Source: Candidatus Peribacteria bacterium RIFCSPHIGHO2_02_FULL_49_16
GTDB taxonomy: Bacteria > Patescibacteriota > Gracilibacteria > Peribacterales > Peribacteraceae
Reading direction: 5' to 3'
Assembly (NCBI GenBank): GCA_001788955.1
Contig: MFXT01000019.1
Location: forward strand, 6,331-70,330
Length of the DNA: 64,000 nt
Shown: positions 1 to 64,000 of the stretch, piece by piece
Layout: each line of letters opens with the position of its first letter
Numbering within the stretch: the stretch's first letter is position 1
Position numbers and translations under genes: made by a program
The notes under the pieces: generated by a model
Database searches by the model: none
Seen by the model: the letters and a program-made list of their open reading frames with translations, nothing else
Told to the model about the DNA's origin: nothing

Positions 1-1332
1 CTGATGTTTCACGGCTTTGTAACCAAGCTTCTCCAGTTCGAACTCTTCTTTCTGCAACCGCACGTATGCCGGCATGCCTTCTTTTGCATACTCATGCGCG
101 AGCTTGAACATGCTTGCATTGAGGGCATGGAATCCTGCGAGTGTAACAAACTGAAACTTGTATCCCATCTCACCAAGATCGCGCTGAAACTTCGCAATCG
201 TTTCATCGGCAAGGTTTTTTTTCCAGTTGAACGACGGCGAACAGTTGTAGGCAAGAAGTTTTCCGGGAAACTTCGCATGAATTGCGTCGGCAAAACGTCG
301 CGCTTCCTCCAAGTCCGGTTTTGATGTTTCACACCAAAGCATATCCGCATAAGGAGCATACGAAAGACCGCGCGCAATGGCGGCTTCCAATCCGCCATGC
401 ATTCGATAAAAACCTTCCTTTGTGCGTTCACCGGTGAGAAACCGGTGATCGCGCTCATCTATATCACTTGTCATAAGCTTGGCGCCATTGGCATCTGTAC
501 GCGCTATGAGAACTGTTGGAACATCCATGACATCCGCTGCCAGTCGTGCAGCTTGGAGCTTCGTAATAAATTCTTGTGTCGGCACAAGGACTTTTCCACC
601 CAAATGACCGCACTTTTTTTCTGAAGCCAATTGATCTTCAAAATGCACGCCTGCGGCTCCGGCTGCAATCATCCAGCGCATGAGAACATACGCATTACGC
701 GGACCGCCGAATCCCGCTTCTGCATCCGCAACAATGGGGGCAAAATTCGCTTTCTTTCTCTCTGCTTCATTGGAAACCAGAAAACGGCGACGGAGAGCAT
801 GATTGATTTTTTCCACAACGACAGGAACGCTGTGAGACGAATAGAGACTTTGATCGGGAAATATTTCTCCATCGAGATTTGCATCTGCCGCAACTTGCCA
901 ACCACTAAGGTAGATTACCTTCAATCCTGCTTCCACCTGTTCCATAGCCTGGTTGCCGGACAGTGCACCAAGAGCATTGATATACGGCTCCGTATGGAGC
1001 AGACACCACAAATGTTCGGCACGCCGCCGAGCGACTGCAACTTGACTCTGTACCTCGTGAGGTTCCTCCTGAAGCGCTATGACATCTTTTGCACAGTATG
1101 GTCGCTCTACCGCCTTCCACCGCGGATCGGTATCCCAGATTTTTTGGAGATACTCCGGATCATGGCGATCAGCAATGTGTTTCTCGGCAAGGAGCGCATA
1201 GATGCGTTCGCGATGCACGGGGAGAAGTGTATTGAGATCGAGAGCAAGACGCAGAAACTGCTCTGCCGTAGCTGTGCCCTGAACCGTGCTTTGCTCTGGT
1301 TCACGGGTGGCATTTTCGAGGGAAACAAGCAT
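1..1332 (-). CDS. aceA: Isocitrate lyase, C-terminus cut by window edge
   Basis: My own minus-strand translation from ATG 1332-1330 runs 444 codons to nt 1 with no stop, so the ORF track (which needs a stop) does not list it. It contains the ICL signature [13 protein letters not shown] and the blocks [22 protein letters not shown] and YNCSPSFNW. Confidence 0.85.
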
Positions 1333-1451
1333 GTTGAAAAGGAAAGTGAATCTCTATGTCAACAGAAGAATGGTGTTTCTCCAAGAATGATCACCTGCCT
1401 CATTTTCACCGCTTGATAGAGATGAAAAATAAGAGAGAACGCATTTCCTTA

Positions 1452-3308
1452 TCACTTTTTCTCCTCAAACATCTTCAAAAATTCAGTTACAGACAATGTC
1501 TCTTTTTTCAGAAGAACTTGGGCAATCTCATCCATCTTCTCTCGATGTGTCTTTAACATGCCCATCGCGCGGTCGTATTGCGCACGAATGACGTCACGGA
1601 CATACTCATCGATATGCTTTTGGATGTCTTCGGAGTAGTTGCGCGAAAGGGTCGGCTCGACTCCCATGAACATCGTCCCTTGCCGTTCGCCGTACGCGAC
1701 CAGTCCCAATGAATCATCACCCATCCCAAACCGCATCGCCATATTGCGCGCGATCTGCGATGCGTGTTCCAGATCGTTGCTCGCTCCAGTCGTCACTTCA
1801 TTAAAAATCAATTCCTCCGCTGCACGCCCCGCAAGAAGACCGCAAATCTGATCAATGAACTTGGATTTACTGATGGTGTACTCGTCTTCTTTGGGCAAAA
1901 ACCATGTGATTCCAAGAGCGGAACCGCGCGAGACAATGGAAATTTTATGGAGCGGATCACTTTCCGGACACAGATGCCCCACAACCGCATGACCGAGTTC
2001 ATGATAGGCCGTGATATCGCGTTCTTTCTTGTTTAACTTTCGCGATTTCTTCTCTGCACCAATCGTAACCTTTTCCACGCTGTCTGCGATATCTTTTTGC
2101 ATGATCGCCTTGCGCCCGCGCTTTGCCGCGAAGATCGCCGCTTCGTTCATAATGTTCTCCAAATCGGCGCCGGTAAGGCCGACTGTTTGTCTCGCAATTA
2201 TGCGCAAATTCACGCCTCTGCTTAATTTCTTGTTTCCCACATGCACTTCAAGGATCTTGCACCGCGCTTCGAGATCGGGCTTGTCGAGGAACACGCGACG
2301 ATCGAATCGTCCCGGCCGCAGCAGAGCGACATCGAGCACATCCGGTCGATTCGTCGCTGCCATCACAATCACATTCGTCCCTTGCTCAAAGCCATCCATC
2401 TCCGTCAAAATCTGATTTAAGGTCTGTTCACGTTCGTCATGGCCTCCACCGAATCCCGCCCCGCCGCGCTGCCTTCCGACGGCATCGATCTCATCAATGA
2501 AAATGATGCATGGCGCGTTCTTTTTCGCACGAATGAAGAGATCGCGAACACGACTGGCGCCCACGCCGACGAACATTTCGACGAATTCCGATCCCGCAAT
2601 CGAGAAAAACGGCACACCGGCTTCTCCCGCAACCGCGCGCGCGAGGAGCGTCTTTCCCGTTCCGGGAGGCCCGACAAGAAGAACACCTTTGGGAATCTTT
2701 GCTCCCATTTCGATGTATTTTTTGGGATTCTTTAGAAAATCAACCACTTCAACCAAATCCTCTTTGGACTCTTCACACCCGGCAACATCCTTGAATCGCG
2801 TTTTGACTTCTTTCGCATCGGCAACGCGCGCGCGCGATTTCCCGAATGAGAGCGCAGTGGATTGGCTTCGGGCAATGCCGCGAAAGAGCCAGATAAGCCC
2901 GGCAATGATGAGAATGAAGAACAGCAGATCCGGCACGATTGCCAAAAGAAGATTGGTCACTTCACGATTTTCCACCTCGACTACTGTGGGATTTTTGGGA
3001 TCATTCCACTGAAGAGTTGCCAACGAATCTCGCGATTCCTTGTACGATTGCAACACCGCTCCCGTGTGGGTGATAGCAAATACTTTATTATCCCGCAGCA
3101 AAATTCGCTCAAATTCCCCGACGTTGTAGCCTCGCGTCACTTGGCTGATCGGAACCTCCTTCGCATCGGCAAATTGCTGCTCCAGCTCTCGTGCGGGATT
3201 CGTAAGGTAATAGAGAGAAAGAGCAATAAGACCGACGAAAAGCAGGGTGGAGAGCACCCATTGATTGCGATTCGGCGGTCGAGATGGTTTTCTAAGGGCA
3301 GGAGACAT
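1452..3308 (-). CDS. ftsH: ATP-dependent zinc metalloprotease FtsH
   Basis: 618-aa ORF with N-terminal TM helices, Walker A GPPGTGKT, an AAA module and the zinc protease motif HELGHA. Confidence 0.97.
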
Positions 3309-3362
3309 ATAATGATAGATTATCCTGATTTTTAAGATCGGTGAAGTATAAATTGTACTGTT

Positions 3363-3806
3363 TTATCGAACATATCCTTGTTTTTCCGCCTCCTCCTTGC
3401 TCCCAAAATACACTCTATTCTCGGGCACAATGCGCTGCCCGCCGGAAGAATCTATGGAATAGTATTTCGTGCCGCGCTTCGAAGCAACAAATTTTGCTCC
3501 ATCGGGAATCGAGACCCAGATGTCATTGATAAGAAGTGTCTCGGCGGGAACCGCGAATGATCCGTCGGCATCAGTAAAAATCTGCTTACTGCCAAGAAAC
3601 ACGCGCACATTTCCTTTGATTTCACCAACAAGTTTTCCTTCTTCGACGCCGCGGATCTCTACTACGGGGATGCTTTCGCGCGTATCAGGCTGGAGCGTCA
3701 TCGTCGTGCCATATCTTTCCTCATATAAAGAAACAATACGACCTACAGTGTAGCCGAAAGCACACGCCAAGAGAAGAAGAGGGAGGTAGCGTCCCATAAT
3801 TCTCAA
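3363..3806 (-). CDS. Hypothetical membrane-anchored or secreted protein
   Basis: 147-aa ORF with an N-terminal hydrophobic anchor. It directly abuts the upstream ORF (operon-like). The C-terminal tail KYYSID...NRVYFGSKEEAEKQGY weakly resembles a short tail seen on many secreted bacterial proteins (from memory). Confidence 0.55.
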   Translation of the reverse strand: MRIMGRYLPLLLLACAFGYTVGRIVSLYEERYGTTMTLQPDTRESIPVVEIRGVEEGKLVGEIKGNVRVFLGSKQIFTDADGSFAVPAETLLINDIWVSIPDGAKFVASKRGTKYYSIDSSGGQRIVPENRVYFGSKEEAEKQGYVR

Positions 3807-4331
3807 TTACTCGACGTTCTTCTCGAGTCGCACCGATGCGACATCCAACACCAAATCACGCTCTTCATCATAGAGAATGGCTCTCTTCGCCGTAATCACG
3901 AGGAAATTTCCATTCTTTGCAAGGAGGTAGAATTCATTCTGCGCCTGCAACTTTTCCACATCAATAATCGTTGCAACCGTCGGCGCACTATCATCGGCAA
4001 TCAATATATGTTCACGGACTTTTGCAATGATTTCGGCTGCCTTCTCCTTATTCTGTGTCGAAGCAGTATCATCTTGAGGCAAGTACTGCTCTCCTGCCTG
4101 ACCGATCTGCTGCGACTGACCGATCTGCTGCGACTGACCCATTTGTCCACTCAACCAGTACGTTCCACCCGCAACAACCACGACCAATGCGCCAAGAACG
4201 GCCACACGACCGGCAGCGCTTCCATTCGGAGCAGGCGGCGGCAATGATGGCGGCGGCAGAGGATCGGGAAGATCCGGCGTCGGGTTTGTTGGCTGATCGT
4301 CCATAGAAGAAGCAGAAATACTTTCTAACAC
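3807..4331 (-). CDS. Hypothetical Pro/Gln-rich membrane protein
   Basis: 174-aa ORF with a Pro-rich N-terminus, one TM helix (VAVLGALVVVVAGG) and a tandem QSQQIG repeat encoded by an 18-bp DNA repeat. Confidence 0.5.
   Translation of the reverse strand: MLESISASSMDDQPTNPTPDLPDPLPPPSLPPPAPNGSAAGRVAVLGALVVVVAGGTYWLSGQMGQSQQIGQSQQIGQAGEQYLPQDDTASTQNKEKAAEIIAKVREHILIADDSAPTVATIIDVEKLQAQNEFYLLAKNGNFLVITAKRAILYDEERDLVLDVASVRLEKNVE
4098..4140. repeat. 18-bp tandem repeat (CTGACCGATCTGCTGCGA), about 2.4 copies, in-frame
   Basis: Read directly from the sequence. It encodes the repeated QSQQIG in the ORF at 3807-4331. Confidence 0.9.
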
Positions 4332-4377
4332 GTTATGACAATCGGTACATCAATACAAGTTGACATATTTCTGTTTT

Positions 4378-4842
4378 TTATCTCATCTTAAATTTCCATC
4401 CTTTCTTCACTCCATAGTCATTCACAAACCCCGCATGCACTTCCAAAGCGTACAGCACTGCAGCATCGGAGGAATGCGTCGGACAGTTTGCCACCTTGCA
4501 CGGTTCCATGGAGAGTGTTTTTATGAGAATGCCTTCTTCATCAAAGAAAAGAACATCCAGAGGAATGAGTGTATTCTTCATCCAGAAGGTCAGCACTTGC
4601 GGATACTCAACAATAAAGAGCATACCAGATTTTTCCTCAAGCTCTTGCCGATTTTGAAGTCCCTGTGTACGCGTAAACGCAGTATCCGCCACTTCGACAC
4701 GCACCTCTATTTCTTCTTCATTCGGTCCTGAAAGTGTCAGAACGCTCTTTCCATCCCATTGCTTTCCCGTGAGAATAAAGAAGGCGAGAGCAAAGAGAAA
4801 ACCAAAGATGATGACACCGAGGATAATGCGAATCTCTCTCAT
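4378..4842 (-). CDS. DUF192-family protein
   Basis: 154 aa with an N-terminal TM helix. It shows the typical DUF192 blocks VEVADT..R.QGL, GMLF and FWMKNTLIPLDVLFFDEEG. It overlaps rpe by 4 nt, consistent with an operon. Confidence 0.8.
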   Translation of the reverse strand: MREIRIILGVIIFGFLFALAFFILTGKQWDGKSVLTLSGPNEEEIEVRVEVADTAFTRTQGLQNRQELEEKSGMLFIVEYPQVLTFWMKNTLIPLDVLFFDEEGILIKTLSMEPCKVANCPTHSSDAAVLYALEVHAGFVNDYGVKKGWKFKMR

Positions 4843-5471
4843 GGAGAACGGAGAGAAGCAATAGCCTCTGCACGATCGGGTGCGGAAAAAATGAAACTTC
4901 CGGAGACAAGATTATTCGCCCCCGCCTCAATGCACTTTTTTGCCGTTCGATCATCAATACCGCCATCCATTTGTATCATCAGATTCGGATAATGTTCCCG
5001 AATCGCACGCACTTTTTCGAGCACGTTCACCATAAACTCCTGACCGCCGAAGCCCGGATGCACAGACATCATCAATACAAGATCAACATCTTCGATTGTT
5101 TTGGCGATTGCATCGATCGGCGTCTCCGGATTCATGGCAATACCGGCAGTCGCTCCGCCATCGCGGATAGCAGCCACCAGCGCCGACCGTTCTTCCGTAT
5201 CCGTCACTTCGGCATGGAACGTGATATTTTTGACTTTCAGAGACAAAAAATCCTCAATGCGATCTTCCGGATTTTCCACCATCAGGTGAATATCGAGTGG
5301 AAGTTTTGTTTTGAGATGACGAAGAACCGGCGCACCGAAACTTAAATTCGGCACGAAATGTCCGTCCATCACGTCCACTTGCAGCCAATCAGCATACGAT
5401 TCGATCGTATCGACCTCGTCCTGGAGACGGGCTAAGTTGCAGGAGAGAATGGAGGGAGTGATCAGTGTCAT
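4839..5471 (-). CDS. rpe: Ribulose-phosphate 3-epimerase
   Basis: 210 aa with PSILSCNL, DVMDGHFVPNLSFG and MSVHPGFGGQ blocks. Confidence 0.95.
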   Translation of the reverse strand: MTLITPSILSCNLARLQDEVDTIESYADWLQVDVMDGHFVPNLSFGAPVLRHLKTKLPLDIHLMVENPEDRIEDFLSLKVKNITFHAEVTDTEERSALVAAIRDGGATAGIAMNPETPIDAIAKTIEDVDLVLMMSVHPGFGGQEFMVNVLEKVRAIREHYPNLMIQMDGGIDDRTAKKCIEAGANNLVSGSFIFSAPDRAEAIASLRSP

Positions 5472-5941
5472 ATGAATGGCTCAATTTCTCTTACCCGTCG
5501 TTCGTGCCGCCCACCTTCGAACTCCGTCTCCAAAAATATATCCACCATCTTCTTGGCTAATTTTTCCTCGACATACCTTCCTCCAAGACTCATGACATTC
5601 GCGTCATTGTGTGCGCGTGCAAGGCGGGCAATTTCCTCATTCCAACACACTGCCGCACGGATGCCTTTCATTTTATTGCCTACCATGGCTTCTCCGTTGC
5701 CGCTGCCGCCAACAATGATTCCGAACACCCCCTCCCCTCTATCCCCTCCCTTATGGAGGGGAGAAAAGGAAAGCACTTCTTTACATCCTTTGCGGATAAT
5801 CGGCGGGTAATCATCGTCTTGCTGAACATGTGGAGAAACATCTGTCACATCAATTTTTTTTGATGAAAGATACGCTTTGATTTTTTCCTTCAGCGCAAAA
5901 CCTGCATGATCGGCGGCAAGAATGACGCGTTCCACTTTCAT
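5468..5941 (-). CDS. rpiB: Ribose-5-phosphate isomerase B carrying an in-frame mini-element insertion
   Basis: RpiB/LacAB pattern: ILAADHAGFALKE, GIIVGGSGNGEAM, NDANVMSLGGR. The start is set at ATG 5941 (MKVERV) because the longer ORF to 5995 would overlap tpiA. The segment SPLHKGGDRGEGV is extra. Confidence 0.9.
   Translation of the reverse strand: MKVERVILAADHAGFALKEKIKAYLSSKKIDVTDVSPHVQQDDDYPPIIRKGCKEVLSFSPLHKGGDRGEGVFGIIVGGSGNGEAMVGNKMKGIRAAVCWNEEIARLARAHNDANVMSLGGRYVEEKLAKKMVDIFLETEFEGGRHERRVREIEPFI
5728..5764 (-). repeat. G/C-rich hairpin and G-tract mini-element, copy A (inside rpiB, sense orientation)
   Basis: The sense-strand sequence is TCTCCCCTCCATAAGGGAGGGGATAGAGGGGAGGGGG. Close matches occur at 29979-30016 and 62503-62539. 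Confidence 0.85.
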
Positions 5942-5966
5942 ATGAAGATGGTACACTCCGTTCGCC

Positions 5967-6695
5967 ATGCAACGAAAGCCTCTTCTGTGCGCCAATTGGA
6001 AAATGTTTCGACCTCCTGACGGATGGGATGCGACAGATTCTCCCTATCGATCACAAGCACGTGCGGACATCGTCATTTTTCCGACGCATTTGCATATTAC
6101 CAAATGCATTAAGGCAAAAATGCTCGTTGGGGCGCAGTACGGCCGTCCCGAACCCGAAGGAGCCTTCACAGGAGACGTCAGCATGCAGATGCTCAAAGCA
6201 CAAGGGTGCAGTTATGCACTTTGCGGACATAGTGAGAGACGCCAGAATCATGGTGAAACCGACATATTCATCGCCGAGCAAATCATCGCCGCCCTCGAAG
6301 CCGGTCTCCACCCGATTCTCTGTATAGGAGAAACCAAGGAGGAATATGACAAAGGAAAGACACAAAGCATACTGAAACGTCAACTGTCTCCGGTATCAAT
6401 GATCAATTCCCTGCCGGCAGTCCTGTCCTCCGTAGTGTCAATTGCATACGAGCCCGTGTGGGCCATCGGCTCCGGCATCAATGCGCTTCCGGCTGATATA
6501 CAGAACATACATACATTCATCCGTTCTCTCCTGCCGGAGCAATCACAAAAATCAACGAGAATTCTCTACGGCGGGTCGGTGAATGAACTGAACGCTTCTG
6601 GGTTCCTCGCACATGAGGACATCGACGGACTTCTCGTAGGCGCCTGCTCGCTTGAAGTGGAGAAGTTTACAGAAATAATGAGAAGCATTTCATAG
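5967..6695 (+). CDS. tpiA: Triosephosphate isomerase
   Basis: 242 aa with an N-terminal CANWKM, CGHSERR and AYEPVWAIGSG. Confidence 0.93.
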   Translation: MQRKPLLCANWKMFRPPDGWDATDSPYRSQARADIVIFPTHLHITKCIKAKMLVGAQYGRPEPEGAFTGDVSMQMLKAQGCSYALCGHSERRQNHGETDIFIAEQIIAALEAGLHPILCIGETKEEYDKGKTQSILKRQLSPVSMINSLPAVLSSVVSIAYEPVWAIGSGINALPADIQNIHTFIRSLLPEQSQKSTRILYGGSVNELNASGFLAHEDIDGLLVGACSLEVEKFTEIMRSIS

Positions 6696-9341
6696 GTATC
6701 GCGGTGTATGTATTCTCATCATCCACTTTCCCCCTTCCACCACCGGAACAATCGTTGCAGAGAGAACGGCAAGAAGAAGCCACTCATTGATGGATAGGGC
6801 AACGGTTTTGAAAGGAATTTGTAGGAGAGGAAGAGCAACAACGCCTATGAGAGGAAGAATGCCTGCAAGAACGGAGAGATTGAGCCATCGGTTGCTGAAT
6901 ATCCCTTCCCATATCGGCCGGTGATCGCTGCGAAAGATGTACGCCTTCCAGAGTTCAATGAAAACGAGCGTGACAAAAACCATCGTCATCGCTTTTTGTA
7001 CAGGAACATCCTTCCTTAAGAGAAACCAGAAGAGACTGACATTCAGCACAGTCGACCAGAGTCCTCCAAGGCACATGAGCGAAATGATCGGACGCGTGAA
7101 TATACTTTTTTTTGCATCACGCGGGCGCTGGATCATCAAATCCTTTTCTGCAGCGTCAACCGAGAGCGCGATTGCGGGCAGGCCGTCCGTCGCAAGGTTT
7201 ACAAAGAGAATTTGCAATGCCGTGAGCGGAAGAGGAAGGCCGAATGCAGTCGCTCCAGCCACGATCCCGATTTCTCCGAGATTGGCAGAGAGCAGATACA
7301 TCAAGTACTTCTTGATATTGCCGAAAATCCCCCGCCCTTCCTCCACCGCCGCGACAATCGAAGCGAAGTTATCGTCCATGAGCGTCATGTCCGCCGCTTC
7401 CTTTGAGACGTCCGTTCCCGTGATCCCCATTGCCACTCCGATATTCGCCTTTTTGAGCGCCGGCGCATCATTGACGCCATCTCCGGTCATCGCCACGATA
7501 TGTCCTTTTTCCTGCCATGTCGTGATGATGCGCAATTTATGCTCCGGATCTACGCGCGCGTATACTTGAACCCGCTCGACTCGCTGTGAAAATGCATCAT
7601 CAGACAATGCGGAGAGTTCCTGCCCGGTCATTATGTCTCCATCTGTAAGAATGCCGAGTTCCGCGGCAATCGCTTGTGCAGTCAGCGGATGATCGCCCGT
7701 GATCATAATGACGCGTATACCCGCATCTTCACAGACATTCATCGCTTTTTTTGCTTCCGGACGAGGAGGATCGATCATGCCCAAGAGCCCGAGAAATTCC
7801 ATGTGCTCCTCACTTCCTTCTTTTCCCTGTACCTCTTTACGCGAAATAGCGAGAACCCGAAGCGCCTGCGAAGCCATATTTTCTGCAGCAGAAAGTATCT
7901 TCTTTTTTTCTTCCGCATTCAGCACGCACGCATCGACGATCACCTCCGGCGCCCCCTTCGCATATGCCATCTTCGTACCTTTGATCTCATGGATCGTTGT
8001 CATGCGCTTGCTCTCTGATGTGAAGGGAATTTCGTCTATGCGCACAGCCGCCGCATCCAGCTCCTCTTTTTTCAGTCCCGCTTTTGCTGCGGCAACAACC
8101 AACCCCCCTTCGGTGGGATCGCCGCGAATGATCCATTTCCCTTCTTCCTGCACCAAATGGGCGTCATTGCAGAGCGCCGCCGCCGTAAGAAGATCGCGCA
8201 AGCGTACTGCATCATGCGATCCTCTAAAATCCCCCTCCGCAGCATATCCTGATCCTGTGACCTGAATCTCGTTGCCATCGAGCACAATTTTTTGCACGGT
8301 CATTTCATCTTTCGTGAGCGTTCCCGTTTTATCGGCACAAATCACCGACGTACTGCCGAGTGTCTCTACGGCAGGGAGCTTTCGAATCAAAGCATTGCGC
8401 TTGACCATGCGCTGCACGCCAATCGCGAGCGATATCGTGACCACCGCAGGAAGAGCCTCCGGAACAACGGCAACCGCGAGCGCCACGCCGAAGAGGAGAA
8501 TCTCTAAAAACGGCTGGCCGCGCATGACGCCCATTCCCACGATCGCGAGAATAATGATAAGGGCAACCTTGGCGAGCACTCTTCCCACATGGTCCAGATT
8601 TTTCTGGAGCGGGGTGCGTTCGCGCTCGACGCCTGCAAGCATCTCTGCAATACGGCCAAATTCCGTTTCCATGCCCGTCGCGACGACAATCGCCTTTCCG
8701 CGTCCATAGGTTGCCGACGTCCCGCTATACACCATATTCCGGCGATCTCCGAGAGGACACACCTCATCATCGATCACGGTGATCTTTTTGCTCACGGGAG
8801 AAGACTCGCCCGTCAATGCCGCTTCGGCAATCGAGAGATTAACGCTCTCAATAAGTCGCGCATCCGCGGGAATCTTGTCTCCTGTGGCAATGAGAATGAT
8901 ATCGCCGGGAACGATTTCTTCTGCGGGAATGGTCTTTTCTTGCCCCAGACGAATCACTTTTGCTTCGGGCGCCGCCATCTTCTTGAGCGCCTCCATGGCA
9001 CGATCTGCTTTGTATTCCTGAATAAAGCCAAGGAAGACCGCGAAAAGCACGATGATGACGATCGCAATCGCCTCCAGCTTCTGACCCAAAATCGCCGAAA
9101 GCCCCACCGCGATCAGAAGAATGATGATCAGCACATTCTGAAATTGTTCAAAGAGAATCTTCCAAGGGGAAAGTCCCTTCCCTTTTTCCAGTATATTTTT
9201 TCCATGCTCTTTCAATCTCTGCTCTGCATCTTTTTGCGAAAGCCCCTGTTTTTGATCTACGGAAAACTTCCCCAGAACACTCTCCACCGAGAGCGTATGC
9301 CAGAGCATGGGCATCTTTTGATTCTGGTTGTTTGAGATCAT
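6690..9341 (-). CDS. Cation-transporting P-type ATPase (type II, Ca2+/cation-like)
   Basis: 883 aa with LTGES, the phosphorylation site DKTGTLT, MITGDHPLTA, TGDGVNDAPALKKA, and multiple TM helices including VPEALPAV. Confidence 0.95.
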   Translation of the reverse strand: MISNNQNQKMPMLWHTLSVESVLGKFSVDQKQGLSQKDAEQRLKEHGKNILEKGKGLSPWKILFEQFQNVLIIILLIAVGLSAILGQKLEAIAIVIIVLFAVFLGFIQEYKADRAMEALKKMAAPEAKVIRLGQEKTIPAEEIVPGDIILIATGDKIPADARLIESVNLSIAEAALTGESSPVSKKITVIDDEVCPLGDRRNMVYSGTSATYGRGKAIVVATGMETEFGRIAEMLAGVERERTPLQKNLDHVGRVLAKVALIIILAIVGMGVMRGQPFLEILLFGVALAVAVVPEALPAVVTISLAIGVQRMVKRNALIRKLPAVETLGSTSVICADKTGTLTKDEMTVQKIVLDGNEIQVTGSGYAAEGDFRGSHDAVRLRDLLTAAALCNDAHLVQEEGKWIIRGDPTEGGLVVAAAKAGLKKEELDAAAVRIDEIPFTSESKRMTTIHEIKGTKMAYAKGAPEVIVDACVLNAEEKKKILSAAENMASQALRVLAISRKEVQGKEGSEEHMEFLGLLGMIDPPRPEAKKAMNVCEDAGIRVIMITGDHPLTAQAIAAELGILTDGDIMTGQELSALSDDAFSQRVERVQVYARVDPEHKLRIITTWQEKGHIVAMTGDGVNDAPALKKANIGVAMGITGTDVSKEAADMTLMDDNFASIVAAVEEGRGIFGNIKKYLMYLLSANLGEIGIVAGATAFGLPLPLTALQILFVNLATDGLPAIALSVDAAEKDLMIQRPRDAKKSIFTRPIISLMCLGGLWSTVLNVSLFWFLLRKDVPVQKAMTMVFVTLVFIELWKAYIFRSDHRPIWEGIFSNRWLNLSVLAGILPLIGVVALPLLQIPFKTVALSINEWLLLAVLSATIVPVVEGGKWMMRIHTPRYL

Positions 9342-9373
9342 AAAGGTCTGTGAAAAAGTATACGAAGAATATC

Positions 9374-12300
9374 CTATTCAATAGTACTCCCCGTGCCGCT
9401 CTGCACATTTACGGTCGACTCACTGCTTGCTCTCGACTGCTCTACACCTGCACCACTTTCCGTTTCCTGCTCGCTGCTTTCCTCGTCGGTCGTAGCCCCA
9501 GAGCTCACTTCACTCATGACAACATGGTCTTCTTCATCTGGAATGATGATCGTGCCACTGCCGGTCTGCACCGAACCAGAGCCTGTGGGCGCCTCCTCAT
9601 TCTCTCTTTCAAGGAGAGGGGTACTGGAGACGCTACTTTCAAAACTGCTGCTTTCCGAACTCACAGAGCTCGGCTCATGCTCGGGGAGTTCCCAACCTTC
9701 ACTCGTTCTACCGTACACGGTTCGCGCTTCCAATGTGCCAAGCGCGATCCACGAGAAGGTGACAGACTCGCTTGCAGGATATGCAAGATGAATCGTAAAG
9801 CCGGTCAACGTCGCTTTCGAGACACCGAAGAGAATAGGAACATCCGCCGATGCCGTCACAATGGGCGGCGCGAGGAATCGTCCGCTGCCAAAAAGCACGG
9901 TCACCGCCGTTGCTGTCTTTGGGATTATGGCATATCCTCCCTGCTCTTCATTGAGTACAAGCGCGCCGCTGACAGTCAGAATTCCGGCTACCTCTACGTC
10001 GCCAAGAAATCGGGCAAGACCATGGATCATGATATCTCCGAGAACCTGCATGGCATCATGAACGAAGAGATTACCAACAAAGATACTGCCGCTGCCACCC
10101 AGCACAAGCGAACCGCTGCTCATATGAATATCACCATCCACGACCAGAAGCCCTTCGATCTGTGATCCGCTTCCGGCAACAATCTTGCCTGCTTTCAACG
10201 TGGTAGTGACCTCTGCACCACCGTCGATTCGCAACATTCCCGGGATAAAGAGATCGGCCACGTTCAATTCTCCCTCAATAAAGAGATCACCGCCGATGCG
10301 CGCATCATCGCTCACTATCAGCTTCGCGCCGACAGTCATCTCCTCCACATTGATCGCTTCCGCGTACAACGTATCGTCAAACGTCACCTCACCGCCGATG
10401 CGCACTTTCCCCGCAAAGTTTGCATTGCCAACAACCGCAATCCCCTCATGGACAAAAACCGTCCCTGATCCCGAACCGTCGGCTTCAAACTCTCCAATCT
10501 GCTCCTGCAAAATTGCGATATCGCGCACAGCTTTTACCATAGTCATCTCCATCGTCCCCATACTCTCTTGAATCTGCTCTGTCTGCGTCACCAACACCTC
10601 CCCACCGCTTCCGGTCATATTTTCACTCTGCAAGAGAGCGGAGTGAGGAATCAGCATGCTCTGAAAATCTATTTCGTTCATCTTCTGTTCGATTTTCCGA
10701 TCAATATACTGATCAATCTGCAGCGCGCCTGAACCCGACCCATTCAGGAAGAGATCATTTTCATTGAGAACCATGCCGCTCCCCGTATTGAAATGTATGG
10801 GATTTCCCACCGGCGAACGGTCAATGAATGCCATGATCGTACTGACGCCGCTGCCTGAAAATGGTTCCAGTGCCCGCGCCACCACCGGCCCGTGATCGGC
10901 ACGCATGGCGATGCCGGAACGCTCTGATGCGGTGAGCAGATCTCCTGCGGCGATTGATCCGTTTTCCGCAGTCACTTTTACGGGAACGCGTCCCGCGAGT
11001 CCGAGGAGAACTTGCCGCGTATCCGCAGGTTGTACAGGACTACCTGAAAGAACGATACCCGGCTTTGCCGAAATAATGCCGAGCATATTCGGGTCATACG
11101 GAGTGGAACTGCGCCGTACAAGAGCGGGAGAAGCCGGATCGAGGCTCACGAGATCACCCGCTTGAATAGTATCATCGTGCGTGTAGTAGATTTCCGCAAG
11201 GTCTGCACCTGCAACGACGTTCAGTTGGATGACGGACAGGCGGGGCGCCTTTGATCCACCTATGGTATTTTTGGCTGCCGATGCGCTATCAAACTGACGC
11301 CCAAATAGTTCAATGTAGTCTCCAATTGCCAAATCGAGCACGTCGGTTGTAGTGACTAAGAATGAATCAGCAGAGAGCTCTGCCCCTATAGAACTATAAA
11401 CAACTTCCACATTGTTCTTAAAAAGACTTACAGCTATATCATCGCCTGCCCCCGCAGTGACACCAAATATGCCTGTCACCAAATATTTCCCCGCCTTCTT
11501 GATGGTGATGCGGCCGGAGCCGGTGGTCGTGACATCGGCAATGCCGCCGACATCGAATTGTTCGGTGTCAAGAGATATCTTTGTATTTATATTATGCGGC
11601 ATGCTCTGCGCAGCATCCCGCGTCATCTTCGCCATGTGGAGCGTTCCTGACCCTGTAACGAGTTCTTCCCATCCGGTGCTTGCGCCATCGGCCTGCGTCT
11701 TGATGTAGACCTTTCCGCCGTTGTGATCGAAGTACATGGAACCCAGCGCACTTGCAACATTTCCTACAGGAGAGCCGGAACCGGCTTGAAGCAGCACGTC
11801 ATTCGTCTCATCACCCATATGGATCGTCCCGCCGCTCAAGTACAGATCGCGGAAACGTTTTCCGTCGGAACCAATGTCAACGGCATTGGTGCGTGACGGC
11901 GTAATGTGATAACCAAATGTGGAGCCGGAGCTGATATTCAGCGTGGAGCCGGAGATAGCGCCTCTCGTCGTGATACTTCCGACAACGAGAAGTGATCCGG
12001 AAATATTGGCATTGCCCGATACATCAAGCGATCCTCCGCTGATGTGGATGAGGGCGATGTCATTATCTGGAGCGGTTGATTTGATAATAATTCTTCCGCC
12101 ACTGACGGTGAGGAGATTTTGATCGAGGGTTCCACTGACTCTCTTGATGGTCAAAGCTCCGGTCATGGTGTCGCCGCCTGTGCGAACGTAGTAGTCGTTG
12201 ATCTTGTCACCACCATCATTGCTGTCTGTACTCCACGAAAGATTTCCTGCACTGTCGGTCTTGAGAACTTTTCCCGTGGCGGTGCCGTCGGTGAAGGGGA

Positions 12301-13051
12301 AGGTGTAGGTGACGCCGTTGATCTTTACGGTGGAGTTCAGTTCCGCTCCTCCGTCGATGACGAGTTTTCCCGAGGCGGCGAGATTCCCTGTGACCTGGAA
12401 GTCATCGGACCATTCGAGAGTGTCTTCCGCATTGATGAACGTCAGCGTTTCGTTGGTGGTGTCACTGCCGAAGGTCAGAATCGTGTCGGCAGCGGTCTGG
12501 TCGGCGTTGAGCGTGAGATTGCCTCTGGAGGTGATACTTCCGACGATGAGGAGTGTTCCGGAAATATTGGCGTTTCCAGACACATCAAGCGATCCTCCGC
12601 TGATGTGGATAAGGGCGATGTCGTCGTTGGGGGCAGTTGATTTGATAATAATTCTTCCACCACTGACCGTGAGGAGATTTTGATCGAGGGTTCCACTGAC
12701 GCGTTTGATGGTCAAGGCTCCGGTCATGGTGTCGCCTGCGGTATGCACGTAGTAATTTACAAAACCATCTGCACCTCCTCCCACTGACGCGCTCCATACT
12801 GCATCGCCATCGGATACTGTGAGCACCTGCCCGTCCGATCCGAGAGAAAGAGTGCGAAGAACTCCCGTGGATGTCCCAAGCAAAAGCTCGCCCTTTGAAT
12901 ACGATGTGAGATATGTTCCCCCCCTTCCCACAGTCAGAACATCCTTCGTTCCTCCATTGATTGGAATAAGCCCGCCCTGATCGTCATTCGTATGCTCGTG
13001 GCGTTCCAATCCGGAACTAGCCTCCACCGTATTACCCCCCCCCTCCACCAC
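9374..13051 (-). CDS. Very large repetitive surface protein, tail-fibre-like / beta-helical
   Basis: 1225-aa ORF with a GTG start. It has two near-identical 71-aa modules beginning DTMTGALTIK, a motif common in phage tail-fibre-like proteins. It also has long Gly/Ser/Val/Asp-rich beta-strand repeats and a Ser/Glu-rich C-terminal tail. No N-terminal signal peptide is present in this ORF as annotated. Confidence 0.85.
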   Translation of the reverse strand: MVEGGGNTVEASSGLERHEHTNDDQGGLIPINGGTKDVLTVGRGGTYLTSYSKGELLLGTSTGVLRTLSLGSDGQVLTVSDGDAVWSASVGGGADGFVNYYVHTAGDTMTGALTIKRVSGTLDQNLLTVSGGRIIIKSTAPNDDIALIHISGGSLDVSGNANISGTLLIVGSITSRGNLTLNADQTAADTILTFGSDTTNETLTFINAEDTLEWSDDFQVTGNLAASGKLVIDGGAELNSTVKINGVTYTFPFTDGTATGKVLKTDSAGNLSWSTDSNDGGDKINDYYVRTGGDTMTGALTIKRVSGTLDQNLLTVSGGRIIIKSTAPDNDIALIHISGGSLDVSGNANISGSLLVVGSITTRGAISGSTLNISSGSTFGYHITPSRTNAVDIGSDGKRFRDLYLSGGTIHMGDETNDVLLQAGSGSPVGNVASALGSMYFDHNGGKVYIKTQADGASTGWEELVTGSGTLHMAKMTRDAAQSMPHNINTKISLDTEQFDVGGIADVTTTGSGRITIKKAGKYLVTGIFGVTAGAGDDIAVSLFKNNVEVVYSSIGAELSADSFLVTTTDVLDLAIGDYIELFGRQFDSASAAKNTIGGSKAPRLSVIQLNVVAGADLAEIYYTHDDTIQAGDLVSLDPASPALVRRSSTPYDPNMLGIISAKPGIVLSGSPVQPADTRQVLLGLAGRVPVKVTAENGSIAAGDLLTASERSGIAMRADHGPVVARALEPFSGSGVSTIMAFIDRSPVGNPIHFNTGSGMVLNENDLFLNGSGSGALQIDQYIDRKIEQKMNEIDFQSMLIPHSALLQSENMTGSGGEVLVTQTEQIQESMGTMEMTMVKAVRDIAILQEQIGEFEADGSGSGTVFVHEGIAVVGNANFAGKVRIGGEVTFDDTLYAEAINVEEMTVGAKLIVSDDARIGGDLFIEGELNVADLFIPGMLRIDGGAEVTTTLKAGKIVAGSGSQIEGLLVVDGDIHMSSGSLVLGGSGSIFVGNLFVHDAMQVLGDIMIHGLARFLGDVEVAGILTVSGALVLNEEQGGYAIIPKTATAVTVLFGSGRFLAPPIVTASADVPILFGVSKATLTGFTIHLAYPASESVTFSWIALGTLEARTVYGRTSEGWELPEHEPSSVSSESSSFESSVSSTPLLERENEEAPTGSGSVQTGSGTIIIPDEEDHVVMSEVSSGATTDEESSEQETESGAGVEQSRASSESTVNVQSGTGSTIE
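11960..12172 (-). repeat. Intragenic repeat, copy 2 of the 213-nt DTMTG module
   Basis: Nearly identical to 12521-12733 at both DNA and protein level. The period is 561 nt (187 aa). Confidence 0.9.
12521..12733 (-). repeat. Intragenic repeat, copy 1 of the 213-nt DTMTG module
   Basis: See copy 2. The shadow ORFs on the plus strand at 11919-12122 and 12309-12683 end in almost the same peptide, which confirms the DNA identity. Confidence 0.9.
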
Positions 13052-13868
13052 GGCGAACGGGGCTGTACGATCCTTCGCTGCGTTCGACTCTGATCACCGG
13101 TGGAGCGGTATATACCCAGCTGGGTTCGCCATTTTTGTACATCAAAATTTGTCTTTCTTTTGCTCCGCCTACAAGAAGATCATAGAACGACTGCATTGTC
13201 GCAAACAGTCTCGATCGACGCACTGGAGATCCATTCTGTACCATCGACATATCTGATTGCTCTATAAGCGCTTCGTCTGCCTGCTTCGAAGCCAGCCGTT
13301 CCAAAAGCCTCTGCTCTTGACGAACCAGGCGCTCAGCAAGAGAAGCATCCTCGTTGGACATGCTCGTTTGTGTGATCGAACCCAAGAGTGTTTCACTACC
13401 ACTCTTATCTGGAGCTGCGAGGTGAGAGTCATCAATCATCACTTCCTGATCGTCCTGATCTCCATCTTCCGCACGTTGAGAGAAAGCCAAAGCGCCACCG
13501 ATCAGAAGCGCAAGAACGATACATCCAACGGCAATCCAATCATTACGTTTCAGAACCGGAAAGAAATGTCCTGATGCCGAAGCTTCTAAAACCAGAGTTC
13601 CTCCAAAAGTATCAAGCCCCTCACGAATATACGTCGTAATATGCCGTGCCGCTTGTGCACGGGAATATCCGGTAATTTCCTGAATGTATGCTCGAACAAG
13701 ACCCTTGTCTTCTTTGCTTAAACTCACATACCCAACCGATTGCAATGTTTTCCTGATCCACGAAATCTTTTTCTCTTTTGAAGAGAAATCAGAAACATGC
13801 AACTTTCCTTTTTCGAGTGTTACTCGAATGCTCTGAAGACTCGGTACTAGAGGACAACTGTCGTGCAT
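13032..13868 (-). CDS. Hypothetical membrane protein with a possible N-terminal HTH; may be the 5' part of the large surface-protein gene
   Basis: 278-aa ORF with an HTH-like segment (ITGYSRAQAARHI) and one TM helix (WIAVGCIVLALLIGGALAF). It ends RRGGGGG-stop inside a 9-G homopolymer and overlaps the next ORF by 20 nt in another frame. Confidence 0.6.
   Translation of the reverse strand: MHDSCPLVPSLQSIRVTLEKGKLHVSDFSSKEKKISWIRKTLQSVGYVSLSKEDKGLVRAYIQEITGYSRAQAARHITTYIREGLDTFGGTLVLEASASGHFFPVLKRNDWIAVGCIVLALLIGGALAFSQRAEDGDQDDQEVMIDDSHLAAPDKSGSETLLGSITQTSMSNEDASLAERLVRQEQRLLERLASKQADEALIEQSDMSMVQNGSPVRRSRLFATMQSFYDLLVGGAKERQILMYKNGEPSWVYTAPPVIRVERSEGSYSPVRRGGGGG
13035..13043 (-). repeat. Homopolymeric G9 tract (C9 on the plus strand) at an ORF junction
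   Basis: Counted directly in the sequence attaCCCCCCCCCtcc. Confidence 0.95.
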
Positions 13869-14008
13869 TGTGTTGTGTATGTCTATTTTTTACAAAATGA
13901 TCATCAGGCTCATTGTTTATTTATTTTATGTTATTATAGGTATAAGTATAGCAAATTTGACGTTCAGGCTCAATAACGTAAAACGTGCTAAAACGTATGA
14001 ATTCTTAC

Positions 14009-15091
14009 TTATTTTTTCACCCATTGTCCCCCTCCTGTATTTTTTACGACACCAGCAATTTCTAACATCGTCAATGTCGCATTCACATCACTCGATGGAA
14101 GCACGGTACGAAGAGCGATGTTGTCAACAGGCTGGGGCATGGTTGTAAGAACTTCCAAAATCTTCTCTTCCAGATGGCTCTTTGCTTCATAAGAAGATAC
14201 CGGCGTCTCTGGCGATGAGACGATGCCGATTTCCCGAAAGACATCCTGCGGTGAGCAGACGAGCTTTGCCTGACCACTCCCAATCAGCGCATGGCAACCC
14301 GCATAATTCTCATCAAAAATCTGCCCCGGCACCGCAAATACCTCGCGCCCATATTCAAGTGCGAATTCGGCTGTCAGAATCGCGCCGCTCTTTTCGGGCG
14401 CTTCGAGAACAACGGTTCCAAGCGAGAGCCCGGCGATGATGCGATTACGCGCAGGGAAAGTGTGCCTGCCCGGCGTAGTATCCAACGGAAATTCTGTCAG
14501 GAGCACGCCGCCGGTTGCTACAATTTGCTTGGCAAGCCGCCTGTTGTTACTTGGGAAAATCTGTGCAAGTCCATGACCGAGCACGGCAACCGTTTTCCCG
14601 CCTGTATGCACAGTCTCTTGTGCAACGACGGCATCAATGCCCTGCGCAAGTCCGCTCACTGTCACCATCCCCGAATGCACACTTGCTCTTGCAAATTCCT
14701 CTGCGACGCGTTTTCCATAGGAAGATATCTTTCGTGTACCCACAAGGCCGATGCAGGGTTGATCAAGAACCGCAAGATCGCCGTAGTAATAGAGAAAAAG
14801 AGGCGGATCGGGAAGATCGTGAAGCATTGTTGGATACGCATGATCTTCAATGGAGAGGAATGATAATTTGCGCTTCTCCAGCTCTGCCTGATACTGCTCG
14901 ACAGAAAATTCCTCCGAGCGATGAAGAGTCTTTACTATCGTCTCCTCCTTGCAACCGAGGTTTTGGAGCATCTCTTCATCAAGATGTTCCAAAGCCGTAT
15001 CCAGATTCCCATACACCTTTTTTAGAGCATCATAACGCTTTTTTGTGAGACAATGAAGCCAAGACCACGTGAGGGAAACATGCAAATGCAT
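14009..15091 (-). CDS. dprA: DNA-processing protein DprA (Smf)
   Basis: Rossmann-like DprA core: GLAQGIDAVVAQ, VAVLGHGL, FPARNRIIAGLS, EAPEKSGAILTAEFALEYGREVFAVPG. The start is moved to ATG 15091 because the upstream extension runs through a heptamer repeat. Confidence 0.9.
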   Translation of the reverse strand: MHLHVSLTWSWLHCLTKKRYDALKKVYGNLDTALEHLDEEMLQNLGCKEETIVKTLHRSEEFSVEQYQAELEKRKLSFLSIEDHAYPTMLHDLPDPPLFLYYYGDLAVLDQPCIGLVGTRKISSYGKRVAEEFARASVHSGMVTVSGLAQGIDAVVAQETVHTGGKTVAVLGHGLAQIFPSNNRRLAKQIVATGGVLLTEFPLDTTPGRHTFPARNRIIAGLSLGTVVLEAPEKSGAILTAEFALEYGREVFAVPGQIFDENYAGCHALIGSGQAKLVCSPQDVFREIGIVSSPETPVSSYEAKSHLEEKILEVLTTMPQPVDNIALRTVLPSSDVNATLTMLEIAGVVKNTGGGQWVKK

Positions 15092-15108
15092 AAAATTGAG
15101 AAAAGAAA

Positions 15109-15140
15109 TTGATACTTGATACTTGATACTTGATAATTGA
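15109..15140. repeat. 7-bp tandem repeat (TTGATAC x3, then TTGATAA, then TTGA)
   Basis: Read directly from the sequence. It lies in the intergenic region between the dprA start and tRNA-Thr. Confidence 0.9.
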
Positions 15141-15165
15141 CGAAGCGTTAGACACCTATTGTAAT
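15137..15165 (+). promoter_or_regulatory. Candidate sigma70-type promoter for tRNA-Thr (TTGACG, 17-nt spacer, TGTAAT)
   Basis: The hexamers and the 17-nt spacer were counted by eye. The -10 element ends about 21 nt upstream of the tRNA 5' end. Confidence 0.3.
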
Positions 15166-15186
15166 TGATCACTTATCAATGAGTAA

Positions 15187-15261
15187 GCCGCCTTAGCTCA
15201 GTGGTAGAGCAACGGTATCGTAAACCGTGGGTCCGGGGTTCAAGTCCCCGAGGCGGCTCCA
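15187..15261 (+). tRNA. tRNA-Thr (anticodon CGT), CCA encoded
   Basis: Manual cloverleaf fold. Acceptor stem is GCCGCCT/AGGCGGC, anticodon stem ACGGT/ACCGT with loop ATCGTAA, and T-arm CGGGG-TTCAAGT-CCCCG. Confidence 0.95.
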
Positions 15262-15369
15262 ACCTTCACAGAGCGAAAGTGGGCTCTCCAATTTGACTAT
15301 TAAAACCTACTGTTGTATAATTTCAATATTGAGATTCCTGTTCTTTCCTATTCAGAAAAAGGAGGTGGG

Positions 15370-15555
15370 ATGATGGAGGATGTGATAAAATTGCTCTTTG
15401 TATTGGGCATTGGCCTGATGACCTTTGGGATGTATAGCGGCATTCAAACGGCTGCCACCCATCAACTGTGGCCATGGGTTCCATTCGTCTTAGGGGCGCT
15501 CATCCTGCTCATCGTCTTCGCACTAAGCGAAGACAAAAGCAAACCACGGTACTAG
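15370..15555 (+). CDS. Small two-TM membrane protein (hypothetical)
   Basis: ATG is preceded by AAAGGAGGTGGG. There are two hydrophobic helices, and an intrinsic terminator follows the gene. Confidence 0.5.
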   Translation: MMEDVIKLLFVLGIGLMTFGMYSGIQTAATHQLWPWVPFVLGALILLIVFALSEDKSKPRY

Positions 15556-15578
15556 CCCGTGCAGAAAATCTCACAGAA

Positions 15579-15608
15579 CCCATCGCCACGGCGATGGGTT
15601 TCTTCTTT
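15579..15608 (+). terminator. Rho-independent terminator
   Basis: Hairpin CCCATCGC-CACG-GCGATGGG followed by TTTCTTCTTT. It sits between convergent genes. Confidence 0.7.
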
Positions 15609-15612
15609 CCAT

Positions 15613-17478
15613 TTACTCGCCTAATTGTTTCAGTGCGCTCTGTGCACTGGAGTTTTTTGGGTCGATGGCAAGAACTGTCTCAAATTCGACAATTGCGTCT
15701 GCCAAACGTCCGCTATTGGCATAGAGGATACCGAGATTGATGCGCGCGGCGATGTGCGTGGGGAGGAGCCGGATCGCGCGTTCGTATGCGGCAATGGCAT
15801 CTTCGATTTTCCCCTGTTCCTGCAGAGCGACACCGAGATTATACGATGCATGAAAAAAATACGGATTCGCGTCGAGTGCGTTTCGATAATGCCCAATCGC
15901 TTCATCAAACTTTCCCTCCTGCATCGCGAGCGCTCCGAGGTTCACGTGCGCTTCTTCCAAATCTGAACGCAAAGCAATGGCTTTTTCATATGCTTCTCGT
16001 GCCGCATCTGTCTGTCCCAATTCCACGTATACCAACCCGAGCCCAACATGCACTTCGGCATTATCGGGATTCTGGCGTAGCGCCTCGTCATACATTTTCT
16101 GTGCATCAGTGTAACGATGCATGCGACGATAGGTGGCACCAAGATTGGCAAAAATTTTACTATGCGGTCGAATGGCGATCGCCTTCTCATATTCTGCGAT
16201 CGCCTTCTCATGCTCTCCCCGCAAGCGATAGACGTTGCCCATATTATTATGAGCCACATGCGATAGTTCGCCATACTGCTTCAAAACATTTTGCAAAAGC
16301 ACCTCCGTATCTCCCCACAGAAGCGACTGTGCATGCGCGCGTACTCCAAGAATTCCCAAAAGGACAACGCACGCAGTGACTGCAAATTTTCTATGACGAT
16401 GAGCAATAACCCCAATAATGAATATCAATCCGATCGATGGAATATAGGCATACCGATCCGAAGCAAAATAGCGATCCATATCACCGCCGCGTGCGATATT
16501 GAGAAACGTAGGAAGCAGGGTAATAAGGAAGAAAAAATAGGAGAAGGCAAGTACGCATTGATATTTTTTAAGAAAGAGGACAAGGAATGTGATCGCCATG
16601 ACAATCACCAGCGGAATAAAAAATTCCGGTGATGCAATAGACGCATCAGTGTAGGGATAGAGTACGGAGAACTCCGTGGGCCAAAAGAATTTTTCAAGAT
16701 AAAAGAGCGTGCTCTTCGGGGCAACGATTGCTTTCTCAAAGTACGTTGCGAAAGAGAACGCTTCACGCTTTCCGAAAAAACCGACAATGCCGAACATGAC
16801 AGACAGCAAGAAATAGGGAGTAAGACGGCTGATCGTCACAAAGGACGATGCACGGAGACGTCGATGATACAGAAGCCATTCAATCAGAAGAAGAATCACC
16901 GGCAGCATGATGATGGAAACTTTTGCCAGTAACCCCAAGGCAAAGGCAAAGATGCTGAAGGAATACAAGAGCTTCCCGCTTCCCGCTTGCCCATTCTCTC
17001 TTTCTCTCCATTGGAGATAACTGCACACACTCAACAGAAAGAAGAAACTCGATAGCACGTCTTTACGTGCGCTCGCCCACGCAACCGCTTCTGTGTGGAG
17101 AGGATGAACAAGGAAGAGAAGACCGACAAAGAGAGAAAGATGAACATTTCTCAATAACAGAAAAAGAAACATCATCACCAGCAGCGCATTCATCGTATGC
17201 AACACCAGATTCGTCAAGTGAAATCCGAAGGGATTCATTCCCCACAGAAGATGGTCGATTTGATAACTCATCAGAGTCGCTGGTATATATAATTCGGGAT
17301 CAAATGTCTTGAATGCTTCCTTGAGTGACCATAGAGAAATCTCTTTCACAATAGGGTTCCCCACAATCAAATAATGGTCATCCCAGAGAACGAAATCATT
17401 GTTCAACGCAGAGCCATAGATGAGAAAACTGATCAGGAAAAAACCGCCGAAGAGCGCCACTGCCATTTTCATACGCAT
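15613..17478 (-). CDS. TMTC-like membrane protein: polytopic GT-C-type N-domain plus C-terminal TPR repeats
   Basis: 621 aa with about 10 TM helices. The N-terminus NDFVLWDDHYLIVGNPIV is typical of TMTC/DUF1736-type proteins. The C-terminal third consists of canonical 34-aa TPR repeats. Confidence 0.8.
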   Translation of the reverse strand: MRMKMAVALFGGFFLISFLIYGSALNNDFVLWDDHYLIVGNPIVKEISLWSLKEAFKTFDPELYIPATLMSYQIDHLLWGMNPFGFHLTNLVLHTMNALLVMMFLFLLLRNVHLSLFVGLLFLVHPLHTEAVAWASARKDVLSSFFFLLSVCSYLQWRERENGQAGSGKLLYSFSIFAFALGLLAKVSIIMLPVILLLIEWLLYHRRLRASSFVTISRLTPYFLLSVMFGIVGFFGKREAFSFATYFEKAIVAPKSTLFYLEKFFWPTEFSVLYPYTDASIASPEFFIPLVIVMAITFLVLFLKKYQCVLAFSYFFFLITLLPTFLNIARGGDMDRYFASDRYAYIPSIGLIFIIGVIAHRHRKFAVTACVVLLGILGVRAHAQSLLWGDTEVLLQNVLKQYGELSHVAHNNMGNVYRLRGEHEKAIAEYEKAIAIRPHSKIFANLGATYRRMHRYTDAQKMYDEALRQNPDNAEVHVGLGLVYVELGQTDAAREAYEKAIALRSDLEEAHVNLGALAMQEGKFDEAIGHYRNALDANPYFFHASYNLGVALQEQGKIEDAIAAYERAIRLLPTHIAARINLGILYANSGRLADAIVEFETVLAIDPKNSSAQSALKQLGE

Positions 17479-17501
17479 ACGAATACCCTACACCCTACTA
17501 C

Positions 17502-18851
17502 CTATCCTGCCTTCATTACCCATCGAATCGGCGTCCCTTCAAATCCAAAGGTCAGACGCATTTGATTTTCGAGATAACGCAGGTGACTCAATTGGATTTT
17601 TTTCGAATTCTTTGTAAATAGAACAAAAGTAGGCGGAATATCACTTGCCTGTGTGATGTGTTTTATGGAGGAAAGTTGTGCGACTGATTGTCCATGAGCA
17701 ACGCCTTCATACCAGTTGTGCAGTTCTTTCGTTGGAATGCGGCGTCGGCGATTTTCATTGATCAGTGCGATGAGGTCAAAAATTTTGAGAAGCCCTTCGC
17801 GCGTCTTGGCAGAACAGGGAAGAATGGGAATAAACCGGCAGAAAGAAAGTGCATGCTGCACTTTCTGCAATACGATTTGACGGTGTTTCCCTTCAAAAAT
17901 GTCAATTTTATTCAAGAGCAAGAGAAATCCTTTTCCTTCCTGAAGCGCCATCTGCGCGATCCGTTTATCCTGACGGTTGATATCTTCCGTTGCATCAAGA
18001 ACAAGAACGGCAATGTCTGATTGCTCTAAAGCTTTGATGCTTCGCAAATACGCGTAATTTTCAATTTCTTCCACGATGTGCGATTTTCTCCGAATGCCCG
18101 CCGTGTCAATGAAGAGATATTCCTTATCGTCATGCTTGATGAATGTATCCGACGCATCGCGCGTCGTGCCGGGAGTATCGGAAACAATTCGCCCGCCTAA
18201 TTCCCGCTGCTTTTCGGTCATAAAGGCATTGATCAGTGAACTTTTTCCCACGTTCGGTTTCCCGATAATCGCCACTCGAGGGGTGTTTTCCTCTTTCTGG
18301 TTTTCGCTTTTCTCCTGTGTATCAAAATGTAATTTCTTCAACTCATGCACAATTTGTTCCTGTAATTGCTCAATGCCCATTTTGTTCATGGCACTGGTGG
18401 CGATGACATTGTCCGTAATACCGAATGCATAGGCTTGAGAAAAGGCTTCCTCCGCGCGTTCAAGATTATCGCATTTACTCAAAACGAGAATGACGGGAAC
18501 ATGCGTGCGTCTCTGTTTACGCAGCACATCAACGACGGCATAATCACTCGATGTCAGATCTTCCGTCGCATCTACGGTGAAGATGATGAGATCCGCGTGT
18601 TGGATGGCGAGATGGGCCTGTTTTTGCACATTGCTTTCCATGTCGCTATCTTGCGATCCGCCGCCGATGCCTCCGGTATCGAGAAGGAGGTAATTCATAT
18701 CCGGTGTCTCTATGCGATGCGCGATCGTATCGCGCGTCGTGCCGGGAATATCACTGATAATTGCATGACGTTTGCGAATCAGTCGATTAAAAAGACTCGA
18801 TTTTCCACTATTCGGCCGGCCGATGATGGCGACGATTGGCAGCTTGGGCAT
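17502..18851 (-). CDS. der: Ribosome-associated GTPase Der (EngA)
   Basis: Two tandem GTPase domains (GRPNSGKSSLFN and GKPNVGKSSLIN; DTGG and DTAG; SKCD and NKID) plus a KH-like C-terminus. The start is set at ATG 18851 to avoid overlapping the upstream ORF. Confidence 0.95.
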   Translation of the reverse strand: MPKLPIVAIIGRPNSGKSSLFNRLIRKRHAIISDIPGTTRDTIAHRIETPDMNYLLLDTGGIGGGSQDSDMESNVQKQAHLAIQHADLIIFTVDATEDLTSSDYAVVDVLRKQRRTHVPVILVLSKCDNLERAEEAFSQAYAFGITDNVIATSAMNKMGIEQLQEQIVHELKKLHFDTQEKSENQKEENTPRVAIIGKPNVGKSSLINAFMTEKQRELGGRIVSDTPGTTRDASDTFIKHDDKEYLFIDTAGIRRKSHIVEEIENYAYLRSIKALEQSDIAVLVLDATEDINRQDKRIAQMALQEGKGFLLLLNKIDIFEGKHRQIVLQKVQHALSFCRFIPILPCSAKTREGLLKIFDLIALINENRRRRIPTKELHNWYEGVAHGQSVAQLSSIKHITQASDIPPTFVLFTKNSKKIQLSHLRYLENQMRLTFGFEGTPIRWVMKAG

Positions 18852-18867
18852 AAGTCGAGATGAGCGA

Positions 18868-19584
18868 TTAGTCTTGTTCTTGTAATGATTCATGCCATTG
18901 CTCGATGCATTCTTCCAGTCTCTTATGGCGGGGAAAATGCGCACCGTTGTTACAGGAAACACGCATGAGAAGACTGCATGCGAGCATTTCTGCGGCATTC
19001 TCTCCTTGCGAAGCACAATCCTTTATTGTAGTAATCTCACTTTCATTATCCGGTTCAAAGAGAGCATAACCGAGAATTTTTTCTTCACATTTCACCAATG
19101 TTCCGACAATCTCCCTTTGATGAAACAGTTCCTCTATTTGCCCATGAGTCGCGGCGCACTCACCGAAAACCATGGCCTGCAGATGTGGTATGAACGATTC
19201 TTGTGCAGAGATATCGAGTGAATGGAAAATCTCTTGATTCATCAGGAGATGATCAGATTCTTCATTGCCTGGAAAGGGTGCGACGTAGTCGGCGCAACGA
19301 AAAAGAGTTTCGAGAGAGGATCGAAAATGCGCAAGGTACTCCACTCGCATATCGCGGTCTTTTACCGATTCGATCAGATCATGGAATGCCAATTCACATT
19401 GTCTTTGCAGACAAAGAAGATCCATGTTGGAAATGGTGTTTTTCAGTGTGTCCCAGAGACCGCGGTCCTGTTGAATGGTGCGGATTCCCCGGTACTCATT
19501 TTGTACATATTTCACGTCGTCAAGAACCAGCCGAATGTTGTCGTGAAGCAGTCCCATAACAGATAAAGTGTAAGACGAAGTCAA
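18868..19584 (-). CDS. Hypothetical protein
   Basis: 238-aa ORF with no motif that I recognise. It is tightly packed upstream of der on the same strand. Confidence 0.55.
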   Translation of the reverse strand: MTSSYTLSVMGLLHDNIRLVLDDVKYVQNEYRGIRTIQQDRGLWDTLKNTISNMDLLCLQRQCELAFHDLIESVKDRDMRVEYLAHFRSSLETLFRCADYVAPFPGNEESDHLLMNQEIFHSLDISAQESFIPHLQAMVFGECAATHGQIEELFHQREIVGTLVKCEEKILGYALFEPDNESEITTIKDCASQGENAAEMLACSLLMRVSCNNGAHFPRHKRLEECIEQWHESLQEQD

Positions 19585-19630
19585 GAAAATACAATAAACT
19601 CTTCTTATCGTACCGCCGAATCGCTAGTAT

Positions 19631-22093
19631 TTGGCCATGACGGAGCAGTATCAACCATCGGTTGTTGAGCGAAAATGGCAGAAAAAGTGGGAGGAGGCGA
19701 ATCTTTATGCAATCGAACTTGAAAAGGCTAAAAATCCATACTACTGTCTTGTGATGTTTCCGTACCCCAGTGGTGCGCGTTTGCACGTTGGGCACTGGTT
19801 TCAGTATGGTCCGACAGACAGTTTTGCGCGTTTTAAGAAAATGCAAGGAAATGATGTTTTCTTACCCGTAGGGTTTGATGCATTCGGACTCCCTGCGGAA
19901 AATTATGCGATCAAGACCGGTACGCCTCCGACAAAGTCCACTGCGGAAAATGTGCAGAATATGATGAAACAGTTTAAACGGATGGGGTGCATGTATGATT
20001 GGAGCAAGACTCTGAATACGTCAGAGCCGGAGTATTATCGCTGGACGCAATGGCTTTTTTTGCAGATGTACCAAAAAAATCTTGCTTATAAAAAAGAAGC
20101 GAAAGTGAACTTTTGTCCAAGTTGCCAAACGGTTCTTGCCAATGAACAATGCCAGGATGGCATGTGTGAACGATGTGGTACAGAAGTCGAGCAAAAGCCG
20201 ATGCAACAGTGGTTCTGGAAAATTACCGATTACGCACAGAGATTATTAGACGGCTTGGATACTATGGCATGGCCGGAGAAAACAAAGTTGATGCAGAGAA
20301 ATTGGATCGGAAAATCGGAAGGAGCAACGATAAAATTTGAAATCAAAAATCAGAAATCAGAAACACATAAAAAATTTGAAGTGAACAAGACAAAAACCTT
20401 CGTGGAAGTGTTTACCACGCGGCCTGATACGCTTTTTGGAGCGACGTATCTCGTGCTGGCGCCGGAACATCCGCTTGTCGATGAGGTCATGCCAAAGGAA
20501 CATGAAGGCGCTGTGCATGCTTACAGAGAAGAAGTAAAAAAGAAATCGGAAATGGAGCGCACGGAACTCAATAAAACGAAAACAGGAATCTGGATAGGTG
20601 CATATGCGATCAATCCGGCGACAGAGGAGGAAATTCCCATATGGATTGCCGATTATGTCCTCATAAATTATGGAACAGGCGCGGTCATGGCGGTTCCCGC
20701 GCATGATGAACGGGACTACGAATTTGCAAGCGTCTACGCTCTTACTGTGCGAGAAGTTGTAAAAGGAGGAAACATCAAGGATGCTGCATTTACAGAAGAG
20801 GGAAGCGCAATCAATTCTGATTTTCTTAATGGACTGTCAACGTCGGAAGCACAAAAACGCATTGTTGCTTGGCTTGAAGATGAAGAAATCGGCAGACAGA
20901 AAATCCATTACCGCTTGCGTGACTGGCTTATCTCACGTCAACGATACTGGGGCGCTCCGATCCCGATCGTCTATGATCCACAAGGCAATGCGCATCCTGT
21001 TTCCGAGGAGCACCTTCCATGGTTGCTCCCGACCGACGTGGAATGGAAACCCACAGGAGAATCTCCACTGAAAGCGTCGAAAGAATTCAAGAAACGTACC
21101 GAGAAGATCTTTGGCAAAGGGTGGACGCCGGAATGCGATACGATGGATACATTCGTATGTTCGTCTTTTTATTATCTACGATTCCTGACGAACGCACATT
21201 CTCAATCCAAAAGAGTGATCGATCCGGCTCTTGAAAAGAAGTGGATGCCGGTTGACATGTATATCGGCGGCCCGGAGCACGCGTGCATGCATCTGATCTA
21301 TGCGCGGTTCGTGATGATGGCATTGTATGATTTTGGAATTGTTTCCCATGAGGAGCCATTTCAAAAACTTGTGCATCAGGGACTGATCACGAATCAAGGT
21401 GCGAAAATGAGTAAAAGTAAAGGAAATATCGTTGATCCTGATCCTCTTGTGGAGAAGTATGGCAGCGATATTTTTCGTATGTATCTCATGTTTATGGGGC
21501 CATACGGCGATGGAGGAGACTTTTCAGATACGGGGATTCGTGGAGTGGAAAGATTTATGCAGAGAGTGTGGAAAATTTTTAAGAAAGCCAAAGAAGCTCC
21601 GGCGTCATTGCAAGGAGCCGCAAAAAGCAAAAAGGTGCAAATAAAACTTCATTCAACGATCAAGAAAGTAACCGAGGATATGGAAAAATTGCATTTCAAT
21701 ACGGCGATCAGTGCACTGATGGAATTACTTCATGTTCTGGAAAAAGAAGAAAGTATTTCAAAGGAGACACTGAAGACGTTTGCAATTCTGCTTGCGCCTA
21801 TCGCTCCTCATCTTGCCGAGGAGATTTGGGAAACGCAGAGCGCACAACATTCATTCGTTTTCCAACAACCTTGGCCATCATTCGATTCCACCATTGTCAT
21901 CACAGATACCATGACGATTGTCGTGCAGGTGAATGGAAAAATGCGGGCGAGCATCGAGGTTGATTCGGGTGCAAAAAAGGCAGATATTCTCGCAAAAGCA
22001 AAAGAGCAACCGAATGTGCAGAAATGGTTGGAAGGAAAAAATATGAAGAAAACAGTCTATGTACAAGGAAGATTAATTAATTTTGTTCTGTAG
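19631..22093 (+). CDS. leuS: Leucine--tRNA ligase
   Basis: 820 aa with the HIGH-type motif (PSGARLHVGH), KMSKSKGN and the conserved LeuRS editing and zinc regions. Confidence 0.97.
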   Translation: MAMTEQYQPSVVERKWQKKWEEANLYAIELEKAKNPYYCLVMFPYPSGARLHVGHWFQYGPTDSFARFKKMQGNDVFLPVGFDAFGLPAENYAIKTGTPPTKSTAENVQNMMKQFKRMGCMYDWSKTLNTSEPEYYRWTQWLFLQMYQKNLAYKKEAKVNFCPSCQTVLANEQCQDGMCERCGTEVEQKPMQQWFWKITDYAQRLLDGLDTMAWPEKTKLMQRNWIGKSEGATIKFEIKNQKSETHKKFEVNKTKTFVEVFTTRPDTLFGATYLVLAPEHPLVDEVMPKEHEGAVHAYREEVKKKSEMERTELNKTKTGIWIGAYAINPATEEEIPIWIADYVLINYGTGAVMAVPAHDERDYEFASVYALTVREVVKGGNIKDAAFTEEGSAINSDFLNGLSTSEAQKRIVAWLEDEEIGRQKIHYRLRDWLISRQRYWGAPIPIVYDPQGNAHPVSEEHLPWLLPTDVEWKPTGESPLKASKEFKKRTEKIFGKGWTPECDTMDTFVCSSFYYLRFLTNAHSQSKRVIDPALEKKWMPVDMYIGGPEHACMHLIYARFVMMALYDFGIVSHEEPFQKLVHQGLITNQGAKMSKSKGNIVDPDPLVEKYGSDIFRMYLMFMGPYGDGGDFSDTGIRGVERFMQRVWKIFKKAKEAPASLQGAAKSKKVQIKLHSTIKKVTEDMEKLHFNTAISALMELLHVLEKEESISKETLKTFAILLAPIAPHLAEEIWETQSAQHSFVFQQPWPSFDSTIVITDTMTIVVQVNGKMRASIEVDSGAKKADILAKAKEQPNVQKWLEGKNMKKTVYVQGRLINFVL

Positions 22094-22094
22094 A

Positions 22095-23528
22095 ATGATC
22101 GCACGTCCCTTTGATCGCTATCAGGAATTTACCGATATTGACGCCCTTACAGATATTGCAGATAAACCATTGCGAAAAAGTATTCGCGTGAACACACTCA
22201 AGATGTCCGTGGAGGAATTTCGAGTAAGAGCACGGAAAAAGGGATGGGCTTTAGAACAGATACCGTGGTGCGAAGAAGGGTTTTTCATAGACAGAGAAGA
22301 TCGAAGCTCCGCTCTTGGCAAAGATCTCCTGCATCTCACCGGATGTATGTATATGCAAGAAGCGGCGAGCATGTTGCCTGCAGAACTTTTGGATCCAAAA
22401 CAGGGTGAGATCATTTTAGATATGAGTGCGGCTCCGGGAAGTAAAACGACGCAGATGGCTGCACGTATGCAGAGTACAGGACACATCATTGCCAATGATG
22501 TGCAGGAAAAGAGATTATGGACACTCAAGACCGCGCTGCATCGATCAGGGGTAACAAATACGATCGTGAGCAAAAAACCCGGACAATGGTTCGGGAAACA
22601 CATGACGGAATGTTTCGATTGCGTGCTTTGTGATGCGCCGTGTACGGCACAGGGAACATCACGAAAGGATCCGCACGCTCTCATGTACTCGTCGCAAGAC
22701 AACATCGACAAGATGTCGCACATTCAGATGCAACTCCTTGAATCTGCCATCCACGCGGCAAAGATCGAAGGCCGCATCGTCTACTCCACTTGCACTCTGA
22801 CACCGGAGGAGAATGAGGGAGTGGTGCGGAAGATGTTGGAGAAGTTTGGTGAGAAGATAGAAGTTGTTGATTCAATGGCAAAGGATGTGGAGGATAGTGG
22901 ATGGAGCGGCAGAAAAGCGAAAGAAGATTCGATGAGCGTACAAAAATCCCTGCAACCTATTCCCTGCAACCTATTCCCTGCACTACGTCTCTGGCCCCAA
23001 ACGTTTGATACAGAAGGTTTCTTCTGCGCAGTACTGCAAAAGAATGCGGTGACGAGAGAGAAAGAAGACTATGCAGCTGTTGCTTTTCAGGAATCTCTTT
23101 TGTCACGATCGAAGCAGGAGGAAATTGCCAAGAAAATAGAAGAACTCTACGGAATATCATTTATGTATGAAGGAGAAATACTTTTTCGTCGTGAAGATCA
23201 ATTGCTCCTTACATCGCAGGACTGCGCCGGGATTCAACTTTCTTTGCGGGATTACTCGATCGGTCTTCCGTATGCGAAATTGCTCAAAGACGGACGCGTT
23301 CGTCTAAGTCACGAAATGGCTTTGCTGCGTGGCAGCGAAGCTTCAAAACAGACATATATGGTTACCGATGATGAATTGGCAGAACTCCTGAAAGGAAAAG
23401 ACATTCCCTGTCTTGAGGATCTGTATGGTGATCTTCTTCTCATCCATGATGGCATCTGCTTTGGTCGCGCGCTCGCAAAAAATGGAAAATGCAAAAACAA
23501 TCTTCCACGAACGATGATGTATTCCTGA
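22095..23528 (+). CDS. rRNA cytosine-C5 methyltransferase, RsmB/RsmF (NOL1/NOP2/Sun) family
   Basis: Motifs MYMQEAASMLP, DMSAAPGSKTT, DAPCTAQGTSRKDP, YSTCTLTPEENE and LRLWPQ..TEGFF. The first ATG lies 1 nt after the leuS stop. Confidence 0.9.
   Translation: MIARPFDRYQEFTDIDALTDIADKPLRKSIRVNTLKMSVEEFRVRARKKGWALEQIPWCEEGFFIDREDRSSALGKDLLHLTGCMYMQEAASMLPAELLDPKQGEIILDMSAAPGSKTTQMAARMQSTGHIIANDVQEKRLWTLKTALHRSGVTNTIVSKKPGQWFGKHMTECFDCVLCDAPCTAQGTSRKDPHALMYSSQDNIDKMSHIQMQLLESAIHAAKIEGRIVYSTCTLTPEENEGVVRKMLEKFGEKIEVVDSMAKDVEDSGWSGRKAKEDSMSVQKSLQPIPCNLFPALRLWPQTFDTEGFFCAVLQKNAVTREKEDYAAVAFQESLLSRSKQEEIAKKIEELYGISFMYEGEILFRREDQLLLTSQDCAGIQLSLRDYSIGLPYAKLLKDGRVRLSHEMALLRGSEASKQTYMVTDDELAELLKGKDIPCLEDLYGDLLLIHDGICFGRALAKNGKCKNNLPRTMMYS
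22947..22982. repeat. 14-bp tandem repeat (TCCCTGCAACCTAT), about 2.6 copies, inside a CDS
   Basis: Read directly from the sequence. The unit length is not a multiple of 3. Confidence 0.9.
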
Positions 23529-23559
23529 ATGAAATACGGATCAATCGGCAGTGTTCCAC

Positions 23560-24141
23560 TTACTGAAGTGGAATATTTAATATATTCGCACAGTCACGCA
23601 GATGTTTTTCTTGAAGTATCAGTGCATCGCAAATGACCGCGTCGGCTTTTTCGTACAATTCATCATCAGGATATCTGTCATGAATGTAATTATTATAAAA
23701 TGCTTCGTTTATTGTGGCTCTGATAAGCAGCATTTCATATTCCGTTTTCATAAGAATCACGCGCACGACTTCTTCGCGTATGTTCAAAATGAAACGGGCG
23801 ATTGGAGTAATCGGTTTCTTTCTCAAATCCAGAGTAGATATATGTATTTGTGCGGACAGCGTGCGCAGGGAAGCGGATTGTTTTGCATATTTCGCAAGTA
23901 ATGTTTGGCAGATGTCCGATAATGGTAAACAAGATGGCTCTTGAAGGCGGGCAACATAGTTTCTATTTTGGAAAATGAGAAATTCCGTAGACGAAAGTGC
24001 GCGCATCTTGGAGAGTCCGTTCGCATCGAAAGGCAGTACGATCTTTTTGATGTGAACATGTTCTCCGGATCGCACATTTTCACGCACTTCATCGAGCGTC
24101 TGCGTAGGAAACCGATCAAGTGTATCGTTTTGATCGAGCAT
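23560..24141 (-). CDS. Hypothetical protein
   Basis: 193-aa ORF divergent from dnaG. I recognise no motif. Confidence 0.5.
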   Translation of the reverse strand: MLDQNDTLDRFPTQTLDEVRENVRSGEHVHIKKIVLPFDANGLSKMRALSSTEFLIFQNRNYVARLQEPSCLPLSDICQTLLAKYAKQSASLRTLSAQIHISTLDLRKKPITPIARFILNIREEVVRVILMKTEYEMLLIRATINEAFYNNYIHDRYPDDELYEKADAVICDALILQEKHLRDCANILNIPLQ

Positions 24142-24196
24142 GAGTGCTATAATTACTTTTTAGGTTCATTTTGTCAATGTTCTACACTGTGTATCT

Positions 24197-25939
24197 ATGG
24201 ATCCCGTTTCCGACATCAAATCGCGTTTGCCTATAGAAGATCTTGTGCGACAGTATTGTCAACTCAAAAAATCCGGACGGAATTACAAGTGCTTGTGCCC
24301 TTTTCACACGGACAAAAATCCCAGCTTGCTTGTTTCCCCTGATAAGGGAATTGCGTATTGTTTCGCCTGTCAGACTGGCGGAGATATTTTTAGTTTTTAT
24401 CAGGCAATTGAAGGAGTGGATTTTCCACAGGCACTCAAGGAGCTTGCGGAACGAGTTGGTGTAGAGCTCGCGCGTGATACGGGACCGAAGCATTCAAAAG
24501 ACGAAAAAGAGAGAGTGCGGTCGTGCCTCATGGATGCCCTTGCGTTTTATCGCACAGAGCTGCAATCGGCAAAGGAAATACATGCGTATCTTGAAAAACG
24601 AGGCGTGGATGCAAAAGACATTGAAAAATATCAACTGGGCTTCGCGCCGAACGCAGAAAAAGAGTTATACGACGCGCTTCTGAAAAAAGGGCATAGTCGC
24701 ACTGAAATTCTTGCAGCAGGGCTTGGATTACAAAGCGATTTCAACGGTACCGTACGTGATCGATTCCGTCATCGTTTGATGTTTCCCATTCACGATCATC
24801 AAGGACGCTTGATCGGTTTTGGCGGACGCACAATGGGAAATGACAGCGCAAAGTACATGAATTCGCCGGATGGCATTCTCTATCACAAATCCGCAGTGTT
24901 CTTCGGTTTGCATACGGCAAAAGAGTCTGCCCGGGAAAAGGGAGAAATCATTCTTGTCGAAGGCTATTTTGATGTGCTTGCTTGCCGTCGGGTGGGGTTG
25001 ATGCACACGGTTGCCTGTTGCGGAACGGCGCTGACAGAGGAACATGCAAAGATTCTCAAGCGGTATGTTGATGAGGTTATACTCTGTCTCGATCAGGATA
25101 TCGCCGGAAAGAAAGCTTCTGAACGCGCCTTCTGTATGCTTGCGCAAGAAGGGTTACATGTGACGATCGCGACACTTTCCAAAAAAGATCCTGCGGATCT
25201 CGTACTCGAAGATGCAGAGTGTTTGAAAACGTGCATTCAAGCTCAACGTGTGCCGTTTATTGAACATGTCTGCAGAGAAATCGAGCACATGGATCTCAAA
25301 AATCCTCTGATCAAGCGGCGCATGCTGGAACGACTGATCACACTGTTACATGTTCTTCAGACAGCCGTGGAACGTCATCATTATCTTTCCCGTTGCGCGC
25401 GAGCGTTGGGGACAAGTGAATCGGCGCTGGAACAGGATTTCACTCGTTCACAAAAAAAACCACAGAACATGAATAGACAAGATACAGTGGGGCAAATACC
25501 AAGTGCTCAAAATTTCTCAAGTGCGGAGATTGCGCTGGGCATTTGTATGCTCCATCCGGGCATTCGCAAAGAATGTGTGAAATTGATGATGCCTGAAGAG
25601 GATTTTGTAAAAGCGCTTTATGAAATCGTATGTTCTGTTCCGCAAGATTCGCAGGAAATGAACATCGGAAATCTCCCGTTGCCGAAGGAGATGCATGAAC
25701 GATGTACCATTCTTCTACTCTTCTGTGAAGAACATGGATTCATAGAGTGGTCAGAGACGGTGGCTCGGCGGGAATTTCTTCAAAACTGTTTTCATGCCAA
25801 CAGATCTCTTATTCAGAAGAAACAAAAGCACATGACCGAATGCCTTCTTCAGGCCCGCCGCGAGGGAGAGAAGGAAGAGGAAAAAAAACTTCAAAATGAG
25901 TATCAGGAGCTTTTAATGACATCTAAAGGTCAGATATAA
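24197..25939 (+). CDS. dnaG: DNA primase
   Basis: Zinc finger [22 protein letters not shown], the RNA polymerase core, and Toprim motifs ([15 protein letters not shown]). Confidence 0.95.
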
Positions 25940-25985
25940 GGGTTGTTTGCCTTGGTTTCTTCTCTCCCGTACTCTTTGCATACGT

Positions 25986-27461
25986 ATGGCCTCTCATCCA
26001 CGAAAATTTATTGCGCAGCCAACGGAGGATGACTTAAAAAAATATCCGGATGCCGTTCGGCATTTGGTGAAAAAAGGACGTGAACAGCGCTATGTTACTC
26101 ATCAAGAGATCATCGCTGCGATCCCCAATGCAGAGGAACATGTTGATCTTCTTGACGATGTGTACTCGCTCTTTGTCGATTTGGGCATCGAAGTGATTGA
26201 TGTGAAAGATGCGCTCATTTGGCAAAAGAAGAATAAAAAAATGCTTGCCGTCATGGTGGAGCCGACGGAGGATTTGGCCAAAGAGGTTACGACGGATGAC
26301 ACCGAAGATGAGGATGAAGAAGATGAAGAAAAAGTCGCGGATAACTTGACGTCAGATATGAGTCAGGAAGACGACAGTCTTATGCAGGTTGTTGCAACGG
26401 CCGGCATCGCTATTGACGAAAAAGGCTTGAGCGATGAAGAGAAAAAAAAGCGACGTCGCGAACGGGAGGTCGATCTTCTGGAAATCAGCAATGACTCCGT
26501 GCGCATGTATCTTTCGGAAATCGGTCGCGTGCCGCTTATCGATGGACGAAAAGAAGTGGAACTCGCGCGACGAATTCGCAAGGGTGATGCATCTGCCAAG
26601 CAGCAACTGGCCGAAGCAAATCTTCGTCTCGTGGTGTCGATTGCCAAGAAGTACATCGGTCGCGGATTGTCGTTTCTCGATCTTATTCAGGAAGGAAATA
26701 TCGGACTCTTTCGTGCAGTGGAGAAATTTGATCCGGAACGCGGTTTTAAATTCTCCACATATGCGACGTGGTGGATTCGTCAAGCAATCACCCGTGCGAT
26801 TGCCGATCAGGCTCGCACAATCCGCATTCCTGTGCATATGGTGGAGACCATCAATAAACTCACGCATACGCAACGCCGCCTTGTTCAGGAGCTTGGCCGC
26901 GAACCAACTCTCGAAGAGCTTGCGGTCGAGATGGAGATGGATATGAAGAAAGTGCAGCATATTCAAAAGATCAGCCAGGATATTGTTTCACTCGAAGCCC
27001 CTGTCGGGTCCGAAGAGGACAGTAAACTGGGAGACTTTATCGAGGATGAAGAAGCCATCAATCCGTTTGAAGCGACGAATCGACAATTGAAGAAAGAGAA
27101 TGTTCATCAAATGCTCGAGTTCCTTACGCCTCGTGAGCGCAAGATCATTGAGATGCGATTTGGTTTGAAAGATGGCATCGGTCACACGCTCGAAGAGGTT
27201 GGTCAGGAATTCGGTGTCACTCGTGAACGCATCCGGCAAATTGAGGCAAAGGTTCTGCAAAAAATGCGCGATCATCCGCGTTCACTTACGATTCGAGAAT
27301 TCGGTTCACCGGGAAAGCGCGTGGGTTTTTCGCCAATGCAGCAATTTGCTCAAGGAAAACTGTGTCCCCAATGTCGAACAGGATCCATGATTGAGTTGAT
27401 AAAAAACGGACAGCGCATATTCAAATGCGATCATTGTGCATACGAATTGCAGCATATGTGA
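25986..27461 (+). CDS. rpoD: RNA polymerase sigma factor RpoD with an extra C-terminal zinc-ribbon tail
   Basis: Acidic region 1, region 2 ([17 protein letters not shown]), region 3, and region 4.2 ([18 protein letters not shown]). About 50 additional residues follow, containing CPQC...CDHC. The first ATG is at 25986. Confidence 0.95.
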
Positions 27462-28238
27462 TTAAGCCTGTATATCCGTGTTACGGAAGAGAGCCATGAT
27501 GGCATTCCACGCACGACGCATGATGCCTTCGCGTTGTTCTCTTTGTTCCGGGGACTCCTCTTTCAGTTCTTTCACATACTGCCCAACAGTGAGAATTTGT
27601 TCAATTTCTGCCGCATTCATACCTATTTTTTGTGCAAGTTCTTCAGAGGTTGGTTCATGACCGATTTTTTTCTTTAATTTTTTCTTCACATTCAAAATTC
27701 GCTGTACGCCTTTGAAAATTTCATCACGATAGTGTTTCCAAATAAGGAATTTCGGCACATAGAACATCATTTCTCCCTTCGCAAATCCTTCAAGAGACAG
27801 AGTGATTTGAATACGAGGTTGTCGATCGCCGCCGATAGATAATTTCTTCAGAGTAAAGGTGAGATGCGCATCTTCTCCGGAAAATGTCTCCAGTCCGTAT
27901 TTGATGTTATTGGATCGATAAATACTGCGGTGGCATCCGCGCAGGTATTGTTCTTGTGTGATCGGCAAATCAATCGTTTTGGTGTTCATCAAATAGCCAA
28001 ACATGACGAATGCAGACTGGAAAATAGCTTCGTCGATCTGTACCGCGGTCACATGTTCGATGTTTCTGTTGATTTTTTTGAACCTCGGAAAAACATATGT
28101 CATTTTGCACGAATTCTCATTAATCCCTTCGACGTTGGTTATCAGTAAATGATCTCCAAAAATATCCTGTCCTATTTCAAGCATTGTCAGTTCTTTCTGC
28201 TTTTCTGAAGAAATGATCTCTGGCTTTTGTGCATCCAT
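27462..28238 (-). CDS. Hypothetical protein with a sigma-70 region-3-like segment
   Basis: 258-aa ORF. Its C-terminal segment GHEPTSEELAQKIGMNAAEIEQIL resembles [23 protein letters not shown] in the adjacent RpoD. Confidence 0.55.
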   Translation of the reverse strand: MDAQKPEIISSEKQKELTMLEIGQDIFGDHLLITNVEGINENSCKMTYVFPRFKKINRNIEHVTAVQIDEAIFQSAFVMFGYLMNTKTIDLPITQEQYLRGCHRSIYRSNNIKYGLETFSGEDAHLTFTLKKLSIGGDRQPRIQITLSLEGFAKGEMMFYVPKFLIWKHYRDEIFKGVQRILNVKKKLKKKIGHEPTSEELAQKIGMNAAEIEQILTVGQYVKELKEESPEQREQREGIMRRAWNAIMALFRNTDIQA

Positions 28239-28262
28239 GATACAAAGAATTGTAAAGTATCA

Positions 28263-28290
28263 TTAACAAGAAAAGGATTTATTTTATAAT
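28263..28290 (+). promoter_or_regulatory. Candidate sigma70 promoter (TTAACA, 16-nt spacer, TATAAT) for the helicase gene
   Basis: The hexamers and spacer were counted by eye in the 94-nt intergenic region. Confidence 0.35.
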
Positions 28291-28332
28291 TTTTACAAGT
28301 TAAATCAACTCTTTTCCTCTACACTGCGAAGC

Positions 28333-31323
28333 ATGATACCGCACATTCCAGAGAGAAAGTCATCAAAAATGGCTTTTGCGGAAAGTTACGAACAATTAAA
28401 TATCGATCAAAAAGAAGCAGTCGATACGATTGAGGGTCCGGTGATGGTCATCGCGGGGCCGGGGACGGGAAAGACGCAAGTTGTTGCCTTGCGTGTTGCA
28501 AATATCCTCAAAAAAACACACATGCGTCCGAGTAATATTCTTTGTCTCACCTTTTCCACGAGCGGTGCAACTGCCATGCGCGATCGGCTGAAGAAGTATA
28601 TCGGTTCGGATGCGTATGGAGTAACAGTGAACACCATTCATGGATTTTGCAATGATCTCATTGCGCAGCATTCATTGCTCTTTGAAGAATGGTCTGCATT
28701 GGAACATGTAAGTGACATCGAGCGATATCGGATCATCAATACCATTATCAATACAATGCTTCCTGATATTGCACTCGTGAATCGCAAAAATCCGTATCGA
28801 AAGAGCGGAAACATTTTGCATCGCATCAGTCAGATCAAACGTGAAGGCATTGAACTGGAGAAGTTGCGACAGATTGCGGATTTCTACGAACAAGAGCTGT
28901 CACAAAAAAGTAAGGAAAGGACGAAGGCGCATGCGAGAAATATTCGCCAGGCACGCAAGTTCAAAGAGTTTGTCACGGTCTTTCAAAAATATCAGGAAGA
29001 GCTGGAGCGATCACAGCGCTATGACTACGAGGATATGATCCTCTATGTCATTCGTGCATTGGAGGAAGAAGAATGGCTGCTTGCCGGTCTTCAGGAGCGC
29101 TATCACTACATTCTCATTGACGAATTTCAGGATACGAATGGCGCGCAAAATCGCATTGTGGAATTACTTACCACATATCCTCACCTTGATCACGAACCCA
29201 ATCTCTGTGTTGTCGGTGATGATGATCAGGCGATTTATCGCTTTCAGGGGGCTAACCTGCAAAATATTCTCGCATTCCATGCACGTTTTCCCACGTCGAA
29301 AAAAGTCGTATTGAACATGAGTTACCGCTGTCTCCAGCCGATCCTCGATGCTGCCGGCTCGCTTATTGAGCACAATACGGAGCGTCTCGTTGGAAAAATC
29401 CCCGGTCTTCAAAAAAACCTCATTTCCGCTTCACCCGCCCCCTGCCCCCTTCCTCCTACAACCACCTTCTCCCCCTCCGATGCTCTTGAACCGTGGCTCA
29501 TTGCCGAATTGGTGCAAGAGCGAATACACATGGGAGTGTCACCATCCGAAATAGCGATTCTTACTCAAACGAATGCGGAACTTTTGCCGATCTATGAAGT
29601 GCTTCGTGTGCAAAATATTCCCGTTGATATGCGCGGAAAGCTTGATCTTCTTGCACAACCGCAGATCAAGCAGCTGATCTGCATCTTGAGAGCAATTGCA
29701 AAACCGAATGAGTGCGGGCTTCTTGCCGCAGCGCTTGCCTGTGAATGTTTTGATTGTCATCCGGCGGATCTCGGCAAACTTTTTGCGCATAAAAAAGAGA
29801 AGAATATTTCATTAATGAATGTCCTTCTCTCTCTTGAAGGAGGGGAGTGGAAATTGCAAATCAATCAATATGATGCGATGATTTCTGCTCGCGATATTCT
29901 TTTGGATATTCATTATAAACTGTCGTCTCGCACGATCGTCGACACTCTGGAACATGTCCTGAAAGAATGTTCCTTAATCTTCCCCTCCCTTGAGGGAGGG
30001 GATCGAGGGGAGGGGGATACAATTGATCCTTTAACTTTTGCCCCCCTTCAGTCGTTCTTTAACCGCATCAAGTATCGTGCCTATGAGCAGCCAACCTATG
30101 ACATCAACACACTTATCGAAGATCTCGAGTACTACGAAAATCCGGAGTACGGCGATGTCCGCCTCACCTATGAAATTCCGCATCTGATCGAAGATGGCGT
30201 ACAACTCATCACCGCACACCAAAGCAAGGGATTGGAGTTTCATACCGTGATCCTTACGAATATGCGTGAAGGACAGTGGGATGGTCGTCGCCATCCGGAA
30301 TCTTTCTCCATTCCTGAAGATTTGCTCTTTGGATGGGAAAAGGATCAGAAGACATATGAAAAGAATCAGGACGAGCGACGTGTTGCTTACGTTGCCATGA
30401 CGCGTGCAAAAGAGGAACTTCTCTTTGTCGTCAGTAAAACGCAGACGCGCGGCGAAAAGAAGAAAGACGTGTCTCCATCGCGATTTATTGCAGAGGCGAA
30501 TGTGATAAGCGAAGAAGAGCGTACGCCAAAAAATGCGGAACAGTCGTCAACGTTATTGCATACTCCGGAGAGACATATTGATGAAGAGTTTGCCGCGTTC
30601 TTACGTGCCCGGCTGAAAAAATTTCATTTGTCCGTTACGGCGCTTAACCACTTCCTCGACGATCCGCAGAAATTTTTGGAGATTGATCTTCTGCAAATGC
30701 CGAAGAGTAAGACACCAAGCCTTGTATACGGAAATGCCGTGCACAACGCTTTGCAAGCGTGGGGGATGCAAAAATGTAAAATGCACAATGGAGAATTCAC
30801 CATGAATGAATTTCTGGATACATTCAGAAAATATCTCAATGAACGTGAAGTCTTAACAAAAAAAGATCGAGAGAATTTGATCCATCATGGAGAAGAGAAT
30901 CTGCCGCGGTATTACGAAGAAGTTCTTGCAGTTTCACATCCGCACATCCACAGCGTTGAGCGGGGGATTTCCACTCATCTTCCAATGTCCATTCCCATCA
31001 AAGGCCTCATCGACCGTATTGATCTTATTCATCCGTCATCAAGTGATGCTGTGATCATCGACTATAAAACCGGCATCCCAAAAACCGAAAAACAAATTCG
31101 TGACGGTGACTACTTCCGTCAACTCGTTTTCTATGCACTCCTTATCGAACATGCTGATACTGCTCTGCAGCCGAATGTCTTTATTCTCGATTTTATCGGA
31201 GAAGGGGATTATGCCCCCATTCAGCGAAAATTTACAGTTTCCGAAGCGGAAAAAGAAGAAGTGCGCACGATGATTCGGGCAGTATGGGATAAAGTACAGA
31301 ATCTGGATTTTACGCCAGTGTGA
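28333..31323 (+). CDS. UvrD/PcrA-family ATP-dependent DNA helicase with a C-terminal PD-(D/E)XK nuclease domain
   Basis: Motifs AGPGTGKT, ILIDEFQDTNGAQ, VVGDDDQAIYRFQGA, TAHQSKGLEFHTV, VAYVAMTRAKEEL. The C-terminus has GLIDRIDLI...IIDYKTG...QLVFYALL (RecB/Cas4-type nuclease). The start could instead be ATG 28369. Confidence 0.93.
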   Translation: MIPHIPERKSSKMAFAESYEQLNIDQKEAVDTIEGPVMVIAGPGTGKTQVVALRVANILKKTHMRPSNILCLTFSTSGATAMRDRLKKYIGSDAYGVTVNTIHGFCNDLIAQHSLLFEEWSALEHVSDIERYRIINTIINTMLPDIALVNRKNPYRKSGNILHRISQIKREGIELEKLRQIADFYEQELSQKSKERTKAHARNIRQARKFKEFVTVFQKYQEELERSQRYDYEDMILYVIRALEEEEWLLAGLQERYHYILIDEFQDTNGAQNRIVELLTTYPHLDHEPNLCVVGDDDQAIYRFQGANLQNILAFHARFPTSKKVVLNMSYRCLQPILDAAGSLIEHNTERLVGKIPGLQKNLISASPAPCPLPPTTTFSPSDALEPWLIAELVQERIHMGVSPSEIAILTQTNAELLPIYEVLRVQNIPVDMRGKLDLLAQPQIKQLICILRAIAKPNECGLLAAALACECFDCHPADLGKLFAHKKEKNISLMNVLLSLEGGEWKLQINQYDAMISARDILLDIHYKLSSRTIVDTLEHVLKECSLIFPSLEGGDRGEGDTIDPLTFAPLQSFFNRIKYRAYEQPTYDINTLIEDLEYYENPEYGDVRLTYEIPHLIEDGVQLITAHQSKGLEFHTVILTNMREGQWDGRRHPESFSIPEDLLFGWEKDQKTYEKNQDERRVAYVAMTRAKEELLFVVSKTQTRGEKKKDVSPSRFIAEANVISEEERTPKNAEQSSTLLHTPERHIDEEFAAFLRARLKKFHLSVTALNHFLDDPQKFLEIDLLQMPKSKTPSLVYGNAVHNALQAWGMQKCKMHNGEFTMNEFLDTFRKYLNEREVLTKKDRENLIHHGEENLPRYYEEVLAVSHPHIHSVERGISTHLPMSIPIKGLIDRIDLIHPSSSDAVIIDYKTGIPKTEKQIRDGDYFRQLVFYALLIEHADTALQPNVFILDFIGEGDYAPIQRKFTVSEAEKEEVRTMIRAVWDKVQNLDFTPV
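29825..29847 (+). repeat. Possible decayed or partial copy of the mini-element (TTCTCTCTCTTGAAGGAGGGGAG)
   Basis: About 18 of 23 positions match the 5' part of copy B. It is read in the same frame (SLEGGEW versus SLEGGDRGEG). The C-rich arm is degraded and the third arm is absent. Confidence 0.4.
29979..30016 (+). repeat. G/C-rich hairpin and G-tract mini-element, copy B (inside the helicase gene, sense orientation)
   Basis: Sequence CTTCCCCTCCCTTGAGGGAGGGGATCGAGGGGAGGGGG. It contains a perfect 8-bp hairpin CCCCTCCC-TTGA-GGGAGGGG followed by a second G-rich arm. Confidence 0.85.
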
Positions 31324-31339
31324 AGACTCTTTATTGAGC

Positions 31340-32155
31340 TTATGCGTATTCCTTCAATGCTTCACGGATGCGCTGATGAATGTCCGGTAATTCAATTCCT
31401 TGTGTGCGGAGTTTTTCTGAACTCAATAAACAATTCGATCTGCCGGTTTTTGTCACACTGCCAAGCAGATTTGCATCCAATCGCTCAACGTTGTGCGACG
31501 GATCCACGATTTTCTTGTAGAGCATCATGATTTCATAGGGAGAGATGCTTCCCGGATTGACAATGTTGTAGATTCCCGTTATTCGCTTTTCGATGAGTTT
31601 TTTTGCCGCTGCAAAAAGGTCCGGCGCATACGTCATGGAGTTTTGTACGTCGATGACGCGTTCGTATTTGAGCACTTTGGTGATGAAATTCCTATCATGC
31701 GGCTTGCCTTCAAAAGGCATGCGTGGTCGCAGGATCAATAGGGGAAACTCTTTAAGGATCTGCTCGCTCCATATCTTGGATCGGGAATAGAAACTCTCGA
31801 AGAAATTTGGCGGATCATTTTCGAGGTACCCCTTTCCGTTATTATCGCCATGATATATGCAACCGGAACTCATGTGGACAAAATAGCAACCTGCTTTCTG
31901 ACAGAGCTCCAAAAGAACGAGCGGTCCTGTGACATTTGAGCGCAACGTATCCTCTCGATGATCTTCGCACCAATCAATATTCGGCCTGCCGGTCTTGGCT
32001 GCACAGTTGATGATTATATCCGGCTGTATTCTGTCTATTTCTTTGCCGATGGCTTTAGTATCTGCGATATCCACATCACTTGCAAAACTTCCTGGAAAGA
32101 TGCGAAAGAAGTTTCCCCCCATGTAGCCTTTGGCGCCGAAAATCAAAATATTCAT
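31340..32155 (-). CDS. NAD(P)-dependent sugar-nucleotide epimerase/reductase (RmlD / NRS-ER-like)
   Basis: 271 aa with an N-terminal Rossmann motif ILIFGAKGYMGG. The C-terminal blocks NFITKVLKYERVIDVQNSMT and GIYNIVNPGSISPYEI resemble 4-keto-6-deoxyhexose 3,5-epimerase/4-reductases. Confidence 0.8.
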   Translation of the reverse strand: MNILIFGAKGYMGGNFFRIFPGSFASDVDIADTKAIGKEIDRIQPDIIINCAAKTGRPNIDWCEDHREDTLRSNVTGPLVLLELCQKAGCYFVHMSSGCIYHGDNNGKGYLENDPPNFFESFYSRSKIWSEQILKEFPLLILRPRMPFEGKPHDRNFITKVLKYERVIDVQNSMTYAPDLFAAAKKLIEKRITGIYNIVNPGSISPYEIMMLYKKIVDPSHNVERLDANLLGSVTKTGRSNCLLSSEKLRTQGIELPDIHQRIREALKEYA

Positions 32156-32263
32156 GAAATGTACAAAAAAGAAATATTCCTTGCTTCATTATCAATGAGT
32201 TGCCGGCCGAAGCCAAGAGAAGAAGGGTGGTCAATTCTCACTTTTTTTCGGTATACTTTTTTT

Positions 32264-34507
32264 ATGACCAGAAGCAAACGTCGCAGGCGATCACGCAGGA
32301 GGCGCCGAGGATCGCGCTCACTTGGGCTCGAAGCCTCGACGATTCGTGCCATTCGGGGAATGGTGAATGTCGCTGTCGGCATTCTGTTGTTTTTGGTTTT
32401 GCAGAGCGAGGCGGGAATGCTCGGGATCACATTTCAGAAATTTATCGTATTCTTTGGTGGAAAGTGGTCCATTTTGCTGCCGATTTTCTTCATTGTTTCC
32501 GGTGTGCTCAAGTGGATTCTTCCGGAAAAAGGTTTGGAACGAAAACAGAGCCTCGGCCTTGCATTTTGCCTCTTTGCGTTTTTGGGGCTCATGCATATCG
32601 GTGCGCCGCTCGAAGACGTCGGAGTACGCCGTGATGAGCTCGGCGGCGCCATCGGTTTTCTGATGAGCATTCCCTTCATCTTGTTTTTAAGTCGACCTGT
32701 CGGCTACACCGTGCTCTCGTGTCTCTTTCTTGTGGGATTGTTTCTGACATTCGAACCGAATGTATCGACGGTAATTTCTCTCTTTGCACGCGCGGCTTCG
32801 CCGCATAAAAAAACACGCGATCACTTATCGCGCCGCATCGTTGATGAAGAAGATGAGGAAGGTGCCGAGGAGTGTGATGAAGAAGAGATGACTGAAGAAG
32901 ATGATGATGTCGACGATGCAGAATTGAACATTGTGCGTCCGGTCTTTGCGCAGAAAGTGGTAAAATCGCAGGCGCAAAAGAAAATAAAAGAGGAGGCGCA
33001 GAAGAATAAGAAAAAAATTCCTGGGGGGCTTCAGATGAAAGACACACGCTACGAAGAATGGACGTTCCCGTCCTACGAATTGCTCGAAACCTCACGGAGC
33101 GAGTTGAAGATCGATGATGAACAACTTAAAAATCAAGCGGCGTTGATCGAAGAAAAACTTCTTGAGTTCGGAATCGAGGTCAAAGTGCGCGATGCGCGTC
33201 CCGGCCCGACGGTCACGCAGTTTACGCTCCAGCCGGCAGAAGGCGTAAAATTGAGCCGCATTGCATCACTGAAAGATGATCTTGCGCTTGCGCTTGCGGC
33301 GCAAAGCCTTCGCATCGAAGCGCCGATTCCCGGAAAATCTCTCGTCGGTATTGAAATGCCGAACAGTGAACGTGCATATGTGCATCTGCGTGAAATTATG
33401 GAGAGTGAAGCGTTTGCGCAAAATCTTTCTTCCGTCACATTGCCGCTTGGACGCGACGTGTCCGGCGACGCGATTGTGGCGGGACTTGATAGCATGCCCC
33501 ACATTCTCATTGCGGGTGCGACGAATTCCGGAAAATCCGTGTGTATGAATACGTTTATTACGTCGCTTCTGTACCAGAATGCGCCGCATGAATTGAAATT
33601 CATTCTCATTGATCCCAAGCGCGTGGAACTCATGCCCTATGACGGTGTTCCTCACCTCCTGACGCCGGTGATTACCGACGCCGATAAAGCGCTGCAGGCG
33701 ATGCGATGGGCGGTTGCCGAAATGAGCAGACGTCTTCAGCGGTTTTCGGAAACCGGAGCGCGCAATATTGATGAGTACAACGAGAAACAACAAAATGAAG
33801 AACAGCTTATTCCCCGCATTGTCATTATTATTGATGAGCTGGCTGATCTCATGATGCGGCAATACCGCCGTGATACGGAGATGATGATTACGCGCATTGC
33901 GCAAATGGCGCGTGCTGTGGGTATTCACCTTATCATTGCCACGCAGAGGCCGAGTGTGGATGTCATCACCGGTCTCATTAAGGCGAATATGCCAACGCGC
34001 ATTTCATTCCGCACGGTGAGTTCCGTCGACTCGAGAACGATTCTTGATTCGGTGGGAGCAGAAGATCTTCTTGGTGCGGGAGACATGCTCTATATGACGG
34101 CAACCACGCCAAAGCCCGTGCGTATTCAAGGTATATACGTTTCCACAAAAGAAGTGGCACGTGTGATCAATGCGGTGAAAATCGCGGGCGGAGGAAAAAT
34201 GAGTGAACAAATCCGCATGTCCAACGAAGGAGAAGACGACGAAGGACAAGCTGGAGGTCTTCCACCCGGCGCGTTTCAGCAGATCGATCTGGAAGCCGAT
34301 GATAACGGCGGTGACGAGCTTTTCTTCGAAGCCGTGCGTGTTGTGCAGGGAGCGGGAAAAGCTTCGGCAAGTCTGCTTCAACGCCAACTCAAAGTGGGTT
34401 ACGCGCGCGCCGCGCGGCTTCTCGATATCATGGAAGAAAAAGGACTCATCGGTCCCGCAGATGGAGCGAAAGCGCGAAAAGTGTATATCAGTGTGGGAGA
34501 GACGTAG
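32264..34507 (+). CDS. ftsK: DNA translocase FtsK/SpoIIIE
   Basis: Arg-rich N-terminus and 4-5 TM helices. The motor domain has Walker A GATNSGKS and Walker B IIIDELADLM. A gamma winged-helix domain is present (LLQRQLKVGYARAARLLDIMEEKG). The listed ORF starts at 31958, but that extension overlaps the opposite-strand gene, so ATG 32264 is used. Confidence 0.95.
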   Translation: MTRSKRRRRSRRRRRGSRSLGLEASTIRAIRGMVNVAVGILLFLVLQSEAGMLGITFQKFIVFFGGKWSILLPIFFIVSGVLKWILPEKGLERKQSLGLAFCLFAFLGLMHIGAPLEDVGVRRDELGGAIGFLMSIPFILFLSRPVGYTVLSCLFLVGLFLTFEPNVSTVISLFARAASPHKKTRDHLSRRIVDEEDEEGAEECDEEEMTEEDDDVDDAELNIVRPVFAQKVVKSQAQKKIKEEAQKNKKKIPGGLQMKDTRYEEWTFPSYELLETSRSELKIDDEQLKNQAALIEEKLLEFGIEVKVRDARPGPTVTQFTLQPAEGVKLSRIASLKDDLALALAAQSLRIEAPIPGKSLVGIEMPNSERAYVHLREIMESEAFAQNLSSVTLPLGRDVSGDAIVAGLDSMPHILIAGATNSGKSVCMNTFITSLLYQNAPHELKFILIDPKRVELMPYDGVPHLLTPVITDADKALQAMRWAVAEMSRRLQRFSETGARNIDEYNEKQQNEEQLIPRIVIIIDELADLMMRQYRRDTEMMITRIAQMARAVGIHLIIATQRPSVDVITGLIKANMPTRISFRTVSSVDSRTILDSVGAEDLLGAGDMLYMTATTPKPVRIQGIYVSTKEVARVINAVKIAGGGKMSEQIRMSNEGEDDEGQAGGLPPGAFQQIDLEADDNGGDELFFEAVRVVQGAGKASASLLQRQLKVGYARAARLLDIMEEKGLIGPADGAKARKVYISVGET

Positions 34508-35324
34508 CCGTGGTTATCCACTTTTTCCATTCTTTTCGGATGTTGTTCATTTGATCTGCATCAAATCCATATCCTTGCAGCGGAAAAGCGCGAAGAACCT
34601 CTTCCGTATTGTCGGCAATGACGGTACTGATCTGCTTTCGCCACGTGAAAAGATAATGATGGATGACGGGAAAGCGCTTGGCGTATTCTGTAAGAATGTT
34701 GATATGTGCAGGGACAATCAAATGCCCCATGGCGCGAAGCCGGGCGCGCAGTTCCGTGTGCGGCATCTTTTGGTGCTTTTCCCATGCGCGTATGGGGGTT
34801 CGCATGTAATCTGTATGCTCGATGGCCTCAAAACTTTCCTGTAATTTCGTTGCATCTGTGGCTCCCGAACGATGGTCGACTTTTCCATTGACGATCGTAT
34901 CCGTAACGGTATGGAGTTTGATTCGCAGAACGGCATCATGAACGATTTCATCGATGATACGATGGATTGCTTCGATTTCCCGTAATTCCAGATCGTGCGT
35001 TTTGGTGCCGTATGGATGATCTCCGACACATGCTTCACCCCAATCGTGACAGAGCGCCGTGAGAAGAAGCTTCTCCTGTTCCTCTGGAGAGTAACTATCG
35101 GGATCGGCTCGAAGAGCAAATGTCAAAAAAGCGCGCGTACGGTTATACACATGCCACAGATGTTGCAGATTGCATACATCCGGTCCGAGTAATTCCTTCC
35201 ACTCCTCACAAGTGACGTTCTCCGGTTTATATTGTCCGAAACGCACCTCCTGCTTCAATTTCTCGCCGAAACGGCTTTTAGAGAATATGCTGTGGATGTC
35301 TGCATAAGAAACGATACCTTTCAT
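34488..35324 (-). CDS. HD-domain metal-dependent phosphohydrolase (hypothetical)
   Basis: 278 aa with an HD signature at ALCHDWGE and further His/Asp residues downstream. Confidence 0.65.
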   Translation of the reverse strand: MKGIVSYADIHSIFSKSRFGEKLKQEVRFGQYKPENVTCEEWKELLGPDVCNLQHLWHVYNRTRAFLTFALRADPDSYSPEEQEKLLLTALCHDWGEACVGDHPYGTKTHDLELREIEAIHRIIDEIVHDAVLRIKLHTVTDTIVNGKVDHRSGATDATKLQESFEAIEHTDYMRTPIRAWEKHQKMPHTELRARLRAMGHLIVPAHINILTEYAKRFPVIHHYLFTWRKQISTVIADNTEEVLRAFPLQGYGFDADQMNNIRKEWKKWITTATSLPH

Positions 35325-35413
35325 GATAAAAATATCTCATGATCATGATCACTTTCCAAGTATTCAATATCTGAATTCGTGTTACAATACTTTTCTTGAT
35401 TTCATCAACCGCA

Positions 35414-38020
35414 ATGCCTACTCCTCTTCTTGCCACGCCTTTCTCCAAGCTGCGTCTTCTGGATTATAGCCCTCCGGAATATTTCACTCCCGAAACGCAT
35501 CTCGTTTTCCATATTGTCGACCGAACGCGCGTTGAAGTGAATGTTGCGCTTTTTGTACAGCGCAATGGTACATCAATGCCTTCTGCGTCGTTCGTGCTTA
35601 ACTGCCACGAGAGCGTGCAGATCGCCAATGTGTTCATCAATGGCGAGGAACTCGATCCCGATCAATATAGAAAAGAAAAAGATATGCTGACGATTTTGCA
35701 ATCTTTTCCTGCTGATTTTCGTATCAAGATTGATTGTGTTCTCAACCCCGAAGCGAATAAATCCGGAAAAGGATTATATGTATCCGGAGGAAATCTTGTG
35801 ACGCAGTGCGAACCGCACGGCTTCCAGTGGATCGCGCCGTCCATTGATCGACCGGATAACATGGGTGTTTTTACCACAACGCTTATTGCTGACAAAAACA
35901 GATTTCCAATACTTCTTTCCAATGGCAATAGTACGGAGGAACAAGAGCTTCCCGGAAACAAATACTCCGTGACCTTTCATGATCCTTTTCCTAAACCATC
36001 GTATCTGTTCGCGCTCTCGGCGGGGGATTTCGATTCGATGGAGGACGTGTTTACGACAATGAGCGGCAAAGAGGTTCGATTAAAGATTTTTACCGAAAAA
36101 GGAGAGATCAATCAGTGCCGTCATGCGATGGAGAGCCTGAAAAAATCCATGAAGTGGGATGAAGAGCGCTTTTGCTTGGAATGTGATTTGAACGAATTCA
36201 AGATCGTCGTGTGTCATGACTTTAATTCCGGTGCGATGGAGAATAAGGGCTTAAATATCTTCAATTCCTCCTGTGCGTATGCCGACCCAAAGACGGCGAC
36301 AGACAGCGACTTTGAGAACGTAGAACGCGTCATTGCGCATGAGTATTTCCATAACTGGACAGGAGATCGTGTGACGTGCCGCGACTGGTTCCAATTGACG
36401 TTGAAGGAAGGATTGACGGTGTTTCGCGATCAGGAATTTACCTGCGATACGCATTCGCGCGCACTGAAGCGCATCGACGATGCGCATATCATCAAAGTCG
36501 CGCAATTTTCGGAGGATGGTGGCCCGAATGCCCACCCGATCCGCCCGCAGGAGGTGGAAACGATCGATAACTTCTATACGACAACTGTCTATGACAAAGG
36601 GGCGGAAGTCATTCGTATGATTTTCACGATGATTGGCAAAGATGTTTTTTGTAAAGGGCTCAATCTGTATTTGTCCCGACATGACGGGCAGGCAGTCACG
36701 ACTGATGAGTTTGTCGATGCCATGCAAGAGGTTTCCGGTCTTGATCTCACGCAGTTTCGAAACACATGGTACAGCCAGAAGGGAACGCCGACAGTCCATG
36801 TCCAAGAAGAATATGATGCTGATCTGAAGACGTACAAGCTTCACATTGAACAGAAGCCGGCGCACGAAGGCCAGAAACCTTTTCATTTTCCTTTTATGAT
36901 GGGACTTCTGTCACATGATGGGAAAGAGATTCCCATTCAAAATAATCTTCTGCAGATCCGTGAACCAAAGCACACATTCACGTTCACCGATATTCCCTTA
37001 AAGCCGACACTTTCGGCATTGCGCAATTTTTCGGCGCCGGTGAGGCTGAAATTGGAACAATCGTCGGAGGAATTGCGACGTCTCATGATGCATGATAGTG
37101 ATCTTTATAATCGTTACGATGCTGCACAGCGATACGGAAAGATTCTTCTTCATTTACTTATTGCAGATACATCTTCCCTGAATACGGATAATCTTGATGC
37201 CTACGGCGCAATGCTCGATTCCGTGGACACAGACCCCGATTTTGCCGCACGCATTGTTCTTCTTCCGTCTCTACGCGAAATCGTGCAGGAAATGGATGTG
37301 TACGATTATGACAGTGCATATAACGCGCGCGAATTTCTTATGCGTGCCATTGCGGAAAAATATGAAGATCGCCTTGTTGCGCTGTACGAGAAATATCACA
37401 GTATCGATCCCTATAAGCTTGATCCAAAAGACATTGCCGCGCGTCGTATCAAGAATGTCTGTCTTGCCTATTTAAGCAAAATAACCGGAAAACACACCAA
37501 CCTCCTTATGAAACAGTTCCATGATGCCACGAATATGACTGACCAAGAGAACGCGTTCAGGCTCCTGTGCAACGAAAAAGGGCCGGAGCGTGATGAAGCC
37601 ATCGCGTCTTTTTACGATCAGTGGAAGCACGACAAGCTCGTCTTCTGTAAATGGGTGGAGGCGCAGTCCGTCTCGAAGCGCATGGATATCATCGAACGCA
37701 TGGAGGAAATGGAGAAGCTTCCGGAATTCGATACGCGTAATCCCAATAATATCCGATCGCTGTCGGCCTGCTTTGCCGCCATCAATAAAGTGCATTTTCA
37801 TGATATTTCTGGCGACGGCTACGTCTTTGTTGCCGATCACGTTATCGACATCGATTCCTTTAATCCGCAAATGGCCGGGGGGCTCGTAAAGCGTTTTGAT
37901 GAATATAAGAAGATGGATTGCGTTCGTCAGGAACTTATGAAGAAAGAGCTGCTGCGAATTGAGAAAAAAACGAAGACGACGAATGTACGGGAGATCGTGG
38001 GAAATATTGTAGGGGAATAA
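35414..38020 (+). CDS. pepN: Aminopeptidase N (M1 family)
   Basis: Motifs GAMENKGLNIFN, the zinc site HEYFHNWTGDRVT...LKEGLTVF, and full-length PepN-like architecture. Confidence 0.95.
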   Translation: MPTPLLATPFSKLRLLDYSPPEYFTPETHLVFHIVDRTRVEVNVALFVQRNGTSMPSASFVLNCHESVQIANVFINGEELDPDQYRKEKDMLTILQSFPADFRIKIDCVLNPEANKSGKGLYVSGGNLVTQCEPHGFQWIAPSIDRPDNMGVFTTTLIADKNRFPILLSNGNSTEEQELPGNKYSVTFHDPFPKPSYLFALSAGDFDSMEDVFTTMSGKEVRLKIFTEKGEINQCRHAMESLKKSMKWDEERFCLECDLNEFKIVVCHDFNSGAMENKGLNIFNSSCAYADPKTATDSDFENVERVIAHEYFHNWTGDRVTCRDWFQLTLKEGLTVFRDQEFTCDTHSRALKRIDDAHIIKVAQFSEDGGPNAHPIRPQEVETIDNFYTTTVYDKGAEVIRMIFTMIGKDVFCKGLNLYLSRHDGQAVTTDEFVDAMQEVSGLDLTQFRNTWYSQKGTPTVHVQEEYDADLKTYKLHIEQKPAHEGQKPFHFPFMMGLLSHDGKEIPIQNNLLQIREPKHTFTFTDIPLKPTLSALRNFSAPVRLKLEQSSEELRRLMMHDSDLYNRYDAAQRYGKILLHLLIADTSSLNTDNLDAYGAMLDSVDTDPDFAARIVLLPSLREIVQEMDVYDYDSAYNAREFLMRAIAEKYEDRLVALYEKYHSIDPYKLDPKDIAARRIKNVCLAYLSKITGKHTNLLMKQFHDATNMTDQENAFRLLCNEKGPERDEAIASFYDQWKHDKLVFCKWVEAQSVSKRMDIIERMEEMEKLPEFDTRNPNNIRSLSACFAAINKVHFHDISGDGYVFVADHVIDIDSFNPQMAGGLVKRFDEYKKMDCVRQELMKKELLRIEKKTKTTNVREIVGNIVGE

Positions 38021-38025
38021 GAAAA

Positions 38026-38047
38026 GCGCCACTCCGAAGAGTGGCGC
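38026..38047 (-). terminator. Strong hairpin GCGCCACTC-CGAA-GAGTGGCGC; a T-run follows only on the minus strand
   Basis: 9-bp GC-rich stem. On the minus strand it is followed by TTTTCTTAT. It lies between the pepN stop and the end of the small minus-strand ORF. Confidence 0.6.
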
Positions 38048-38054
38048 GAGCAGT

Positions 38055-38243
38055 TCATTGTATCATGATTCCCACAACGCTTGCCGTCATCATGGTGACA
38101 AGCGTTCCGCCGAGCATGGCACGCAAGGCCAGCTGTGCGATTTCTTTTTTCCGTTCAGGGACCAATTGGCCGATGCCGCCGATCTGGATTCCCATAGACA
38201 CGAAGTTTGCGAATCCACACCCTTTCCAAAGAGGAAGAAGCAA
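38055..38243 (-). CDS. Possible small membrane protein (62 aa, TTG start)
   Basis: Two hydrophobic stretches, and a minus-strand intrinsic terminator lies just downstream. There is no clear RBS and the start codon is non-ATG, so support is weak. Confidence 0.3.
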   Translation of the reverse strand: MLLPLWKGCGFANFVSMGIQIGGIGQLVPERKKEIAQLALRAMLGGTLVTMMTASVVGIMIQ

Positions 38244-38266
38244 GAAGTAATATTATTACAACGATG

Positions 38267-38296
38267 ATGTATCAATTAATTGATTAATTGATGTAT
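38267..38296. repeat. 30-bp AT-rich palindrome, copy 1 (ATGTATCAATTAATTGATTAATTGATGTAT)
   Basis: 28 of 30 positions match copy 2. It overlaps the 5' end of the TrpR-like ORF. Confidence 0.9.
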
Positions 38297-38827
38297 ACTG
38301 ATTATCATCGTAACAATATGGGTAAATTAGACTTTCGAAAGCTATCAAAGAACGATCTTGTCGATCTTGAGGAGGAACTCTGGAAAACGCTAAAGGGAAT
38401 GCGAGCATTAAAAAAGGACCCCTCTCTCCTTTTTCGAGATCTTCTCACGATGAGTGAAGTCATCATGCTCGCACGACGTATCCAAATAGCAAAACTCCTT
38501 ATGTGCGGTCACTCACAACAGGATATATGCTCGAAGCTGTGCGTCGGACTCTCCACCGTTCAATCCATTGATCGATGGCTTCGAGAAAAATTTGAAGATT
38601 ATCGTGATGTCCTCCCCGATCTCTATAGAAAAACATGCGCTCTACAGAGACAAAAGGACCGTAAATGTGCACCTATTGATCCCTACTCTTTCCGATGGCT
38701 TCGACGAAAATACCCCCTCCATTTTCTCCTTTTTACTATTGTCCTTAACGACCTTCATTTTGATTTCCATGAAACTCACCCCACAAATAGGAAATATACA
38801 CCGAAAAAATTGTCTCCTAAACACTAG
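38288..38827 (+). CDS. TrpR / YerC-YecD-like DNA-binding protein with a C-terminal extension
   Basis: The segment LLTMSEVIMLARRIQIAKLLMCGHSQQDICSKLCVGLSTVQSIDRWL matches the TrpR-related YerC/YecD pattern. The true start is uncertain (TTG 38288, ATG 38291 or ATG 38318). Confidence 0.7.
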   Translation: MMYTDYHRNNMGKLDFRKLSKNDLVDLEEELWKTLKGMRALKKDPSLLFRDLLTMSEVIMLARRIQIAKLLMCGHSQQDICSKLCVGLSTVQSIDRWLREKFEDYRDVLPDLYRKTCALQRQKDRKCAPIDPYSFRWLRRKYPLHFLLFTIVLNDLHFDFHETHPTNRKYTPKKLSPKH

Positions 38828-38837
38828 TAAAAATCTC

Positions 38838-38867
38838 ATACATCAATTAATTGATTAATTGATGTAT
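38838..38867. repeat. 30-bp perfect palindrome, copy 2 (ATACATCAATTAA-TTGA-TTAATTGATGTAT)
   Basis: 13-bp arms with a 4-nt spacer. It begins 11 nt after the stop of the TrpR-like ORF. Confidence 0.9.
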
Positions 38868-38932
38868 CTGTACATAGGATAGAATATCCTCGTCACTATG
38901 CAGCTCTTGTATCTGTGATAAGATAATCATGT

Positions 38933-39017
38933 GGGTCGGTACCGAAGTGGTCAAACGGGCCTGACTGTAAATCAGGTGGCTTCGCCTTCGGGGGTTCGAG
39001 TCCCTCCCGGCCCACCA
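38933..39017 (+). tRNA. tRNA-Tyr (anticodon GTA), long variable arm, CCA encoded
   Basis: Manual fold. Acceptor stem is GGGTCGG/CCGGCCC, anticodon stem CCTGA/TCAGG with loop CTGTAAA. A class II variable arm and a TTCGAGT T-loop are present. Confidence 0.93.
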
Positions 39018-39020
39018 TTC

Positions 39021-39088
39021 GACTCGGCCCTTCGGGCCTCGCTCATGGTCGTCGCCCCTTCGGGGCTCCGGCCACGACTTCGCCGAGC
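39021..39088 (+). other. GC-rich structured segment immediately 3' of tRNA-Tyr
   Basis: Two similar hairpins, GGCCC-TTC-GGGCC and GCCCC-TTC-GGGGC, are nested within the longer-range complementarities CTCGGC/GCCGAG and GTCGT/ACGAC. No plausible ORF is present. Confidence 0.5.
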
Positions 39089-39159
39089 TGAAAACCCCAA
39101 CACAATACACAAAACATGCTCACTTCTGTTTTGGCGTTATTGATTTTCTGCGATAGACC

Positions 39160-39822
39160 ATGAGTCAGACGAATGAGGCGAATGACAGTGTTTACCTTGA
39201 GGAATTGAAGGGAGTGAAGTGCGGTGTGGCGGAAAAAATGAGGGAGAAAAGATTGTGCTATGATGGAGTCATGCTGAAGAAATCGAATATTGCATTTATC
39301 GATGGTCAAAATTTGCATCTGGGTACGACAAAACAACAATGGAAAATTGATCTTCGCAAGTTCCGCACCTACCTGAAAGACAAGTATGCCGTCATCGAAG
39401 CGCGTTATCACTTGGGTTTCGTGTCGGAAGAAGAACAGGACTTGTATACCAATCTTCAAATGTGCGGTTTTGTCGTGCAGTTTCGCGAGCACGGTTCGGC
39501 ATTGAAGGGCAAGAAGAAGGGCAATGTGGATACCGATATTGTCTTTGAGGCTATGAAAATACTCACGGAAAAAGATGTTGCCCATAACATTATTTTGGTG
39601 TCGGGTGACGGTGACTATCGGAAACTTGTGGATTATCTGATCGAAAAAAAACGATTCAAAAAGATTCTCTTCCCCAATAGAAAATTCGCTTCTTCTTTGT
39701 ATAAGCATTTGCCACCGGCATATTACGATTATTTGGACAGCCCCGGAGTTCGCTCAAAAATCGCATTGAATGAAAAGCGGCAGAAAACAGGATTCACTAT
39801 AAAAAAGAAAAGGTCTCCTTAG
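39160..39822 (+). CDS. NYN-domain (LabA/DUF88-like) protein, putative RNase
   Basis: Motifs IAFIDGQNLH, KGNVDTDIVFEAM and ILVSGDGDYRKLVDYL. Confidence 0.85.
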   Translation: MSQTNEANDSVYLEELKGVKCGVAEKMREKRLCYDGVMLKKSNIAFIDGQNLHLGTTKQQWKIDLRKFRTYLKDKYAVIEARYHLGFVSEEEQDLYTNLQMCGFVVQFREHGSALKGKKKGNVDTDIVFEAMKILTEKDVAHNIILVSGDGDYRKLVDYLIEKKRFKKILFPNRKFASSLYKHLPPAYYDYLDSPGVRSKIALNEKRQKTGFTIKKKRSP

Positions 39823-40309
39823 GCACCGACACCGTTTGGATCCCTCTTCCTCTTGATATGCCGTCAGTATATGGATTGTATATTCCTCGATCAAGTATTT
39901 TCTCTATTCACCGATCCCACTTTCCAGCAACATGGTTTCTTGCATTTTGTACAGTACTGTTCGCCGTTTTCGTGAACAGCACCACAGATGCATGATGAAT
40001 TGCAACACGACGAGCGGATATTTGCCCGCTGTTCTCGTGAAATTTTTCTTCGAGTGTCGATGGAAAGATGTTCTTCACAGTACTGCTTCCCATGTGTTTC
40101 TTTCCCACAGGATTGGACCGGACAGAATTCATGTTTTTTGGGCAAAGGAAGAGGGTGAAAGAAGCACGCAATCGCGTGAAAGAAAGTATAGGCGTTTTTA
40201 CATCATTTTCACAGAAAAAGCCTCCTTTTCTCCATTACTTCCTTTTATGGACGCAAATGGCATGTTTTTTTGTATCTATCCCACAGAAAAAGGCGTAAAG
40301 TGCTCGTAC

Positions 40310-41539
40310 ATGAATTCTGGTAGGGATTTCCCTAAAATAGTGTCCGATTTTTCGACATTAGGCATTGCTCCGGCAATCCTCCGCGTTCTTCACACTCGGG
40401 GCATCTCTGTGCCGACGCCCATTCAACATCAGGCGATTCCATTGGTTCTGGAAGGAAAAGATTGCATCGGTATTGCTCAAACGGGAACGGGAAAAACATT
40501 TGCTTTTGGTTTACCGATGCTGCAGAAGCTTGCGGCGGGCAGGAAGAGAGCGCTCGTTATCCTCCCCACGCGCGAGCTTGCCTATCAGATTGAAGAGGCG
40601 CTTTTGCCTTTTGCATCCCCGCTTGGCATCCGTATGGCGGTCTTCGTCGGTGGCGCTCCCATGCATAAACAGCGACAGATGCTGAAAACAAATCCGCGCA
40701 TTCTGATTGCGACTCCAGGCCGCCTGAATGACCATCTTCAGGAAAAAACCGTTTCATTGCAGGAAGTGGAGATTCTTGTGCTCGATGAAGCAGACCGGAT
40801 GCTCGATATGGGATTTAAGCCGCAAATTGATCGTATCCTTTCTCATGTTCCTCGCGCACGTCAGACTCTTCTTTTTTCGGCAACGATGCCGCAGGAAATT
40901 GTTCGTCTTGCAACAAAAGAGATGCATCTGCCGTTGCGTATTGAAGTTGCTCCTTCGGGAACAGCGGCGGCGAAAGTGGAACAGGAAGTCATTATTGTCC
41001 GACAACAGGACAAACAAATGCTGCTTCTGGAACTTCTCAAGGAATACATGGGACAAGTTCTCGTCTTTTCGCGCACGAAGCACGGTGCCAAAAAAATCAC
41101 ACGCGCATTGAATGAAAAACAGATGCATGCAGCGGAAATCCATGCTAACAGGTCGCTTCCTCAACGTCGCAGTGCACTGGCAGGATTTAAAAAAGGAACA
41201 TATCGGGTACTTGTGGCAACGGATATCGCTTCGCGCGGAATCGATGTAACCGACATCGCGATGGTCATCAATTTTGATCTTCCGGATGATTCGTCAGATT
41301 ACGTGCACCGCATCGGAAGAACGGGGCGGGCCGAACGCGAAGGCCGGGCGATTTCTTTTGCGACGCCCATGCAGGCTCAGAGTATTCGTGACATCGAGCG
41401 ACTGATTCGTGCGCCCCTTACTCGCAGAAAACACGTATCTCTGCCACAATTGGAGGTATCTGAAGAGCCATCAAGCAAGAAAAAACATCCTCACCACAGA
41501 TCGTACGGGCGTTCGCGCAAGTCATTTCGACGAAGGTAA
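40310..41539 (+). CDS. DEAD-box ATP-dependent RNA helicase
   Basis: Q-motif (PTPIQHQAIP), AQTGTGKT, VLDEADRMLDMGF, SAT and HRIGRTGRA, plus a basic C-terminal tail. The ORF-track extension back to 39932 has no helicase homology, so ATG 40310 is used. Confidence 0.95.
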   Translation: MNSGRDFPKIVSDFSTLGIAPAILRVLHTRGISVPTPIQHQAIPLVLEGKDCIGIAQTGTGKTFAFGLPMLQKLAAGRKRALVILPTRELAYQIEEALLPFASPLGIRMAVFVGGAPMHKQRQMLKTNPRILIATPGRLNDHLQEKTVSLQEVEILVLDEADRMLDMGFKPQIDRILSHVPRARQTLLFSATMPQEIVRLATKEMHLPLRIEVAPSGTAAAKVEQEVIIVRQQDKQMLLLELLKEYMGQVLVFSRTKHGAKKITRALNEKQMHAAEIHANRSLPQRRSALAGFKKGTYRVLVATDIASRGIDVTDIAMVINFDLPDDSSDYVHRIGRTGRAEREGRAISFATPMQAQSIRDIERLIRAPLTRRKHVSLPQLEVSEEPSSKKKHPHHRSYGRSRKSFRRR

Positions 41540-41632
41540 ATTGTTGTTGACTAATATTTATATTATAGTATTATAAATTATAGTACAGTGGAAGGACCAC
41601 TGTGATCATTCACATTGTGAAAGAGGTGAAAA

Positions 41633-42250
41633 ATGCTCGAAACGCGAAGTGTCTTCGGCATCCTTGTTGAAGGCAATGCTGTGCTTCTTTCGAAGCGAGC
41701 GGGCAAAGATTGGAAACTTCCCGGCGGACGTGTGAGGCAGGGCGAGAGTGATGCTGCTGCCGTAAGGCGCATCGTCAGTGAGGAAACGGGCCTTGAGGTG
41801 GAGGTATCTCATGTCTTCGGGCCAGAGAAAGTTTTTGAAGAGAATACCGCGGTCGCCTATGCATGTGGAGTAGTCGGTGGAACACTCATTTCCACCGAAG
41901 AATCGGTGCAATATGTCACCGCAGAGGATGTGAAAAGAGGATGGTTCTCCATTGCTCACAGGCGCAACGAGAGTGGCATGAGCGTCTTATCAGGATTCGA
42001 AAAGATCCAGATGAAGATCGTCGGACCCAAAGACCGCCTGGGGTGGATGGGGCGGATGGTCTGGGATGCTTTCTCCATCATGGAGACGGCGTCTACCGTT
42101 TCGATCAAGGATGACTTCGACTGGTCACCCTTTCAGCGCGGCTTGTTCATGAAAGGCAGTCGTATCTTCAGTTACGAAGGGTCCCAGCTCTTCTTCTGGC
42201 CTCGGCTTGATCCCACCTCGTCGACCGGCGTGATGATGAAGAGCGAATAA
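41633..42250 (+). CDS. NUDIX hydrolase with an uncharacterised C-terminal extension
   Basis: The Nudix box is GGRVRQGESDAAAVRRIVSEETGLEV. About 90 additional residues follow, with no motif that I recognise. Confidence 0.85.
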   Translation: MLETRSVFGILVEGNAVLLSKRAGKDWKLPGGRVRQGESDAAAVRRIVSEETGLEVEVSHVFGPEKVFEENTAVAYACGVVGGTLISTEESVQYVTAEDVKRGWFSIAHRRNESGMSVLSGFEKIQMKIVGPKDRLGWMGRMVWDAFSIMETASTVSIKDDFDWSPFQRGLFMKGSRIFSYEGSQLFFWPRLDPTSSTGVMMKSE

Positions 42251-42262
42251 CTGCCTGTTTTT

Positions 42263-42298
42263 ACCCGCTTCCCAGAAAGGGAAGCGGGTTTTCTTTTA
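42263..42298 (+). terminator. Rho-independent terminator
   Basis: Hairpin ACCCGCTTCCC-AGAAA-GGGAAGCGGGT followed by TTTCTTTTA. Confidence 0.8.
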
Positions 42299-42332
42299 TC
42301 TCTTCATAAGTGCAAGGTATACTCTTTCATCT

Positions 42333-42905
42333 ATGACAACTTTCCTTTTCGATCCCGCACACAGCAGCGTGAACTTTGCCATTCGTCATATCATGATCAG
42401 TAATGTACGTGGACATGTGTCGAATGTCCGAGGATGGCTGGAATTTGATTTGGAGAAATGGATATTGACCGCTCTTGAAGCGCGAATGGATTTGAAAGAT
42501 TTCTGTACGGGAAATGCCGGTCGGGATGAGCATGTACGCGGACCGGATTTTTTCGATGCGGAAACGTTTCCCACGATTACTTTTCAAAGTACAAAAATCG
42601 AGCGATTGACTGCCGCAGATCACCGAGTGACCGGTGCGTTGCGCATCCGAGGCAGAGAGAAAGAGGTGACATTTGATGTGCATTCCCTCGGTATTTGGGA
42701 GATTCCACAGAAAGAATCGGATACAACCGCACCAAGCATCGCTTTTACCGGCTGCACCATCATTGATCGTCGAGATTTTGGTATACACTGGAACCAGCCG
42801 ATTCCGAATGGAGGACTGGGTTTAAGTAATGATGTCTCGATCACCCTCGATATCGAAGCGCGCGAAAAGCACACAGATGAAGAATGTCCGGTGTGTGCGG
42901 GATAA
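42333..42905 (+). CDS. YceI-like (polyisoprenoid-binding) domain protein
   Basis: Motifs DPAHSSVNFAIRH, FPTITFQSTKIE and VTGALRIRGREKEVTFDV. Confidence 0.85.
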   Translation: MTTFLFDPAHSSVNFAIRHIMISNVRGHVSNVRGWLEFDLEKWILTALEARMDLKDFCTGNAGRDEHVRGPDFFDAETFPTITFQSTKIERLTAADHRVTGALRIRGREKEVTFDVHSLGIWEIPQKESDTTAPSIAFTGCTIIDRRDFGIHWNQPIPNGGLGLSNDVSITLDIEAREKHTDEECPVCAG

Positions 42906-42916
42906 AAAACTTCTCC

Positions 42917-44212
42917 CTATAATACCTTCCCCGCCACCAACTCCATTCCGTTTGCTCCGTCATATTTGTCGATCAGCGAACGCCAGAGAGGTTTAGCATA
43001 GGTGGAAATAAATTGTTTGCTCTGCTTAGTGCCGTCGGGGAAGGTGATCGTACGCACCCATCCGATTTCACCGGCGTCTAAAGCACGCAATGTTTTTGGG
43101 GATTGTGCATTGTTCCGTGAAAAGTACGGGCCGTCGAGATTGATCGCGCGTTCGTCATCGTTACCGAAGATGTGGAGAAGTGAAGTATCGCCCTCTGAAG
43201 CATATTGAATAATGAGGTAATCACGAGTGTCATTTTTGAATTGAAAATCGTGATATCCGGGAAAGATCGTCGCATCAAGACCGATTCCAAATAACGCATA
43301 CTGATCCACAAACAGGCTGTGATTTTTTTGTTCAATAATGGGAAGCCCCGCGAGCAATGCCGCACGATAAAGCGTGGTTGATGTTTGACAGATGCCTCCG
43401 CCGGGCGTCGGAGCGGCGCCTCCTCCAAAGAGTCCGAGCGCCTCCTTCCATCCTTTTTGAAAGGTAATCGGTGTATCGAGCGCGGCGATCATGGAGAATG
43501 TTTCTCCGGGTGGAATGATGATGTTGTGCAAGTGTTCGGTGAAGGACTTTTTTAAATTATGCAGACGCTCTGGTGGGGAACCGGATGTATTTGAAATGCC
43601 GGATGCAAGCAGGGATAGGCGACGGGGAGGCTCACCGGGAAGGGCGATAAAAAGTGAGTTGTCCTGATATTCTGCATCAATCGTCACGTCCAGAGACTCA
43701 TCCATAAGCGCTTTCGTAAAAACCCGCGCAACGGTCGCGGCATCAAACACGTAACCTGGCTGCGCAGATCCTTGCATCAATCCACGCAGGACATTTTCCT
43801 GATCACGTTCTGCAGAAACAAGGGTACTTTCTTTTGGGAGAGGCAGTTCGGCGATTTCTCCATTTTCCAGTGATGCACGCACTGCCCATGCATTGATAGA
43901 GAACCATTTGGTTGAGAAGAGCGTTCTGCTCGAAAGCCACTCTGGAAAATCCGCAACACGCAAAGTAAAGGATCGCGGTTTCTCTTTGGAATTCACATGG
44001 ACGACAACTTCGCGCAAGAGGAATTTTGCACGATTATTTTCCGGCGACGGCGGCGCTGCTCTCTGCAGATTGACAGTATGCACTTCTTGTGCTGAAAGAA
44101 TTCTAAAGAGGGGAATGGCACTCTGTACCAAATACATAGTTGCAACGAATGCAAATGTGACAGAGAAACCCATTAAAAAGGCTTTTTTTAGTATTTTTGT
44201 ATGTGTGTTCAT
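42917..44212 (-). CDS. VanW-family protein
   Basis: N-terminal anchor. The VanW core is GGGICQTSTTLYRAALLAGLPIIEQKNHSLFV...DATIF...FKNDT. Confidence 0.85.
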   Translation of the reverse strand: MNTHTKILKKAFLMGFSVTFAFVATMYLVQSAIPLFRILSAQEVHTVNLQRAAPPSPENNRAKFLLREVVVHVNSKEKPRSFTLRVADFPEWLSSRTLFSTKWFSINAWAVRASLENGEIAELPLPKESTLVSAERDQENVLRGLMQGSAQPGYVFDAATVARVFTKALMDESLDVTIDAEYQDNSLFIALPGEPPRRLSLLASGISNTSGSPPERLHNLKKSFTEHLHNIIIPPGETFSMIAALDTPITFQKGWKEALGLFGGGAAPTPGGGICQTSTTLYRAALLAGLPIIEQKNHSLFVDQYALFGIGLDATIFPGYHDFQFKNDTRDYLIIQYASEGDTSLLHIFGNDDERAINLDGPYFSRNNAQSPKTLRALDAGEIGWVRTITFPDGTKQSKQFISTYAKPLWRSLIDKYDGANGMELVAGKVL

Positions 44213-44253
44213 TACTTATATATTATATAATATTATTAGTAATATGTAAAGTA

Positions 44254-44898
44254 ATGTATCATTCTCCTTCTATGCGTCATTGGCAGAACATCGTTTTTAT
44301 TTTCATTATTCTTTTCATCATTGCCTTTGGATTGTGGCAATCCCAATGGGATATCCGCATATTTGAAGAGAGCATGGAAATGCACCCGTTTCTTTCTGCA
44401 ATGGCATATGTCCTTTTTCTCATTGGGTCCATTGTCCTTTTACCCTTCTCTTCTTTGCCGCTCCTGCCACTGGCTGCGCGCATTTTTGGTGTGTGGATGA
44501 CGGGAATTTTAAGCATTATCGGGTGGTGGATAGGGTGTCTTATCGCGTTTCAGATTGCTCGCATGGGACGAAGAGTTCTGGAGAAATTCGTCTCTTTCAA
44601 AGCAGTCGATCACATCGAAAAACGCATTCCGCCGGACATCGGTTTTCTGGGAATCGTCGTTTTGCGCATGTTACTTCCAACGGATATGACGAGTTATGTC
44701 TTGGGACTGCTCAAGAATCTGCGCTTTTCGATATATGCCACCGCTTCGCTTCTTGGCATCATTCCGTTTGCTTTTGTCTGGAGTTATGCGGGAGGGGAGA
44801 TTGGAAAGGGGGATTTCTTCAGTGGAGCCGTTATTCTTCTTATACTATGTATCACAGTAATCTTCTTAAGAAAACTTCAACATAAAAGACGTATTTAG
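44254..44898 (+). CDS. TVP38/TMEM64 (DedA-related) family membrane protein
   Basis: 5-6 TM helices with LLPFSSLPLLPLAARIFG...IGCLIAFQIARMGRR. The start is moved to ATG 44254 to avoid overlapping the vanW-like gene. Confidence 0.7.
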   Translation: MYHSPSMRHWQNIVFIFIILFIIAFGLWQSQWDIRIFEESMEMHPFLSAMAYVLFLIGSIVLLPFSSLPLLPLAARIFGVWMTGILSIIGWWIGCLIAFQIARMGRRVLEKFVSFKAVDHIEKRIPPDIGFLGIVVLRMLLPTDMTSYVLGLLKNLRFSIYATASLLGIIPFAFVWSYAGGEIGKGDFFSGAVILLILCITVIFLRKLQHKRRI

Positions 44899-44967
44899 AT
44901 ACATTTTATAAAATGCTCAATCACAAAAAAGGGACAGTTAAGTAAACTTAACATATCATTCCATGAT

Positions 44968-45369
44968 ATGGATGAAGAATTCTCATCATTAGAGCTTCAT
45001 CACATGGATCAAACCGCGATACGTGAGTCTTTGAAAGAGGATTTTCTGGACAGCGTGCGCAGGAAATATCACAAAGATGTGACAAAATTACAGGTCAAAA
45101 CGAGAGAAAGAATATCGAGTACGTTACAACGTCTTTGTGATCAGATGAATGAGAAGTTGAAAAAGATTTCTCTGGAGAAAAGCAAACGAGCATTTATCGA
45201 GCATGGACAATCACAATGGGATCTTTGTCTTCAAACTATCAAGAATCAGATGTATGACAAGATTCGTAGTATGCAGAACGACCTCTGTTATCAAGAACGA
45301 AATATCGAAAAATACTGTCGAAGATATAACGACGTGTATGCAAGCATGACGGAAGAAAAACATTTTTAA
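44968..45369 (+). CDS. Hypothetical protein (charged, probably coiled-coil)
   Basis: 133-aa ORF rich in K/E/Q. I recognise no motif. Confidence 0.45.
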   Translation: MDEEFSSLELHHMDQTAIRESLKEDFLDSVRRKYHKDVTKLQVKTRERISSTLQRLCDQMNEKLKKISLEKSKRAFIEHGQSQWDLCLQTIKNQMYDKIRSMQNDLCYQERNIEKYCRRYNDVYASMTEEKHF

Positions 45370-45481
45370 ACACAAAGAGTACATTCATGCAATAAACAGT
45401 ATGTGTGTCTATACCATAAACCAGACAAACACCACACGCGTTTATATTTCGATTCATGAGGAGTTCTTTTATGATATCATC

Positions 45482-46069
45482 ATGCCTGTTCACACCAACT
45501 GGATCGTCTTTGGCGGTTCACCCAGCTCCGGAAAAACGACGACGCTCCGCGAGCTTATCAAGCTCGGACACAAGGTTATTCCCGACACCGCACGGGCATT
45601 TGTGGAATTTGAATTGAGCAAAGGAAAGAGCTTGCAGGAAATTCGTGGAAATCCGAAAGATTTTCAGCCGCAAGTTGCACAATTTTTTATTGAACGTGAG
45701 AGAAACATCTCTGCAAACGACTGTTTGTTTCTTGATTACGGTTTACCCGATGCACTTTCTTTCAGTATGCATCTGAAGTTGGAAATCGAGAACGTAGTCA
45801 AAGCATGTCAGGAAAATCGCTATCGACAGGTATTTCTCTTCGATCGTCTTCCTCTGGAGCGTGATAATGTTCGTACCGAAGACGAGCAGGAACTTTTTGC
45901 GCTTGATCGCCTGATCGAGTGCACATATAAGGAGATTGGATACGCGCCGATCCGTGTACCTCCGTATGCGGTTGACGAACGTGTGAGTTTTATCCTCACT
46001 CATCTTCTGCCCGAGATGCAGGAAGAATCGGCAACGATGCGTTCGGCGCTTGTGGCACAAAGTGCATAA
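45482..46069 (+). CDS. P-loop ATPase of the AAA_28 / NadR-kinase-like type
   Basis: Walker A FGGSPSSGKTTT, an LFLDYG Walker B-like block, and the overall pattern of small NadR-type ATPases. The start is set at ATG 45482. Confidence 0.7.
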   Translation: MPVHTNWIVFGGSPSSGKTTTLRELIKLGHKVIPDTARAFVEFELSKGKSLQEIRGNPKDFQPQVAQFFIERERNISANDCLFLDYGLPDALSFSMHLKLEIENVVKACQENRYRQVFLFDRLPLERDNVRTEDEQELFALDRLIECTYKEIGYAPIRVPPYAVDERVSFILTHLLPEMQEESATMRSALVAQSA

Positions 46070-46900
46070 TTACTCTTTCGCTTGAGGGGGAGGAAGCGTG
46101 TCTTGAGGCGAAGATTTTTCTTTTTTTGTAAAGTGATCGGTGTAGTGTGTGAGATAAAAGATGATGCCAAATGCTAAAATAATACACAAAACAAGAGTAT
46201 AGAAAATAATGCGTAATAGTGAGTGTATGCGTCCACTTACCGATGCCAGTGAATCCTCCGTATCTTCTTTCACCGCATTTTCCGTATTTTCTATGATTAT
46301 TTCTTTCATTTCCATTTCCTTCACATCTCCTCGTACAAGGGAAAATTCAAGAGAAATGGGAACAGAAGCGCTTGTCAGGACAACATTCCCTTTCAGTTCC
46401 GTATCGGTGTATATGCCGCCGATAGTGAGTGCATAGATTTCGTTGTCATTTTGAAATGAAAATTCTTCCCACGAACCGGACGTTTTGAAAGATTCTTTAT
46501 GGAGAGTGCCGCTCAAAAGAGAATAGGTGTCGAGCTGATCACCGTTGAGTCTTCCCTGTGACACCGCTTGCATGCCCAGTATGCTTCCGGTGAACATGTA
46601 GAGCACCGAACCGTTATTCCATTCATCTGCAAGAAAAAAAACCATTTTATAGGTATCACCGCTGTTGTAATCTGTCAGCGCATCACAATGAAAAAATCGT
46701 CCTCCTTCTCCTTTTGTGGAGATGCATGACATGTCCCCATCCATATACAGTGCGGAAAACATGCCGTTCCATTCGTGAGAAACATCGTTTTCTTGTGCAT
46801 CGGCATAAGAAAACGGAAGCAGCAGGATGCAAAGAAAGACTGTGCACGATACGCGAATCACGAAACAAACTGTAGCACATAATCCGTATTCACAAAACAC
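46070..46900 (-). CDS. Hypothetical exported protein with a C-terminal TM anchor
   Basis: 276 aa with an N-terminal signal-like helix and a C-terminal TM helix (IIFYTLVLCIILAFGIIFYL). Confidence 0.55.
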   Translation of the reverse strand: MFCEYGLCATVCFVIRVSCTVFLCILLLPFSYADAQENDVSHEWNGMFSALYMDGDMSCISTKGEGGRFFHCDALTDYNSGDTYKMVFFLADEWNNGSVLYMFTGSILGMQAVSQGRLNGDQLDTYSLLSGTLHKESFKTSGSWEEFSFQNDNEIYALTIGGIYTDTELKGNVVLTSASVPISLEFSLVRGDVKEMEMKEIIIENTENAVKEDTEDSLASVSGRIHSLLRIIFYTLVLCIILAFGIIFYLTHYTDHFTKKEKSSPQDTLPPPQAKE

Positions 46901-47627
46901 GCGCTCGTCGCATCATAGAAGCAAGGACAACGAGACCGAGAAGACCCGCAACCCATGTTGACGCTCCGGTTTCCGGTTGGCGGAAGGGTTTTTGGGTTTG
47001 ATGAGTTATTGTGTTGGGGTTTATGACAATGGAAGACGGAGCTGATACCGATGGCGACGGTTCCGTTTCGAAAAGTGGGGGGTTTACAGCCTGATCAGTT
47101 TGTGAAGGTATAAAAGGATATTGCGTGGAAGAGGAAATATTTTCCCGGACCAAAACACTGCCATACATTGCGGGATCGGTGAGAGAAATATAGTCGTACT
47201 GTCCAGGAAGGACAGTATCTGTGAGCAGTACAGTGTACGATTCGTTGGGAAAGATCGCAGATGTATAGAGAAGGCCTTCGTGTGTTTCCAATGTATCGGA
47301 AGAAAGAATATGTGGTTTATCGTCATCATTGATCCACGTGATTTCTTCTCCGGAAGTGACGGTAATATCTATCGGCTGCATGCCATTTGCCGTAATATGT
47401 ATGTTTGATTGATCTGCCACGGTCTGTGCTTCTAAAGATCCCGTTTCTCTATAGAAAAAGTAGCCAAGCAACAGAACGACAATTATGCCTATAATTGCTG
47501 CGGTGCTGCGTGAACGCGGAGATGCGACGACAACGCGTGTTGGAGGATGACCTTGCCGTACAGCAATATCATCGATACTTTCCCAGTGGGGATGGATGCG
47601 AATCATGAAATGATCGAAGCGTGACAT
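46890..47627 (-). CDS. Cupredoxin-like domain surface protein with a C-terminal sorting signal (QPETG, TM helix, RRAR)
   Basis: N-terminal TM helix. The segment ITANGMQPIDITVTSGEEITWINDDDKPHIL resembles cupredoxin-fold proteins. The C-terminus is QPETGASTWVAGLLGLVVLASMMRRARVL. Confidence 0.6.
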   Translation of the reverse strand: MSRFDHFMIRIHPHWESIDDIAVRQGHPPTRVVVASPRSRSTAAIIGIIVVLLLGYFFYRETGSLEAQTVADQSNIHITANGMQPIDITVTSGEEITWINDDDKPHILSSDTLETHEGLLYTSAIFPNESYTVLLTDTVLPGQYDYISLTDPAMYGSVLVRENISSSTQYPFIPSQTDQAVNPPLFETEPSPSVSAPSSIVINPNTITHQTQKPFRQPETGASTWVAGLLGLVVLASMMRRARVL

Positions 47628-48775
47628 TGACGCCGGAAAGCAAAAGCCATACCGGTGATAGCAGAGGCAGTGATCAAGAGAAGGACTCCGGATGGTAATC
47701 CCGTGTCTCCGGAAATGCCGGGCGTTTTTCGAACCACTTGCGCGGTCTCCCCTTGCGGGAGTTGTCCTGTAAGCGGTGATGTTGCACTTGCGGGACTTCC
47801 CACCTGCACGGCGACTTCCTGACTATACGCGGTTTCTTCTACGGTGTTTTTCGCGCCGCGAATGGCAAAGTAATAGAGTTCTCCTGTCGGAAGACCGCGA
47901 ATCGTTGTGCTCGTGCTCGCTGTATCATTACTGCGTTTTTGTGTGTACTGTCCCGATACTGTCCCATAATACAGGTTGTATCCGATAAGCTCTGCGGCAG
48001 GAAGCGGATCCCATGCAAGAAAAACAGCAGATCCTTCCGTTGTCACCCGAAGGTTTTGAACCTGTAATGAAGAAAACACGCTCTCCAAAGGTTCTTTGGG
48101 AACGGATGTCTTTTCCATAATAACATCTTCCTGTTTTTCCATTGGTTGTGTAATGGAAGGATCCTCTCCTGTTACATGCACGAAAAGATGTCCCGGGTCG
48201 GTATCAAGAATAGTATTCTCTGTTTCCGCCATACCGCTAAAAATGCCAGTATGGCTTTGCGCGCCATGTTGCGAATCAAAAAATGTAAGAAGCGTATTTT
48301 TTGCGGAAGTACCTTTCACGCGAAACTGCATGCGTGCGACGATGACAGTATTCTTCCGAAGTTCCTGATCGGCACTCGCGCCGATTTTGATATACCCTTC
48401 TTCTGAAAAGAAGTTGTTCTCTCCGGGGGTCGGAAGAGAAAACTCCGGCGAAAGATCGATACGAATTCCTTCGAGAACCTCTGGATTATAAGCAATCCAC
48501 GCACGGACACGCTGAAACGATGTTCCTGCAGGATTTTTGATAACGAGGTCGATGTCGAGAATATCTCCCATGGAGAGGGTGTCTGTTTCCCGGGTTTGAG
48601 GATCACGTATGGCAAAATCCGGACAGAGTTCTTCCCCTTCTTCACAATGTGGACGCAACAGTAAAAAAGGTGCTGTTTCTTGTGAAAATGCCGGCGTCGG
48701 AAAACACATCACTGAAATACAGAGAAGAAGCGCATTCTTTTGAATGAGTGCGAAGTTACTGCGCGGCCAGGTCAT
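47603..48775 (-). CDS. Cohesin-like plus fibronectin-III surface protein with a C-terminal anchor signal
   Basis: Signal peptide present. The cohesin-like block is GDILDIDLVIKNPAGTSFQRVRAWIAYNPEVLEGIRID...IVARMQFRVKG. The FN3 block is AVFLAWDP...GYNLYYG...YYFAIRG. The C-terminus is GDTG...VLLLITASAITGMAFAFRRQ. The start is uncertain (48775, 48793 or 48865). Confidence 0.65.
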   Translation of the reverse strand: MTWPRSNFALIQKNALLLCISVMCFPTPAFSQETAPFLLLRPHCEEGEELCPDFAIRDPQTRETDTLSMGDILDIDLVIKNPAGTSFQRVRAWIAYNPEVLEGIRIDLSPEFSLPTPGENNFFSEEGYIKIGASADQELRKNTVIVARMQFRVKGTSAKNTLLTFFDSQHGAQSHTGIFSGMAETENTILDTDPGHLFVHVTGEDPSITQPMEKQEDVIMEKTSVPKEPLESVFSSLQVQNLRVTTEGSAVFLAWDPLPAAELIGYNLYYGTVSGQYTQKRSNDTASTSTTIRGLPTGELYYFAIRGAKNTVEETAYSQEVAVQVGSPASATSPLTGQLPQGETAQVVRKTPGISGDTGLPSGVLLLITASAITGMAFAFRRQCHASIIS

Positions 48776-49079
48776 GGAGAAGGAGCAGTGCATCGTCAAG
48801 TGTAAATCGGCCGTCACGCGTCGGATCCGCCTGTAATTGCTGCTCCGTCGGTTTCTTATACCCACTCACAAAATGCAATATTTCGATGACATCGAATTCA
48901 TCGAACATGCCATCGAGATTCACATCACCTGTTCGTTCGACAGTATTCGCCTGAAGAGGAGTAACAGTTTGAACATCACCTGCGCTGTGAATGCCAACGG
49001 CAAACGAAGCAACGACACAGAGCATGCCGAGCGAAAAGATTTTTGTCGTGCGTTTCAGTGATGAAGTCTGTTTGTTCAT
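48756..49079 (-). CDS. Small secreted dockerin-domain protein
   Basis: 107 aa: a signal peptide followed by two dockerin-type calcium-loop repeats (GDVNLDGMFDEFDVIEIL and ADPTRDGRFTLDDALLLL). Confidence 0.65.
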   Translation of the reverse strand: MNKQTSSLKRTTKIFSLGMLCVVASFAVGIHSAGDVQTVTPLQANTVERTGDVNLDGMFDEFDVIEILHFVSGYKKPTEQQLQADPTRDGRFTLDDALLLLHDLAAQ

Positions 49080-49209
49080 TTCCTAATAGTATACATCAAA
49101 TTAGTGTTAATGAACAATGCGATGATTGTTGCTAATTAAGAAATATATTTTATAAATAATGATGGACAATGAATTATCAATGAGCAAGAGAAACGGTATC
49201 ATATGCAGT

Positions 49210-50208
49210 ATGAAGAATGTCATTCTGTTTACTGGAGAAAATACCTATCTTCTTGCGGAAAATCTTCACTTCTGGAAAACAGAATTTATACGGAAGTATG
49301 GTGAAGAGAATTGCATGATGGTAAAGAGTGCGGATGTGACTCTGGCAGATTTGCGAAATTATACATCAACGCTCCCTTTCCTTGGAGAAAAACGACTTCT
49401 GATCATCCTCGGTATCCCACTCCTCTCCAGAGAAGAAATGCACACTCTTCTTCATACTCTTCATGAAAATATGATTCTTGTTTTCATGGCATCAACATAC
49501 GATAAGCGACTGGGTGCAGTACAGGAACTTTTAAAAGAAGCGACGGTGAAACACTATGCGCCGCTGAATGCATCGAAACTTTGGACATGGGCGCAAGAGT
49601 TTCTTCGTAAACGCAACCGCACAATTCGACCGACTGCCTGGAATACCCTGCTTCTCTTTATAGGACATGACCAGGGACATATTGCTTCTGAACTTGAAAA
49701 GTGTGCGCTTTTCACATCCGATTTCATTGAAAAAGAACATGTCGTCGCGCTTGCCGTTCCTGTTACCGATGAAAAACGCATATGGGATCTCATTAAACTT
49801 TTGCAACAAAGAAACTTTCTGCAATGCATACAACACGTGGAACATCTTCTTTTTAAAGGAATACATGTTGATCATGTATGGAGCAGTCTTCTCTGGATTC
49901 TCTGCAGTCTTGTCACTGTAACATTTGAAAAAGATCGTCCGTACATTTCCGGTAATATACGTCGGGATACCGAGCATGCTCTACGAATGCTGTGTACGCA
50001 TACCGCTGCCGATCTTCCCGGGATCGTCGCATTCGCACTCGCGATGGATCGGTCCATTAAAAATGGAGAAATCAGGACAGAAAATACAAAAACGATAGAA
50101 CATGAATGTTGTATTCTTCTTCTCCTTCACATGCTTTGTGGAGAATCTCTTACATCACCTTCTCTACAACATACTTCACCTTCCCGCCCGGTGTGTTTAC
50201 GTCGATGA
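49210..50208 (+). CDS. holA: DNA polymerase III delta subunit (probable)
   Basis: The length and the N-terminal pattern ILFTGENTYLL..., together with overall HolA-like helical composition, support the call. It rests on weak motif evidence only. Confidence 0.6.
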   Translation: MKNVILFTGENTYLLAENLHFWKTEFIRKYGEENCMMVKSADVTLADLRNYTSTLPFLGEKRLLIILGIPLLSREEMHTLLHTLHENMILVFMASTYDKRLGAVQELLKEATVKHYAPLNASKLWTWAQEFLRKRNRTIRPTAWNTLLLFIGHDQGHIASELEKCALFTSDFIEKEHVVALAVPVTDEKRIWDLIKLLQQRNFLQCIQHVEHLLFKGIHVDHVWSSLLWILCSLVTVTFEKDRPYISGNIRRDTEHALRMLCTHTAADLPGIVAFALAMDRSIKNGEIRTENTKTIEHECCILLLLHMLCGESLTSPSLQHTSPSRPVCLRR

Positions 50209-50665
50209 CCGCCCCTTCATTCTTTGTTAAGAGCGCCTTGCCGATAGGAGATTCATTACTCACTTTTTGTTGAAACGGATCGGCTTCCGTTGCACCGACG
50301 ATGGTGAAGGACAGATTATCCTTGTCGCCGCCGAGCATACGGACAGTCACCGTAGAGCCCACATTGATTTCCATCTGATGTGTAGCGGATTTTTCCGTGA
50401 TGATTTTTGCATTTTTGATTTTATGTTCCAGTTCCAAGATTCTTCCCTCGACAAAAGCCTGTTCGTTCTTCGCTTCTTCATATTCTGCATTCTCCGAAAG
50501 GTCTCCATAGGAAATTGCTTCTTTTAAACGCTGTGCGACTTCTTTTCTGCGAATGTTTTTCAAATCTTCCAGCTCTTCTTTAAGATTCTTTAAACCCTCG
50601 CGAGTGACGAGTGTCTGATCGCCAAAGGAACCGGAACCGTCATCCTGATCGTCAAAATCCATCAT
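50150..50665 (-). CDS. greA: Transcription elongation factor GreA
   Basis: Motifs LTREGLKNLKEEL, YGDLSENAEYEEAK and the C-terminal FKBP-like domain. The ORF extends to 50752; the start is placed at ATG 50665 to avoid overlapping carB, but this remains uncertain. Confidence 0.88.
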   Translation of the reverse strand: MMDFDDQDDGSGSFGDQTLVTREGLKNLKEELEDLKNIRRKEVAQRLKEAISYGDLSENAEYEEAKNEQAFVEGRILELEHKIKNAKIITEKSATHQMEINVGSTVTVRMLGGDKDNLSFTIVGATEADPFQQKVSNESPIGKALLTKNEGAVIDVNTPGGKVKYVVEKVM

Positions 50666-50724
50666 AATAGTGGGAATGGTGCCTTTGGGAACAGGAAAAG
50701 TCAAATCTATGGTCTCGATATATT

Positions 50725-53700
50725 TCACTTCATCTCCAGAAGCTGCGGCCATGCCAAAAGAGGCAATTCTTCAATATTTTCCTGTAAAATGGCTGTAATG
50801 ATTCCTTTCGCCAGTTGGACATTGGTAAGAAGCGGAATGCTCTGATCGATGGCAATTCTGCGCATGAAATAGCCGTCACTGCGATCCGGATCTTCTTGGA
50901 GAGAGGGGATATTGATCACGAGGTCGATGCGGCGTTTTTCCAAATAATCTTGAATATTCGGTTCGCGAGGTTCGGACAACTTATGCAGAAGAATACTCGG
51001 GATTGAGCGTGCTTCGAGGAATTGATGTGTATTTCGTGTTGCGAAGAGCGCATATCCCGCATGATGGAGTTTTTCTATTGAAGCTAACATATCGATTTTG
51101 TCTTCCAATTTTCCGATGGTGACGAGAATATTCTTCCGTGGTGCGCGAAATCCCACTGATGTCAGTGCAATAAGGAGAGCCTGTTCCACTGTTCGTCCAA
51201 AACAACCCACTTCGCCGGTGCTTGTCATTTCCACGCCAAGACGCGGATCAGCTCCTTTCAGTCGATTAAAACTGAACTGCGCCGCCTTCACTCCGACGTG
51301 CTCAAGATCAATCGTCCGATAATGTTCATTCGTAGATGCTTTTAAAAGGAGCGCCTGTGTTGCAAGTTTTGCAAAATTATACCCCGTTACTTTACTGACA
51401 AAAGGGAAGGTTCTGCTTGCGCGCAGATTGCATTCAATGACTTTAATATGGTTTTCCTTTGCGAGAAACTGAATATTAAACGGTCCGGAGATGGAGAGTG
51501 CATCAACGATGCTTCGTGCGATGTTTTTTAAGCGACGCAATGTTTCCACCGTCACGCTTTGCGGTGGAAAGACGATGGTTGCATCACCGGAATGAACGCC
51601 GGCATGTTCAATATGTTCCGACACGGCGGAAATAATCAGTTTTCCTTTTTGTGCAACACCATCAAATTCAATTTCTTTTGCGCCTTGTTCAAATTTGGAA
51701 ATAACGACTGGCATATCACGACTTACGGTTGTTGCTTCCTGAATGTAAGCATCGAGATCGCCGCTCGAATGTACAACAGCCATGGATGCTCCCGAGAGAA
51801 CATAACTCGGACGTACGATGACGGGATAGCCAACCTCCTCCGCAAAATCGATTGCCGATTGGCTGTCGATAAATTGTTGCCAACGCGGCTGATCGATGGA
51901 AAGCGTGTCGAGAAGAGCGCTGAACTTCTGTCGATCTTCGGCGCGATCAATATCGTCAGATGCTGTACCGAAAATACGGATGCCGCTTTGAGATAGAGCC
52001 AGTGCGAGGGAATTGGGAATTTGTCCTCCCATGGAGATCACGACCCCTTTGGGAGAAATGACATCTGCGATGTCCCGCACGCGTTCTTCGGTCAGTTCTT
52101 CAAAAAAGAGATAGGAACATTCATCATAATCGGTGCTCACGGTTTCGGGGTTGCTGTTGATCATGAAAACGTCATAGCCTTGGCTCTCCAATTCATGAGC
52201 CGCCTGCACGCAACACCAGTCAAATTCCACTGAAGATCCGATGGAATACGGGCCGCCACCAAGGACGATGACTCGAGAACGGAGCATTTCTTGCTTAAAA
52301 TGCATGTCATCCTCTTCTCCCAAATACGTCATATACAAATAGTTCGTCTGCGCCGGAAATTCTCCACCGAGAGTGTCGATCTGCTTGATGCGAGGAACAA
52401 TGCCATGTATTTTTCGTTTTTTTCGAATAGATTCCATATCACAGGCGACTGCTTTTGCAATGGCCGCATCAGAAAAACCGGCGATTTTCAGTGCGCAGAG
52501 AAGTGGCTTGGGGATTTCCTGATGAACATGATGTCGAAGGTCTTGCCAGAGAAGCGAGCAGTATTGTATGCGTTCAATGAACCACGGATCAATCCCTGTA
52601 AGTTTATTGATTTCTTCCGTTTTTCTATTCTGTACACACGCTTCGGCAAGGGCGAATATTCGGCGCGGGGTTGGTTTTTCCATTTCTGCAGTAACATCGT
52701 GAAAACGAAAAGGATGAGCAAAGAGTCCCTCGGCGCCGATATTGAGCATGCGAATTCCTTTTTGGATCGCCTCTTCGAATGTGCGTCCAAGAGCCATCAC
52801 TTCACCGACGGATTTCATTTCACTCGTAACGTGCTCTGACACATGGCGAAATTTTTGCAAATCCCAACGGGGGATTTTGACAGCAACATAGTCGAGTGAC
52901 GGTTCAAAATCAGCAGACGTCTTTTTTGTGATAGCATTACGCAACTCCGGTAATGTTCGTCCAAGGGCGAGTTTTGCTGCGATGAAAGCAAGAGGGTATC
53001 CTGTTGCTTTTGATGCAAGCGCAGAACTGCGGCTTAAACGTGCGTTGACTTCGATCACACGATATTCCCGTGAATGCGGATTAAGAGCATATTGAATATT
53101 GCATTCTCCAATGATCCCGAGATGGCGAATGACCTTGAGACCGATGGAACGCAACATGTGGTATTCCGTATTATCAATCGTTTGACTGGGAGCGACGACA
53201 ATCGATTCGCCTGTATGAATACCCAGCGGATCAACATTTTCCATATTACACACCGTAATACAGTTATCTGTACTGTCGCGCACCACTTCGTATTCAATTT
53301 CTTTCCATCCGGTAAGGTCTTCTTCCACCAGAACATTTGGAGATTCTACGAATGCTCTTGTAAGAAGTTCACGTAATTCTTCTTTATTCTGTGCACGGCC
53401 GCTTCCTTTTCCACCAAGGGCAAATGAGCCTCGAACAATCACGGGATAACCAAGTTGCTCTGCGGCATAGAGTGCTTCTTCCATTTCGGAGCAAGCATGC
53501 GAATGCGGCACATGAATGTTGATAGATTTCAATTCCTGATTGAAGAGTGCGCGGTCTTCGGTTTTTCGTATGGATTCCACCGGCGTACCAAGTACGCGCA
53601 CGTGGTGACTCTCCAATGTTCCGTCTTCAAAAAGCTGTATACCGCAATTCAGCGCCGTCTGCCCGCCGAAACTTAAAGCGATCGCATCAGGCTTCTCCTG

Positions 53701-54021
53701 CTCGATGATGCGTCGGACAAAGTGGGGATTCACCGGCACAAAGTAGACGCGATCCGCCAAACCGACGCTCGTCTGGTTTGTTGCAATATTAGGATTGACC
53801 AGCACCACATGTTTTCCTTCTTCTTTAAAAGCTTTGATTGCCTGACTTCCCGAGTAATCAAATTCACCGGCCTCGCCGATCTTCAAAGCTCCCGATCCCA
53901 GAAGCAAAATTGTCCGTACACGTGAAAAAGCTTCCACCTTGCTTTTTGAGAATGAAAGTGGTGGGATAGGAGAGCACATGTCCAAACGAGCATAGGGAAC
54001 TAAGGAAACCAAGGCAACCAC
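50725..54021 (-). CDS. carB: Carbamoyl-phosphate synthase large subunit
   Basis: 1098 aa with duplicated ATP-grasp halves (LGSGALKIGEAGEFDYSG and LGGGPYSIGSSVEFDWC) and an MGS-like C-terminus. The start codon is uncertain (GTG 54021, TTG 54012 or ATG 53979). Confidence 0.97.
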   Translation of the reverse strand: MVALVSLVPYARLDMCSPIPPLSFSKSKVEAFSRVRTILLLGSGALKIGEAGEFDYSGSQAIKAFKEEGKHVVLVNPNIATNQTSVGLADRVYFVPVNPHFVRRIIEQEKPDAIALSFGGQTALNCGIQLFEDGTLESHHVRVLGTPVESIRKTEDRALFNQELKSINIHVPHSHACSEMEEALYAAEQLGYPVIVRGSFALGGKGSGRAQNKEELRELLTRAFVESPNVLVEEDLTGWKEIEYEVVRDSTDNCITVCNMENVDPLGIHTGESIVVAPSQTIDNTEYHMLRSIGLKVIRHLGIIGECNIQYALNPHSREYRVIEVNARLSRSSALASKATGYPLAFIAAKLALGRTLPELRNAITKKTSADFEPSLDYVAVKIPRWDLQKFRHVSEHVTSEMKSVGEVMALGRTFEEAIQKGIRMLNIGAEGLFAHPFRFHDVTAEMEKPTPRRIFALAEACVQNRKTEEINKLTGIDPWFIERIQYCSLLWQDLRHHVHQEIPKPLLCALKIAGFSDAAIAKAVACDMESIRKKRKIHGIVPRIKQIDTLGGEFPAQTNYLYMTYLGEEDDMHFKQEMLRSRVIVLGGGPYSIGSSVEFDWCCVQAAHELESQGYDVFMINSNPETVSTDYDECSYLFFEELTEERVRDIADVISPKGVVISMGGQIPNSLALALSQSGIRIFGTASDDIDRAEDRQKFSALLDTLSIDQPRWQQFIDSQSAIDFAEEVGYPVIVRPSYVLSGASMAVVHSSGDLDAYIQEATTVSRDMPVVISKFEQGAKEIEFDGVAQKGKLIISAVSEHIEHAGVHSGDATIVFPPQSVTVETLRRLKNIARSIVDALSISGPFNIQFLAKENHIKVIECNLRASRTFPFVSKVTGYNFAKLATQALLLKASTNEHYRTIDLEHVGVKAAQFSFNRLKGADPRLGVEMTSTGEVGCFGRTVEQALLIALTSVGFRAPRKNILVTIGKLEDKIDMLASIEKLHHAGYALFATRNTHQFLEARSIPSILLHKLSEPREPNIQDYLEKRRIDLVINIPSLQEDPDRSDGYFMRRIAIDQSIPLLTNVQLAKGIITAILQENIEELPLLAWPQLLEMK

Positions 54022-54026
54022 TCCTC

Positions 54027-55019
54027 CTAATGGTGCCTGTGTTTCTGTTTCAAATGTGCGATATGCTGTTTCTGTGTTTCATGCATCTTTCCTTTAACAT
54101 TCAACACATACGAACCGAGGATAATCAATCCTCCACCGACAATTTGTTGCCAGTGAATGTTTTCGCCAAGATAGAGGTGTGCAAAGCTGATTGAGCCGAC
54201 GGTTGTCAGCGGAAGAAGAAGATGGACATTGGAAAGTGGCAGACGTTCCACAGCTTCATAAAAAGACAGAACACCGAGAAATCGCGCAAGGAATGCGTAT
54301 GCTAGAAGCGGGAGAAGAAGAGCTCCGGTTAACATTTTCGTTTCTGCGACAAACGTCACCTGCTCGAAAGGAGAAAGGAAAAAGAAGAGAGAAAACGCCG
54401 TCAAAGATCGAACAAAAAGAACAGCCTCCGGCGGAATGCCATTCAGATAGCGTTTCAGAAGAATACTCGATACAGAGAGAAAAACGGCTGCGCCCATAAT
54501 GAAAAAGTCACCCGTATTGATATGGAATCCGCCATTCAGGTTTCGCAGGAATACGACGAGTACGCCAAGAAGAATAAGAAATGCCGCAAGCGCATGCGTG
54601 CGGCTGAATGTTTCTTTTAGACAGATCGTTGAAAAGAACAGGATGAGAATAAGTTCTATGCGGATGAGCACTTCGGCATTTGCGGCGCCGCTGCCGGAAA
54701 GACCCAAAATCCATAAAGCGATGCCGACGGCCACAAACATACCCATCAGAATCAACAGAAGAATTTGTCGCGTATGCAATGCGAGAACTTTTCGCATGAG
54801 CGGCACAAAGCCAAACGAGAGGATTAGAAAAAAGAGAATGGAGAATTCGCCGATGAAGAGTAGAGAGAATGGCGAGAAGACAGTCGACAGTTGTCGCGCA
54901 AGTGATGGATAGACCGATCCGCCGACAATATTGAGAAGAAGAAATCCATACCCGATCGCTTTTTCTGTCAGTGTGAGCTGACGTGCGAACGGCCATATGT
55001 TTTTCCACGGTGCCTGCAT
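54027..55019 (-). CDS. EamA/DMT-family transporter
   Basis: About 10 TM helices in two similar halves. The start is set at ATG 55019. Confidence 0.75.
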   Translation of the reverse strand: MQAPWKNIWPFARQLTLTEKAIGYGFLLLNIVGGSVYPSLARQLSTVFSPFSLLFIGEFSILFFLILSFGFVPLMRKVLALHTRQILLLILMGMFVAVGIALWILGLSGSGAANAEVLIRIELILILFFSTICLKETFSRTHALAAFLILLGVLVVFLRNLNGGFHINTGDFFIMGAAVFLSVSSILLKRYLNGIPPEAVLFVRSLTAFSLFFFLSPFEQVTFVAETKMLTGALLLPLLAYAFLARFLGVLSFYEAVERLPLSNVHLLLPLTTVGSISFAHLYLGENIHWQQIVGGGLIILGSYVLNVKGKMHETQKQHIAHLKQKHRHH

Positions 55020-55108
55020 ATAGTGTTTATCTACATTTTCATTATACAATATAATAAAGAATATGAGCAACTCTATTTCTCTTTGTAGAGAATATATGCT
55101 ATAATCAT

Positions 55109-56098
55109 ATGATTTTTGAAGATACGTATCACCAACGCGCATCGTATGATTCTGAAGGAAATATCATTATTCCCGGTGGCCTGACATCTTCAAAAACGAG
55201 TTCTACAGTGAAGCTTCTCACATTCTTTCAGGAAGAAATTCTTTTTGTACGACATGATGTTTGTACGACAGGCAGAAAGATATTGCGTTTTTTGCAACAG
55301 CCCGTCATTGCTCCGAATTTCCGATCCAAACCAAAAGAGTATTCGCGGTGGCAACTCTTTCTTTTTGACGTCGGCCGTTTTGGCGGGACATTTGCGCTTC
55401 TTTTTTCCGTACTCTTTCTCACGCTCAACTATCAAAGCTTTTTCCAGCTTACAAAAGCTTATGTGAACCCCGTACAGGCGATGCAGAGCAGTGAAGCATT
55501 TTCTCATGCAAAAGACGCGACATCGAACGTCGGTCTCCTCGCGGTTTTGCCTCTCGTTGGTCCGCCGGATCATCGCCTGATTATTCCCAAGCTAGATTTG
55601 AATGTCCCGATCAGCATTCCGGCACACGATGCTCTGCTTGCGGAAGATTGGAAGAAACTCGAAAACGATATTCAAGATGCGCTTGAAAACGGCGTTGTAC
55701 ATTATCCGGGCACCGCGCGTCCGGGACAGGCGGGGAATTTTTTTCTCACCGGACACAGTTCTTATTATCCGTGGGCGGCGGGAAATTTTAAATCCGTTTT
55801 TGCAAAGCTGGGTTTGCTGGACGTAGGTGATGAATATTGGGTGTACTACAACGGCGATCGATATCGCTATCGTATCAAAGAGAAAAAAGAGGTACGGCCG
55901 AGCAATGTCGGCGTTCTTGATCAGCCGCTCGATAAGCGTCTCTCGACTCTCATGACCTGCACGCCCGTTGGCACAACACTCCGCCGGCTCATTCTCGTTG
56001 CCGAGGAACTTGATCCGAAAAGCGGTACGTCGATGCGCGTCGGCGAAAAGACGGAACGGAATATTCCCAAAATTCGTCCGCAGGAGCTGTCGATATAG
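55109..56098 (+). CDS. Sortase-family transpeptidase
   Basis: N-terminal TM anchor, catalytic His block FFLTGHSSY, the TLxTC-type motif LSTLMTCTP, and a downstream Arg (TLRRLILV). Confidence 0.85.
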   Translation: MIFEDTYHQRASYDSEGNIIIPGGLTSSKTSSTVKLLTFFQEEILFVRHDVCTTGRKILRFLQQPVIAPNFRSKPKEYSRWQLFLFDVGRFGGTFALLFSVLFLTLNYQSFFQLTKAYVNPVQAMQSSEAFSHAKDATSNVGLLAVLPLVGPPDHRLIIPKLDLNVPISIPAHDALLAEDWKKLENDIQDALENGVVHYPGTARPGQAGNFFLTGHSSYYPWAAGNFKSVFAKLGLLDVGDEYWVYYNGDRYRYRIKEKKEVRPSNVGVLDQPLDKRLSTLMTCTPVGTTLRRLILVAEELDPKSGTSMRVGEKTERNIPKIRPQELSI

Positions 56099-56104
56099 AA
56101 AAAA

Positions 56105-56130
56105 TCCCGACAGCGTCATTGCTGTCGGGA
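56105..56130 (-). terminator. Rho-independent terminator downstream of cdd
   Basis: Hairpin TCCCGACAGC-GTCATT-GCTGTCGGGA. On the minus strand it is followed by TTTTTTCTAT. Confidence 0.7.
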
Positions 56131-56144
56131 AAAAACAGGTCGTC

Positions 56145-56684
56145 CTATCCATTCAGATCCATCCCGAAGTCCTTGCCCGAGAATCCCCACGGAAGAATGG
56201 ATTCCACGCCGTTGAAGCGGAGAATCTTCTCATCGTTGTAGGCATCGAAGAGCAGAATCATCGGCGATCCGTGGAGGTCTTCCGCTTCCTTGATCACTTG
56301 TCGGCAGGCGCCGCAGGACAGCGAAGGCTCCGCGCAGTAGTCATTTTCGGCAATCGGATTGCCATCAACATCGAAAGCCTTTCGGGCGGTGCATGCGAGT
56401 TTCACGATGTCTTTCTTCCTTCCCAAGTTATTCGCCGAGAAGATCGTTGTCCGCTCGGCACAAACCGTAAGGCCGTACGAGGCATTTTCCTGATTGGCAC
56501 CCGTAATGACAGTGCGGTCGACGAGCTTTACAGCCGCGCCGACACGGAACCGGCTGTAGGGCGAATGCGATTGATGCGTCGCTTTACGCGCCGCGAGCAC
56601 AAGTTTGCGTTCATCGTACGGCAACCTCTTGAGAGGAACCACTGCATACCATACGATGAGCTTCCGCAAGTACTCCTCTTTCAT
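56145..56684 (-). CDS. cdd: Cytidine deaminase
   Basis: Motifs SPYSRFRVGAAV, the zinc site CAERTTIF and CGACRQV. Confidence 0.9.
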   Translation of the reverse strand: MKEEYLRKLIVWYAVVPLKRLPYDERKLVLAARKATHQSHSPYSRFRVGAAVKLVDRTVITGANQENASYGLTVCAERTTIFSANNLGRKKDIVKLACTARKAFDVDGNPIAENDYCAEPSLSCGACRQVIKEAEDLHGSPMILLFDAYNDEKILRFNGVESILPWGFSGKDFGMDLNG

Positions 56685-56815
56685 GACGTATCTCCCTTTG
56701 AAAGACCGGAATCCTGAAAAAATCCTGCTTACAATAAACAGGATAAAGATTTATACAGAACGATGAATGCGTTTGCAATGGCATTACGGTATAATGCGTT
56801 TGCCGGTCTTTCTTT

Positions 56816-56901
56816 GCCGCCGTGGTGGAATGGTATACACGGGGGACTTAAAATCCCTGCTCATTACGAGCGTGCTGGTTCGACTCCAGCCGGCGGCACC
56901 A
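56816..56901 (+). tRNA. tRNA-Leu (anticodon TAA), long variable arm, CCA encoded
   Basis: Manual fold. Acceptor stem is GCCGCCG/CGGCGGC, anticodon stem GGGGA/TCCCT with loop CTTAAAA, variable stem GCTC/GAGC, and T-arm GCTGG-TTCGACT-CCAGC. Confidence 0.93.
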
Positions 56902-56964
56902 CGTAAAAGTGCGCGGGAAAGCAAGCTTTTACGTGCCCCGTGGCCGCTCAGCGGCTTTACGGGG
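56901..56964 (+). other. Two stable hairpins immediately 3' of tRNA-Leu (no T-run)
   Basis: The first hairpin is ACGTAAAAG...CTTTTACGT (9 bp, 16-nt loop). The second is CCCCGT-g-GCCGC-TCA-GCGGC-ttt-ACGGGG. They lie between convergent tRNA-Leu and mnmA. Confidence 0.5.
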
Positions 56965-56998
56965 CAACTTGGGCATGACGGAACGAGCTAATAGAATA

Positions 56999-58084
56999 TT
57001 ATTGGATAATCCCACCGCCAAGTACTTCATCATCTCGATAAAATACACAATGTTGCCCCGGGGCCTGCAGACCTTGTGGTTGATCAAAAGAGAATGTTCC
57101 TGTATCACCTTTTACTATCAGATTTCCAGTCACATAGTGAGAAAGTGACCGTAAACAGGCCTGAAGTGGAATTTCTCTATTTTCATCCGGTTTCTCTGAA
57201 ATCCAATTCAGCCCTTGCAGATGAAGTGAATCAATCATTGTTTTTCCCTGTTTTTCGATAACCAACTGATTCGTATCCATGCGTTTTTCTGTCACCTCAA
57301 GGGGAATCTTCATACCGCCAACACCTACTCCACGCCTTTGTCCAAGAGTATACAATGGTAATCCTTTGTGCTCTCCAAGGACTGTACCATCTCTGTCTAC
57401 GATATTTCCTTTCTTTAGGTGAAGATGACGCTTCAAAAATTCCTGTGGCGTCTTTTCGGGGAAAAAACACAGATCCTGACTCTCGCGATAGCTCTTATCG
57501 TCATACGGCACGCCGAATTTTTTCGCGAGTTCATACACATCATTTTTGTACATGTCACCAAGTGGAAACAGCACTTTGGAAAGTTGTTCTTGTGAGAGGC
57601 CGTATAAGTAGTAGCTCTGATCTTTGGATTGATCGATAGCTGTAAAAAGATGATGACTCTGCTCGTTTCTCTTCATTTTCTTGCATACTCGGGCATAATG
57701 ACCTGTTGCCAACTTCTCGCATTGCAGTTCTTCCATAAAATCCAGAAGTCTTCCAAACTTGATGGTTCGATTACAACGAATACAGGGATTGGGTGTTTTT
57801 CCTTCCGCATACCCTTGTAAGAAGGGATCGACGACTTCGCGCTTGAATTCCTCTTCCAAATTGAGAATGTGATATCGGATATTCAGGTCTTCCGCCACCT
57901 TCTTCGCACGCGCCGCCGTTTGCGCGTTACAGCATTTGGATGGAAGAATTTGGGCAAGTGCGGGAGCAAGCGGATCACTCCAGAGTGTGAAACGCACGGC
58001 TGTCAGGTCATGCCCTTGTTCTTTCAAGAGATGAGCAACGACAGATGAGTCGATTCCGCCGGAAAGTGCGACAAGGATACGCAT
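56999..58084 (-). CDS. mnmA: tRNA 2-thiouridine(34) synthase MnmA
   Basis: PP-loop motif VALSGGIDSSV, the catalytic Cys region NPCIRCNRTIKF, and full-length MnmA architecture. Confidence 0.95.
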   Translation of the reverse strand: MRILVALSGGIDSSVVAHLLKEQGHDLTAVRFTLWSDPLAPALAQILPSKCCNAQTAARAKKVAEDLNIRYHILNLEEEFKREVVDPFLQGYAEGKTPNPCIRCNRTIKFGRLLDFMEELQCEKLATGHYARVCKKMKRNEQSHHLFTAIDQSKDQSYYLYGLSQEQLSKVLFPLGDMYKNDVYELAKKFGVPYDDKSYRESQDLCFFPEKTPQEFLKRHLHLKKGNIVDRDGTVLGEHKGLPLYTLGQRRGVGVGGMKIPLEVTEKRMDTNQLVIEKQGKTMIDSLHLQGLNWISEKPDENREIPLQACLRSLSHYVTGNLIVKGDTGTFSFDQPQGLQAPGQHCVFYRDDEVLGGGIIQ

Positions 58085-58125
58085 AGTGAAAAATTTCTTC
58101 TTGTATTATCAATTATCTATTACCA

Positions 58126-58662
58126 ATGATCAATTCTTGCGCTACTCTTCATCTCGTGAACGTACATCCCGAAATATCGATCCCCATTGCTTCTGATAAA
58201 GGCGGAGCACGCGAGGCATTTTTGCACCTGCTTACCTTTGCACTATTATATGCTTCTCTCGTCAGTCTTACTTACCTGTACTTTCGTTTTGTTAATGAAT
58301 TGTTTGTGGATACTGCATTGGATCGAAATTTTTTCATGGAAAATTATTCCGGAGTCCGACGGAGTCTTGCCGTTCTCATTGTGACGTTCCCTTTGTTTCT
58401 TTGGATGAGTCGCTTGCTGCAAAACGAAATGCGAAAGCATCCGGAAAAAATGTGGAGCGGCATTCGTCGATGGCTGACCTACCTCACACTTTTGATCACC
58501 GCACTTGTTTTGATCGGCGATGTGATTACACTTCTTTTTTCACTCCTTGAAGGCGATCTCTCTATTCGTTTTCACTTGAAAGTGATGATTGTTCTTGTTC
58601 TTGCGGGACTGACATTTACCTATTACTTCCTTTCACTGAAATCCGCACCTTCTAAACATTAG
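58126..58662 (+). CDS. DUF5671-like membrane protein
   Basis: 178 aa with about 4 TM helices. The N-terminal pattern AREAFLHLLTFALLYASLVSLTYLYFRFVNELF resembles DUF5671 proteins (from memory). Confidence 0.6.
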   Translation: MINSCATLHLVNVHPEISIPIASDKGGAREAFLHLLTFALLYASLVSLTYLYFRFVNELFVDTALDRNFFMENYSGVRRSLAVLIVTFPLFLWMSRLLQNEMRKHPEKMWSGIRRWLTYLTLLITALVLIGDVITLLFSLLEGDLSIRFHLKVMIVLVLAGLTFTYYFLSLKSAPSKH

Positions 58663-58663
58663 T

Positions 58664-59113
58664 ATGCAAAAATTCTTTGCCACTATTGCCACTCTCATTG
58701 TTATCGGCGCCATCATCGGCGGTTTTTTCCTTGCCGGATCACCACAGAGTGAACGAGTCCGACGCATTGACGAGAGGCGAATGGAAGATCTTCGCTCTAT
58801 CAGTAACGAAATTCTTACTATTGTTTACGAAGGACGACCATTTGAACCTGCCTTCCCCAATACAACGTTAGAACTCAAAAAACCGCTTCCAGAGTCTCTT
58901 TTGGAGGTCCAGAAAAATGCCTTTTATGTTCGCCTGGATGTGGTCGATCCCGTGACAAAGAAACAGTATGAATATCGTGTCATCAATAAAACAGGCTATG
59001 AACTCTGTGCGGTATTCGATACGGCAAGAAGAGGGGAATATGATATCTTCTGGGATCATCCGGCAGGACGCCATTGCTTCACTTTTGATGCATTGAAGCA
59101 AAATATGCGGTAA
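58664..59113 (+). CDS. Hypothetical membrane-anchored protein
   Basis: 149 aa with an N-terminal TM helix. It starts 1 nt after the preceding gene's stop codon (operon-like). Confidence 0.55.
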   Translation: MQKFFATIATLIVIGAIIGGFFLAGSPQSERVRRIDERRMEDLRSISNEILTIVYEGRPFEPAFPNTTLELKKPLPESLLEVQKNAFYVRLDVVDPVTKKQYEYRVINKTGYELCAVFDTARRGEYDIFWDHPAGRHCFTFDALKQNMR

Positions 59114-59140
59114 GCATTTGATCATTGACCATTCTTTTTC

Positions 59141-60181
59141 ATGCACGAATACATTACAAAACTTCATACAGAATATCAGATGCTCGGGGAGCAATTGCAG
59201 AATCCTTCCGTCTTTCAGGATCACAAAGAAGCAACGCGAATTCAAAAACGTCTCGCACAAATCGAACCGGTTATGCCCCTTGTGCGCGAATACATCGATT
59301 GCAAAAAAATCATGAGCGAGGCGGAGGAAACATATGATGATCCGGAACTGAAAATTCTGGCGAAAGAAGAAGGAGCAAAGGCGGAAAAACGTTTGCCGAT
59401 GATTGAAGAGCAACTTAAAAAAGAACTTCTTGAGACAGATCCATTGGATGAGAGAAATGTCATTCTGGAAGTTCGCGCCGGAACAGGAGGTGAGGAGGCT
59501 GCGTTATTTGCATCGGAACTTCTTCGCATGTATTTGCGTTATGCAGAAACCCAGTCATGGAAAACCGAGCTTCTCAATAAACACGATGCCGAGAGTGGGG
59601 GATTGAAGGAGGCGAGTGTGCGTATTGACGGAGATCATGTATATGGAAAACTGAAATACGAGGGTGGGGTACACCGCGTACAGCGCGTTCCGGCAACGGA
59701 AAGTAAAGGACGTTTACACACATCTGCCGCCAGCATCGTTATCTTGCCAGAAGCGGAAGAAACGGATGTCGAGATTCGTCCGGACGACTTGCGTATCGAT
59801 ACGTTTCGCGCAAGCGGCGCAGGCGGGCAGCATGTGAATAAGGTGGAAAGTGCGGTGCGAATTACGCACCTTCCCACAGGAGTTGTTGTGAGTTGTCAGA
59901 GCGAACGCAGTCAATTACAGAATCGCGCACGGGCGATGGAACATTTGCGTGCCAAGATCTATGCACATGCGAAAGAGGAAGAAGCGAGAAAAAAAGGAGA
60001 TTTACGCAGTGCGCAAGTCAAATCCGGTGATCGTAGTGACAAGATTCGTACGTATAACTTTCCGCAAGACCGCGTTACCGATCATCGCATCGGCAAAAGT
60101 TTTTACAATCTTCCCGGAATTATGGAAGGAAATTTGGAATCAATCATTCATGCACTGCACGCACCTGCCACTGAACAGTAA
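59141..60181 (+). CDS. prfA: Peptide chain release factor 1
   Basis: GGQ motif (SGAGGQHVNKVESAVRITHLPTG) and the RF1-type PAT tripeptide (RVPATES). Confidence 0.97.
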   Translation: MHEYITKLHTEYQMLGEQLQNPSVFQDHKEATRIQKRLAQIEPVMPLVREYIDCKKIMSEAEETYDDPELKILAKEEGAKAEKRLPMIEEQLKKELLETDPLDERNVILEVRAGTGGEEAALFASELLRMYLRYAETQSWKTELLNKHDAESGGLKEASVRIDGDHVYGKLKYEGGVHRVQRVPATESKGRLHTSAASIVILPEAEETDVEIRPDDLRIDTFRASGAGGQHVNKVESAVRITHLPTGVVVSCQSERSQLQNRARAMEHLRAKIYAHAKEEEARKKGDLRSAQVKSGDRSDKIRTYNFPQDRVTDHRIGKSFYNLPGIMEGNLESIIHALHAPATEQ

Positions 60182-60196
60182 AACACCTTTTTTCTT

Positions 60197-61564
60197 ATGG
60201 AAAATACAAGAATTACATATGGCAAAGAATTCCGGTTATCGCATCGACTGGAAGTCGTGCGATGTGACAAGTACACGTTGATCTATCTTCCGCAGGAAAA
60301 AGTATGGCGAAAACAGGATGCCGATGACCAGAGAAAGTTTTTGATGGATGAACAGGAAAAACAGGAATTTCTGGATATTGCAAAAGAACCCGGAGTCAAA
60401 GTGTATTACCTGCCGGGGAAAACAGTAACCGAAGAGGAGTTCTTTGGCGAAAATGGTGACAATGGAAAGGAAAAGAAGAAAATGTTCCCGCGATTTTTTA
60501 TCGGATTGGATGGATTTGTAAACTGCTCCACGCATTTTCAACCTCATGATGGAAAAAAAGGACCGCGTGCAAATTTTAACCATCATCATGGCATTCGGGA
60601 GAGTACAAAAAGCACATGCAAGCAGGTTCATGCCGCGCTTGTACCCGGTGGCCCCATCGATAAACACTTCAGGACGAATGATGACCAGTTCATTGTCAAC
60701 CTTGCTCTGAATCATCTTGACGAGGATGGCGAAGCGAGCATTTGGGAATTCGTGTATCGCGAGAAGATTCATGAACTCGACGTGTCCGGCGAGCGTCGTG
60801 CCTATCGCAGTCGTGTTATTCAACTTCTTCTCGATGACATCGGCGATATTGATGAAGAAGGAGGAGTATCTCCGCTTCCTCTCATTGAGACAGAGGAGAT
60901 TAAAGCACTCTTTTGTCATGTGCAGGAAGTAAAAAGTACATCCATAGCATGTACATATACGGAACGATTGAATAATATTTTTTACAACATCAATCGTGCG
61001 ATTGAGAAGACTCTGCGCGGTGAAGAACGCGATCGCGAAAATGTAGAAGAGAGTTTTCGTTTTTTGGGACGAGGCAAAGGTTTTACTGTTGTTACAGATA
61101 CGCAAAAGGAGGCACGTAACGCTTTACGAGATATGGGTGTGGAAGCAGCCGTATTACACAAAGGACAACTGGAAAATGGAAGTCACGTTTTTACCATTCA
61201 ACGGTTTGATATGGGTAGCCCTTTCCCTTTGGAAAAAATCATCGACATGCTGAATCGTATGGAACGTGTTCCAAAACACATGCGTCACAAACCCCCGCAA
61301 GAACTCATTACATACATTCAAAAACCGGACGCCGTTCTTGTTCCAGAAAAAGAAGAGGATCAATGGGGAGGTGACAACAAAGTGAGCGGCTCACCTCGTG
61401 AGAACGGAACCTGGATGGATCCAAACGCCATACGAGAAAGTATTACTTGTTATCTTGCGCAATTGGAATCTGAACAAAAAAAAGAAGAAATTTCCAATCA
61501 AAACACGGTGGAGGATGTAGAAAGCGGCAAAGCGCTTCTTGATGATGACACAGGGGATGAATAG
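60197..61564 (+). CDS. Hypothetical protein (455 aa, orphan)
   Basis: A long ORF 15 nt downstream of prfA on the same strand. It is acidic and I recognise no motif. The opposite-strand 289-aa ORF looks like low-complexity shadow. Confidence 0.55.
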   Translation: MENTRITYGKEFRLSHRLEVVRCDKYTLIYLPQEKVWRKQDADDQRKFLMDEQEKQEFLDIAKEPGVKVYYLPGKTVTEEEFFGENGDNGKEKKKMFPRFFIGLDGFVNCSTHFQPHDGKKGPRANFNHHHGIRESTKSTCKQVHAALVPGGPIDKHFRTNDDQFIVNLALNHLDEDGEASIWEFVYREKIHELDVSGERRAYRSRVIQLLLDDIGDIDEEGGVSPLPLIETEEIKALFCHVQEVKSTSIACTYTERLNNIFYNINRAIEKTLRGEERDRENVEESFRFLGRGKGFTVVTDTQKEARNALRDMGVEAAVLHKGQLENGSHVFTIQRFDMGSPFPLEKIIDMLNRMERVPKHMRHKPPQELITYIQKPDAVLVPEKEEDQWGGDNKVSGSPRENGTWMDPNAIRESITCYLAQLESEQKKEEISNQNTVEDVESGKALLDDDTGDE

Positions 61565-62916
61565 CGCAAATCTTTCATCATGTCTTTTCGTTTCTGAATC
61601 ATCTCCTCTTTACCAATGTCTCTGCGAAATCGCACGGGGCCTTGCACTTGTTCACAGAGCTTTTGTGCAATAGCTTCAGCTTGGGCGATCGAATCACCGA
61701 TACCGACGATGCCGGCTGTACGGGAGGAACCGAGTATGAGGTTGCCATTGAGGTCTTCAGAAATGTCGCCGTAGAATAGGTTGTAGCGATCAGGAGCTGA
61801 ATGAGAGAATGGAAATTCTACAATATCCCCCTTCTGATCTTTAGAAACAGGATAACTTTCCGGAACGATATATTTGCATACGGTGGCTTTGCGAGAAAAG
61901 TGCACCAGATCTTCGGTGAGTTCTCCGGTGACAATGCCCAAACAGATGGCCGCAAAATCTGATGTGAGAAGAGGGAGAATATTAAGTGCTTCAGGATCTC
62001 CGAACCGTGCGTTGTATTCAATGAGCCGGATGCCGTCGCGAACGGCGATAAATCCTCCATAAAGAATACCTTTGTAGGGTATGCCGAATTCTCGAAGAAG
62101 CGCATGTGCAACCAACTGATTGATTTCCTGCGCTCTTTTCAAATCGTTCTCTGTTAAAAACGGCAAGGAGTGATTCGTATCGCTGTATGTCCCCATGCCA
62201 CCGGTATTCGGTCCCGTGTCATTTTCGTATGCGCGTTTGTGATCCTGTACGACCGGCATATGAACGACGTCTGGTCCGCTGACAAACGAGAGAAGGCTGA
62301 ATTCCACACCGATGAGTTTTTCTTCAAGCACAACACGCCCGCATTCCTCGATGCATTCCAGAGCATACGATACGCCATGATCAATCGTTTCCAAATGTTC
62401 ACCGGAGAGTTTTACTCCCTTTCCTCCTTTTAAGGCGTCATACTTGACCACGTATTCTCCGTGCAGTTCATTCTCAATATACGAGCGGATTTCTTGTTCA
62501 AGCCCCCTCCCCCTACCCCCTCCCTCAAGGGAGGGGAGAACACGAAACTTCGGCGATGCATCAATGTCATGCTTCTTGAGCAGATTCCGGGTGAAACCTT
62601 TGCTGGACTCGATTTTTGCCAATTCTTTTTTTGGGGCAACGGAAGCGATGCCGATTGTTTCCAATGCATCCGCAAGACCGCCGCCGATTGCATCATCGGG
62701 AGCGATGAAAGCAAAATCCGGCTGTGTTTTTTTTGCAATGGCGCAGACCTGTTCAAAATTCATGATATTCATGACATGCTGCTCGCGTGCAAGCGCACGA
62801 ATGCCGGGATTTGCCGTAGGACAGAGTGAAATGATTTCCATGTTCTGCGGACTTCTGGCAAACGCATCCGCAATCGCATGTCCCCGCGCCGAGGAAGAAA
62901 CTAAAAGAACGATCAT
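61498..62916 (-). CDS. purD: Phosphoribosylamine--glycine ligase carrying an in-frame mini-element insertion
   Basis: ATP-grasp PurD blocks: VVKYDALKGGKGVKLS, GPNTGGMGTYS, IEYNARFGDPE. The segment PSLEGGGRGRG is extra. A tail of about 40 aa lies beyond the usual C-terminus. The gene overlaps purF by 4 nt. Confidence 0.93.
   Translation of the reverse strand: MIVLLVSSSARGHAIADAFARSPQNMEIISLCPTANPGIRALAREQHVMNIMNFEQVCAIAKKTQPDFAFIAPDDAIGGGLADALETIGIASVAPKKELAKIESSKGFTRNLLKKHDIDASPKFRVLPSLEGGGRGRGLEQEIRSYIENELHGEYVVKYDALKGGKGVKLSGEHLETIDHGVSYALECIEECGRVVLEEKLIGVEFSLLSFVSGPDVVHMPVVQDHKRAYENDTGPNTGGMGTYSDTNHSLPFLTENDLKRAQEINQLVAHALLREFGIPYKGILYGGFIAVRDGIRLIEYNARFGDPEALNILPLLTSDFAAICLGIVTGELTEDLVHFSRKATVCKYIVPESYPVSKDQKGDIVEFPFSHSAPDRYNLFYGDISEDLNGNLILGSSRTAGIVGIGDSIAQAEAIAQKLCEQVQGPVRFRRDIGKEEMIQKRKDMMKDLRYSSPVSSSRSALPLSTSSTVF
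62503..62539 (-). repeat. G/C-rich hairpin and G-tract mini-element, copy C (inside purD, sense orientation)
   Basis: Sense-strand sequence TCTCCCCTCCCTTGAGGGAGGGGGTAGGGGGAGGGGG. It has the same hairpin CCCCTCCC-TTGA-GGGAGGGG as copy B. Confidence 0.85.
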
Positions 62917-64000
62917 GACACAGGTTGTACAACGCTTTCTGTTCCGCCAATCCGTGTAAGACCAAGGTTATGAAGCATTTCCTCTGTTACTTCCTGTGAC
63001 GCATATCGTCCATTAAAACATCCCGTACACATCCGTCGCACGCGCGTACTCCCTCGCTGCACTGCATGCACCATGTCTTCAATGGAAACGTAGAAGAGCG
63101 CATCTGCTCCAATTGTTTTGCAAATCTCCTCAATGCTCTGCTTAGATGCGATCAATTCCTCATAGGTGGGGATATCCACTCCATAAGGACACGGACGAGT
63201 GATCGGAGGCGATGCGGAGGCAAAATACACCTTTTTCGCTCCCGCCTGTCGCGCCATTTCCACGATGCGCGTACTGGTGTTTCCCCGTACGATCGAATCG
63301 TCCACGATGAGCACATTATTCCCAAGAAATTCCAAATCAATCGTTTGCAGTTTAAATTGAATGGATTGTTTGCGCATGCGTTGACTGGGCATAATGAACG
63401 TTCGTCCAATATATCGATTTTTCACAAATCCTTCCCGATAGCGAATGCCCAGTTTATCGGCAAGTCCCGCAGCTGCGGCACGAGAGGAATCAGGAATGGG
63501 AATAATAGAATCGATCTTCAGCTTTGCGCGGCGAATCTGCAGAGCCAATGCCTCTCCCATACGCACACGCGCCTTATAAACGCTTACGTCATCGAGGAGC
63601 GAATCCGGTGCCGCAAGATACACCCATTCAAACACGCAGGGTGTCAGGAGACCGGAGGCGCACTGCTTTGTGTGAAGAAAATTATTGCCATCAATAAAAA
63701 TAACCTCTCCCGGTTGTATATCACGCAGGAATCGAAATCCCAACGGTTTCATCACCGTATTCTCTGAACAGACGATGTATTCCATTTTTCCTTCTCTCTC
63801 GCGAGCGCCGATTTGCAACGGACGAATGCCGTGCGGATCGCGGAATGCAACCATTCCATGATGACCGATGAGTGCCACGACGGAATAACTTCCTTTGCAT
63901 TTGCGAAAAACGGAACGCATCGCCCGAAATACATGTTCAGGAAGGAACTCAACAGGTTTTTGCTTTTCCAGTGCAATCGCAAAAACATTCAGAAGCACCT
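62913..64000 (-). CDS. purF: Amidophosphoribosyltransferase, N-terminus beyond the window edge
   Basis: Motifs GIRPLQIG and the PRPP-binding loop VDDSIVRGNTS, plus the C-terminal region CPYGVDIP. The frame stays open to nt 64000, so the listed internal Met is not the true start. Confidence 0.93.
   Translation of the reverse strand, partial: VLLNVFAIALEKQKPVEFLPEHVFRAMRSVFRKCKGSYSVVALIGHHGMVAFRDPHGIRPLQIGAREREGKMEYIVCSENTVMKPLGFRFLRDIQPGEVIFIDGNNFLHTKQCASGLLTPCVFEWVYLAAPDSLLDDVSVYKARVRMGEALALQIRRAKLKIDSIIPIPDSSRAAAAGLADKLGIRYREGFVKNRYIGRTFIMPSQRMRKQSIQFKLQTIDLEFLGNNVLIVDDSIVRGNTSTRIVEMARQAGAKKVYFASASPPITRPCPYGVDIPTYEELIASKQSIEEICKTIGADALFYVSIEDMVHAVQRGSTRVRRMCTGCFNGRYASQEVTEEMLHNLGLTRIGGTESVVQPVS

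Follow-up and report, generated by a model that had tools for sequence, protein, structure and literature searches.

In-frame intrastrand triplex-motif repeats in essential genes of a Peribacteria genome, and the association of their class with DUF559 genes

Short G/C-rich repeats named BoxC, later PIT and later TMECO in Escherichia coli are class II purine-motif intrastrand triplex motifs (Holder 2015, PMC4666352). Under the ITxF definition a stem measures 6-15 nt and may contain no more than one mismatch, a loop measures 1-6 nt, and class II has the arm order Y-R-RH on one strand; the TMECO consensus is CCCTCNCCC N3-6 GGGNGAGGG N3 GGGNGAGGG (PMC4666352). The same study counted 3,610 TMECO copies across 262 proteobacterial genomes. 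TMECO oligonucleotides formed a stable triplex in vitro (CD, NMR), with NMR favouring triplex over G-quadruplex; in E. coli itself the elements gave no detectable triplex in vivo and had no promoter or terminator activity (PMC4666352). All 23 copies of strain K-12 are intergenic, with inverted pairs at five loci, and the 2015 study found no link between TMECO and mobile elements (PMC4666352). The origin and spread of these repeats have been an open question since their first description.

Two other kinds of described system bear on what follows. In-frame fusion of small repeats with genes is already known, the Rickettsia palindromic elements (RPEs; Ogata et al. 2000, as summarised in PMC10969869) being the extreme case. 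DUF559 proteins have been grouped with Vsr and with the I-Bth0305I homing endonuclease family (PMC3424549).

The window analysed here, a 64,000-nt stretch of the metagenome-assembled genome of an uncultured groundwater member of the Peribacteria, contains three near-identical, G/C-rich elements of 33-36 nt (c1 to c3), each in frame with its host gene. An initial annotation of this DNA had pointed to a repeated, palindrome-containing mini-element in three in-frame copies, and this is confirmed: shuffled sequences give none. What is new is the in-frame position, within essential Peribacteria genes, of a known and widespread repeat class previously described only between genes.

Copy c1 (5728..5764, minus strand) lies in rpiB, is the sole exact match to its 37-mer in the window and is also reported by the triplex-motif finder. 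Read on the minus strand, it consists of TCT, the Y arm CCCCTCC (5761-5755), the loop ATAA, the R arm GGGAGGGG (5750-5743), the linker ATAGA and the RH arm GGGGAGGGGG (5737-5728), and encodes SPLHKGGDRGEG. The other two were each located by sequence, by pattern match and by the finder. Copy c2 (29980..30016, plus strand), in a UvrD-type helicase gene, has the Y arm CCCCTCCC (29982-29989), the loop TTGA, the R arm GGGAGGGG (29994-30001), the linker ATCGA and the RH arm GGGGAGGGGG (30007-30016); its peptide is FPSLEGGDRGEG. Copy c3 (62503..62539, minus strand), in purD, reads TCT, Y arm CCCCTCCC (62536-62529), loop TTGA, R arm GGGAGGGG (62524-62517), linker GTAG and RH arm GGGGAGGGGG, with the peptide LPSLEGGGRGRG. 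An example of a peptide spanning an insert is VLSFSPLHKGGDRGEGVFGIIVGGSGNGEAMVGNK. The layout of all three is a pyrimidine arm CCCCTCC(C), a loop, the complementary GGGAGGGG, a linker of 4-5 nt and a second purine arm GGGGAGGG(GG), which in three of three copies is the mirror image of the first (GGGAGGGG then GGGGAGGG). There are 7-8 perfect Watson-Crick pairs and no mismatches, loop 1 measures 4-6 nt and loop 2 4-5 nt. In reading frame, a shorter C-arm in c1 displaces that arm by 1 nt, and a shorter linker in c3 does the same to its last arm.

The pattern G-arm, linker, G-arm has three matches in the window (c1 to c3) and none in 100 dinucleotide shuffles, and the strict triplex-motif finder reports three motifs against none in 20 shuffles. 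A candidate fourth family member at 29826-29845 ('LSLEGGEW') had been proposed and falls away on orthologue alignment, since the orthologues carry LELERGEWRLQ there and the motif is an ancestral feature of the protein. Likewise GGGAGGGG at 44790 is a chance match within a different ORF. Two further copies lie in the same genome 4 kb to the left of the window (locus L001, 19729-19760 on the plus and 19960-19991 on the minus strand); both are intergenic and stand in inverted orientation around ~200 nt. Comparison of filled with empty sites revealed no target-site duplication and no shared or conserved flank at c1 to c3, and the solo copies differ from MITEs in having neither terminal inverted repeats nor a partner repeat nor a flanking direct repeat.

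Although the sequence had initially been taken to belong to no described family, its layout is that of the published class II triplex motif (PMC4666352), and the window's own pattern occurs at at least 116 loci, in many phyla, in a scan of one genome per species. The three copies have the Y-R-RH order, the stem and loop sizes of the class and the mirrored third arm, which permits G.G-C and A.A-T triplets in the antiparallel register. By architecture, then, the element is a class II intrastrand triplex motif and is predicted to fold as a triplex. ViennaRNA, run as DNA and modelling the hairpin only, gives -8.8 to -9.9 kcal/mol for c1 to c3. The initial annotation had noted the fit of four G-tracts to the G-quadruplex consensus. 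That consensus (four G3+ tracts, loops of 1-7 nt) is indeed present, c2 reading GGG A GGGG ATCGA GGGG A GGGGG, but the second G-arm is a mirror repeat, which is a triplex signature, and TMECO was seen by NMR as a triplex and not as a G-quadruplex; G-quadruplex predictions on the copies had a mixed outcome and carry no weight here. An Rfam search of the window elements and eight related loci returned no family match to them, only tRNAs, and the REP/REPIN papers in which GGGAGGGG appears deal with unrelated Pseudomonas REPs.

The rpiB gene (5468..5941, minus strand; 157 aa from the ATG at 5941) encodes a Glu-type ribose-5-phosphate isomerase B (RpiB; PF02502). The c1 insert corresponds to residues 58-68, between a helix (47-57) and a strand (73-78). 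Aligned with it, the Thermotoga structure 1o1x has a gap of 10 residues, and the RpiBs of the PDB are without the segment. Against the aligned Peribacteria/Peregrinibacteria orthologues (18 of 18) it amounts to 11 extra residues (33 nt); only a 99%-identical sequence has the segment, and an identical RpiB is encoded on contig MFXO01000015.1 of GCA_001787485.1. The alignments indicate that the rpiB segment is a lineage-specific in-frame insertion of 11 codons. When the insert was mapped onto structure as had been suggested, AlphaFold2 modelled the peptide PSLEGGDRGEG as a low-confidence loop (mean pLDDT 89.6 for RpiB and 55 over residues 61-70), the insert block falling in a loop that joins the helix to the strand just before the GGSGNGE active-site loop.

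The helicase (28333..31323, plus strand; 996 aa) is of the UvrD/PcrA type with a C-terminal PD-(D/E)XK domain. Relative to the closest orthologue (P0242, locus L123; 71% identity) it has 12 extra codons (36 nt), and c2 enters at a linker whose length varies among helicase orthologues. As in RpiB, the claim of a lineage-specific segment is borne out by orthologue alignment, and we read the helicase segment as such an insertion. In two more Peribacteria helicases (P0277/L124, 'PTPFSPPPMGEGMGVGE', and P0245/L125) the same loop contains sense-oriented repeats that are different but alike in architecture, read in frames other than those of the window copies.

The purD copy may differ in age. In PurD (61498..62916, minus strand; 472 aa) the site of c3 is a loop whose length varies across 120 homologues, with a 10-residue gap against PDB 2yrw. 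An identical PurD is found on 12 contigs. A second species (P0122, GCA_002772605.1; PurD 75% identity) has the same peptide, encoded by an identical DNA element at the same site. The peptide segment is present as had been claimed, but with a loop of variable length and the element also in a second species a lineage-specific insertion is not clear-cut. The two purD genes are 72% identical in DNA overall and 47% identical at third codon positions of conserved residues elsewhere in the gene; c3 lies within the longest stretch of unbroken identity in the gene, 42 nt against 21 nt for the runner-up, and a 60-nt identity profile peaks at 0.95 over the element with flanks at 0.80-0.82. The rpiB gene of GCA_002772605.1 (L122) is without the element. 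So is the closest helicase orthologue, that of L123, which derives from the metagenome sample that also gave a purD contig of this relative. Since this relative has the purD copy and not the rpiB and helicase inserts, the purD copy should be older than those two, or else have been exchanged between lineages. Its retention at every nucleotide in two species implies that the DNA or RNA sequence is constrained or was recently exchanged, and the perfect conservation leaves room for a role at the nucleic-acid level.

Among the matches listed from the one-genome-per-species scan, the taxa include Bacteroidota, Alpha-, Beta- and Gammaproteobacteria, Chloroflexota, Planctomycetota, Peribacteria, Gracilibacteria and others; in low-GC genomes among these matches the copies are intergenic, often as inverted pairs 15-25 nt apart. 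In-gene status was judged from ORF length at loci with GC of at most 0.53, with three such ORFs checked against Pfam. Among the matches listed from a metagenome scan for the hairpin core are in-frame copies in three hosts whose identity Pfam confirmed: a radical-SAM protein (antisense), a DegT aminotransferase (sense) and an AAA_33 protein (sense). From ORF reading alone, the matches listed also include an aminopeptidase N-like ORF with one copy in each orientation and a DinG-like helicase ORF with an inverted pair in frame.

These copies bear on the frames used in the window. In c1 to c3 the G-rich strand is the sense strand and the middle G-arm is read GGA GGG G in three of three. The remark that five of the six frames are open holds for each copy, with the correction that the closed frame contains TGA, TAA or TAG rather than TGA alone. 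Uniform frame and orientation, initially held to be unexpected of random insertion, is true of c1 to c3, but there are only three copies, agreement by chance among five open frames is ~1/25, and elsewhere in-frame copies use other frames (L124, L125) or the antisense orientation (L131, L178, L226). Their presence in several other genes shows that in-frame survival is recurrent and that the uniform frame of the window is no general property of the class.

The window contains no DUF559 gene and no transposase gene. Outside it, the spacer that separates the intergenic pair of this genome (L001) contains a DUF559 gene fragment, and two other Peribacteria loci (L011 and L103) have intact DUF559 genes (PF04480, E 1e-30 and 1e-35) arranged as repeat, 27-42 nt, gene from ATG to stop, 3-7 nt and inverted repeat. 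Downstream of the L103 gene the repeat is a close likeness of c1. In 1.7 Mb of motif-selected loci, every DUF559 match (nine of nine) is found at ~500 nt or less from a motif, most of them at <200 nt. A set of loci blind to the repeat was obtained by searching a DUF559 protein against plasmid and chromid records, which gave 16 loci from diverse taxa. At ~300 nt or less from the DUF559 gene the strict finder detects motifs in 6 of the 16 (12 motifs), against 0.01 in 100 dinucleotide shuffles; with a second finder setting the count is 7 of 16, with 16 motifs. By eye, at least 12 of the 16 have a C-arm/G-arm hairpin plus an extra G-arm at both gene ends, inverted (Azospirillum, Neisseria, Methylobacterium, two Deinococcus, Pseudanabaena, Synechocystis, Photobacterium, Sphingomonas, Picosynechococcus, Sphingobium and Qipengyuania). 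Convergent as well as divergent arrangements are seen around the genes. Inverted flanking of DUF559 (Vsr-like) genes is found in Peribacteria, Bacteroidota, Deinococcus, cyanobacteria and proteobacteria, with repeats 3-10 nt from the DUF559 stop codons in unrelated phyla. The association between repeat and DUF559 is well supported statistically. Our literature search found no paper tying DUF559 or ycjD to triplex-motif repeats, and we know of no activity for stand-alone DUF559 proteins.

In E. coli K-12, TMECO #9 (1,351,204-1,351,239) lies 168 nt downstream of ycjD, annotated as encoding a DUF559 domain-containing protein; with 18 loci in 4.64 Mb, we estimate the chance of a TMECO that near a given gene at ~0.3%. 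The ycjD gene occurs in 3,378 of 5,426 complete E. coli genomes. In phylogroups A, B1 and C it occupies the fabI-sapF spot, the eef operon being absent there, and ST11 (O157:H7) is reported to have eef in place of ycjD (PMC12817139). TMECO-like copies number 1 to 29 per E. coli genome (K-12 17, IAI1 25, O157:H7 12, ST131 1). The notion that repeat number tracks ycjD is not a clean fit, with 12 copies in O157:H7 despite the reported replacement of ycjD by eef (PMC12817139) and one in ST131, so a relation between TMECO copy number and ycjD presence is suggestive at best.

We consider it probable that c1 to c3 are solo, non-autonomous, selfish triplex-motif repeats tolerated in protein loops, whose likely parent is a DUF559 gene flanked by inverted repeats. 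Selfish copy-and-paste DNA would have landed in loops of RpiB, the UvrD-type helicase and PurD in a Peribacteria lineage. When single-stranded, the repeat would fold as a hairpin with the third arm in the major groove (G.G-C and A.A-T triplets), and hairpin or triplex may also form in vivo. Copies would survive only at sites where an insert of 33-36 nt is harmless, as these inserts presumably are to their host proteins, and each is presumably transcribed and translated together with its host gene. Survival would be owed to the short length, the lack of a stop in the frame used and the Gly/Pro/charged peptide. The parent unit would be a gene for a DUF559 (Vsr-like PD-(D/E)XK) nuclease between two inverted repeats, with DUF559 putatively mobilising them; solo copies, and inverted pairs that enclose no gene, would be non-autonomous forms derived from this unit, in a relation like that of REPs to RAYT genes. 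More tentatively, and as a proposal that we hold possible but short of probable, BoxC/PIT/TMECO and their relatives would at large be non-autonomous partners of DUF559 genes, forming a REP/RAYT-like or homing-like selfish system across phyla whose ends colonise coding sequence in frame.

Other origins have to be set against this. The repeat could be of REP or MITE type and be moved by a conventional transposase elsewhere in the genome (RAYT/IS200-like Y1 or DDE), its adjacency to DUF559 being incidental and due to shared permissive intergenic spots. Its size and palindromic core are REP-like, its inverted pairs recall REPINs, the c3 linker GTAG equals the REP head tetranucleotide, and DUF559 genes are often found within operons or at variable intergenic spots. 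We nevertheless think this unlikely: neither the window nor the Pfam-annotated flanks hold a Y1_Tnp or DDE transposase gene, c1 and c2 read ATAG and ATCG where GTAG would be expected, the solo copies have neither terminal inverted repeats nor target-site duplications, and repeats 3-10 nt from DUF559 stops across unrelated phyla are hard to call incidental. Selection might alternatively have kept the element as a cis-acting nucleic-acid structure (a hairpin/G-quadruplex or triplex switch) that tunes translation, mRNA stability or replication of its host genes. The full identity of the purD copy over 42 nt in genes 72% identical speaks for this, as do the four G3-G5 tracts on the sense strand, the sense placement of the G-rich strand in 5 of 5 Peribacteria in-gene copies and a hairpin energy of -16 to -22 kcal/mol as RNA. 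Those energies, however, do not stand out from composition-matched dinucleotide shuffles (z -0.4 to -1.9), because composition alone forces pairing; moreover the three host genes have no function in common, the closest relative is without the element in rpiB and helicase, antisense in-gene copies occur in other taxa, and the class is mostly intergenic elsewhere, its E. coli copies having no promoter or terminator activity. Regulation of this kind is, in our judgement, quite unlikely.

Slippage or template switching at a G/C-rich site might also have produced each copy in place, with no other element as its source. Template switching is able to make both mirror and inverted repeats, and the last arm in rpiB overlaps a purine-rich stretch, GAAGATG, of the empty orthologue. 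Independent events would hardly yield identical arms with near-identical loops (CTTGA in c2 and c3; ATAGA in c1 against ATCGA in c2), nor close matches in other genomes such as the L103 flanking repeat that resembles c1, and local origin is highly improbable. Least credible of all is that the segments are protein features, Gly-rich loops of ancestral or convergent origin, and not inserted DNA. The PurD site, with a loop of variable length in many orthologues and a peptide conserved in a second species, would suit it; but no other RpiB or helicase orthologue examined has the segment, arms and loops are common to the three copies at the nucleotide level, synonymous positions included, and the same sequence is intergenic in the same genome, so that this reading is already largely refuted.

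If the wider proposal of a DUF559-based selfish system across phyla is true, orphan repeats known since the 1990s gain a candidate mobilising enzyme and DUF559, including the YcjD of E. coli, gains a function. The link to DUF559 makes the question of how BoxC/PIT/TM repeats arose and spread testable in E. coli. The in-frame finding is by itself a modest addition; its value is raised by the conservation of the purD copy and by the inverted repeats at DUF559 genes in distant phyla, including beside ycjD.

Compared with TMECO/BoxC, a published class that is strictly intergenic in E. coli, the window elements have the same order of parts, G/C richness, length (33-37 nt) and multi-copy dispersal as solo units or inverted pairs, and the linker is often YTA or YTG, which resembles the TTA of TMECO type A. 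They differ in their arms (CCCCTCC(C)/GGGAGGGG, 7-8 nt, against CCCTCNCCC/GGGNGAGGG, 9 nt), in a second loop of 4-5 nt where TMECO has 3, in their CPR (Patescibacteria) host with its reduced genome, and in location, three of the five known copies being in frame within genes against 23 intergenic copies in K-12. Neither the TMECO consensus nor an intergenic position applies to the window copies, which share the architecture and form a distinct sequence family.

The formal likeness to RPEs is upheld in that both are palindrome-containing repeats lying in frame in unrelated housekeeping genes and adding a peptide segment that the fold appears to tolerate (PMC10969869). RPEs are ~100-150 bp long, AT-rich and confined to Rickettsia; compared by description, the window element is about four times shorter (33-36 nt), is G/C-rich, has a third, mirrored arm and belongs to a class that crosses phyla. 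In-frame insertion at sites that the fold appears to tolerate is found here, outside the size range and the Rickettsia families of RPEs.

With REP/REPIN and RAYT the likeness lies in short palindromic repeats occurring as singlets and inverted doublets (PMC2817692, PMC3116915), and in one small gene between two inverted copies together with many copies that have no gene. The gene flanked here is a DUF559 PD-(D/E)XK nuclease in place of the HUH/Y1 transposase of RAYT, and no repeat-flanked RAYT (Y1) gene was found in the window or its annotated flanks. The homopurine mirror arm is a further difference, and REPs are extragenic (PMC2817692, PMC3116915). Of the REP head GT[AG]G, GTAG is seen only in c3, as a linker, while c1 has ATAG and c2 ATCG. 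The I-Bth0305I family, finally, offers a precedent for self-spread of DUF559, being likewise a small Vsr-like PD-(D/E)XK nuclease that behaves as a selfish mobile gene; enzymes of the I-Bth0305I type reside in group I introns or inteins and flanking triplex-motif repeats are undescribed for them (PMC3424549).

Inverted repeats of the triplex motif, in which a C-arm, loop and G-arm are followed by a linker and a mirror G-arm, frame small genes of the DUF559 family (PF04480; Vsr-like endonucleases) on both sides in Peribacteria, Bacteroidota, Deinococcota, cyanobacteria and proteobacteria. Examples are the loci L011 (131-597) and L103 (6381-6935). Further ones are among L249-L264, 16 DUF559 loci taken from plasmid and chromid records without regard to repeats, of which at least 12, judged by eye, have such repeats at both gene ends. 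No report linking DUF559 genes to triplex repeats was found in a literature search of the searchable library. At three of the plasmid and chromid loci (L258, L263 and L254) the gene and its flanking repeats are located together within an operon. In Sphingomonas they separate pntAA from pntAB, in Deinococcus paaD from paaZ, and at the third locus they are part of the hpa cluster. An inserted selfish unit would be expected to occupy such positions.

Tandem forms occur as well. Three tandem 36-nt copies precede the DUF559 gene of L103, and in a Lewinellaceae MAG (L047, 5790-7140) long tandem triplex-motif arrays, with periods of ∼108 and 99 nt, lie on either side of an embedded DUF559 gene.

The genome of the window has two extra element copies ∼4 kb to the left of where the window begins (L001, 19500-20000), forming an intergenic inverted pair whose ∼200 nt spacer contains a DUF559 gene fragment. 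A putative tRNA gene was recognized by eye at ∼19530-19625 of the same locus.

Other copies are read as part of proteins. The helicase linker that carries the element in the window is occupied in other Peribacteria helicases by different G/C-rich triplex-type inserts, also in frame (L124, 2220-2275; L125, 2480-2540), and the orthologue alignment places a triplex-type insert in a second loop of helicase P0265 ('PHPPLESATGGRARRGSAQGRGEG'). Among the matches listed in metagenome contigs (L131, L134/L238, L133, L226 and L178), hairpin/triplex-motif copies are in frame in three Pfam-confirmed proteins, a radical-SAM protein (antisense), a DegT aminotransferase (sense) and an AAA_33 protein (sense). 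ORF reading alone adds two copies, one in each orientation, in an aminopeptidase N-like ORF, and an inverted pair in an ORF resembling the DinG helicase.

The hairpin core CCCCTCCCTTTAGGGAGGGG is also present in metagenome contigs within other conserved contexts that lack the third G-arm (L228, L147, L204, L243; and L135, L198, L208, L229, L234, L235), one being a long palindrome, GTGAAGCCT-core-AGGCTTCAC, and another a frame of the form GGAAT-core-AGGATGTCAA. Such contexts appear to represent repeat families of their own.

The cumulative GC skew of the window is lowest at ∼16–18 kb (within 14000-20000), where the genes change from a predominantly minus to a predominantly plus orientation, and together these features could mark a replication origin; Pfam scans of the large ORFs of the window did not identify dnaA. 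With an origin there, the G-rich strand would be on the leading strand for the rpiB and helicase copies and on the lagging strand for the purD copy.

The E. coli DUF559 member, ycjD, is accompanied by a described repeat of this class: in K-12, TMECO #9 lies 168 nt downstream of it (L248; NC_000913, 1351204-1351760). A stretch of ∼45 nt from the 3′ end of ycjD (GAGACGGTGCTGGAGAATATTC...) recurs in the interval that separates the stop codon from TMECO #9 (L248, 2240-2420), and this duplication beside the repeat suggests a past rearrangement there. Among complete E. coli genomes, 62% have ycjD, and TMECO-like copies number from 1 to 29 per genome, with 1 in ST131, 12 in O157:H7, 17 in K-12 and 25 in IAI1.

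Follow-up and report, generated by a model that had tools for sequence, protein, structure and literature searches.

BoxC/PIT/TMECO repeats have been known since the 1990s and have been studied as intergenic DNA. Ogata et al. reportedly described, in 2000, Rickettsia palindromic elements (RPEs) as selfish palindromic repeats that lie in frame in protein-coding genes. RPEs are 100-150 bp long, A/T-richer and Rickettsia-specific, and have no mirror third arm. They are mentioned in a review of MITEs (PMC10969869). The BoxC, PIT (potential intrastrand triplex) or TMECO class was described in E. coli and other Proteobacteria (Hoyne et al. 2000, 2002; Holder et al. 2015, PMC4666352). In E. coli, the TMECO copies are described as always intergenic and form inverted pairs of types A and B (PMC4666352). 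The ITxF database defines a class II (Y·R*R, purine-motif) intrastrand triplex motif as a C-rich block followed by two G-rich blocks, in which the stem measures 6-15 nt, each loop measures 1-6 nt and no more than one mismatch occurs (Holder 2015, PMC4666352). Triplex folding of TMECO oligonucleotides has been shown in vitro, for E. coli only, with NMR favouring the triplex over a G-quadruplex (G4); the E. coli TMECO triplex was not detected in vivo by Holder et al. (PMC4666352).

The DNA analyzed here comes from a tiny groundwater bacterium with a Candidatus Peribacteria (CPR) genome that is ~94% coding; the window, by which we mean the whole stretch of DNA that was analyzed, spans 64 kb. A 38-nt element, copy B, lies inside a helicase gene of this window, and related copies A and C lie in rpiB and purD. 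We put the probability at roughly 70% that copy B is a solitary CCCCTCCC/GGGAGGGG-variant BoxC/PIT/TMECO repeat, dispersed as DNA, constrained as nucleic acid and carried as a passenger in its host protein. Copy B is not a new kind of element, and what is unusual is that it sits within a gene and is translated. The features are as follows.

28333..31323, + strand: host gene, encoding a 996-aa UvrD/PcrA-type helicase with a C-terminal PD-(D/E)XK nuclease domain (ORF list, Pfam, PDB).
29979..30016, + strand: copy B, 38 nt (exact match; 0 expected by chance).
29980..30021, + strand: 14 codons TTC...ACA (FPSLEGGDRGEGDT), in place of the 2 codons TCT GTG of the closest ortholog, P0002.
29981..29989, + strand: pyrimidine arm TCCCCTCCC, paired with 29994-30002 in the RNA fold centroid (-19.1 kcal/mol).
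29990..29993, + strand: loop 1, TTGA, shared with copy C and with E. coli TMECO no. 2 (Table 1, PMC4666352).
29994..30002, + strand: purine arm 1, GGGAGGGGA, the Watson-Crick partner of the pyrimidine arm.
30003..30005, + strand: loop 2, TCG, read from the sequence.
30006..30016, + strand: purine arm 2, AGGGGAGGG (+GG), an exact mirror of arm 1, with 9 canonical Y·R*R triads.
5728..5764, - strand: copy A in RpiB (ORF 5468-5941, -), with the layout TCCCCTCC/ATAAG/GGAGGGGA/TAG/AGGGGAGGGGG.
62500..62541, - strand: copy C in PurD (ORF 61498-62916, -), a 42-nt block identical in the sister lineage L253.

The 38-mer CTTCCCCTCCCTTGAGGGAGGGGATCGAGGGGAGGGGG matches the + strand exactly at 29979-30016, its sequence and position being just as the preliminary description gave them. 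The order of blocks is T-CCCCTCCC / TTGA / GGGAGGGG-A / TCG / A-GGGGAGGG. The 8-bp hairpin proposed at that stage, CCCCTCCC/TTGA/GGGAGGGG, is present, but the flanking T (29981) and the A (30002) form one more pair, which brings its true length to 9 bp; the four G-tracts mentioned with it do follow on the coding strand, as GGG, GGGG, GGGG and GGGGG. The G-rich strand of copy B is the non-template strand. The hairpin pattern has 2 matches in the window against 0.00 expected (100 shuffles), and GGGAGGGG has 9 against 0.61 expected, which excludes chance. A search with the Rfam 15 covariance models at the gathering score found no family at copy B, and yielded only three tRNAs in the window.

Copy B, whose 9-nt stem has 0 mismatches and whose loops measure 4 and 3 nt, lies within the limits of the class II motif of ITxF, and its third block has the mirror (antiparallel) arrangement that gives G*G:C and A*A:T triads. 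Judged by its sequence, copy B has the predicted layout of a class II purine-motif intrastrand triplex. GGGAGGGGATCGAGGGGAGGGGG also matches the canonical G4 motif, (G3+ N1-7)x4. ViennaRNA folds, which cover the hairpin and the G4 only, put the G-part by itself, folded as a G4, at -12.6 kcal/mol; the hairpin that includes the C arm is more stable, at -19 to -22 kcal/mol. The G4 was rejected as the dominant fold, since the predicted G4 is weaker than the hairpin in copies A and B.

The preliminary description had presented a mini-element private to this genome and had stressed an mRNA hairpin and a G-quadruplex. The element is instead a variant of the pan-bacterial BoxC/PIT/TMECO class, with its mirror-symmetric third arm (PMC4666352), and the conserved feature of the class is that third arm, an architecture of DNA purine-motif triplexes. 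A scan of a genome collection located the CCCCTCCC variant at no fewer than 117 loci in very diverse phyla, and a metagenome scan added at least 117 further loci. Elsewhere the family copies are mostly intergenic among the matches listed. A strict TMECO lies within 150 nt of 31/242 copies among the matches listed, and 29 of these 31 are inverted, mostly 8-11 nt off. The strict TMECO consensus, CCCTCNCCC N3-6 GGGNGAGGG N3 GGGNGAGGG, has 0 matches in the window, where copy B is solitary and departs from that consensus; it matches 41 of 255 fetched loci among the matches listed, together with the in-gene copies of P0008 and P0006. Phage carriage was considered and rejected, only 11 viral contigs matching the general pattern.

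Covariation was analyzed in 185 family copies among the matches listed. At the ninth triad, the unbiased set contained C/G/G in 44 copies and T/A/A in 7, and where the pattern imposed y=A, T/A/A was found in 62/81 (both among the matches listed). In 75/80 copies, arm 3 is preceded by the same base that follows arm 2, as expected for a mirror, vs 6/80 for a direct repeat (among the matches listed), and the alternative-hairpin or direct-repeat model for the third arm was rejected on these counts. The three arms covary three-way, as C·G*G / T·A*A.

The host protein matches the Pfam families UvrD-helicase (1.5e-64), UvrD_C and PDDEXK_1, and its best PDB match is PcrA (1pjr, 4e-62). Copy B is in frame and sense within the helicase, has no stop codon, and is translated as F550-PSLEGGDRGEGD-562, a 12-13-residue Gly/Glu/Arg/Asp peptide. 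Its net gain is 36 nt compared with P0002, the closest ortholog at 71% identity (codon comparison with L119; protein alignment). Orthologs are named Candidatus Peribacteria/Peribacteraceae. An alignment of 120 orthologous proteins revealed a loop of hypervariable length at this position, which confirms the 'poorly conserved part of the helicase' first described, and most orthologs have unrelated sequence there. The AlphaFold model of the helicase has a mean pLDDT of 87.9, and residues 552-562 are the sole internal stretch below 50; the peptide of copy B is predicted by this model to be disordered, between two helices of the 2B-like region. A candidate fourth, degenerate copy 150 nt upstream (29826-29852, LLSLEGGEWK) was rejected as native helicase sequence, since orthologs P0002-P0006 and P0113 conserve the peptide LE(G/R)(G/S)EW.

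Copies A, B and C each lie inside an ORF with Pfam-supported domains, that is, not in intergenic DNA, and share ~85% nucleotide identity over ~40 nt, hairpin complementarity included, in three unrelated proteins. Read sense in rpiB, copy A encodes the peptide SPLHKGGDRGEGV, a 10-aa insert before the strand FGIIVGG that corresponds to a 10-residue gap in the alignment to 1o1x and 3he8. Copy C, sense in purD, encodes LPSLEGGGRGRGL, a 10-residue insert relative to solved PurD structures. All three copies run on the coding strand, whichever chromosome strand that is, in agreement with the common orientation reported earlier; the 'same frame' reported with it applies to the first G arm (GGA GGG G..), which is in frame in all three, but not to the rest of the element, because the C arm of copy A is shifted by 1 nt and the spacer of copy C is 1 nt shorter. 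By chance, all 3/3 copies would share one orientation with a probability of 0.25. An explanation by replication strand was rejected: the GC skew switches near 16-20 kb and there is no consistent pattern across copies, the G-rich strand being on the leading-type strand in copies A and B and on the opposite strand in copy C.

The purD copy is identical to that of L253 at 42/42 nt, vs 71.6% nucleotide identity outside the block, where codons for the same amino acid are identical in only 46.7%. The longest identical run between the two genes is 42 nt (the element) and the next is 21 (P ~5e-5 to 2e-6). At site 919, P0008 and P0003 agree at 44/45 nt vs 86.8% gene-wide (P ~0.013). Orthologous in-gene copies are near-invariant in nucleotides, synonymous sites included, and 42/42 nt against flanks at 72% in the purD copy indicates constraint on the nucleic acid, not on the peptide. 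The conservation evidence comes from copy C and relatives rather than from copy B, for which no diverged ortholog carrying the copy was found. Perfect conservation of an orthologous copy exceeds the prediction for a pure 'passenger', and could reflect a local function.

Under the preferred reading, that of a dispersed DNA repeat carried as a passenger, the element would have arrived or been regenerated as DNA via the dispersal process of the family. Inside a gene it would survive only with a length that is a multiple of 3, without stops, and in a tolerant surface loop. The constrained unit would be the nucleic-acid structure (hairpin and mirror arm, with a G-rich strand) and not the peptide, and the element would be a passenger for the host protein, by analogy with RPEs. 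No mobilizing gene was found in the 64-kb window. A bolder proposal, which we regard as doubtful, is that BoxC/PIT-type repeats in CPR are actively maintained structural DNA cassettes that colonize loops, stay nucleotide-invariant amid a freely evolving loop, and can flip in place. If this were true, they might drive loop-length variation or serve as sites of pausing or recombination within genes, and would tend to have the G-rich folding strand as the non-template strand.

The sense orientation and shared frame, described at first as a regularity, hold for the three copies of the window but are not a general rule, because in-gene copies of relatives use other frames (P0037, L192, L204) and are sometimes antisense (P0006 and P0003 at helicase site ~363, L077, L080). 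DNA-verified in-gene copies number 10 sense vs 3 antisense (two-sided binomial, 0.09). The helicases of P0037 and P0005 have different copies in the same loop as copy B, and in those of P0008, P0006 and P0003 canonical TMECO copies occupy two further sites. Orthologs that are 87% identical carry the same element at site 363, some in one orientation and some in the other. These sequence comparisons show recurrent gain, the Peribacteria helicases carrying independent copies of the element in the same and other loops. A protein-level census, whose 84-aa query joined all open sense frames, gave 42 word-sharing candidates, of which 0 scored.

These distributions bear on the alternative that survives best, although we still consider it unlikely: a selected cis-acting hairpin, triplex or G-quadruplex, in non-template DNA or mRNA, that modulates expression of the host gene. 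Such a structure might stabilize the mRNA, or might make RNA polymerase or the ribosome pause between folding units. It would account for the copies being sense, with 3/3 in the window and an overall excess of 10:3, and it is compatible with the frozen synonymous sites of orthologous copies, with the modelled position of copy B between two helices of the 2B-like region, and with the stability predicted for the RNA hairpin (~-19 kcal/mol). However, the excess of sense copies does not reach significance (p = 0.09), some in-gene copies are antisense or use another frame, and the two orientations at site 363 occur in close orthologs. The closest ortholog lacks copy B, most orthologs have an unrelated loop sequence, and the members of the family are mostly intergenic. 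PIT elements of E. coli are reported to act neither as promoters nor as terminators and to leave RNA polymerase unaffected, and RNA is reported not to form purine-motif triplexes (PMC4666352).

Somewhat less probable again is a hairpin repeat of the REP/REPIN kind, which a Y1 (RAYT/IS200-type) transposase would copy on single-stranded DNA and whose in-gene copies would be accidental. The family is a dispersed hairpin repeat in inverted pairs, as REPINs are, and the second loop reads GTAG, CTAG or TTAG in many copies, copy C included. A gene for a Y1_Tnp-Ham1 fusion lies two genes from the helicase in a Peribacteraceae relative (L241), and a distant Y1_Tnp homolog lies 1.8 kb from the element in L157/L229. 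Yet tblastn with the L241 Y1_Tnp protein, as a single query, found no homolog in the 64-kb window, and only one distinct locus of ~240 among the matches listed carries one, no more than chance. REPs have GTAG at the 5' end of the palindrome, which is not its place here, and the REP/RAYT model gives a third mirror arm no part to play. In E. coli, no association of BoxC/TMECO with mobile elements was found (PMC4666352). With one lead (L241), no homolog in the window and one other distinct locus among the matches listed, a Y1/RAYT association was rejected.

That the peptide was selected, as a Gly-rich flexible linker (…EGGDRGEGD…) in three proteins, with the DNA likeness as a by-product, is very improbable. 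In favour of a linker, the frame runs through the element without a stop, and the peptide is hydrophilic and sits in a loop. However, the copies agree at ~85% of nucleotides in unrelated proteins, down to the complementarity of the hairpin, and synonymous positions are conserved. Relatives read the motif in other frames or on the other strand, which gives unrelated peptides, elsewhere the motif is mostly intergenic, and the peptide of copy B is predicted to be disordered. Chance G-rich low complexity, local slippage or assembly artefact is already refuted: G-runs slip and attract sequencing error, and the single SNP between two assemblies of the strain (vs L255), their sole mismatch, falls in copy C, but shuffles expect zero matches, three structured copies lie in unrelated genes, the helicase sequence is identical in independent assemblies and samples, and hundreds of related copies are present in public genomes.

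The in-gene copies provide an internal yardstick, in the form of synonymous sites and a hypervariable loop, that is absent from intergenic copies. As the CCCCTCCC variant, the class extends beyond Proteobacteria to CPR and many other phyla. The element adds insertions to protein loops in a streamlined genome, and one site can hold it in either orientation in close orthologs. In-gene copies produce odd Gly/Pro-rich inserts able to mislead annotation and alignment.

Among known systems, REP/REPIN sequences with RAYTs (Bertels & Rainey 2011, PMC3116915) share with the present family a short G/C-rich hairpin, inverted doublets and an extragenic location in most genomes. They differ in that REPs have no third mirror arm, the present element has no 5' GTAG head, and no RAYT gene was found in the 64-kb window (tblastn, L241 Y1_Tnp query). 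The G-quadruplex-plus-C-tract motifs of Methanomicrobiaceae (Chashchina et al. 2021, PMC8044849) are likewise dispersed and combine four G-runs with a complementary C-rich tract, and exist in vitro in an equilibrium of hairpin, antiparallel triplex and G4 (PMC8044849). In these archaeal motifs, however, the C tract is 3' of the G-runs, in the mirror arrangement, and all copies are intergenic (PMC8044849).

RPEs are closer in habit, as dispersed palindromic repeats in ORFs of unrelated housekeeping genes of a small, gene-dense genome, and the present element shares their in-frame insertion as stop-free, surface-loop peptides. It differs from RPEs in its length of ~36-42 nt, short of 100-150 bp, and in the range of its family, which is pan-bacterial and lies mainly between genes. 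The closest likeness in structure is to BoxC/PIT/TMECO. There too, a pyrimidine arm (8-9 nt) is followed by a 3-6-nt loop and a purine arm and then, after a spacer of ~3 nt, by the mirror purine arm. The sequence is G/C-rich with a single A/T interruption per arm, and the stems are better conserved than the loops. Both are dispersed multi-copy repeats. Inverted pairs of two types occur in the CCCCTCCC family elsewhere, where, among the matches listed, a copy of the variant and a strict TMECO often lie side by side as a physical pair, head-to-head. Copy B is distinguished from BoxC/PIT/TMECO by arms of (T)CCCCTCCC / GGGAGGGG(A) rather than CCCTCNCCC / GGGNGAGGG, by its host, a CPR bacterium, and by its position as a solitary copy in frame inside a coding sequence.

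The 38-mer CTTCCCCTCCCTTGAGGGAGGGGATCGAGGGGAGGGGG is located at 29979-30016 (+), exactly as given in the preliminary description, and consists of a stem-loop followed by a second G-rich block. The hairpin CCCCTCCC/TTGA/GGGAGGGG is present, although with T29981·A30002 counted its stem is 9 bp and not 8. The source organism belongs to Candidatus Peribacteria (Peregrinibacteria, CPR) from Rifle-type groundwater data sets, and the coding fraction of the window is ~94%. Copies A, B and C of the element and the copy B host gene are as follows.

5728-5764, sense in a minus-strand gene: copy A, in RpiB, peptide SPLHKGGDRGEGV
28333-31323, plus strand: ORF hosting copy B, a 996-aa UvrD/PcrA-type helicase with a C-terminal PD-(D/E)XK nuclease domain
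29979-30016, plus strand: copy B, helicase peptide F550-PSLEGGDRGEGD-562
62500-62541, sense in a minus-strand gene: copy C, in PurD, peptide LPSLEGGGRGRGL

The first G arm has one frame common to the three copies; the C arm of copy A is displaced by one base, and the spacer of copy C is one base shorter. A shared sense orientation and frame, as initially claimed, therefore fits this window when frame is taken over the first G arm, but is not established as a rule for the family, because DNA-verified independent in-gene copies comprise 10 sense and 3 antisense cases (two-sided binomial p = 0.09) and use several reading frames. Copies A and C each form a 10-residue insert relative to the solved structures of RpiB (1o1x, 3he8) and PurD (2yrw). 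The peptide LLSLEGGEWK, encoded 150 nt upstream of copy B, was considered as a decayed copy and rejected, being native sequence conserved in orthologs.

Other features were seen in the same window. A 234-nt direct repeat (11960-12193 and 12521-12754; 87% identity, 561-nt spacing) within the 1225-aa ORF 9374-13051 (-) probably reflects duplication of a domain within the encoded protein. A palindromic, A/T-rich 31-mer (GATGTATCAATTAATTGATTAATTGATGTAT) occurs twice, at 38249-38296 and 38820-38867; the pair, scored as both a direct repeat (D7) and an inverted repeat (I7), flanks the ORF 38288-38827 (179 aa), just upstream of a tRNA-Tyr gene (38933-39017). Over positions 1-24000, GC skew turns from negative to positive between ~16 and 20 kb, and the genes change from minus-strand to plus-strand orientation at ~19.6 kb, consistent with a candidate replication origin.

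Alignment of 120 Peribacteria helicase orthologs identified P0002 (71% identity) as the closest non-identical one, reading ...KECGLL-SV-IDPLTFAPLQSFF against ...KECSLI-FPSLEGGDRGEGDT-IDPLTFAPLQSFF in the window; at the DNA level, 6 nt are replaced by 42 nt, making the window gene 36 nt longer at this point. Both the length and the sequence of the loop are hypervariable among family members, bearing out its earlier placement in a poorly conserved part of the helicase. In an AlphaFold model (60 orthologs as input, mean pLDDT 87.9, pTM 0.83), the element peptide is a predicted coil that links helices 535-545 and 566-585 in the part aligned with the PcrA 2B domain, and residues 552-562 are the single internal segment with pLDDT <50. 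The alignment and model show copy B to be an insertion in a tolerant loop that is predicted to be disordered.

The element had also been taken as private to its source genome. In a scan covering a single genome for each species, the pattern CCCCTCC N4-6 GGAGGGG N3-6 GGGAGGGG matched at least 117 loci over diverse phyla, the matches listed including Prevotellaceae, Alpha-, Beta- and Gammaproteobacteria, Nitrospirae, Chloroflexi, Planctomycetes, Clostridia, Peribacteria, Gracilibacteria and others, and a metagenome scan for the AT-spacer subfamily gave at least 117 more; the motif is therefore not private. Its consensus order of pyrimidine arm, 3-6-nt loop, complementary purine arm, 2-5-nt spacer and second purine arm is a kind of element already known, as BoxC, the potential intrastrand triplex (PIT) element or TMECO (PMC4666352). 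The published TMECO pattern, CCCTCNCCC N3-6 GGGNGAGGG N3 GGGNGAGGG, has 3610 occurrences in 262 proteobacterial genomes. By NMR it adopts a purine-motif triplex in vitro; it acts as neither promoter nor terminator, its E. coli copies always lie between genes, and it is linked with local genomic instability (PMC4666352). In a mirror-image archaeal analogue, hairpin, triplex and G4 forms interconvert (PMC8044849).

Copy B departs from the strict TMECO consensus. Its arm 2 (GGGAGGGGA) and arm 3 (AGGGGAGGG) are exact mirrors, giving nine canonical triads. Over 185 non-redundant copies, three bases (preceding the C arm, following arm 2 and preceding arm 3) covary as C/G/G or T/A/A; of the 80 copies with y=A, 75 fit the mirror model and 6 fit a direct-repeat (alternative hairpin) model, which was rejected. 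A strict TMECO lies within 150 nt of 31 of the 242 CCCCTCCC-type copies, inverted in 29 of these 31 and mostly at 8-11 nt, resembling the type A+B inverted pairs of E. coli. Architecture and covariation place copy B in the BoxC/PIT/TMECO class as a variant in sequence, an assignment also based on these physically linked pairs.

Copies outside Peribacteria helicases are mostly intergenic, many with TAA or TGA in the spacer. Mid-ORF sense copies occur in a GT2 glycosyltransferase, a Wzy_C-like membrane protein, a DUF4922-SpoIID protein and MnmE, and antisense copies in an AAA_11/AAA_12 helicase and an RluA-like protein. The MnmE (TrmE) GTPase of Lewinella cohaerens (NZ_KB903544.1; L110:1211-1244) carries an in-frame ~190-aa insert containing a DUF559 endonuclease-like domain, with a CCCCTCC-type triplex element at the upstream junction. 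The AAA_11/AAA_12 (Upf1-like) helicase of a Bacteroidaceae MAG (JAFTUK010000019.1; L077) has a ~74-aa insert within AAA_12, with an antisense copy at its start (SPSPSPSTREGS) and a second G/P-rich stretch (GPGEGPPFRFPFEEGE).

Helicase orthologs contain further copies, independent of copy B. In the copy B loop, P0037 carries TCCCCTCCCCC/GAT/GGGGGAGGGGA/T/GGGGGTGGGGG in another frame (SPPPMGEGMGVGE) and P0005 a C-C-G-G composite; P0008, P0003 and P0006 each have one TMECO near residue 890-920. Near residue 363, P0008 contains a textbook TMECO, CCCTCTCCC CGC GGGAGAGGG TTA GGGAGAGGG, in sense, whereas the copies in P0003 (87% identical to P0008) and P0006 are antisense (L239:5096-5128, L256 and L240 for P0008, P0003 and P0006, respectively; helicases 82-87% identical). 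The P0008 copy is flanked by ATT and GCG GAC, and P0003 reads GTC CCTCACCC TGA CCCTCTCCC GCGG AGAGAGGGA ATT, at the same codon position, on the opposite strand and in frame in both. This looks like an in-place inversion of ~45 nt inside coding sequence, or a re-insertion. At this site the window helicase has a C-rich remnant (29433-29480 (+), CACCCGCCCCCTGCCCCCTTCCTCC...TTCTCCCCCTCC, peptide SPAPCPLPPTTTFSPS), which may be a decayed antisense copy that lost its G arm. In-gene copies thus recur in Peribacteria, with recurrent gain, loss and inversion among orthologs.

A sister lineage (P0122/L253, GCA_002772605.1; PurD 76.7% amino-acid identity) also has copy C. A 42-nt block coinciding with the element is 100% identical and is the longest identical run in purD (second longest, 21), compared with 71.6% nucleotide identity outside it, where identical amino acids share a codon only 46.7% of the time (P ~5e-5 under a synonymous-only model, 2e-6 per nucleotide). 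The loop is hypervariable in other PurD orthologs. At helicase site 919, P0008 and P0003 are identical at 44/45 nt versus 86.8% gene-wide (P ~0.013). Orthologous in-gene copies are conserved at the nucleotide level, and the constraint appears to act on the nucleic acid. Counter to this, the one mismatch in 12,503 nt between the window and L255 (same strain, other assembly) falls within copy C (chance 0.003), where position 62518 changes arm 2 from GGGAGGGG to GGGAAGGG (Gly to Arg), which reflects either a local hotspot of mutation or a G-run misread in sequencing; copies A and B show no variation among close strains. Copy B, missing from the sister-like helicase P0002, is either younger than copy C or was lost there, if P0002 and P0122 belong to a single genome.

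We favor, with a probability of about 0.7, a class member dispersed as DNA and tolerated in a loop, with its structure as the conserved unit. The element would have spread by whatever process disperses the BoxC/PIT/TMECO family and, in a genome ~6% non-coding, would be kept inside genes where harmless, that is, with a multiple-of-3 length, stop-free and in a surface loop. The structure conserved would be the hairpin with its mirror arm, formed by the G-rich strand. For sense copies the G-rich strand is the non-template strand, and a fold outside the path of RNA polymerase could explain the mild sense excess.

The copy B RNA hairpin is predicted to be stable (about -19 kcal/mol), and a G4 from the G-part alone is predicted to be weaker (-12.6 kcal/mol; copies A and B); RNA reportedly does not form purine-motif triplexes (PMC4666352). 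A locally selected expression or pausing element is a much less probable explanation. REP/RAYT-type mobilisation is unlikely: one Y1_Tnp lead was found, in L241, but tblastn with that protein gave no Y1_Tnp homolog in the 64-kb window, and there was no enrichment near elements. The L241 gene (9104-10240 (-); GCA_016294905.1, Peribacteraceae) encodes a 378-aa fusion of Y1_Tnp (IS200/RAYT-type) with a Ham1p-like NTP pyrophosphatase and lies two genes downstream of the helicase, where other relatives have Ham1 alone. Peptide-level selection is highly improbable. Chance or artefact is negligible, chance being excluded for copy B by 2 hairpin-pattern matches in the window against 0.00 expected and 9 occurrences of GGGAGGGG against 0.61.

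In-gene copies are not described in PMC4666352, PMC8044849 or PMC4736985, a limited literature search that leaves absence unproven. New here are the very widely distributed CCCCTCCC variant, an element of BoxC/PIT/TMECO type in CPR genomes, the orientation flip at one site (helicase 363), direct evidence of nucleotide-level constraint, and in-frame residence within housekeeping proteins, which recalls the Rickettsia palindromic elements.

Follow-up and report, generated by a model that had tools for sequence, protein, structure and literature searches.

The short element inside purD at positions 62503-62539 (minus strand) of the window, by which we mean the whole 64-kb stretch of DNA analyzed, is probably one copy of a dispersed triplex-type DNA repeat that entered the gene as DNA and is tolerated there as a translated loop. 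The repeat consists of a pyrimidine arm, a loop, a purine arm, a second loop and a mirror-image purine arm. We refer to this element as copy C and to its two sister copies in the window as copies A and B.

Architecture of copy C and its sister copies

The whole element, TCTCCCCTCCCTTGAGGGAGGGGGTAGGGGGAGGGGG, is a 37-mer that matches 62503-62539 exactly on the minus strand, with no match expected from shuffled sequences, and the mini-element reported at this position by the first-pass annotation is real. On the sense strand it reads TCT-CCCCTCCC-TTGA-GGGAGGGG-GTAG-GGGGAGGGGG, that is, TCT followed by arm 1, loop 1, arm 2, loop 2 and arm 3, all on the minus strand of the window. Arm 1, the pyrimidine arm CCCCTCCC (62529-62536), is paired in both DNA and RNA folds with its Watson-Crick partner, the purine arm 2 GGGAGGGG (62517-62524), and the intervening TTGA (62525-62528) forms the loop of the folded hairpin. 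Loop 2 is GTAG (62513-62516), one base shorter than the corresponding ATCGA of copy B and ATAGA of copy A. It is followed by arm 3 (GGGGAGGGGG, 62503-62512), a mirror repeat of arm 2 and a potential reverse-Hoogsteen third strand. When copy C is parsed as GGGAGGGGG-TA-GGGGGAGGG, a perfect 9+9 purine mirror repeat becomes apparent. Arms 2 and 3 together contain four G-runs. An Rfam scan of the window gave three tRNAs above threshold, none of them at copy C.

Copy B (CCCCTCCC-TTGA-GGGAGGGG-ATCGA-GGGGAGGGGG; 29982-30016, plus strand) is read in frame as PSLEGGDRGEG within a UvrD/PD-(D/E)XK helicase gene (UvrD-like; 28333-31323), and copy A (CCCCTCC-ATAA-GGGAGGGG-ATAGA-GGGGAGGGGG; 5728-5761, minus strand) is read in frame as SPLHKGGDRGEG within rpiB (5468-5995), where the insert corresponds to a 10-residue gap relative to PDB entry 1o1x. 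All three copies lie within open reading frames with Pfam domains on either side. The net insert amounts to 33 nt for copy A and 36 nt for copy B, so that the element is not a fixed-length cassette. Comparison of the junctions gave no clear target-site duplications at the window copies, and the only 5' flank common to A, B and C is TCT or CTT. The host genome was examined over the 64-kb window, which contributes these three copies. They share the same orientation and the same frame relative to arm 2, an arrangement with a chance probability of about 4% if five of six frames are open, and a filter acting on the peptide or on orientation could account for it. A candidate for a decayed fourth copy at 29826-29845 (TCTCTCTCTTGAAGGAGGGG; four mismatches, all of them transitions) was rejected as it encodes LLSLEGGEW, native helicase sequence for which orthologues have LLELERGEW.

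The class II G/C-rich intrastrand triplex motif (ITxF, Holder et al. 2015) is defined by stems 6-15 nt long that contain no more than one mismatch, by loops of 1-6 nt and by the order, in one strand, of a 5' pyrimidine-rich domain, a purine-rich domain and a 3' reverse-Hoogsteen (purine) domain. The sense strand of the element follows this order with CCCCTCCC, GGGAGGGG and GGGGAGGGGG. In copy C the stems measure 8 nt and both loops 4 nt (alternatively, 9-nt stems and a 2-nt loop); in copy B the stems are 8 nt and the loops 4 and 5 nt, and in copy A the stems are 7-8 nt and the loops 4-5 and 5 nt. The mirror repeat of the third domain, with G.G:C and A.A:T triads in register, is perfect in copy C and takes the form of 8-nt mirrors in A and B. 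A sequence-independent finder for Y-R-R triplex motifs retrieved exactly A, B and C from the 64 kb and nothing from 20 shuffles, and the core patterns likewise have an expectation of zero. By their design, as read from the sequence, the copies belong to the G/C-rich class II intrastrand-triplex motifs of the BoxC/PIT/TM kind. The first-pass annotation had missed this match of the three-arm design to a described class.

Several folds of a single strand are conceivable. Arms 1 and 2 may form a hairpin of 8-9 bp, arm 3 may dock onto this hairpin as a third strand (in DNA only), and arms 2 and 3 may form a G-quadruplex. ViennaRNA assigns the DNA hairpin about -9 kcal/mol, a value that models the hairpin and not the triplex. 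The RNA fold of copy C gives a hairpin of -22 to -24 kcal/mol, and -36.2 kcal/mol when a G-quadruplex is allowed. Measured against shuffles, folding reaches only modest z-scores (-1.2 to -2.9), which constitute weak evidence because shuffled sequence made up of C-runs and G-runs also folds well.

The purD linker and the level of conservation

The host gene of copy C (61498-62916, minus strand) is a 472-aa open reading frame for PurD, phosphoribosylamine-glycine ligase, with the Pfam domains GARS_N, GARS_A and GARS_C and matches to PDB PurD structures at an E value of 1e-48. Copy C is translated in frame into the 12 residues LPSLEGGGRGRG (L-P-S-L-E-G-G-G-R-G-R-G) between KFRV and LEQEIRSYIE. 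The insert comprises residues 128-139, and the stretch spanning it reads VLPSLEGGGRGRGLEQ. The insert lies between the N-domain and the ATP-grasp B-domain, as the first-pass annotation had placed it. The accompanying remark that this linker has no such segment in known PurD sequences needs a caveat. Every aligned PDB PurD shows a gap of 10-11 residues at the insert, but among Peribacteria the linker is variable in length, with many orthologues about 9 residues longer through an unrelated stretch and others short. This variability prevents the net insertion size in purD from being fixed and counts against our explanation. Other Peribacteria illustrate what else the site may hold. The PurD linker LTRHESGPSGRG of P0081, considered as a candidate decayed version of copy C, matches it at 18 of 36 bases (counted by hand over aligned codons) and has its own, different hairpin. 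In purD of locus L252 the site holds the GC-rich hairpin GCGGCCC-TTC-GGGCCGC.

In the AlphaFold model of PurD (mean pLDDT 89.6), the insert lies between a strand (residues 124-128) and a helix (139-150). Across residues 131-140 the mean pLDDT drops to 62, and residues 133-135 score below 50. The model thus predicts a low-confidence coil in an otherwise confident structure, probably a tolerated surface loop at the boundary of the N- and B-domains. In the explanation we prefer, the repeat would have entered purD as DNA and its translation would then simply have given the enzyme a Gly/Arg-rich loop, which it accepts. Copy C would have survived because its net insertion is a multiple of three, its frame is free of stops and the site is a surface strand-helix turn at the N/B boundary.

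The comparison of copies speaks for conservation of DNA. The 20-nt hairpin CCCCTCCC-TTGA-GGGAGGGG is common to copy C and copy B (29982-30001), with none expected by chance, exactly as noted in the first-pass annotation. That annotation had also assigned the differences between the two copies to the third arm, which proved wrong: GGGGAGGGGG is the same in both, and it is the spacer that differs, GTAG in C versus ATCGA in B. As the spacer of copy C is one base shorter, the unchanged arm 3 is read in another frame and GEG becomes RGRG. Overall, mismatches among A, B and C affect 0-1 of 26 arm positions versus 3-6 of 9 loop positions (Fisher p = 0.044, 0.0024 and 0.0003). Through single-base indels in the loops, arm 1 (A versus B) and arm 3 (C versus B) change reading frame, which alters the peptide between copies while the arm bases stay the same. 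The proposed search for compensatory changes among A, B and C yielded none in the stems, because the arms do not vary.

The comparison between species points in the same direction. Across copy C, a second species, sampled at a different site, has all 14 codons (42 bases) identical in its orthologous purD, although the genes otherwise differ at 28% of bases (72.4% nucleotide identity). Elsewhere in purD, the same codon is used at only 150 of 322 conserved residues (47%), and the joint probability of the identity at copy C is 5.9e-7. Windows of 12 codons with 100% identity occur in the whole gene only at copy C. Among these codons are two AGG and three GGG, which in the window are the ones used least for Arg (3%) and Gly (15%), respectively. 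Had copy C been tolerated junk since the species split, about 10 substitutions would be expected in it. None was found, which argues for selection, for refreshment by gene conversion or for a double insertion at the same site. A strain variant (L129) in which the central C-G pair of the stem is broken persists.

It could be argued that a Gly-rich PSLEGGxRGxG loop has been selected at the protein level, for flexibility or binding, in several proteins. A, B and C are indeed all read in sense, and arm 2 has the same frame in each, giving P-[SL]-x-x-G-G-x-R-G-x-G, and the PurD peptide of the sister species is identical at the insert. However, the host proteins are unrelated, the rarest codons are used and are identical even at synonymous sites, and frame shifts alter the peptide with the bases kept. 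Related elements at the helicase site give SPPPMGEGMGVGE or, in antisense, PPPPPTPPPCGGEGRGG, and other bacteria carry the same DNA mostly outside coding sequence. We consider a protein-level motif very improbable and largely refuted. An error of assembly or sequencing at a low-complexity G/C run merits still less credence. Sequence rich in G/C homopolymers is error-prone, but the identical PurD protein is encoded by 12 contigs of independent assemblies (JGI, NCBI, ENA) and samples, the same 42 bases recur in a different species from a different site, and the frame is intact in all copies. The suggestion of the first-pass annotation that nucleotides or structure rather than the peptide are conserved is thus supported by the contrast of loops and arms, the frame shifts, the rare codons, the 14 of 14 identical codons and the use of another frame and orientation. 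Judged by this evidence, copy C is a DNA-level element and not a peptide motif, and its synonymous sites are constrained or homogenized.

Distribution among relatives and mode of spread

In the sister genome GCA_002772605.1, copy C is present in purD and the rpiB site is empty. The RpiB insert is absent from 118 of 119 orthologues, the sister genome included. A syntenic helicase orthologue of 71% identity from the same sample is exactly 12 codons shorter at the site of copy B, with TCT at the junction of this empty site. On the basis of these alleles, copies A and B were gained in the host lineage after the recent species split. The same helicase linker is occupied in other Peribacteria by related elements, in another frame at locus L251 and in the opposite orientation at L250. 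The same protein linkers have been used repeatedly by related elements, a finding new relative to earlier descriptions of such repeats, as are the in-frame location in a coding gene and the constraint at synonymous sites.

The motif has a wide distribution and a strong polarity. In scans of genome and metagenome contigs, the matches listed span many phyla and contigs of 25-69% GC, with no Peribacteria loci among them. In viral contigs, 56 stretches had the Y-R-R order and 4 the mirror-image order; a control in which the A of the third arm was shifted gave 11 stretches, 5 of them the same loci as in register. In other bacteria the motif is mainly extragenic, and inverted doublets 30-120 nt apart are frequent in intergenic gaps; in one soil subfamily, the motif is followed by CGCAGCTACG. 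In-frame copies in bona fide genes were found in ValRS of Alphaproteobacteria, between conserved motifs, in the SMC hinge of Ca. Magnetobacterium and in the interdomain linker of CobB in Thermodesulfovibrionia. A Parcubacteria Dus-like open reading frame contains an in-frame copy in antisense.

An alternative is that the element is a selected nucleic-acid signal in the coding sequence. It could be a stable mRNA hairpin or G-quadruplex with Shine-Dalgarno-like GGAGG runs that, placed at a domain boundary, slows the ribosome and aids folding of the N-domain, or a DNA signal for replication or recombination, and the peptide would be a by-product. The synonymous sites of copy C that are frozen between two species and the stability of the RNA hairpin, particularly with the G-quadruplex (-36 kcal/mol), are in line with such a role. 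So are the positions occupied, which are interdomain linkers or turns (the N/B boundary of PurD, the CobB linker, the SMC hinge and the segment between motifs of ValRS), and the different GC-rich hairpins which other Peribacteria hold at the same sites (L252 in purD, L250 and L251 in the helicase). Against it, a hairpin is missing there from most orthologues, as seen for 118 of 119 RpiB proteins, the helicase of the sister and PurDs with short linkers. Since both orientations are represented among the elements, an effect of GGAGG cannot be general. The stem-breaking variant L129 persists, the motif is mainly extragenic in other bacteria and the folding z-scores are modest. Taken together, we give a selected signal a low probability.

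A REP/REPIN-like mini-element moved in trans by a single-strand transposase (Y1, RAYT or IS200-type), which would recognize the hairpin and insert beside a short target such as TCT, seems equally doubtful to us. The hairpin core is REP-like, each of the three copies follows TCT or CTT, TCT stands at the junction of the empty sister helicase site, and the gain of A and B after the species split and the inverted doublets of other bacteria, including the soil subfamily with CGCAGCTACG, would also suit mobilization. Nevertheless, no transposase-like open reading frame was seen on reading those of the window or the gene and Pfam calls of related Peribacteria loci. The window copies are single and have no GTAG/CTAC flank common to A, B and C, and insert sizes and junctions vary between copies. 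The doublets of Nitrosovibrio (L086) flank ordinary metabolic genes, with no transposase between them. Literature matches for GGGAGGGG in the REP/RAYT field turned out to be unrelated Pseudomonas REPs, and the E. coli relatives of the element were not found with mobile elements (PMC4666352).

For the tolerated DNA repeat that we favor, our best guess is that copies spread by a replication- or repair-linked process set off by the structure itself. Stalling of the fork would lead to template switching or to short-patch gene conversion from another copy. With about 95% of the host genome coding, copies would stay visible only if they are in frame, free of stops and placed in permissive loops, and such a filter would explain why the same linkers are re-occupied in different lineages. 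No mobilizing enzyme or insertion mechanism was identified for the copies, which counts against this explanation.

In a wider reading, which we regard as unlikely, this family of about 35 nt with triplex, hairpin and G-quadruplex potential would act across bacteria as an in-frame inserter of protein loops. It would colonize the same linkers between domains of essential genes over and over, in phyla far apart, and would then come under purifying selection on nucleic-acid structure. Example hosts would be PurD, RpiB and the UvrD-like helicase in Peribacteria, Dus in Parcubacteria, ValRS in Alphaproteobacteria, and SMC and CobB in Nitrospirota. If true, the element would act from within coding sequence as a signal in DNA or mRNA, be it a domain-boundary pause or a replication or recombination signal, and not tolerated junk. 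The triplex-motif design is present inside essential genes of a streamlined CPR genome and is translated there as a loop. The locus offers a natural test bed, in which presence/absence alleles, exact junctions and synonymous rates could separate selfish spread from selected structure. For annotation, peptides such as PSLEGGDRGEG or PLPLxGEG in proteins stem from a DNA repeat.

Comparison with known repeat families

Knowledge of BoxC/PIT/TM motifs dates back to the 1990s; they abound in hundreds of genomes, and descriptions place them in intergenic DNA. To our knowledge, there is no agreed function or mode of spread for them. BoxC, PIT and TMECO were described in Proteobacteria, E. coli among them (Hoyne and Maher 2000, 2002, as summarized by Holder et al. 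2015, PMC4666352). TMECO consists of a 9-nt C-rich stem, a 3-6 nt loop, a G-rich stem, a 3-nt loop and one further G-rich stem (PMC4666352). The element described here has the same polarity and order, with a 5' C-rich arm, a loop of 3-6 nt, a G-rich arm, a short loop and a mirror G-rich arm. It is likewise about 35-37 nt long with arms far more conserved than loops, and it too occurs in many near-identical dispersed copies, some of them palindromic doublets, that are absent from close relatives. It differs in its arms, CCCCTCCC/GGGAGGGG versus CCCTCNCCC/GGGNGAGGG, and the TMECO consensus CCCTCNCCC N3-6 GGGNGAGGG N3 GGGNGAGGG has no match in the window. In E. coli K-12, TMECO is 'always intergenic', but each of the three window copies lies in frame within a gene; the host here is a CPR bacterium; and TMECO loci are reported to be unusually unstable, in contrast to copy C, which is frozen at synonymous sites between species. 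For the E. coli relatives, published work found neither a stable triplex in vivo nor promoter or terminator activity, which counts against our explanation, and no association with mobile elements was found for them (PMC4666352).

The repetitive potential G-quadruplex sequences with an adjacent C-tract of Methanomicrobiaceae (PMC8044849) resemble the element in their three-arm G/G/C structure, their four G-runs, the interruptions by single A residues, the dispersal of copies and the variable central loop. In vitro they exist in an equilibrium of hairpin, antiparallel triplex and G-quadruplex (PMC8044849). They differ from the element in the mirror order, which places the C-tract 3' (class I), in being archaeal and in being all intergenic.

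REP/REPIN sequences mobilized by RAYT (PMC2817692, PMC3116915) share the short GC-rich hairpin and high copy number, and the inverted intergenic doublets seen in other bacteria are a further likeness. The window copies differ from them: A, B and C are single and have neither a GTAG/CTAC flank nor inverted doublets nor a nearby RAYT, possess a third arm and are intragenic.

Rickettsia palindromic elements (RPEs), as far as the account in PMC10969869 extends, offer a parallel for the location. They too are in-frame palindromic repeats in unrelated housekeeping genes, are translated and tolerated and are absent from related orthologues, and in-frame insertion into unrelated genes with absence from orthologues is what we observe here. 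In the same account RPEs are about 100-150 bp long, have a conserved peptide, are found only in Rickettsia and have no triplex or G-run design, unlike the present element, which has both of these designs, measures 34-37 nt and is read in different frames, its peptide differing through frame shifts. The element thereby extends the RPE precedent, indicating that the remodeling of protein loops by palindromic repeats can occur in other phyla too, and repeatedly in the same linkers.

Copy C in purD and its two relatives in the window

Copy C lies at window positions 62503-62539 on the minus strand (TCTCCCCTCCCTTGAGGGAGGGGGTAGGGGGAGGGGG; none expected in shuffled sequence), within an open reading frame of 472 codons (61498-62916, minus strand). 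The encoded protein is PurD, with the Pfam domains GARS_N, GARS_A and GARS_C and matches to solved PurDs at E ~1e-48; its nearest named homologues come from Candidatus Peregrinibacteria/Peribacteria of the candidate phyla radiation. Copy C is not an assembly artefact, because 12 contigs from independent JGI, NCBI (GCA_001787485.1) and ENA assemblies all encode exactly this protein. Its translation, LPSLEGGGRGRG, is flanked by KFRV and LEQEIRSYIE and corresponds to a gap of 10-11 residues in every PDB PurD aligned. The first-pass annotation had described a linker that lacks such a segment in known PurDs; this is borne out by the PDB proteins but has to be qualified within the Peribacteria, where the linker varies in length. 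The boundary position that it gave for the insert agrees with the AlphaFold prediction for this PurD (input alignment of 73 sequences, mean pLDDT 89.6), in which residues 128-139 sit between the strand 124-128 and the helix 139-150. The block 131-140 has an average pLDDT of 62, with residues 133-135 below 50, and the copy C segment is modelled as a low-confidence loop at the domain boundary. At the 3' end, purD overlaps a convergent open reading frame of 455 codons (60197-61564) by 67 nt (61498-61564); the last 17 PurD residues (456-472) were modelled with pLDDT <50, and the PurD of a sister species is 18 residues shorter.

Copy C is composed of CCCCTCCC (arm 1), TTGA (loop 1), GGGAGGGG (arm 2), GTAG (loop 2) and GGGGAGGGGG (arm 3). 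Copy B (29982-30016, plus strand), in a UvrD/PD-(D/E)XK helicase gene, has the same arms with the loops TTGA and ATCGA, while copy A (5728-5761, minus strand), in the RpiB gene, has CCCCTCC as arm 1 and the loops ATAA and ATAGA. Both are in frame on the sense strand of their host genes. A custom finder whose sole requirements were a pyrimidine arm, then the complementary purine arm and then a mirror repeat of the latter (Y-R-R order) returned exactly copies A, B and C from the window and no site in 20 shuffles. The hairpin had been called identical in copies B and C, which is correct for the arms and the TTGA loop alike. Their differences, previously placed in the third arm, actually reside in loop 2, where copy C has one base fewer, so that the unchanged arm 3 is read in another frame. 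A hairpin-like sequence at 29826-29845 (TCTCTCTCTTGAAGGAGGGG; four mismatches, all transitions) was rejected as a further copy: it encodes a native, conserved helicase segment, LLSLEGGEW, that reads LLELERGEW in orthologues. Elsewhere in the window, cumulative GC skew reaches its minimum at 17000-19700, and gene orientation changes from mostly minus (1-19016) to mostly plus (19631-38020); the 17000-19700 region could be a replication origin or merely a divergent gene block.

Conservation of the nucleotide sequence

When the three pairs of copies were compared, loops differed at 3-6 of 9 positions and arms at 0-1 of 26 (Fisher p = 0.044, 0.0024 and 0.0003, one value per pair). Because one-base indels, in loop 1 between A and B and in loop 2 between C and B, shift the frame of one arm, the same bases encode different residues in different copies. 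Copy C contains two AGG and three GGG codons; in the window genes no Arg codon is rarer than AGG (3%) and no Gly codon rarer than GGG (15%). While purD diverged by 28% from its counterpart in the sister species (L126/L127, GCA_002772605.1; 75% protein and 72.4% nucleotide identity), copy C remained unchanged: the same 42 bases, GTT CTC...GGG CTT, occur there without a single change. The only 12-codon windows with 100% identity between the two purD genes are those at the element, and the same codon was kept at 14 of 14 conserved residues inside it compared with 150 of 322 outside (joint probability 5.9e-7 from per-residue rates). The loop and arm statistics, the frame shifts, the rare codons and the codon identity all uphold the earlier proposal of conservation at the nucleotide rather than the peptide level, and show that conservation of the element concerns its nucleotide sequence.

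In a strain variant of the window purD (L129:10393-10414; protein P0001), a G to A change in arm 2 converts GGGAGGGG to GGGAAGGG, which breaks the central C-G pair and replaces Gly by Arg. It is the sole codon difference from the window gene and shows that the copy C sequence is not untouchable. Copy C may owe its stasis to selection on the structure of the nucleic acid, to recurrent conversion of short patches from other copies or to parallel insertion at a hot spot.

Gain, repeated use of linkers and likely origin

The RpiB insert is missing from 118 of the 119 closest orthologues, including that of the sister genome, and forms a 10-residue gap against PDB 1o1x. Sister rpiB reads GTG CTC AAA on one side and GAA GAT GCC on the other side of the empty site; the window gene is longer by 33 bases, and arm 3 overlaps at its end with native Glu-Gly/Asp codons. 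A syntenic helicase orthologue (71% identical, same sample as the sister purD) likewise has an empty site, which is exactly 12 codons shorter. As these sites are empty and ~58 kb of sister-species DNA searched held the purD copy only, A and B were probably gained in the window lineage; their precise loss in the sister would be less parsimonious. Copy C is common to both species. Loop 2, nearly alike in A and B (ATAGA, ATCGA) and unlike in C, would fit two insertion waves or two source copies.

At exactly the copy B linker, two orthologues of the window helicase (28333-31323) from other Peribacteria carry related but distinct, longer 'palindromic' triplex motifs (L250:2494-2534 and L251:2225-2271). 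In these the C-rich arms lie to one side and the G-rich arms to the other, and the two loci have the strong third arm GGGGGTGGGGG on opposite strands. The L251 element, CCCCTCCCCC-GAT-GGGGGAGGGG-AT-GGGGGTGGGGG, has the sense orientation and is read in a different frame, as SPPPMGEGMGVGE; that of L250 is of the same type in antisense orientation, read as PPPPPTPPPCGGEGRGG. At the copy C site, another purD orthologue (L252:10001-11347, protein P0081) contains a perfect GC hairpin of another sequence, GCGGCCC-TTC-GGGCCGC, which encodes ..ESGPSGRG..; this hairpin may be what is left of a remodelled copy C, or an element with no relation to it. The recurrent linkers are either among few insertion-tolerant places or preferred targets.

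Copy C most likely belongs, as a DNA-level repeat, to the intrastrand-triplex class; it would have entered purD and be tolerated there as a loop on the protein surface. Since the window is ~95% coding, persisting copies would be limited to in-frame, stop-free ones in permissive loops, a filter that would explain why the copies lie within genes and why the same linkers are used repeatedly. No mobilising enzyme was noticed on reading the window ORFs and the gene calls of related Peribacteria loci, and junctions and net insert sizes differ between A (33 nt) and B (36 nt). For these reasons we favour structure-triggered copying linked to replication or repair as the probable source of the copies over a cut-and-paste transposase. 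The initial observation of copy C is confirmed overall, and its DNA-level interpretation is supported.

Predicted structures, distribution and known repeat classes

As DNA, each copy folds into an arm 1-arm 2 hairpin of about -9 to -10 kcal/mol, with z-scores of only -1.2 to -2.9 against shuffles because shuffled C-run/G-run sequence folds well too. Minimum-energy RNA folds reach -17 to -24 kcal/mol, arm 1 often pairing with arm 3 instead, and with G-quadruplexes allowed copy C RNA is predicted to form a hairpin plus a G4 (-36 kcal/mol). Arms 2 and 3 constitute a perfect mirror repeat (GGGAGGGGG-TA-GGGGGAGGG in copy C), as required for a purine-motif intramolecular triplex.

A wide pattern, CCCCTCC-N3-8-GGAGGGG-N2-8-GGGGAGGGG, was searched in one genome per species; among the matches listed were Acetobacteraceae, Inquilinus, Sphingomonadales, Deltaproteobacteria, Nitrospirota, Chloroflexi, Bacteroidota, Planctomycetota, Helicobacter and Parcubacteria. 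Among the listed metagenome matches to a narrower pattern, contigs of 25-69% GC were represented. In the full listing from a viral collection (L254-L319; IMG/VR viral or proviral contigs), 56 stretches had the Y-R-R order and 4 had the same arms in mirror-image order, so that C-arm-first is favoured 14:1; a pattern whose third arm has its A moved out of register gave 11 (5 of these at the same loci). Given these counts, polarity and register are specific, and base composition does not explain the motif.

Most occurrences in these other bacteria are extragenic, with 34 of 426 strand tests inside long open frames among the matches listed versus roughly 30% per strand expected for random positions, and the motif often forms inverted doublets. 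A minority lie in frame within real housekeeping genes of distant phyla, between conserved motifs or domains, in both orientations and sometimes as two tandem copies. Examples are ValRS of two Alphaproteobacteria (L115, L108; between the LGWPD and HFPNSLL motifs), the hinge of SMC in Ca. Magnetobacterium (L120, in frame), a CobB interdomain linker of a Thermodesulfovibrionia MAG (L042, Pfam domains on both sides), a cytochrome protein of Planctomycetota (L092, in frame) and, antisense, a Dus-like ORF of a Parcubacteria MAG (L107:6281-6316). By eye, a 1032-codon DNA methyltransferase-like ORF of Helicobacter sp. 15-1451 (L093, 39% GC) contains the motif-derived peptides PSPTPPARGG, HPLTPSAKGGG and SPCGRGWGG and appears to hold an inserted endonuclease-like segment. 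On soil contigs of ~55-57% GC (L144, L151, L152, L164, L188, L201, L204, L214, L216, L239, L246), one motif subfamily is always followed by CGCAGCTACG; its inverted pairs ~100 nt apart, together with a CTAC box, resemble a REPIN arrangement.

The intrastrand-triplex motifs of E. coli, known as BoxC, PIT or TMECO, have the consensus CCCTCNCCC N3-6 GGGNGAGGG N3 GGGNGAGGG (Holder et al. 2015, PMC4666352). The 23 copies in E. coli K-12 are 'always located intergenically', their stems are more conserved than their loops, the triplex was demonstrated in vitro and not detected in vivo, and the elements lack promoter or terminator activity and have been tied to local genomic instability (PMC4666352). 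In Methanomicrobiaceae the order is the mirror image, the C-tract coming last (3'); all copies are intergenic, and hairpin, triplex and G4 were shown to be in equilibrium (PMC8044849). Judged by its sequence, the window element fits the definition of the intrastrand-triplex class. The strict TMECO consensus had no match within the window, and the element differs from TMECO in its arms, its CPR host, its in-frame intragenic place and its frozen synonymous sites. The best functional parallel is offered by the Rickettsia palindromic elements, which are 3-4 times longer and conserved as peptides (PMC10969869). The element is structurally of a known kind, yet an unreported variant.
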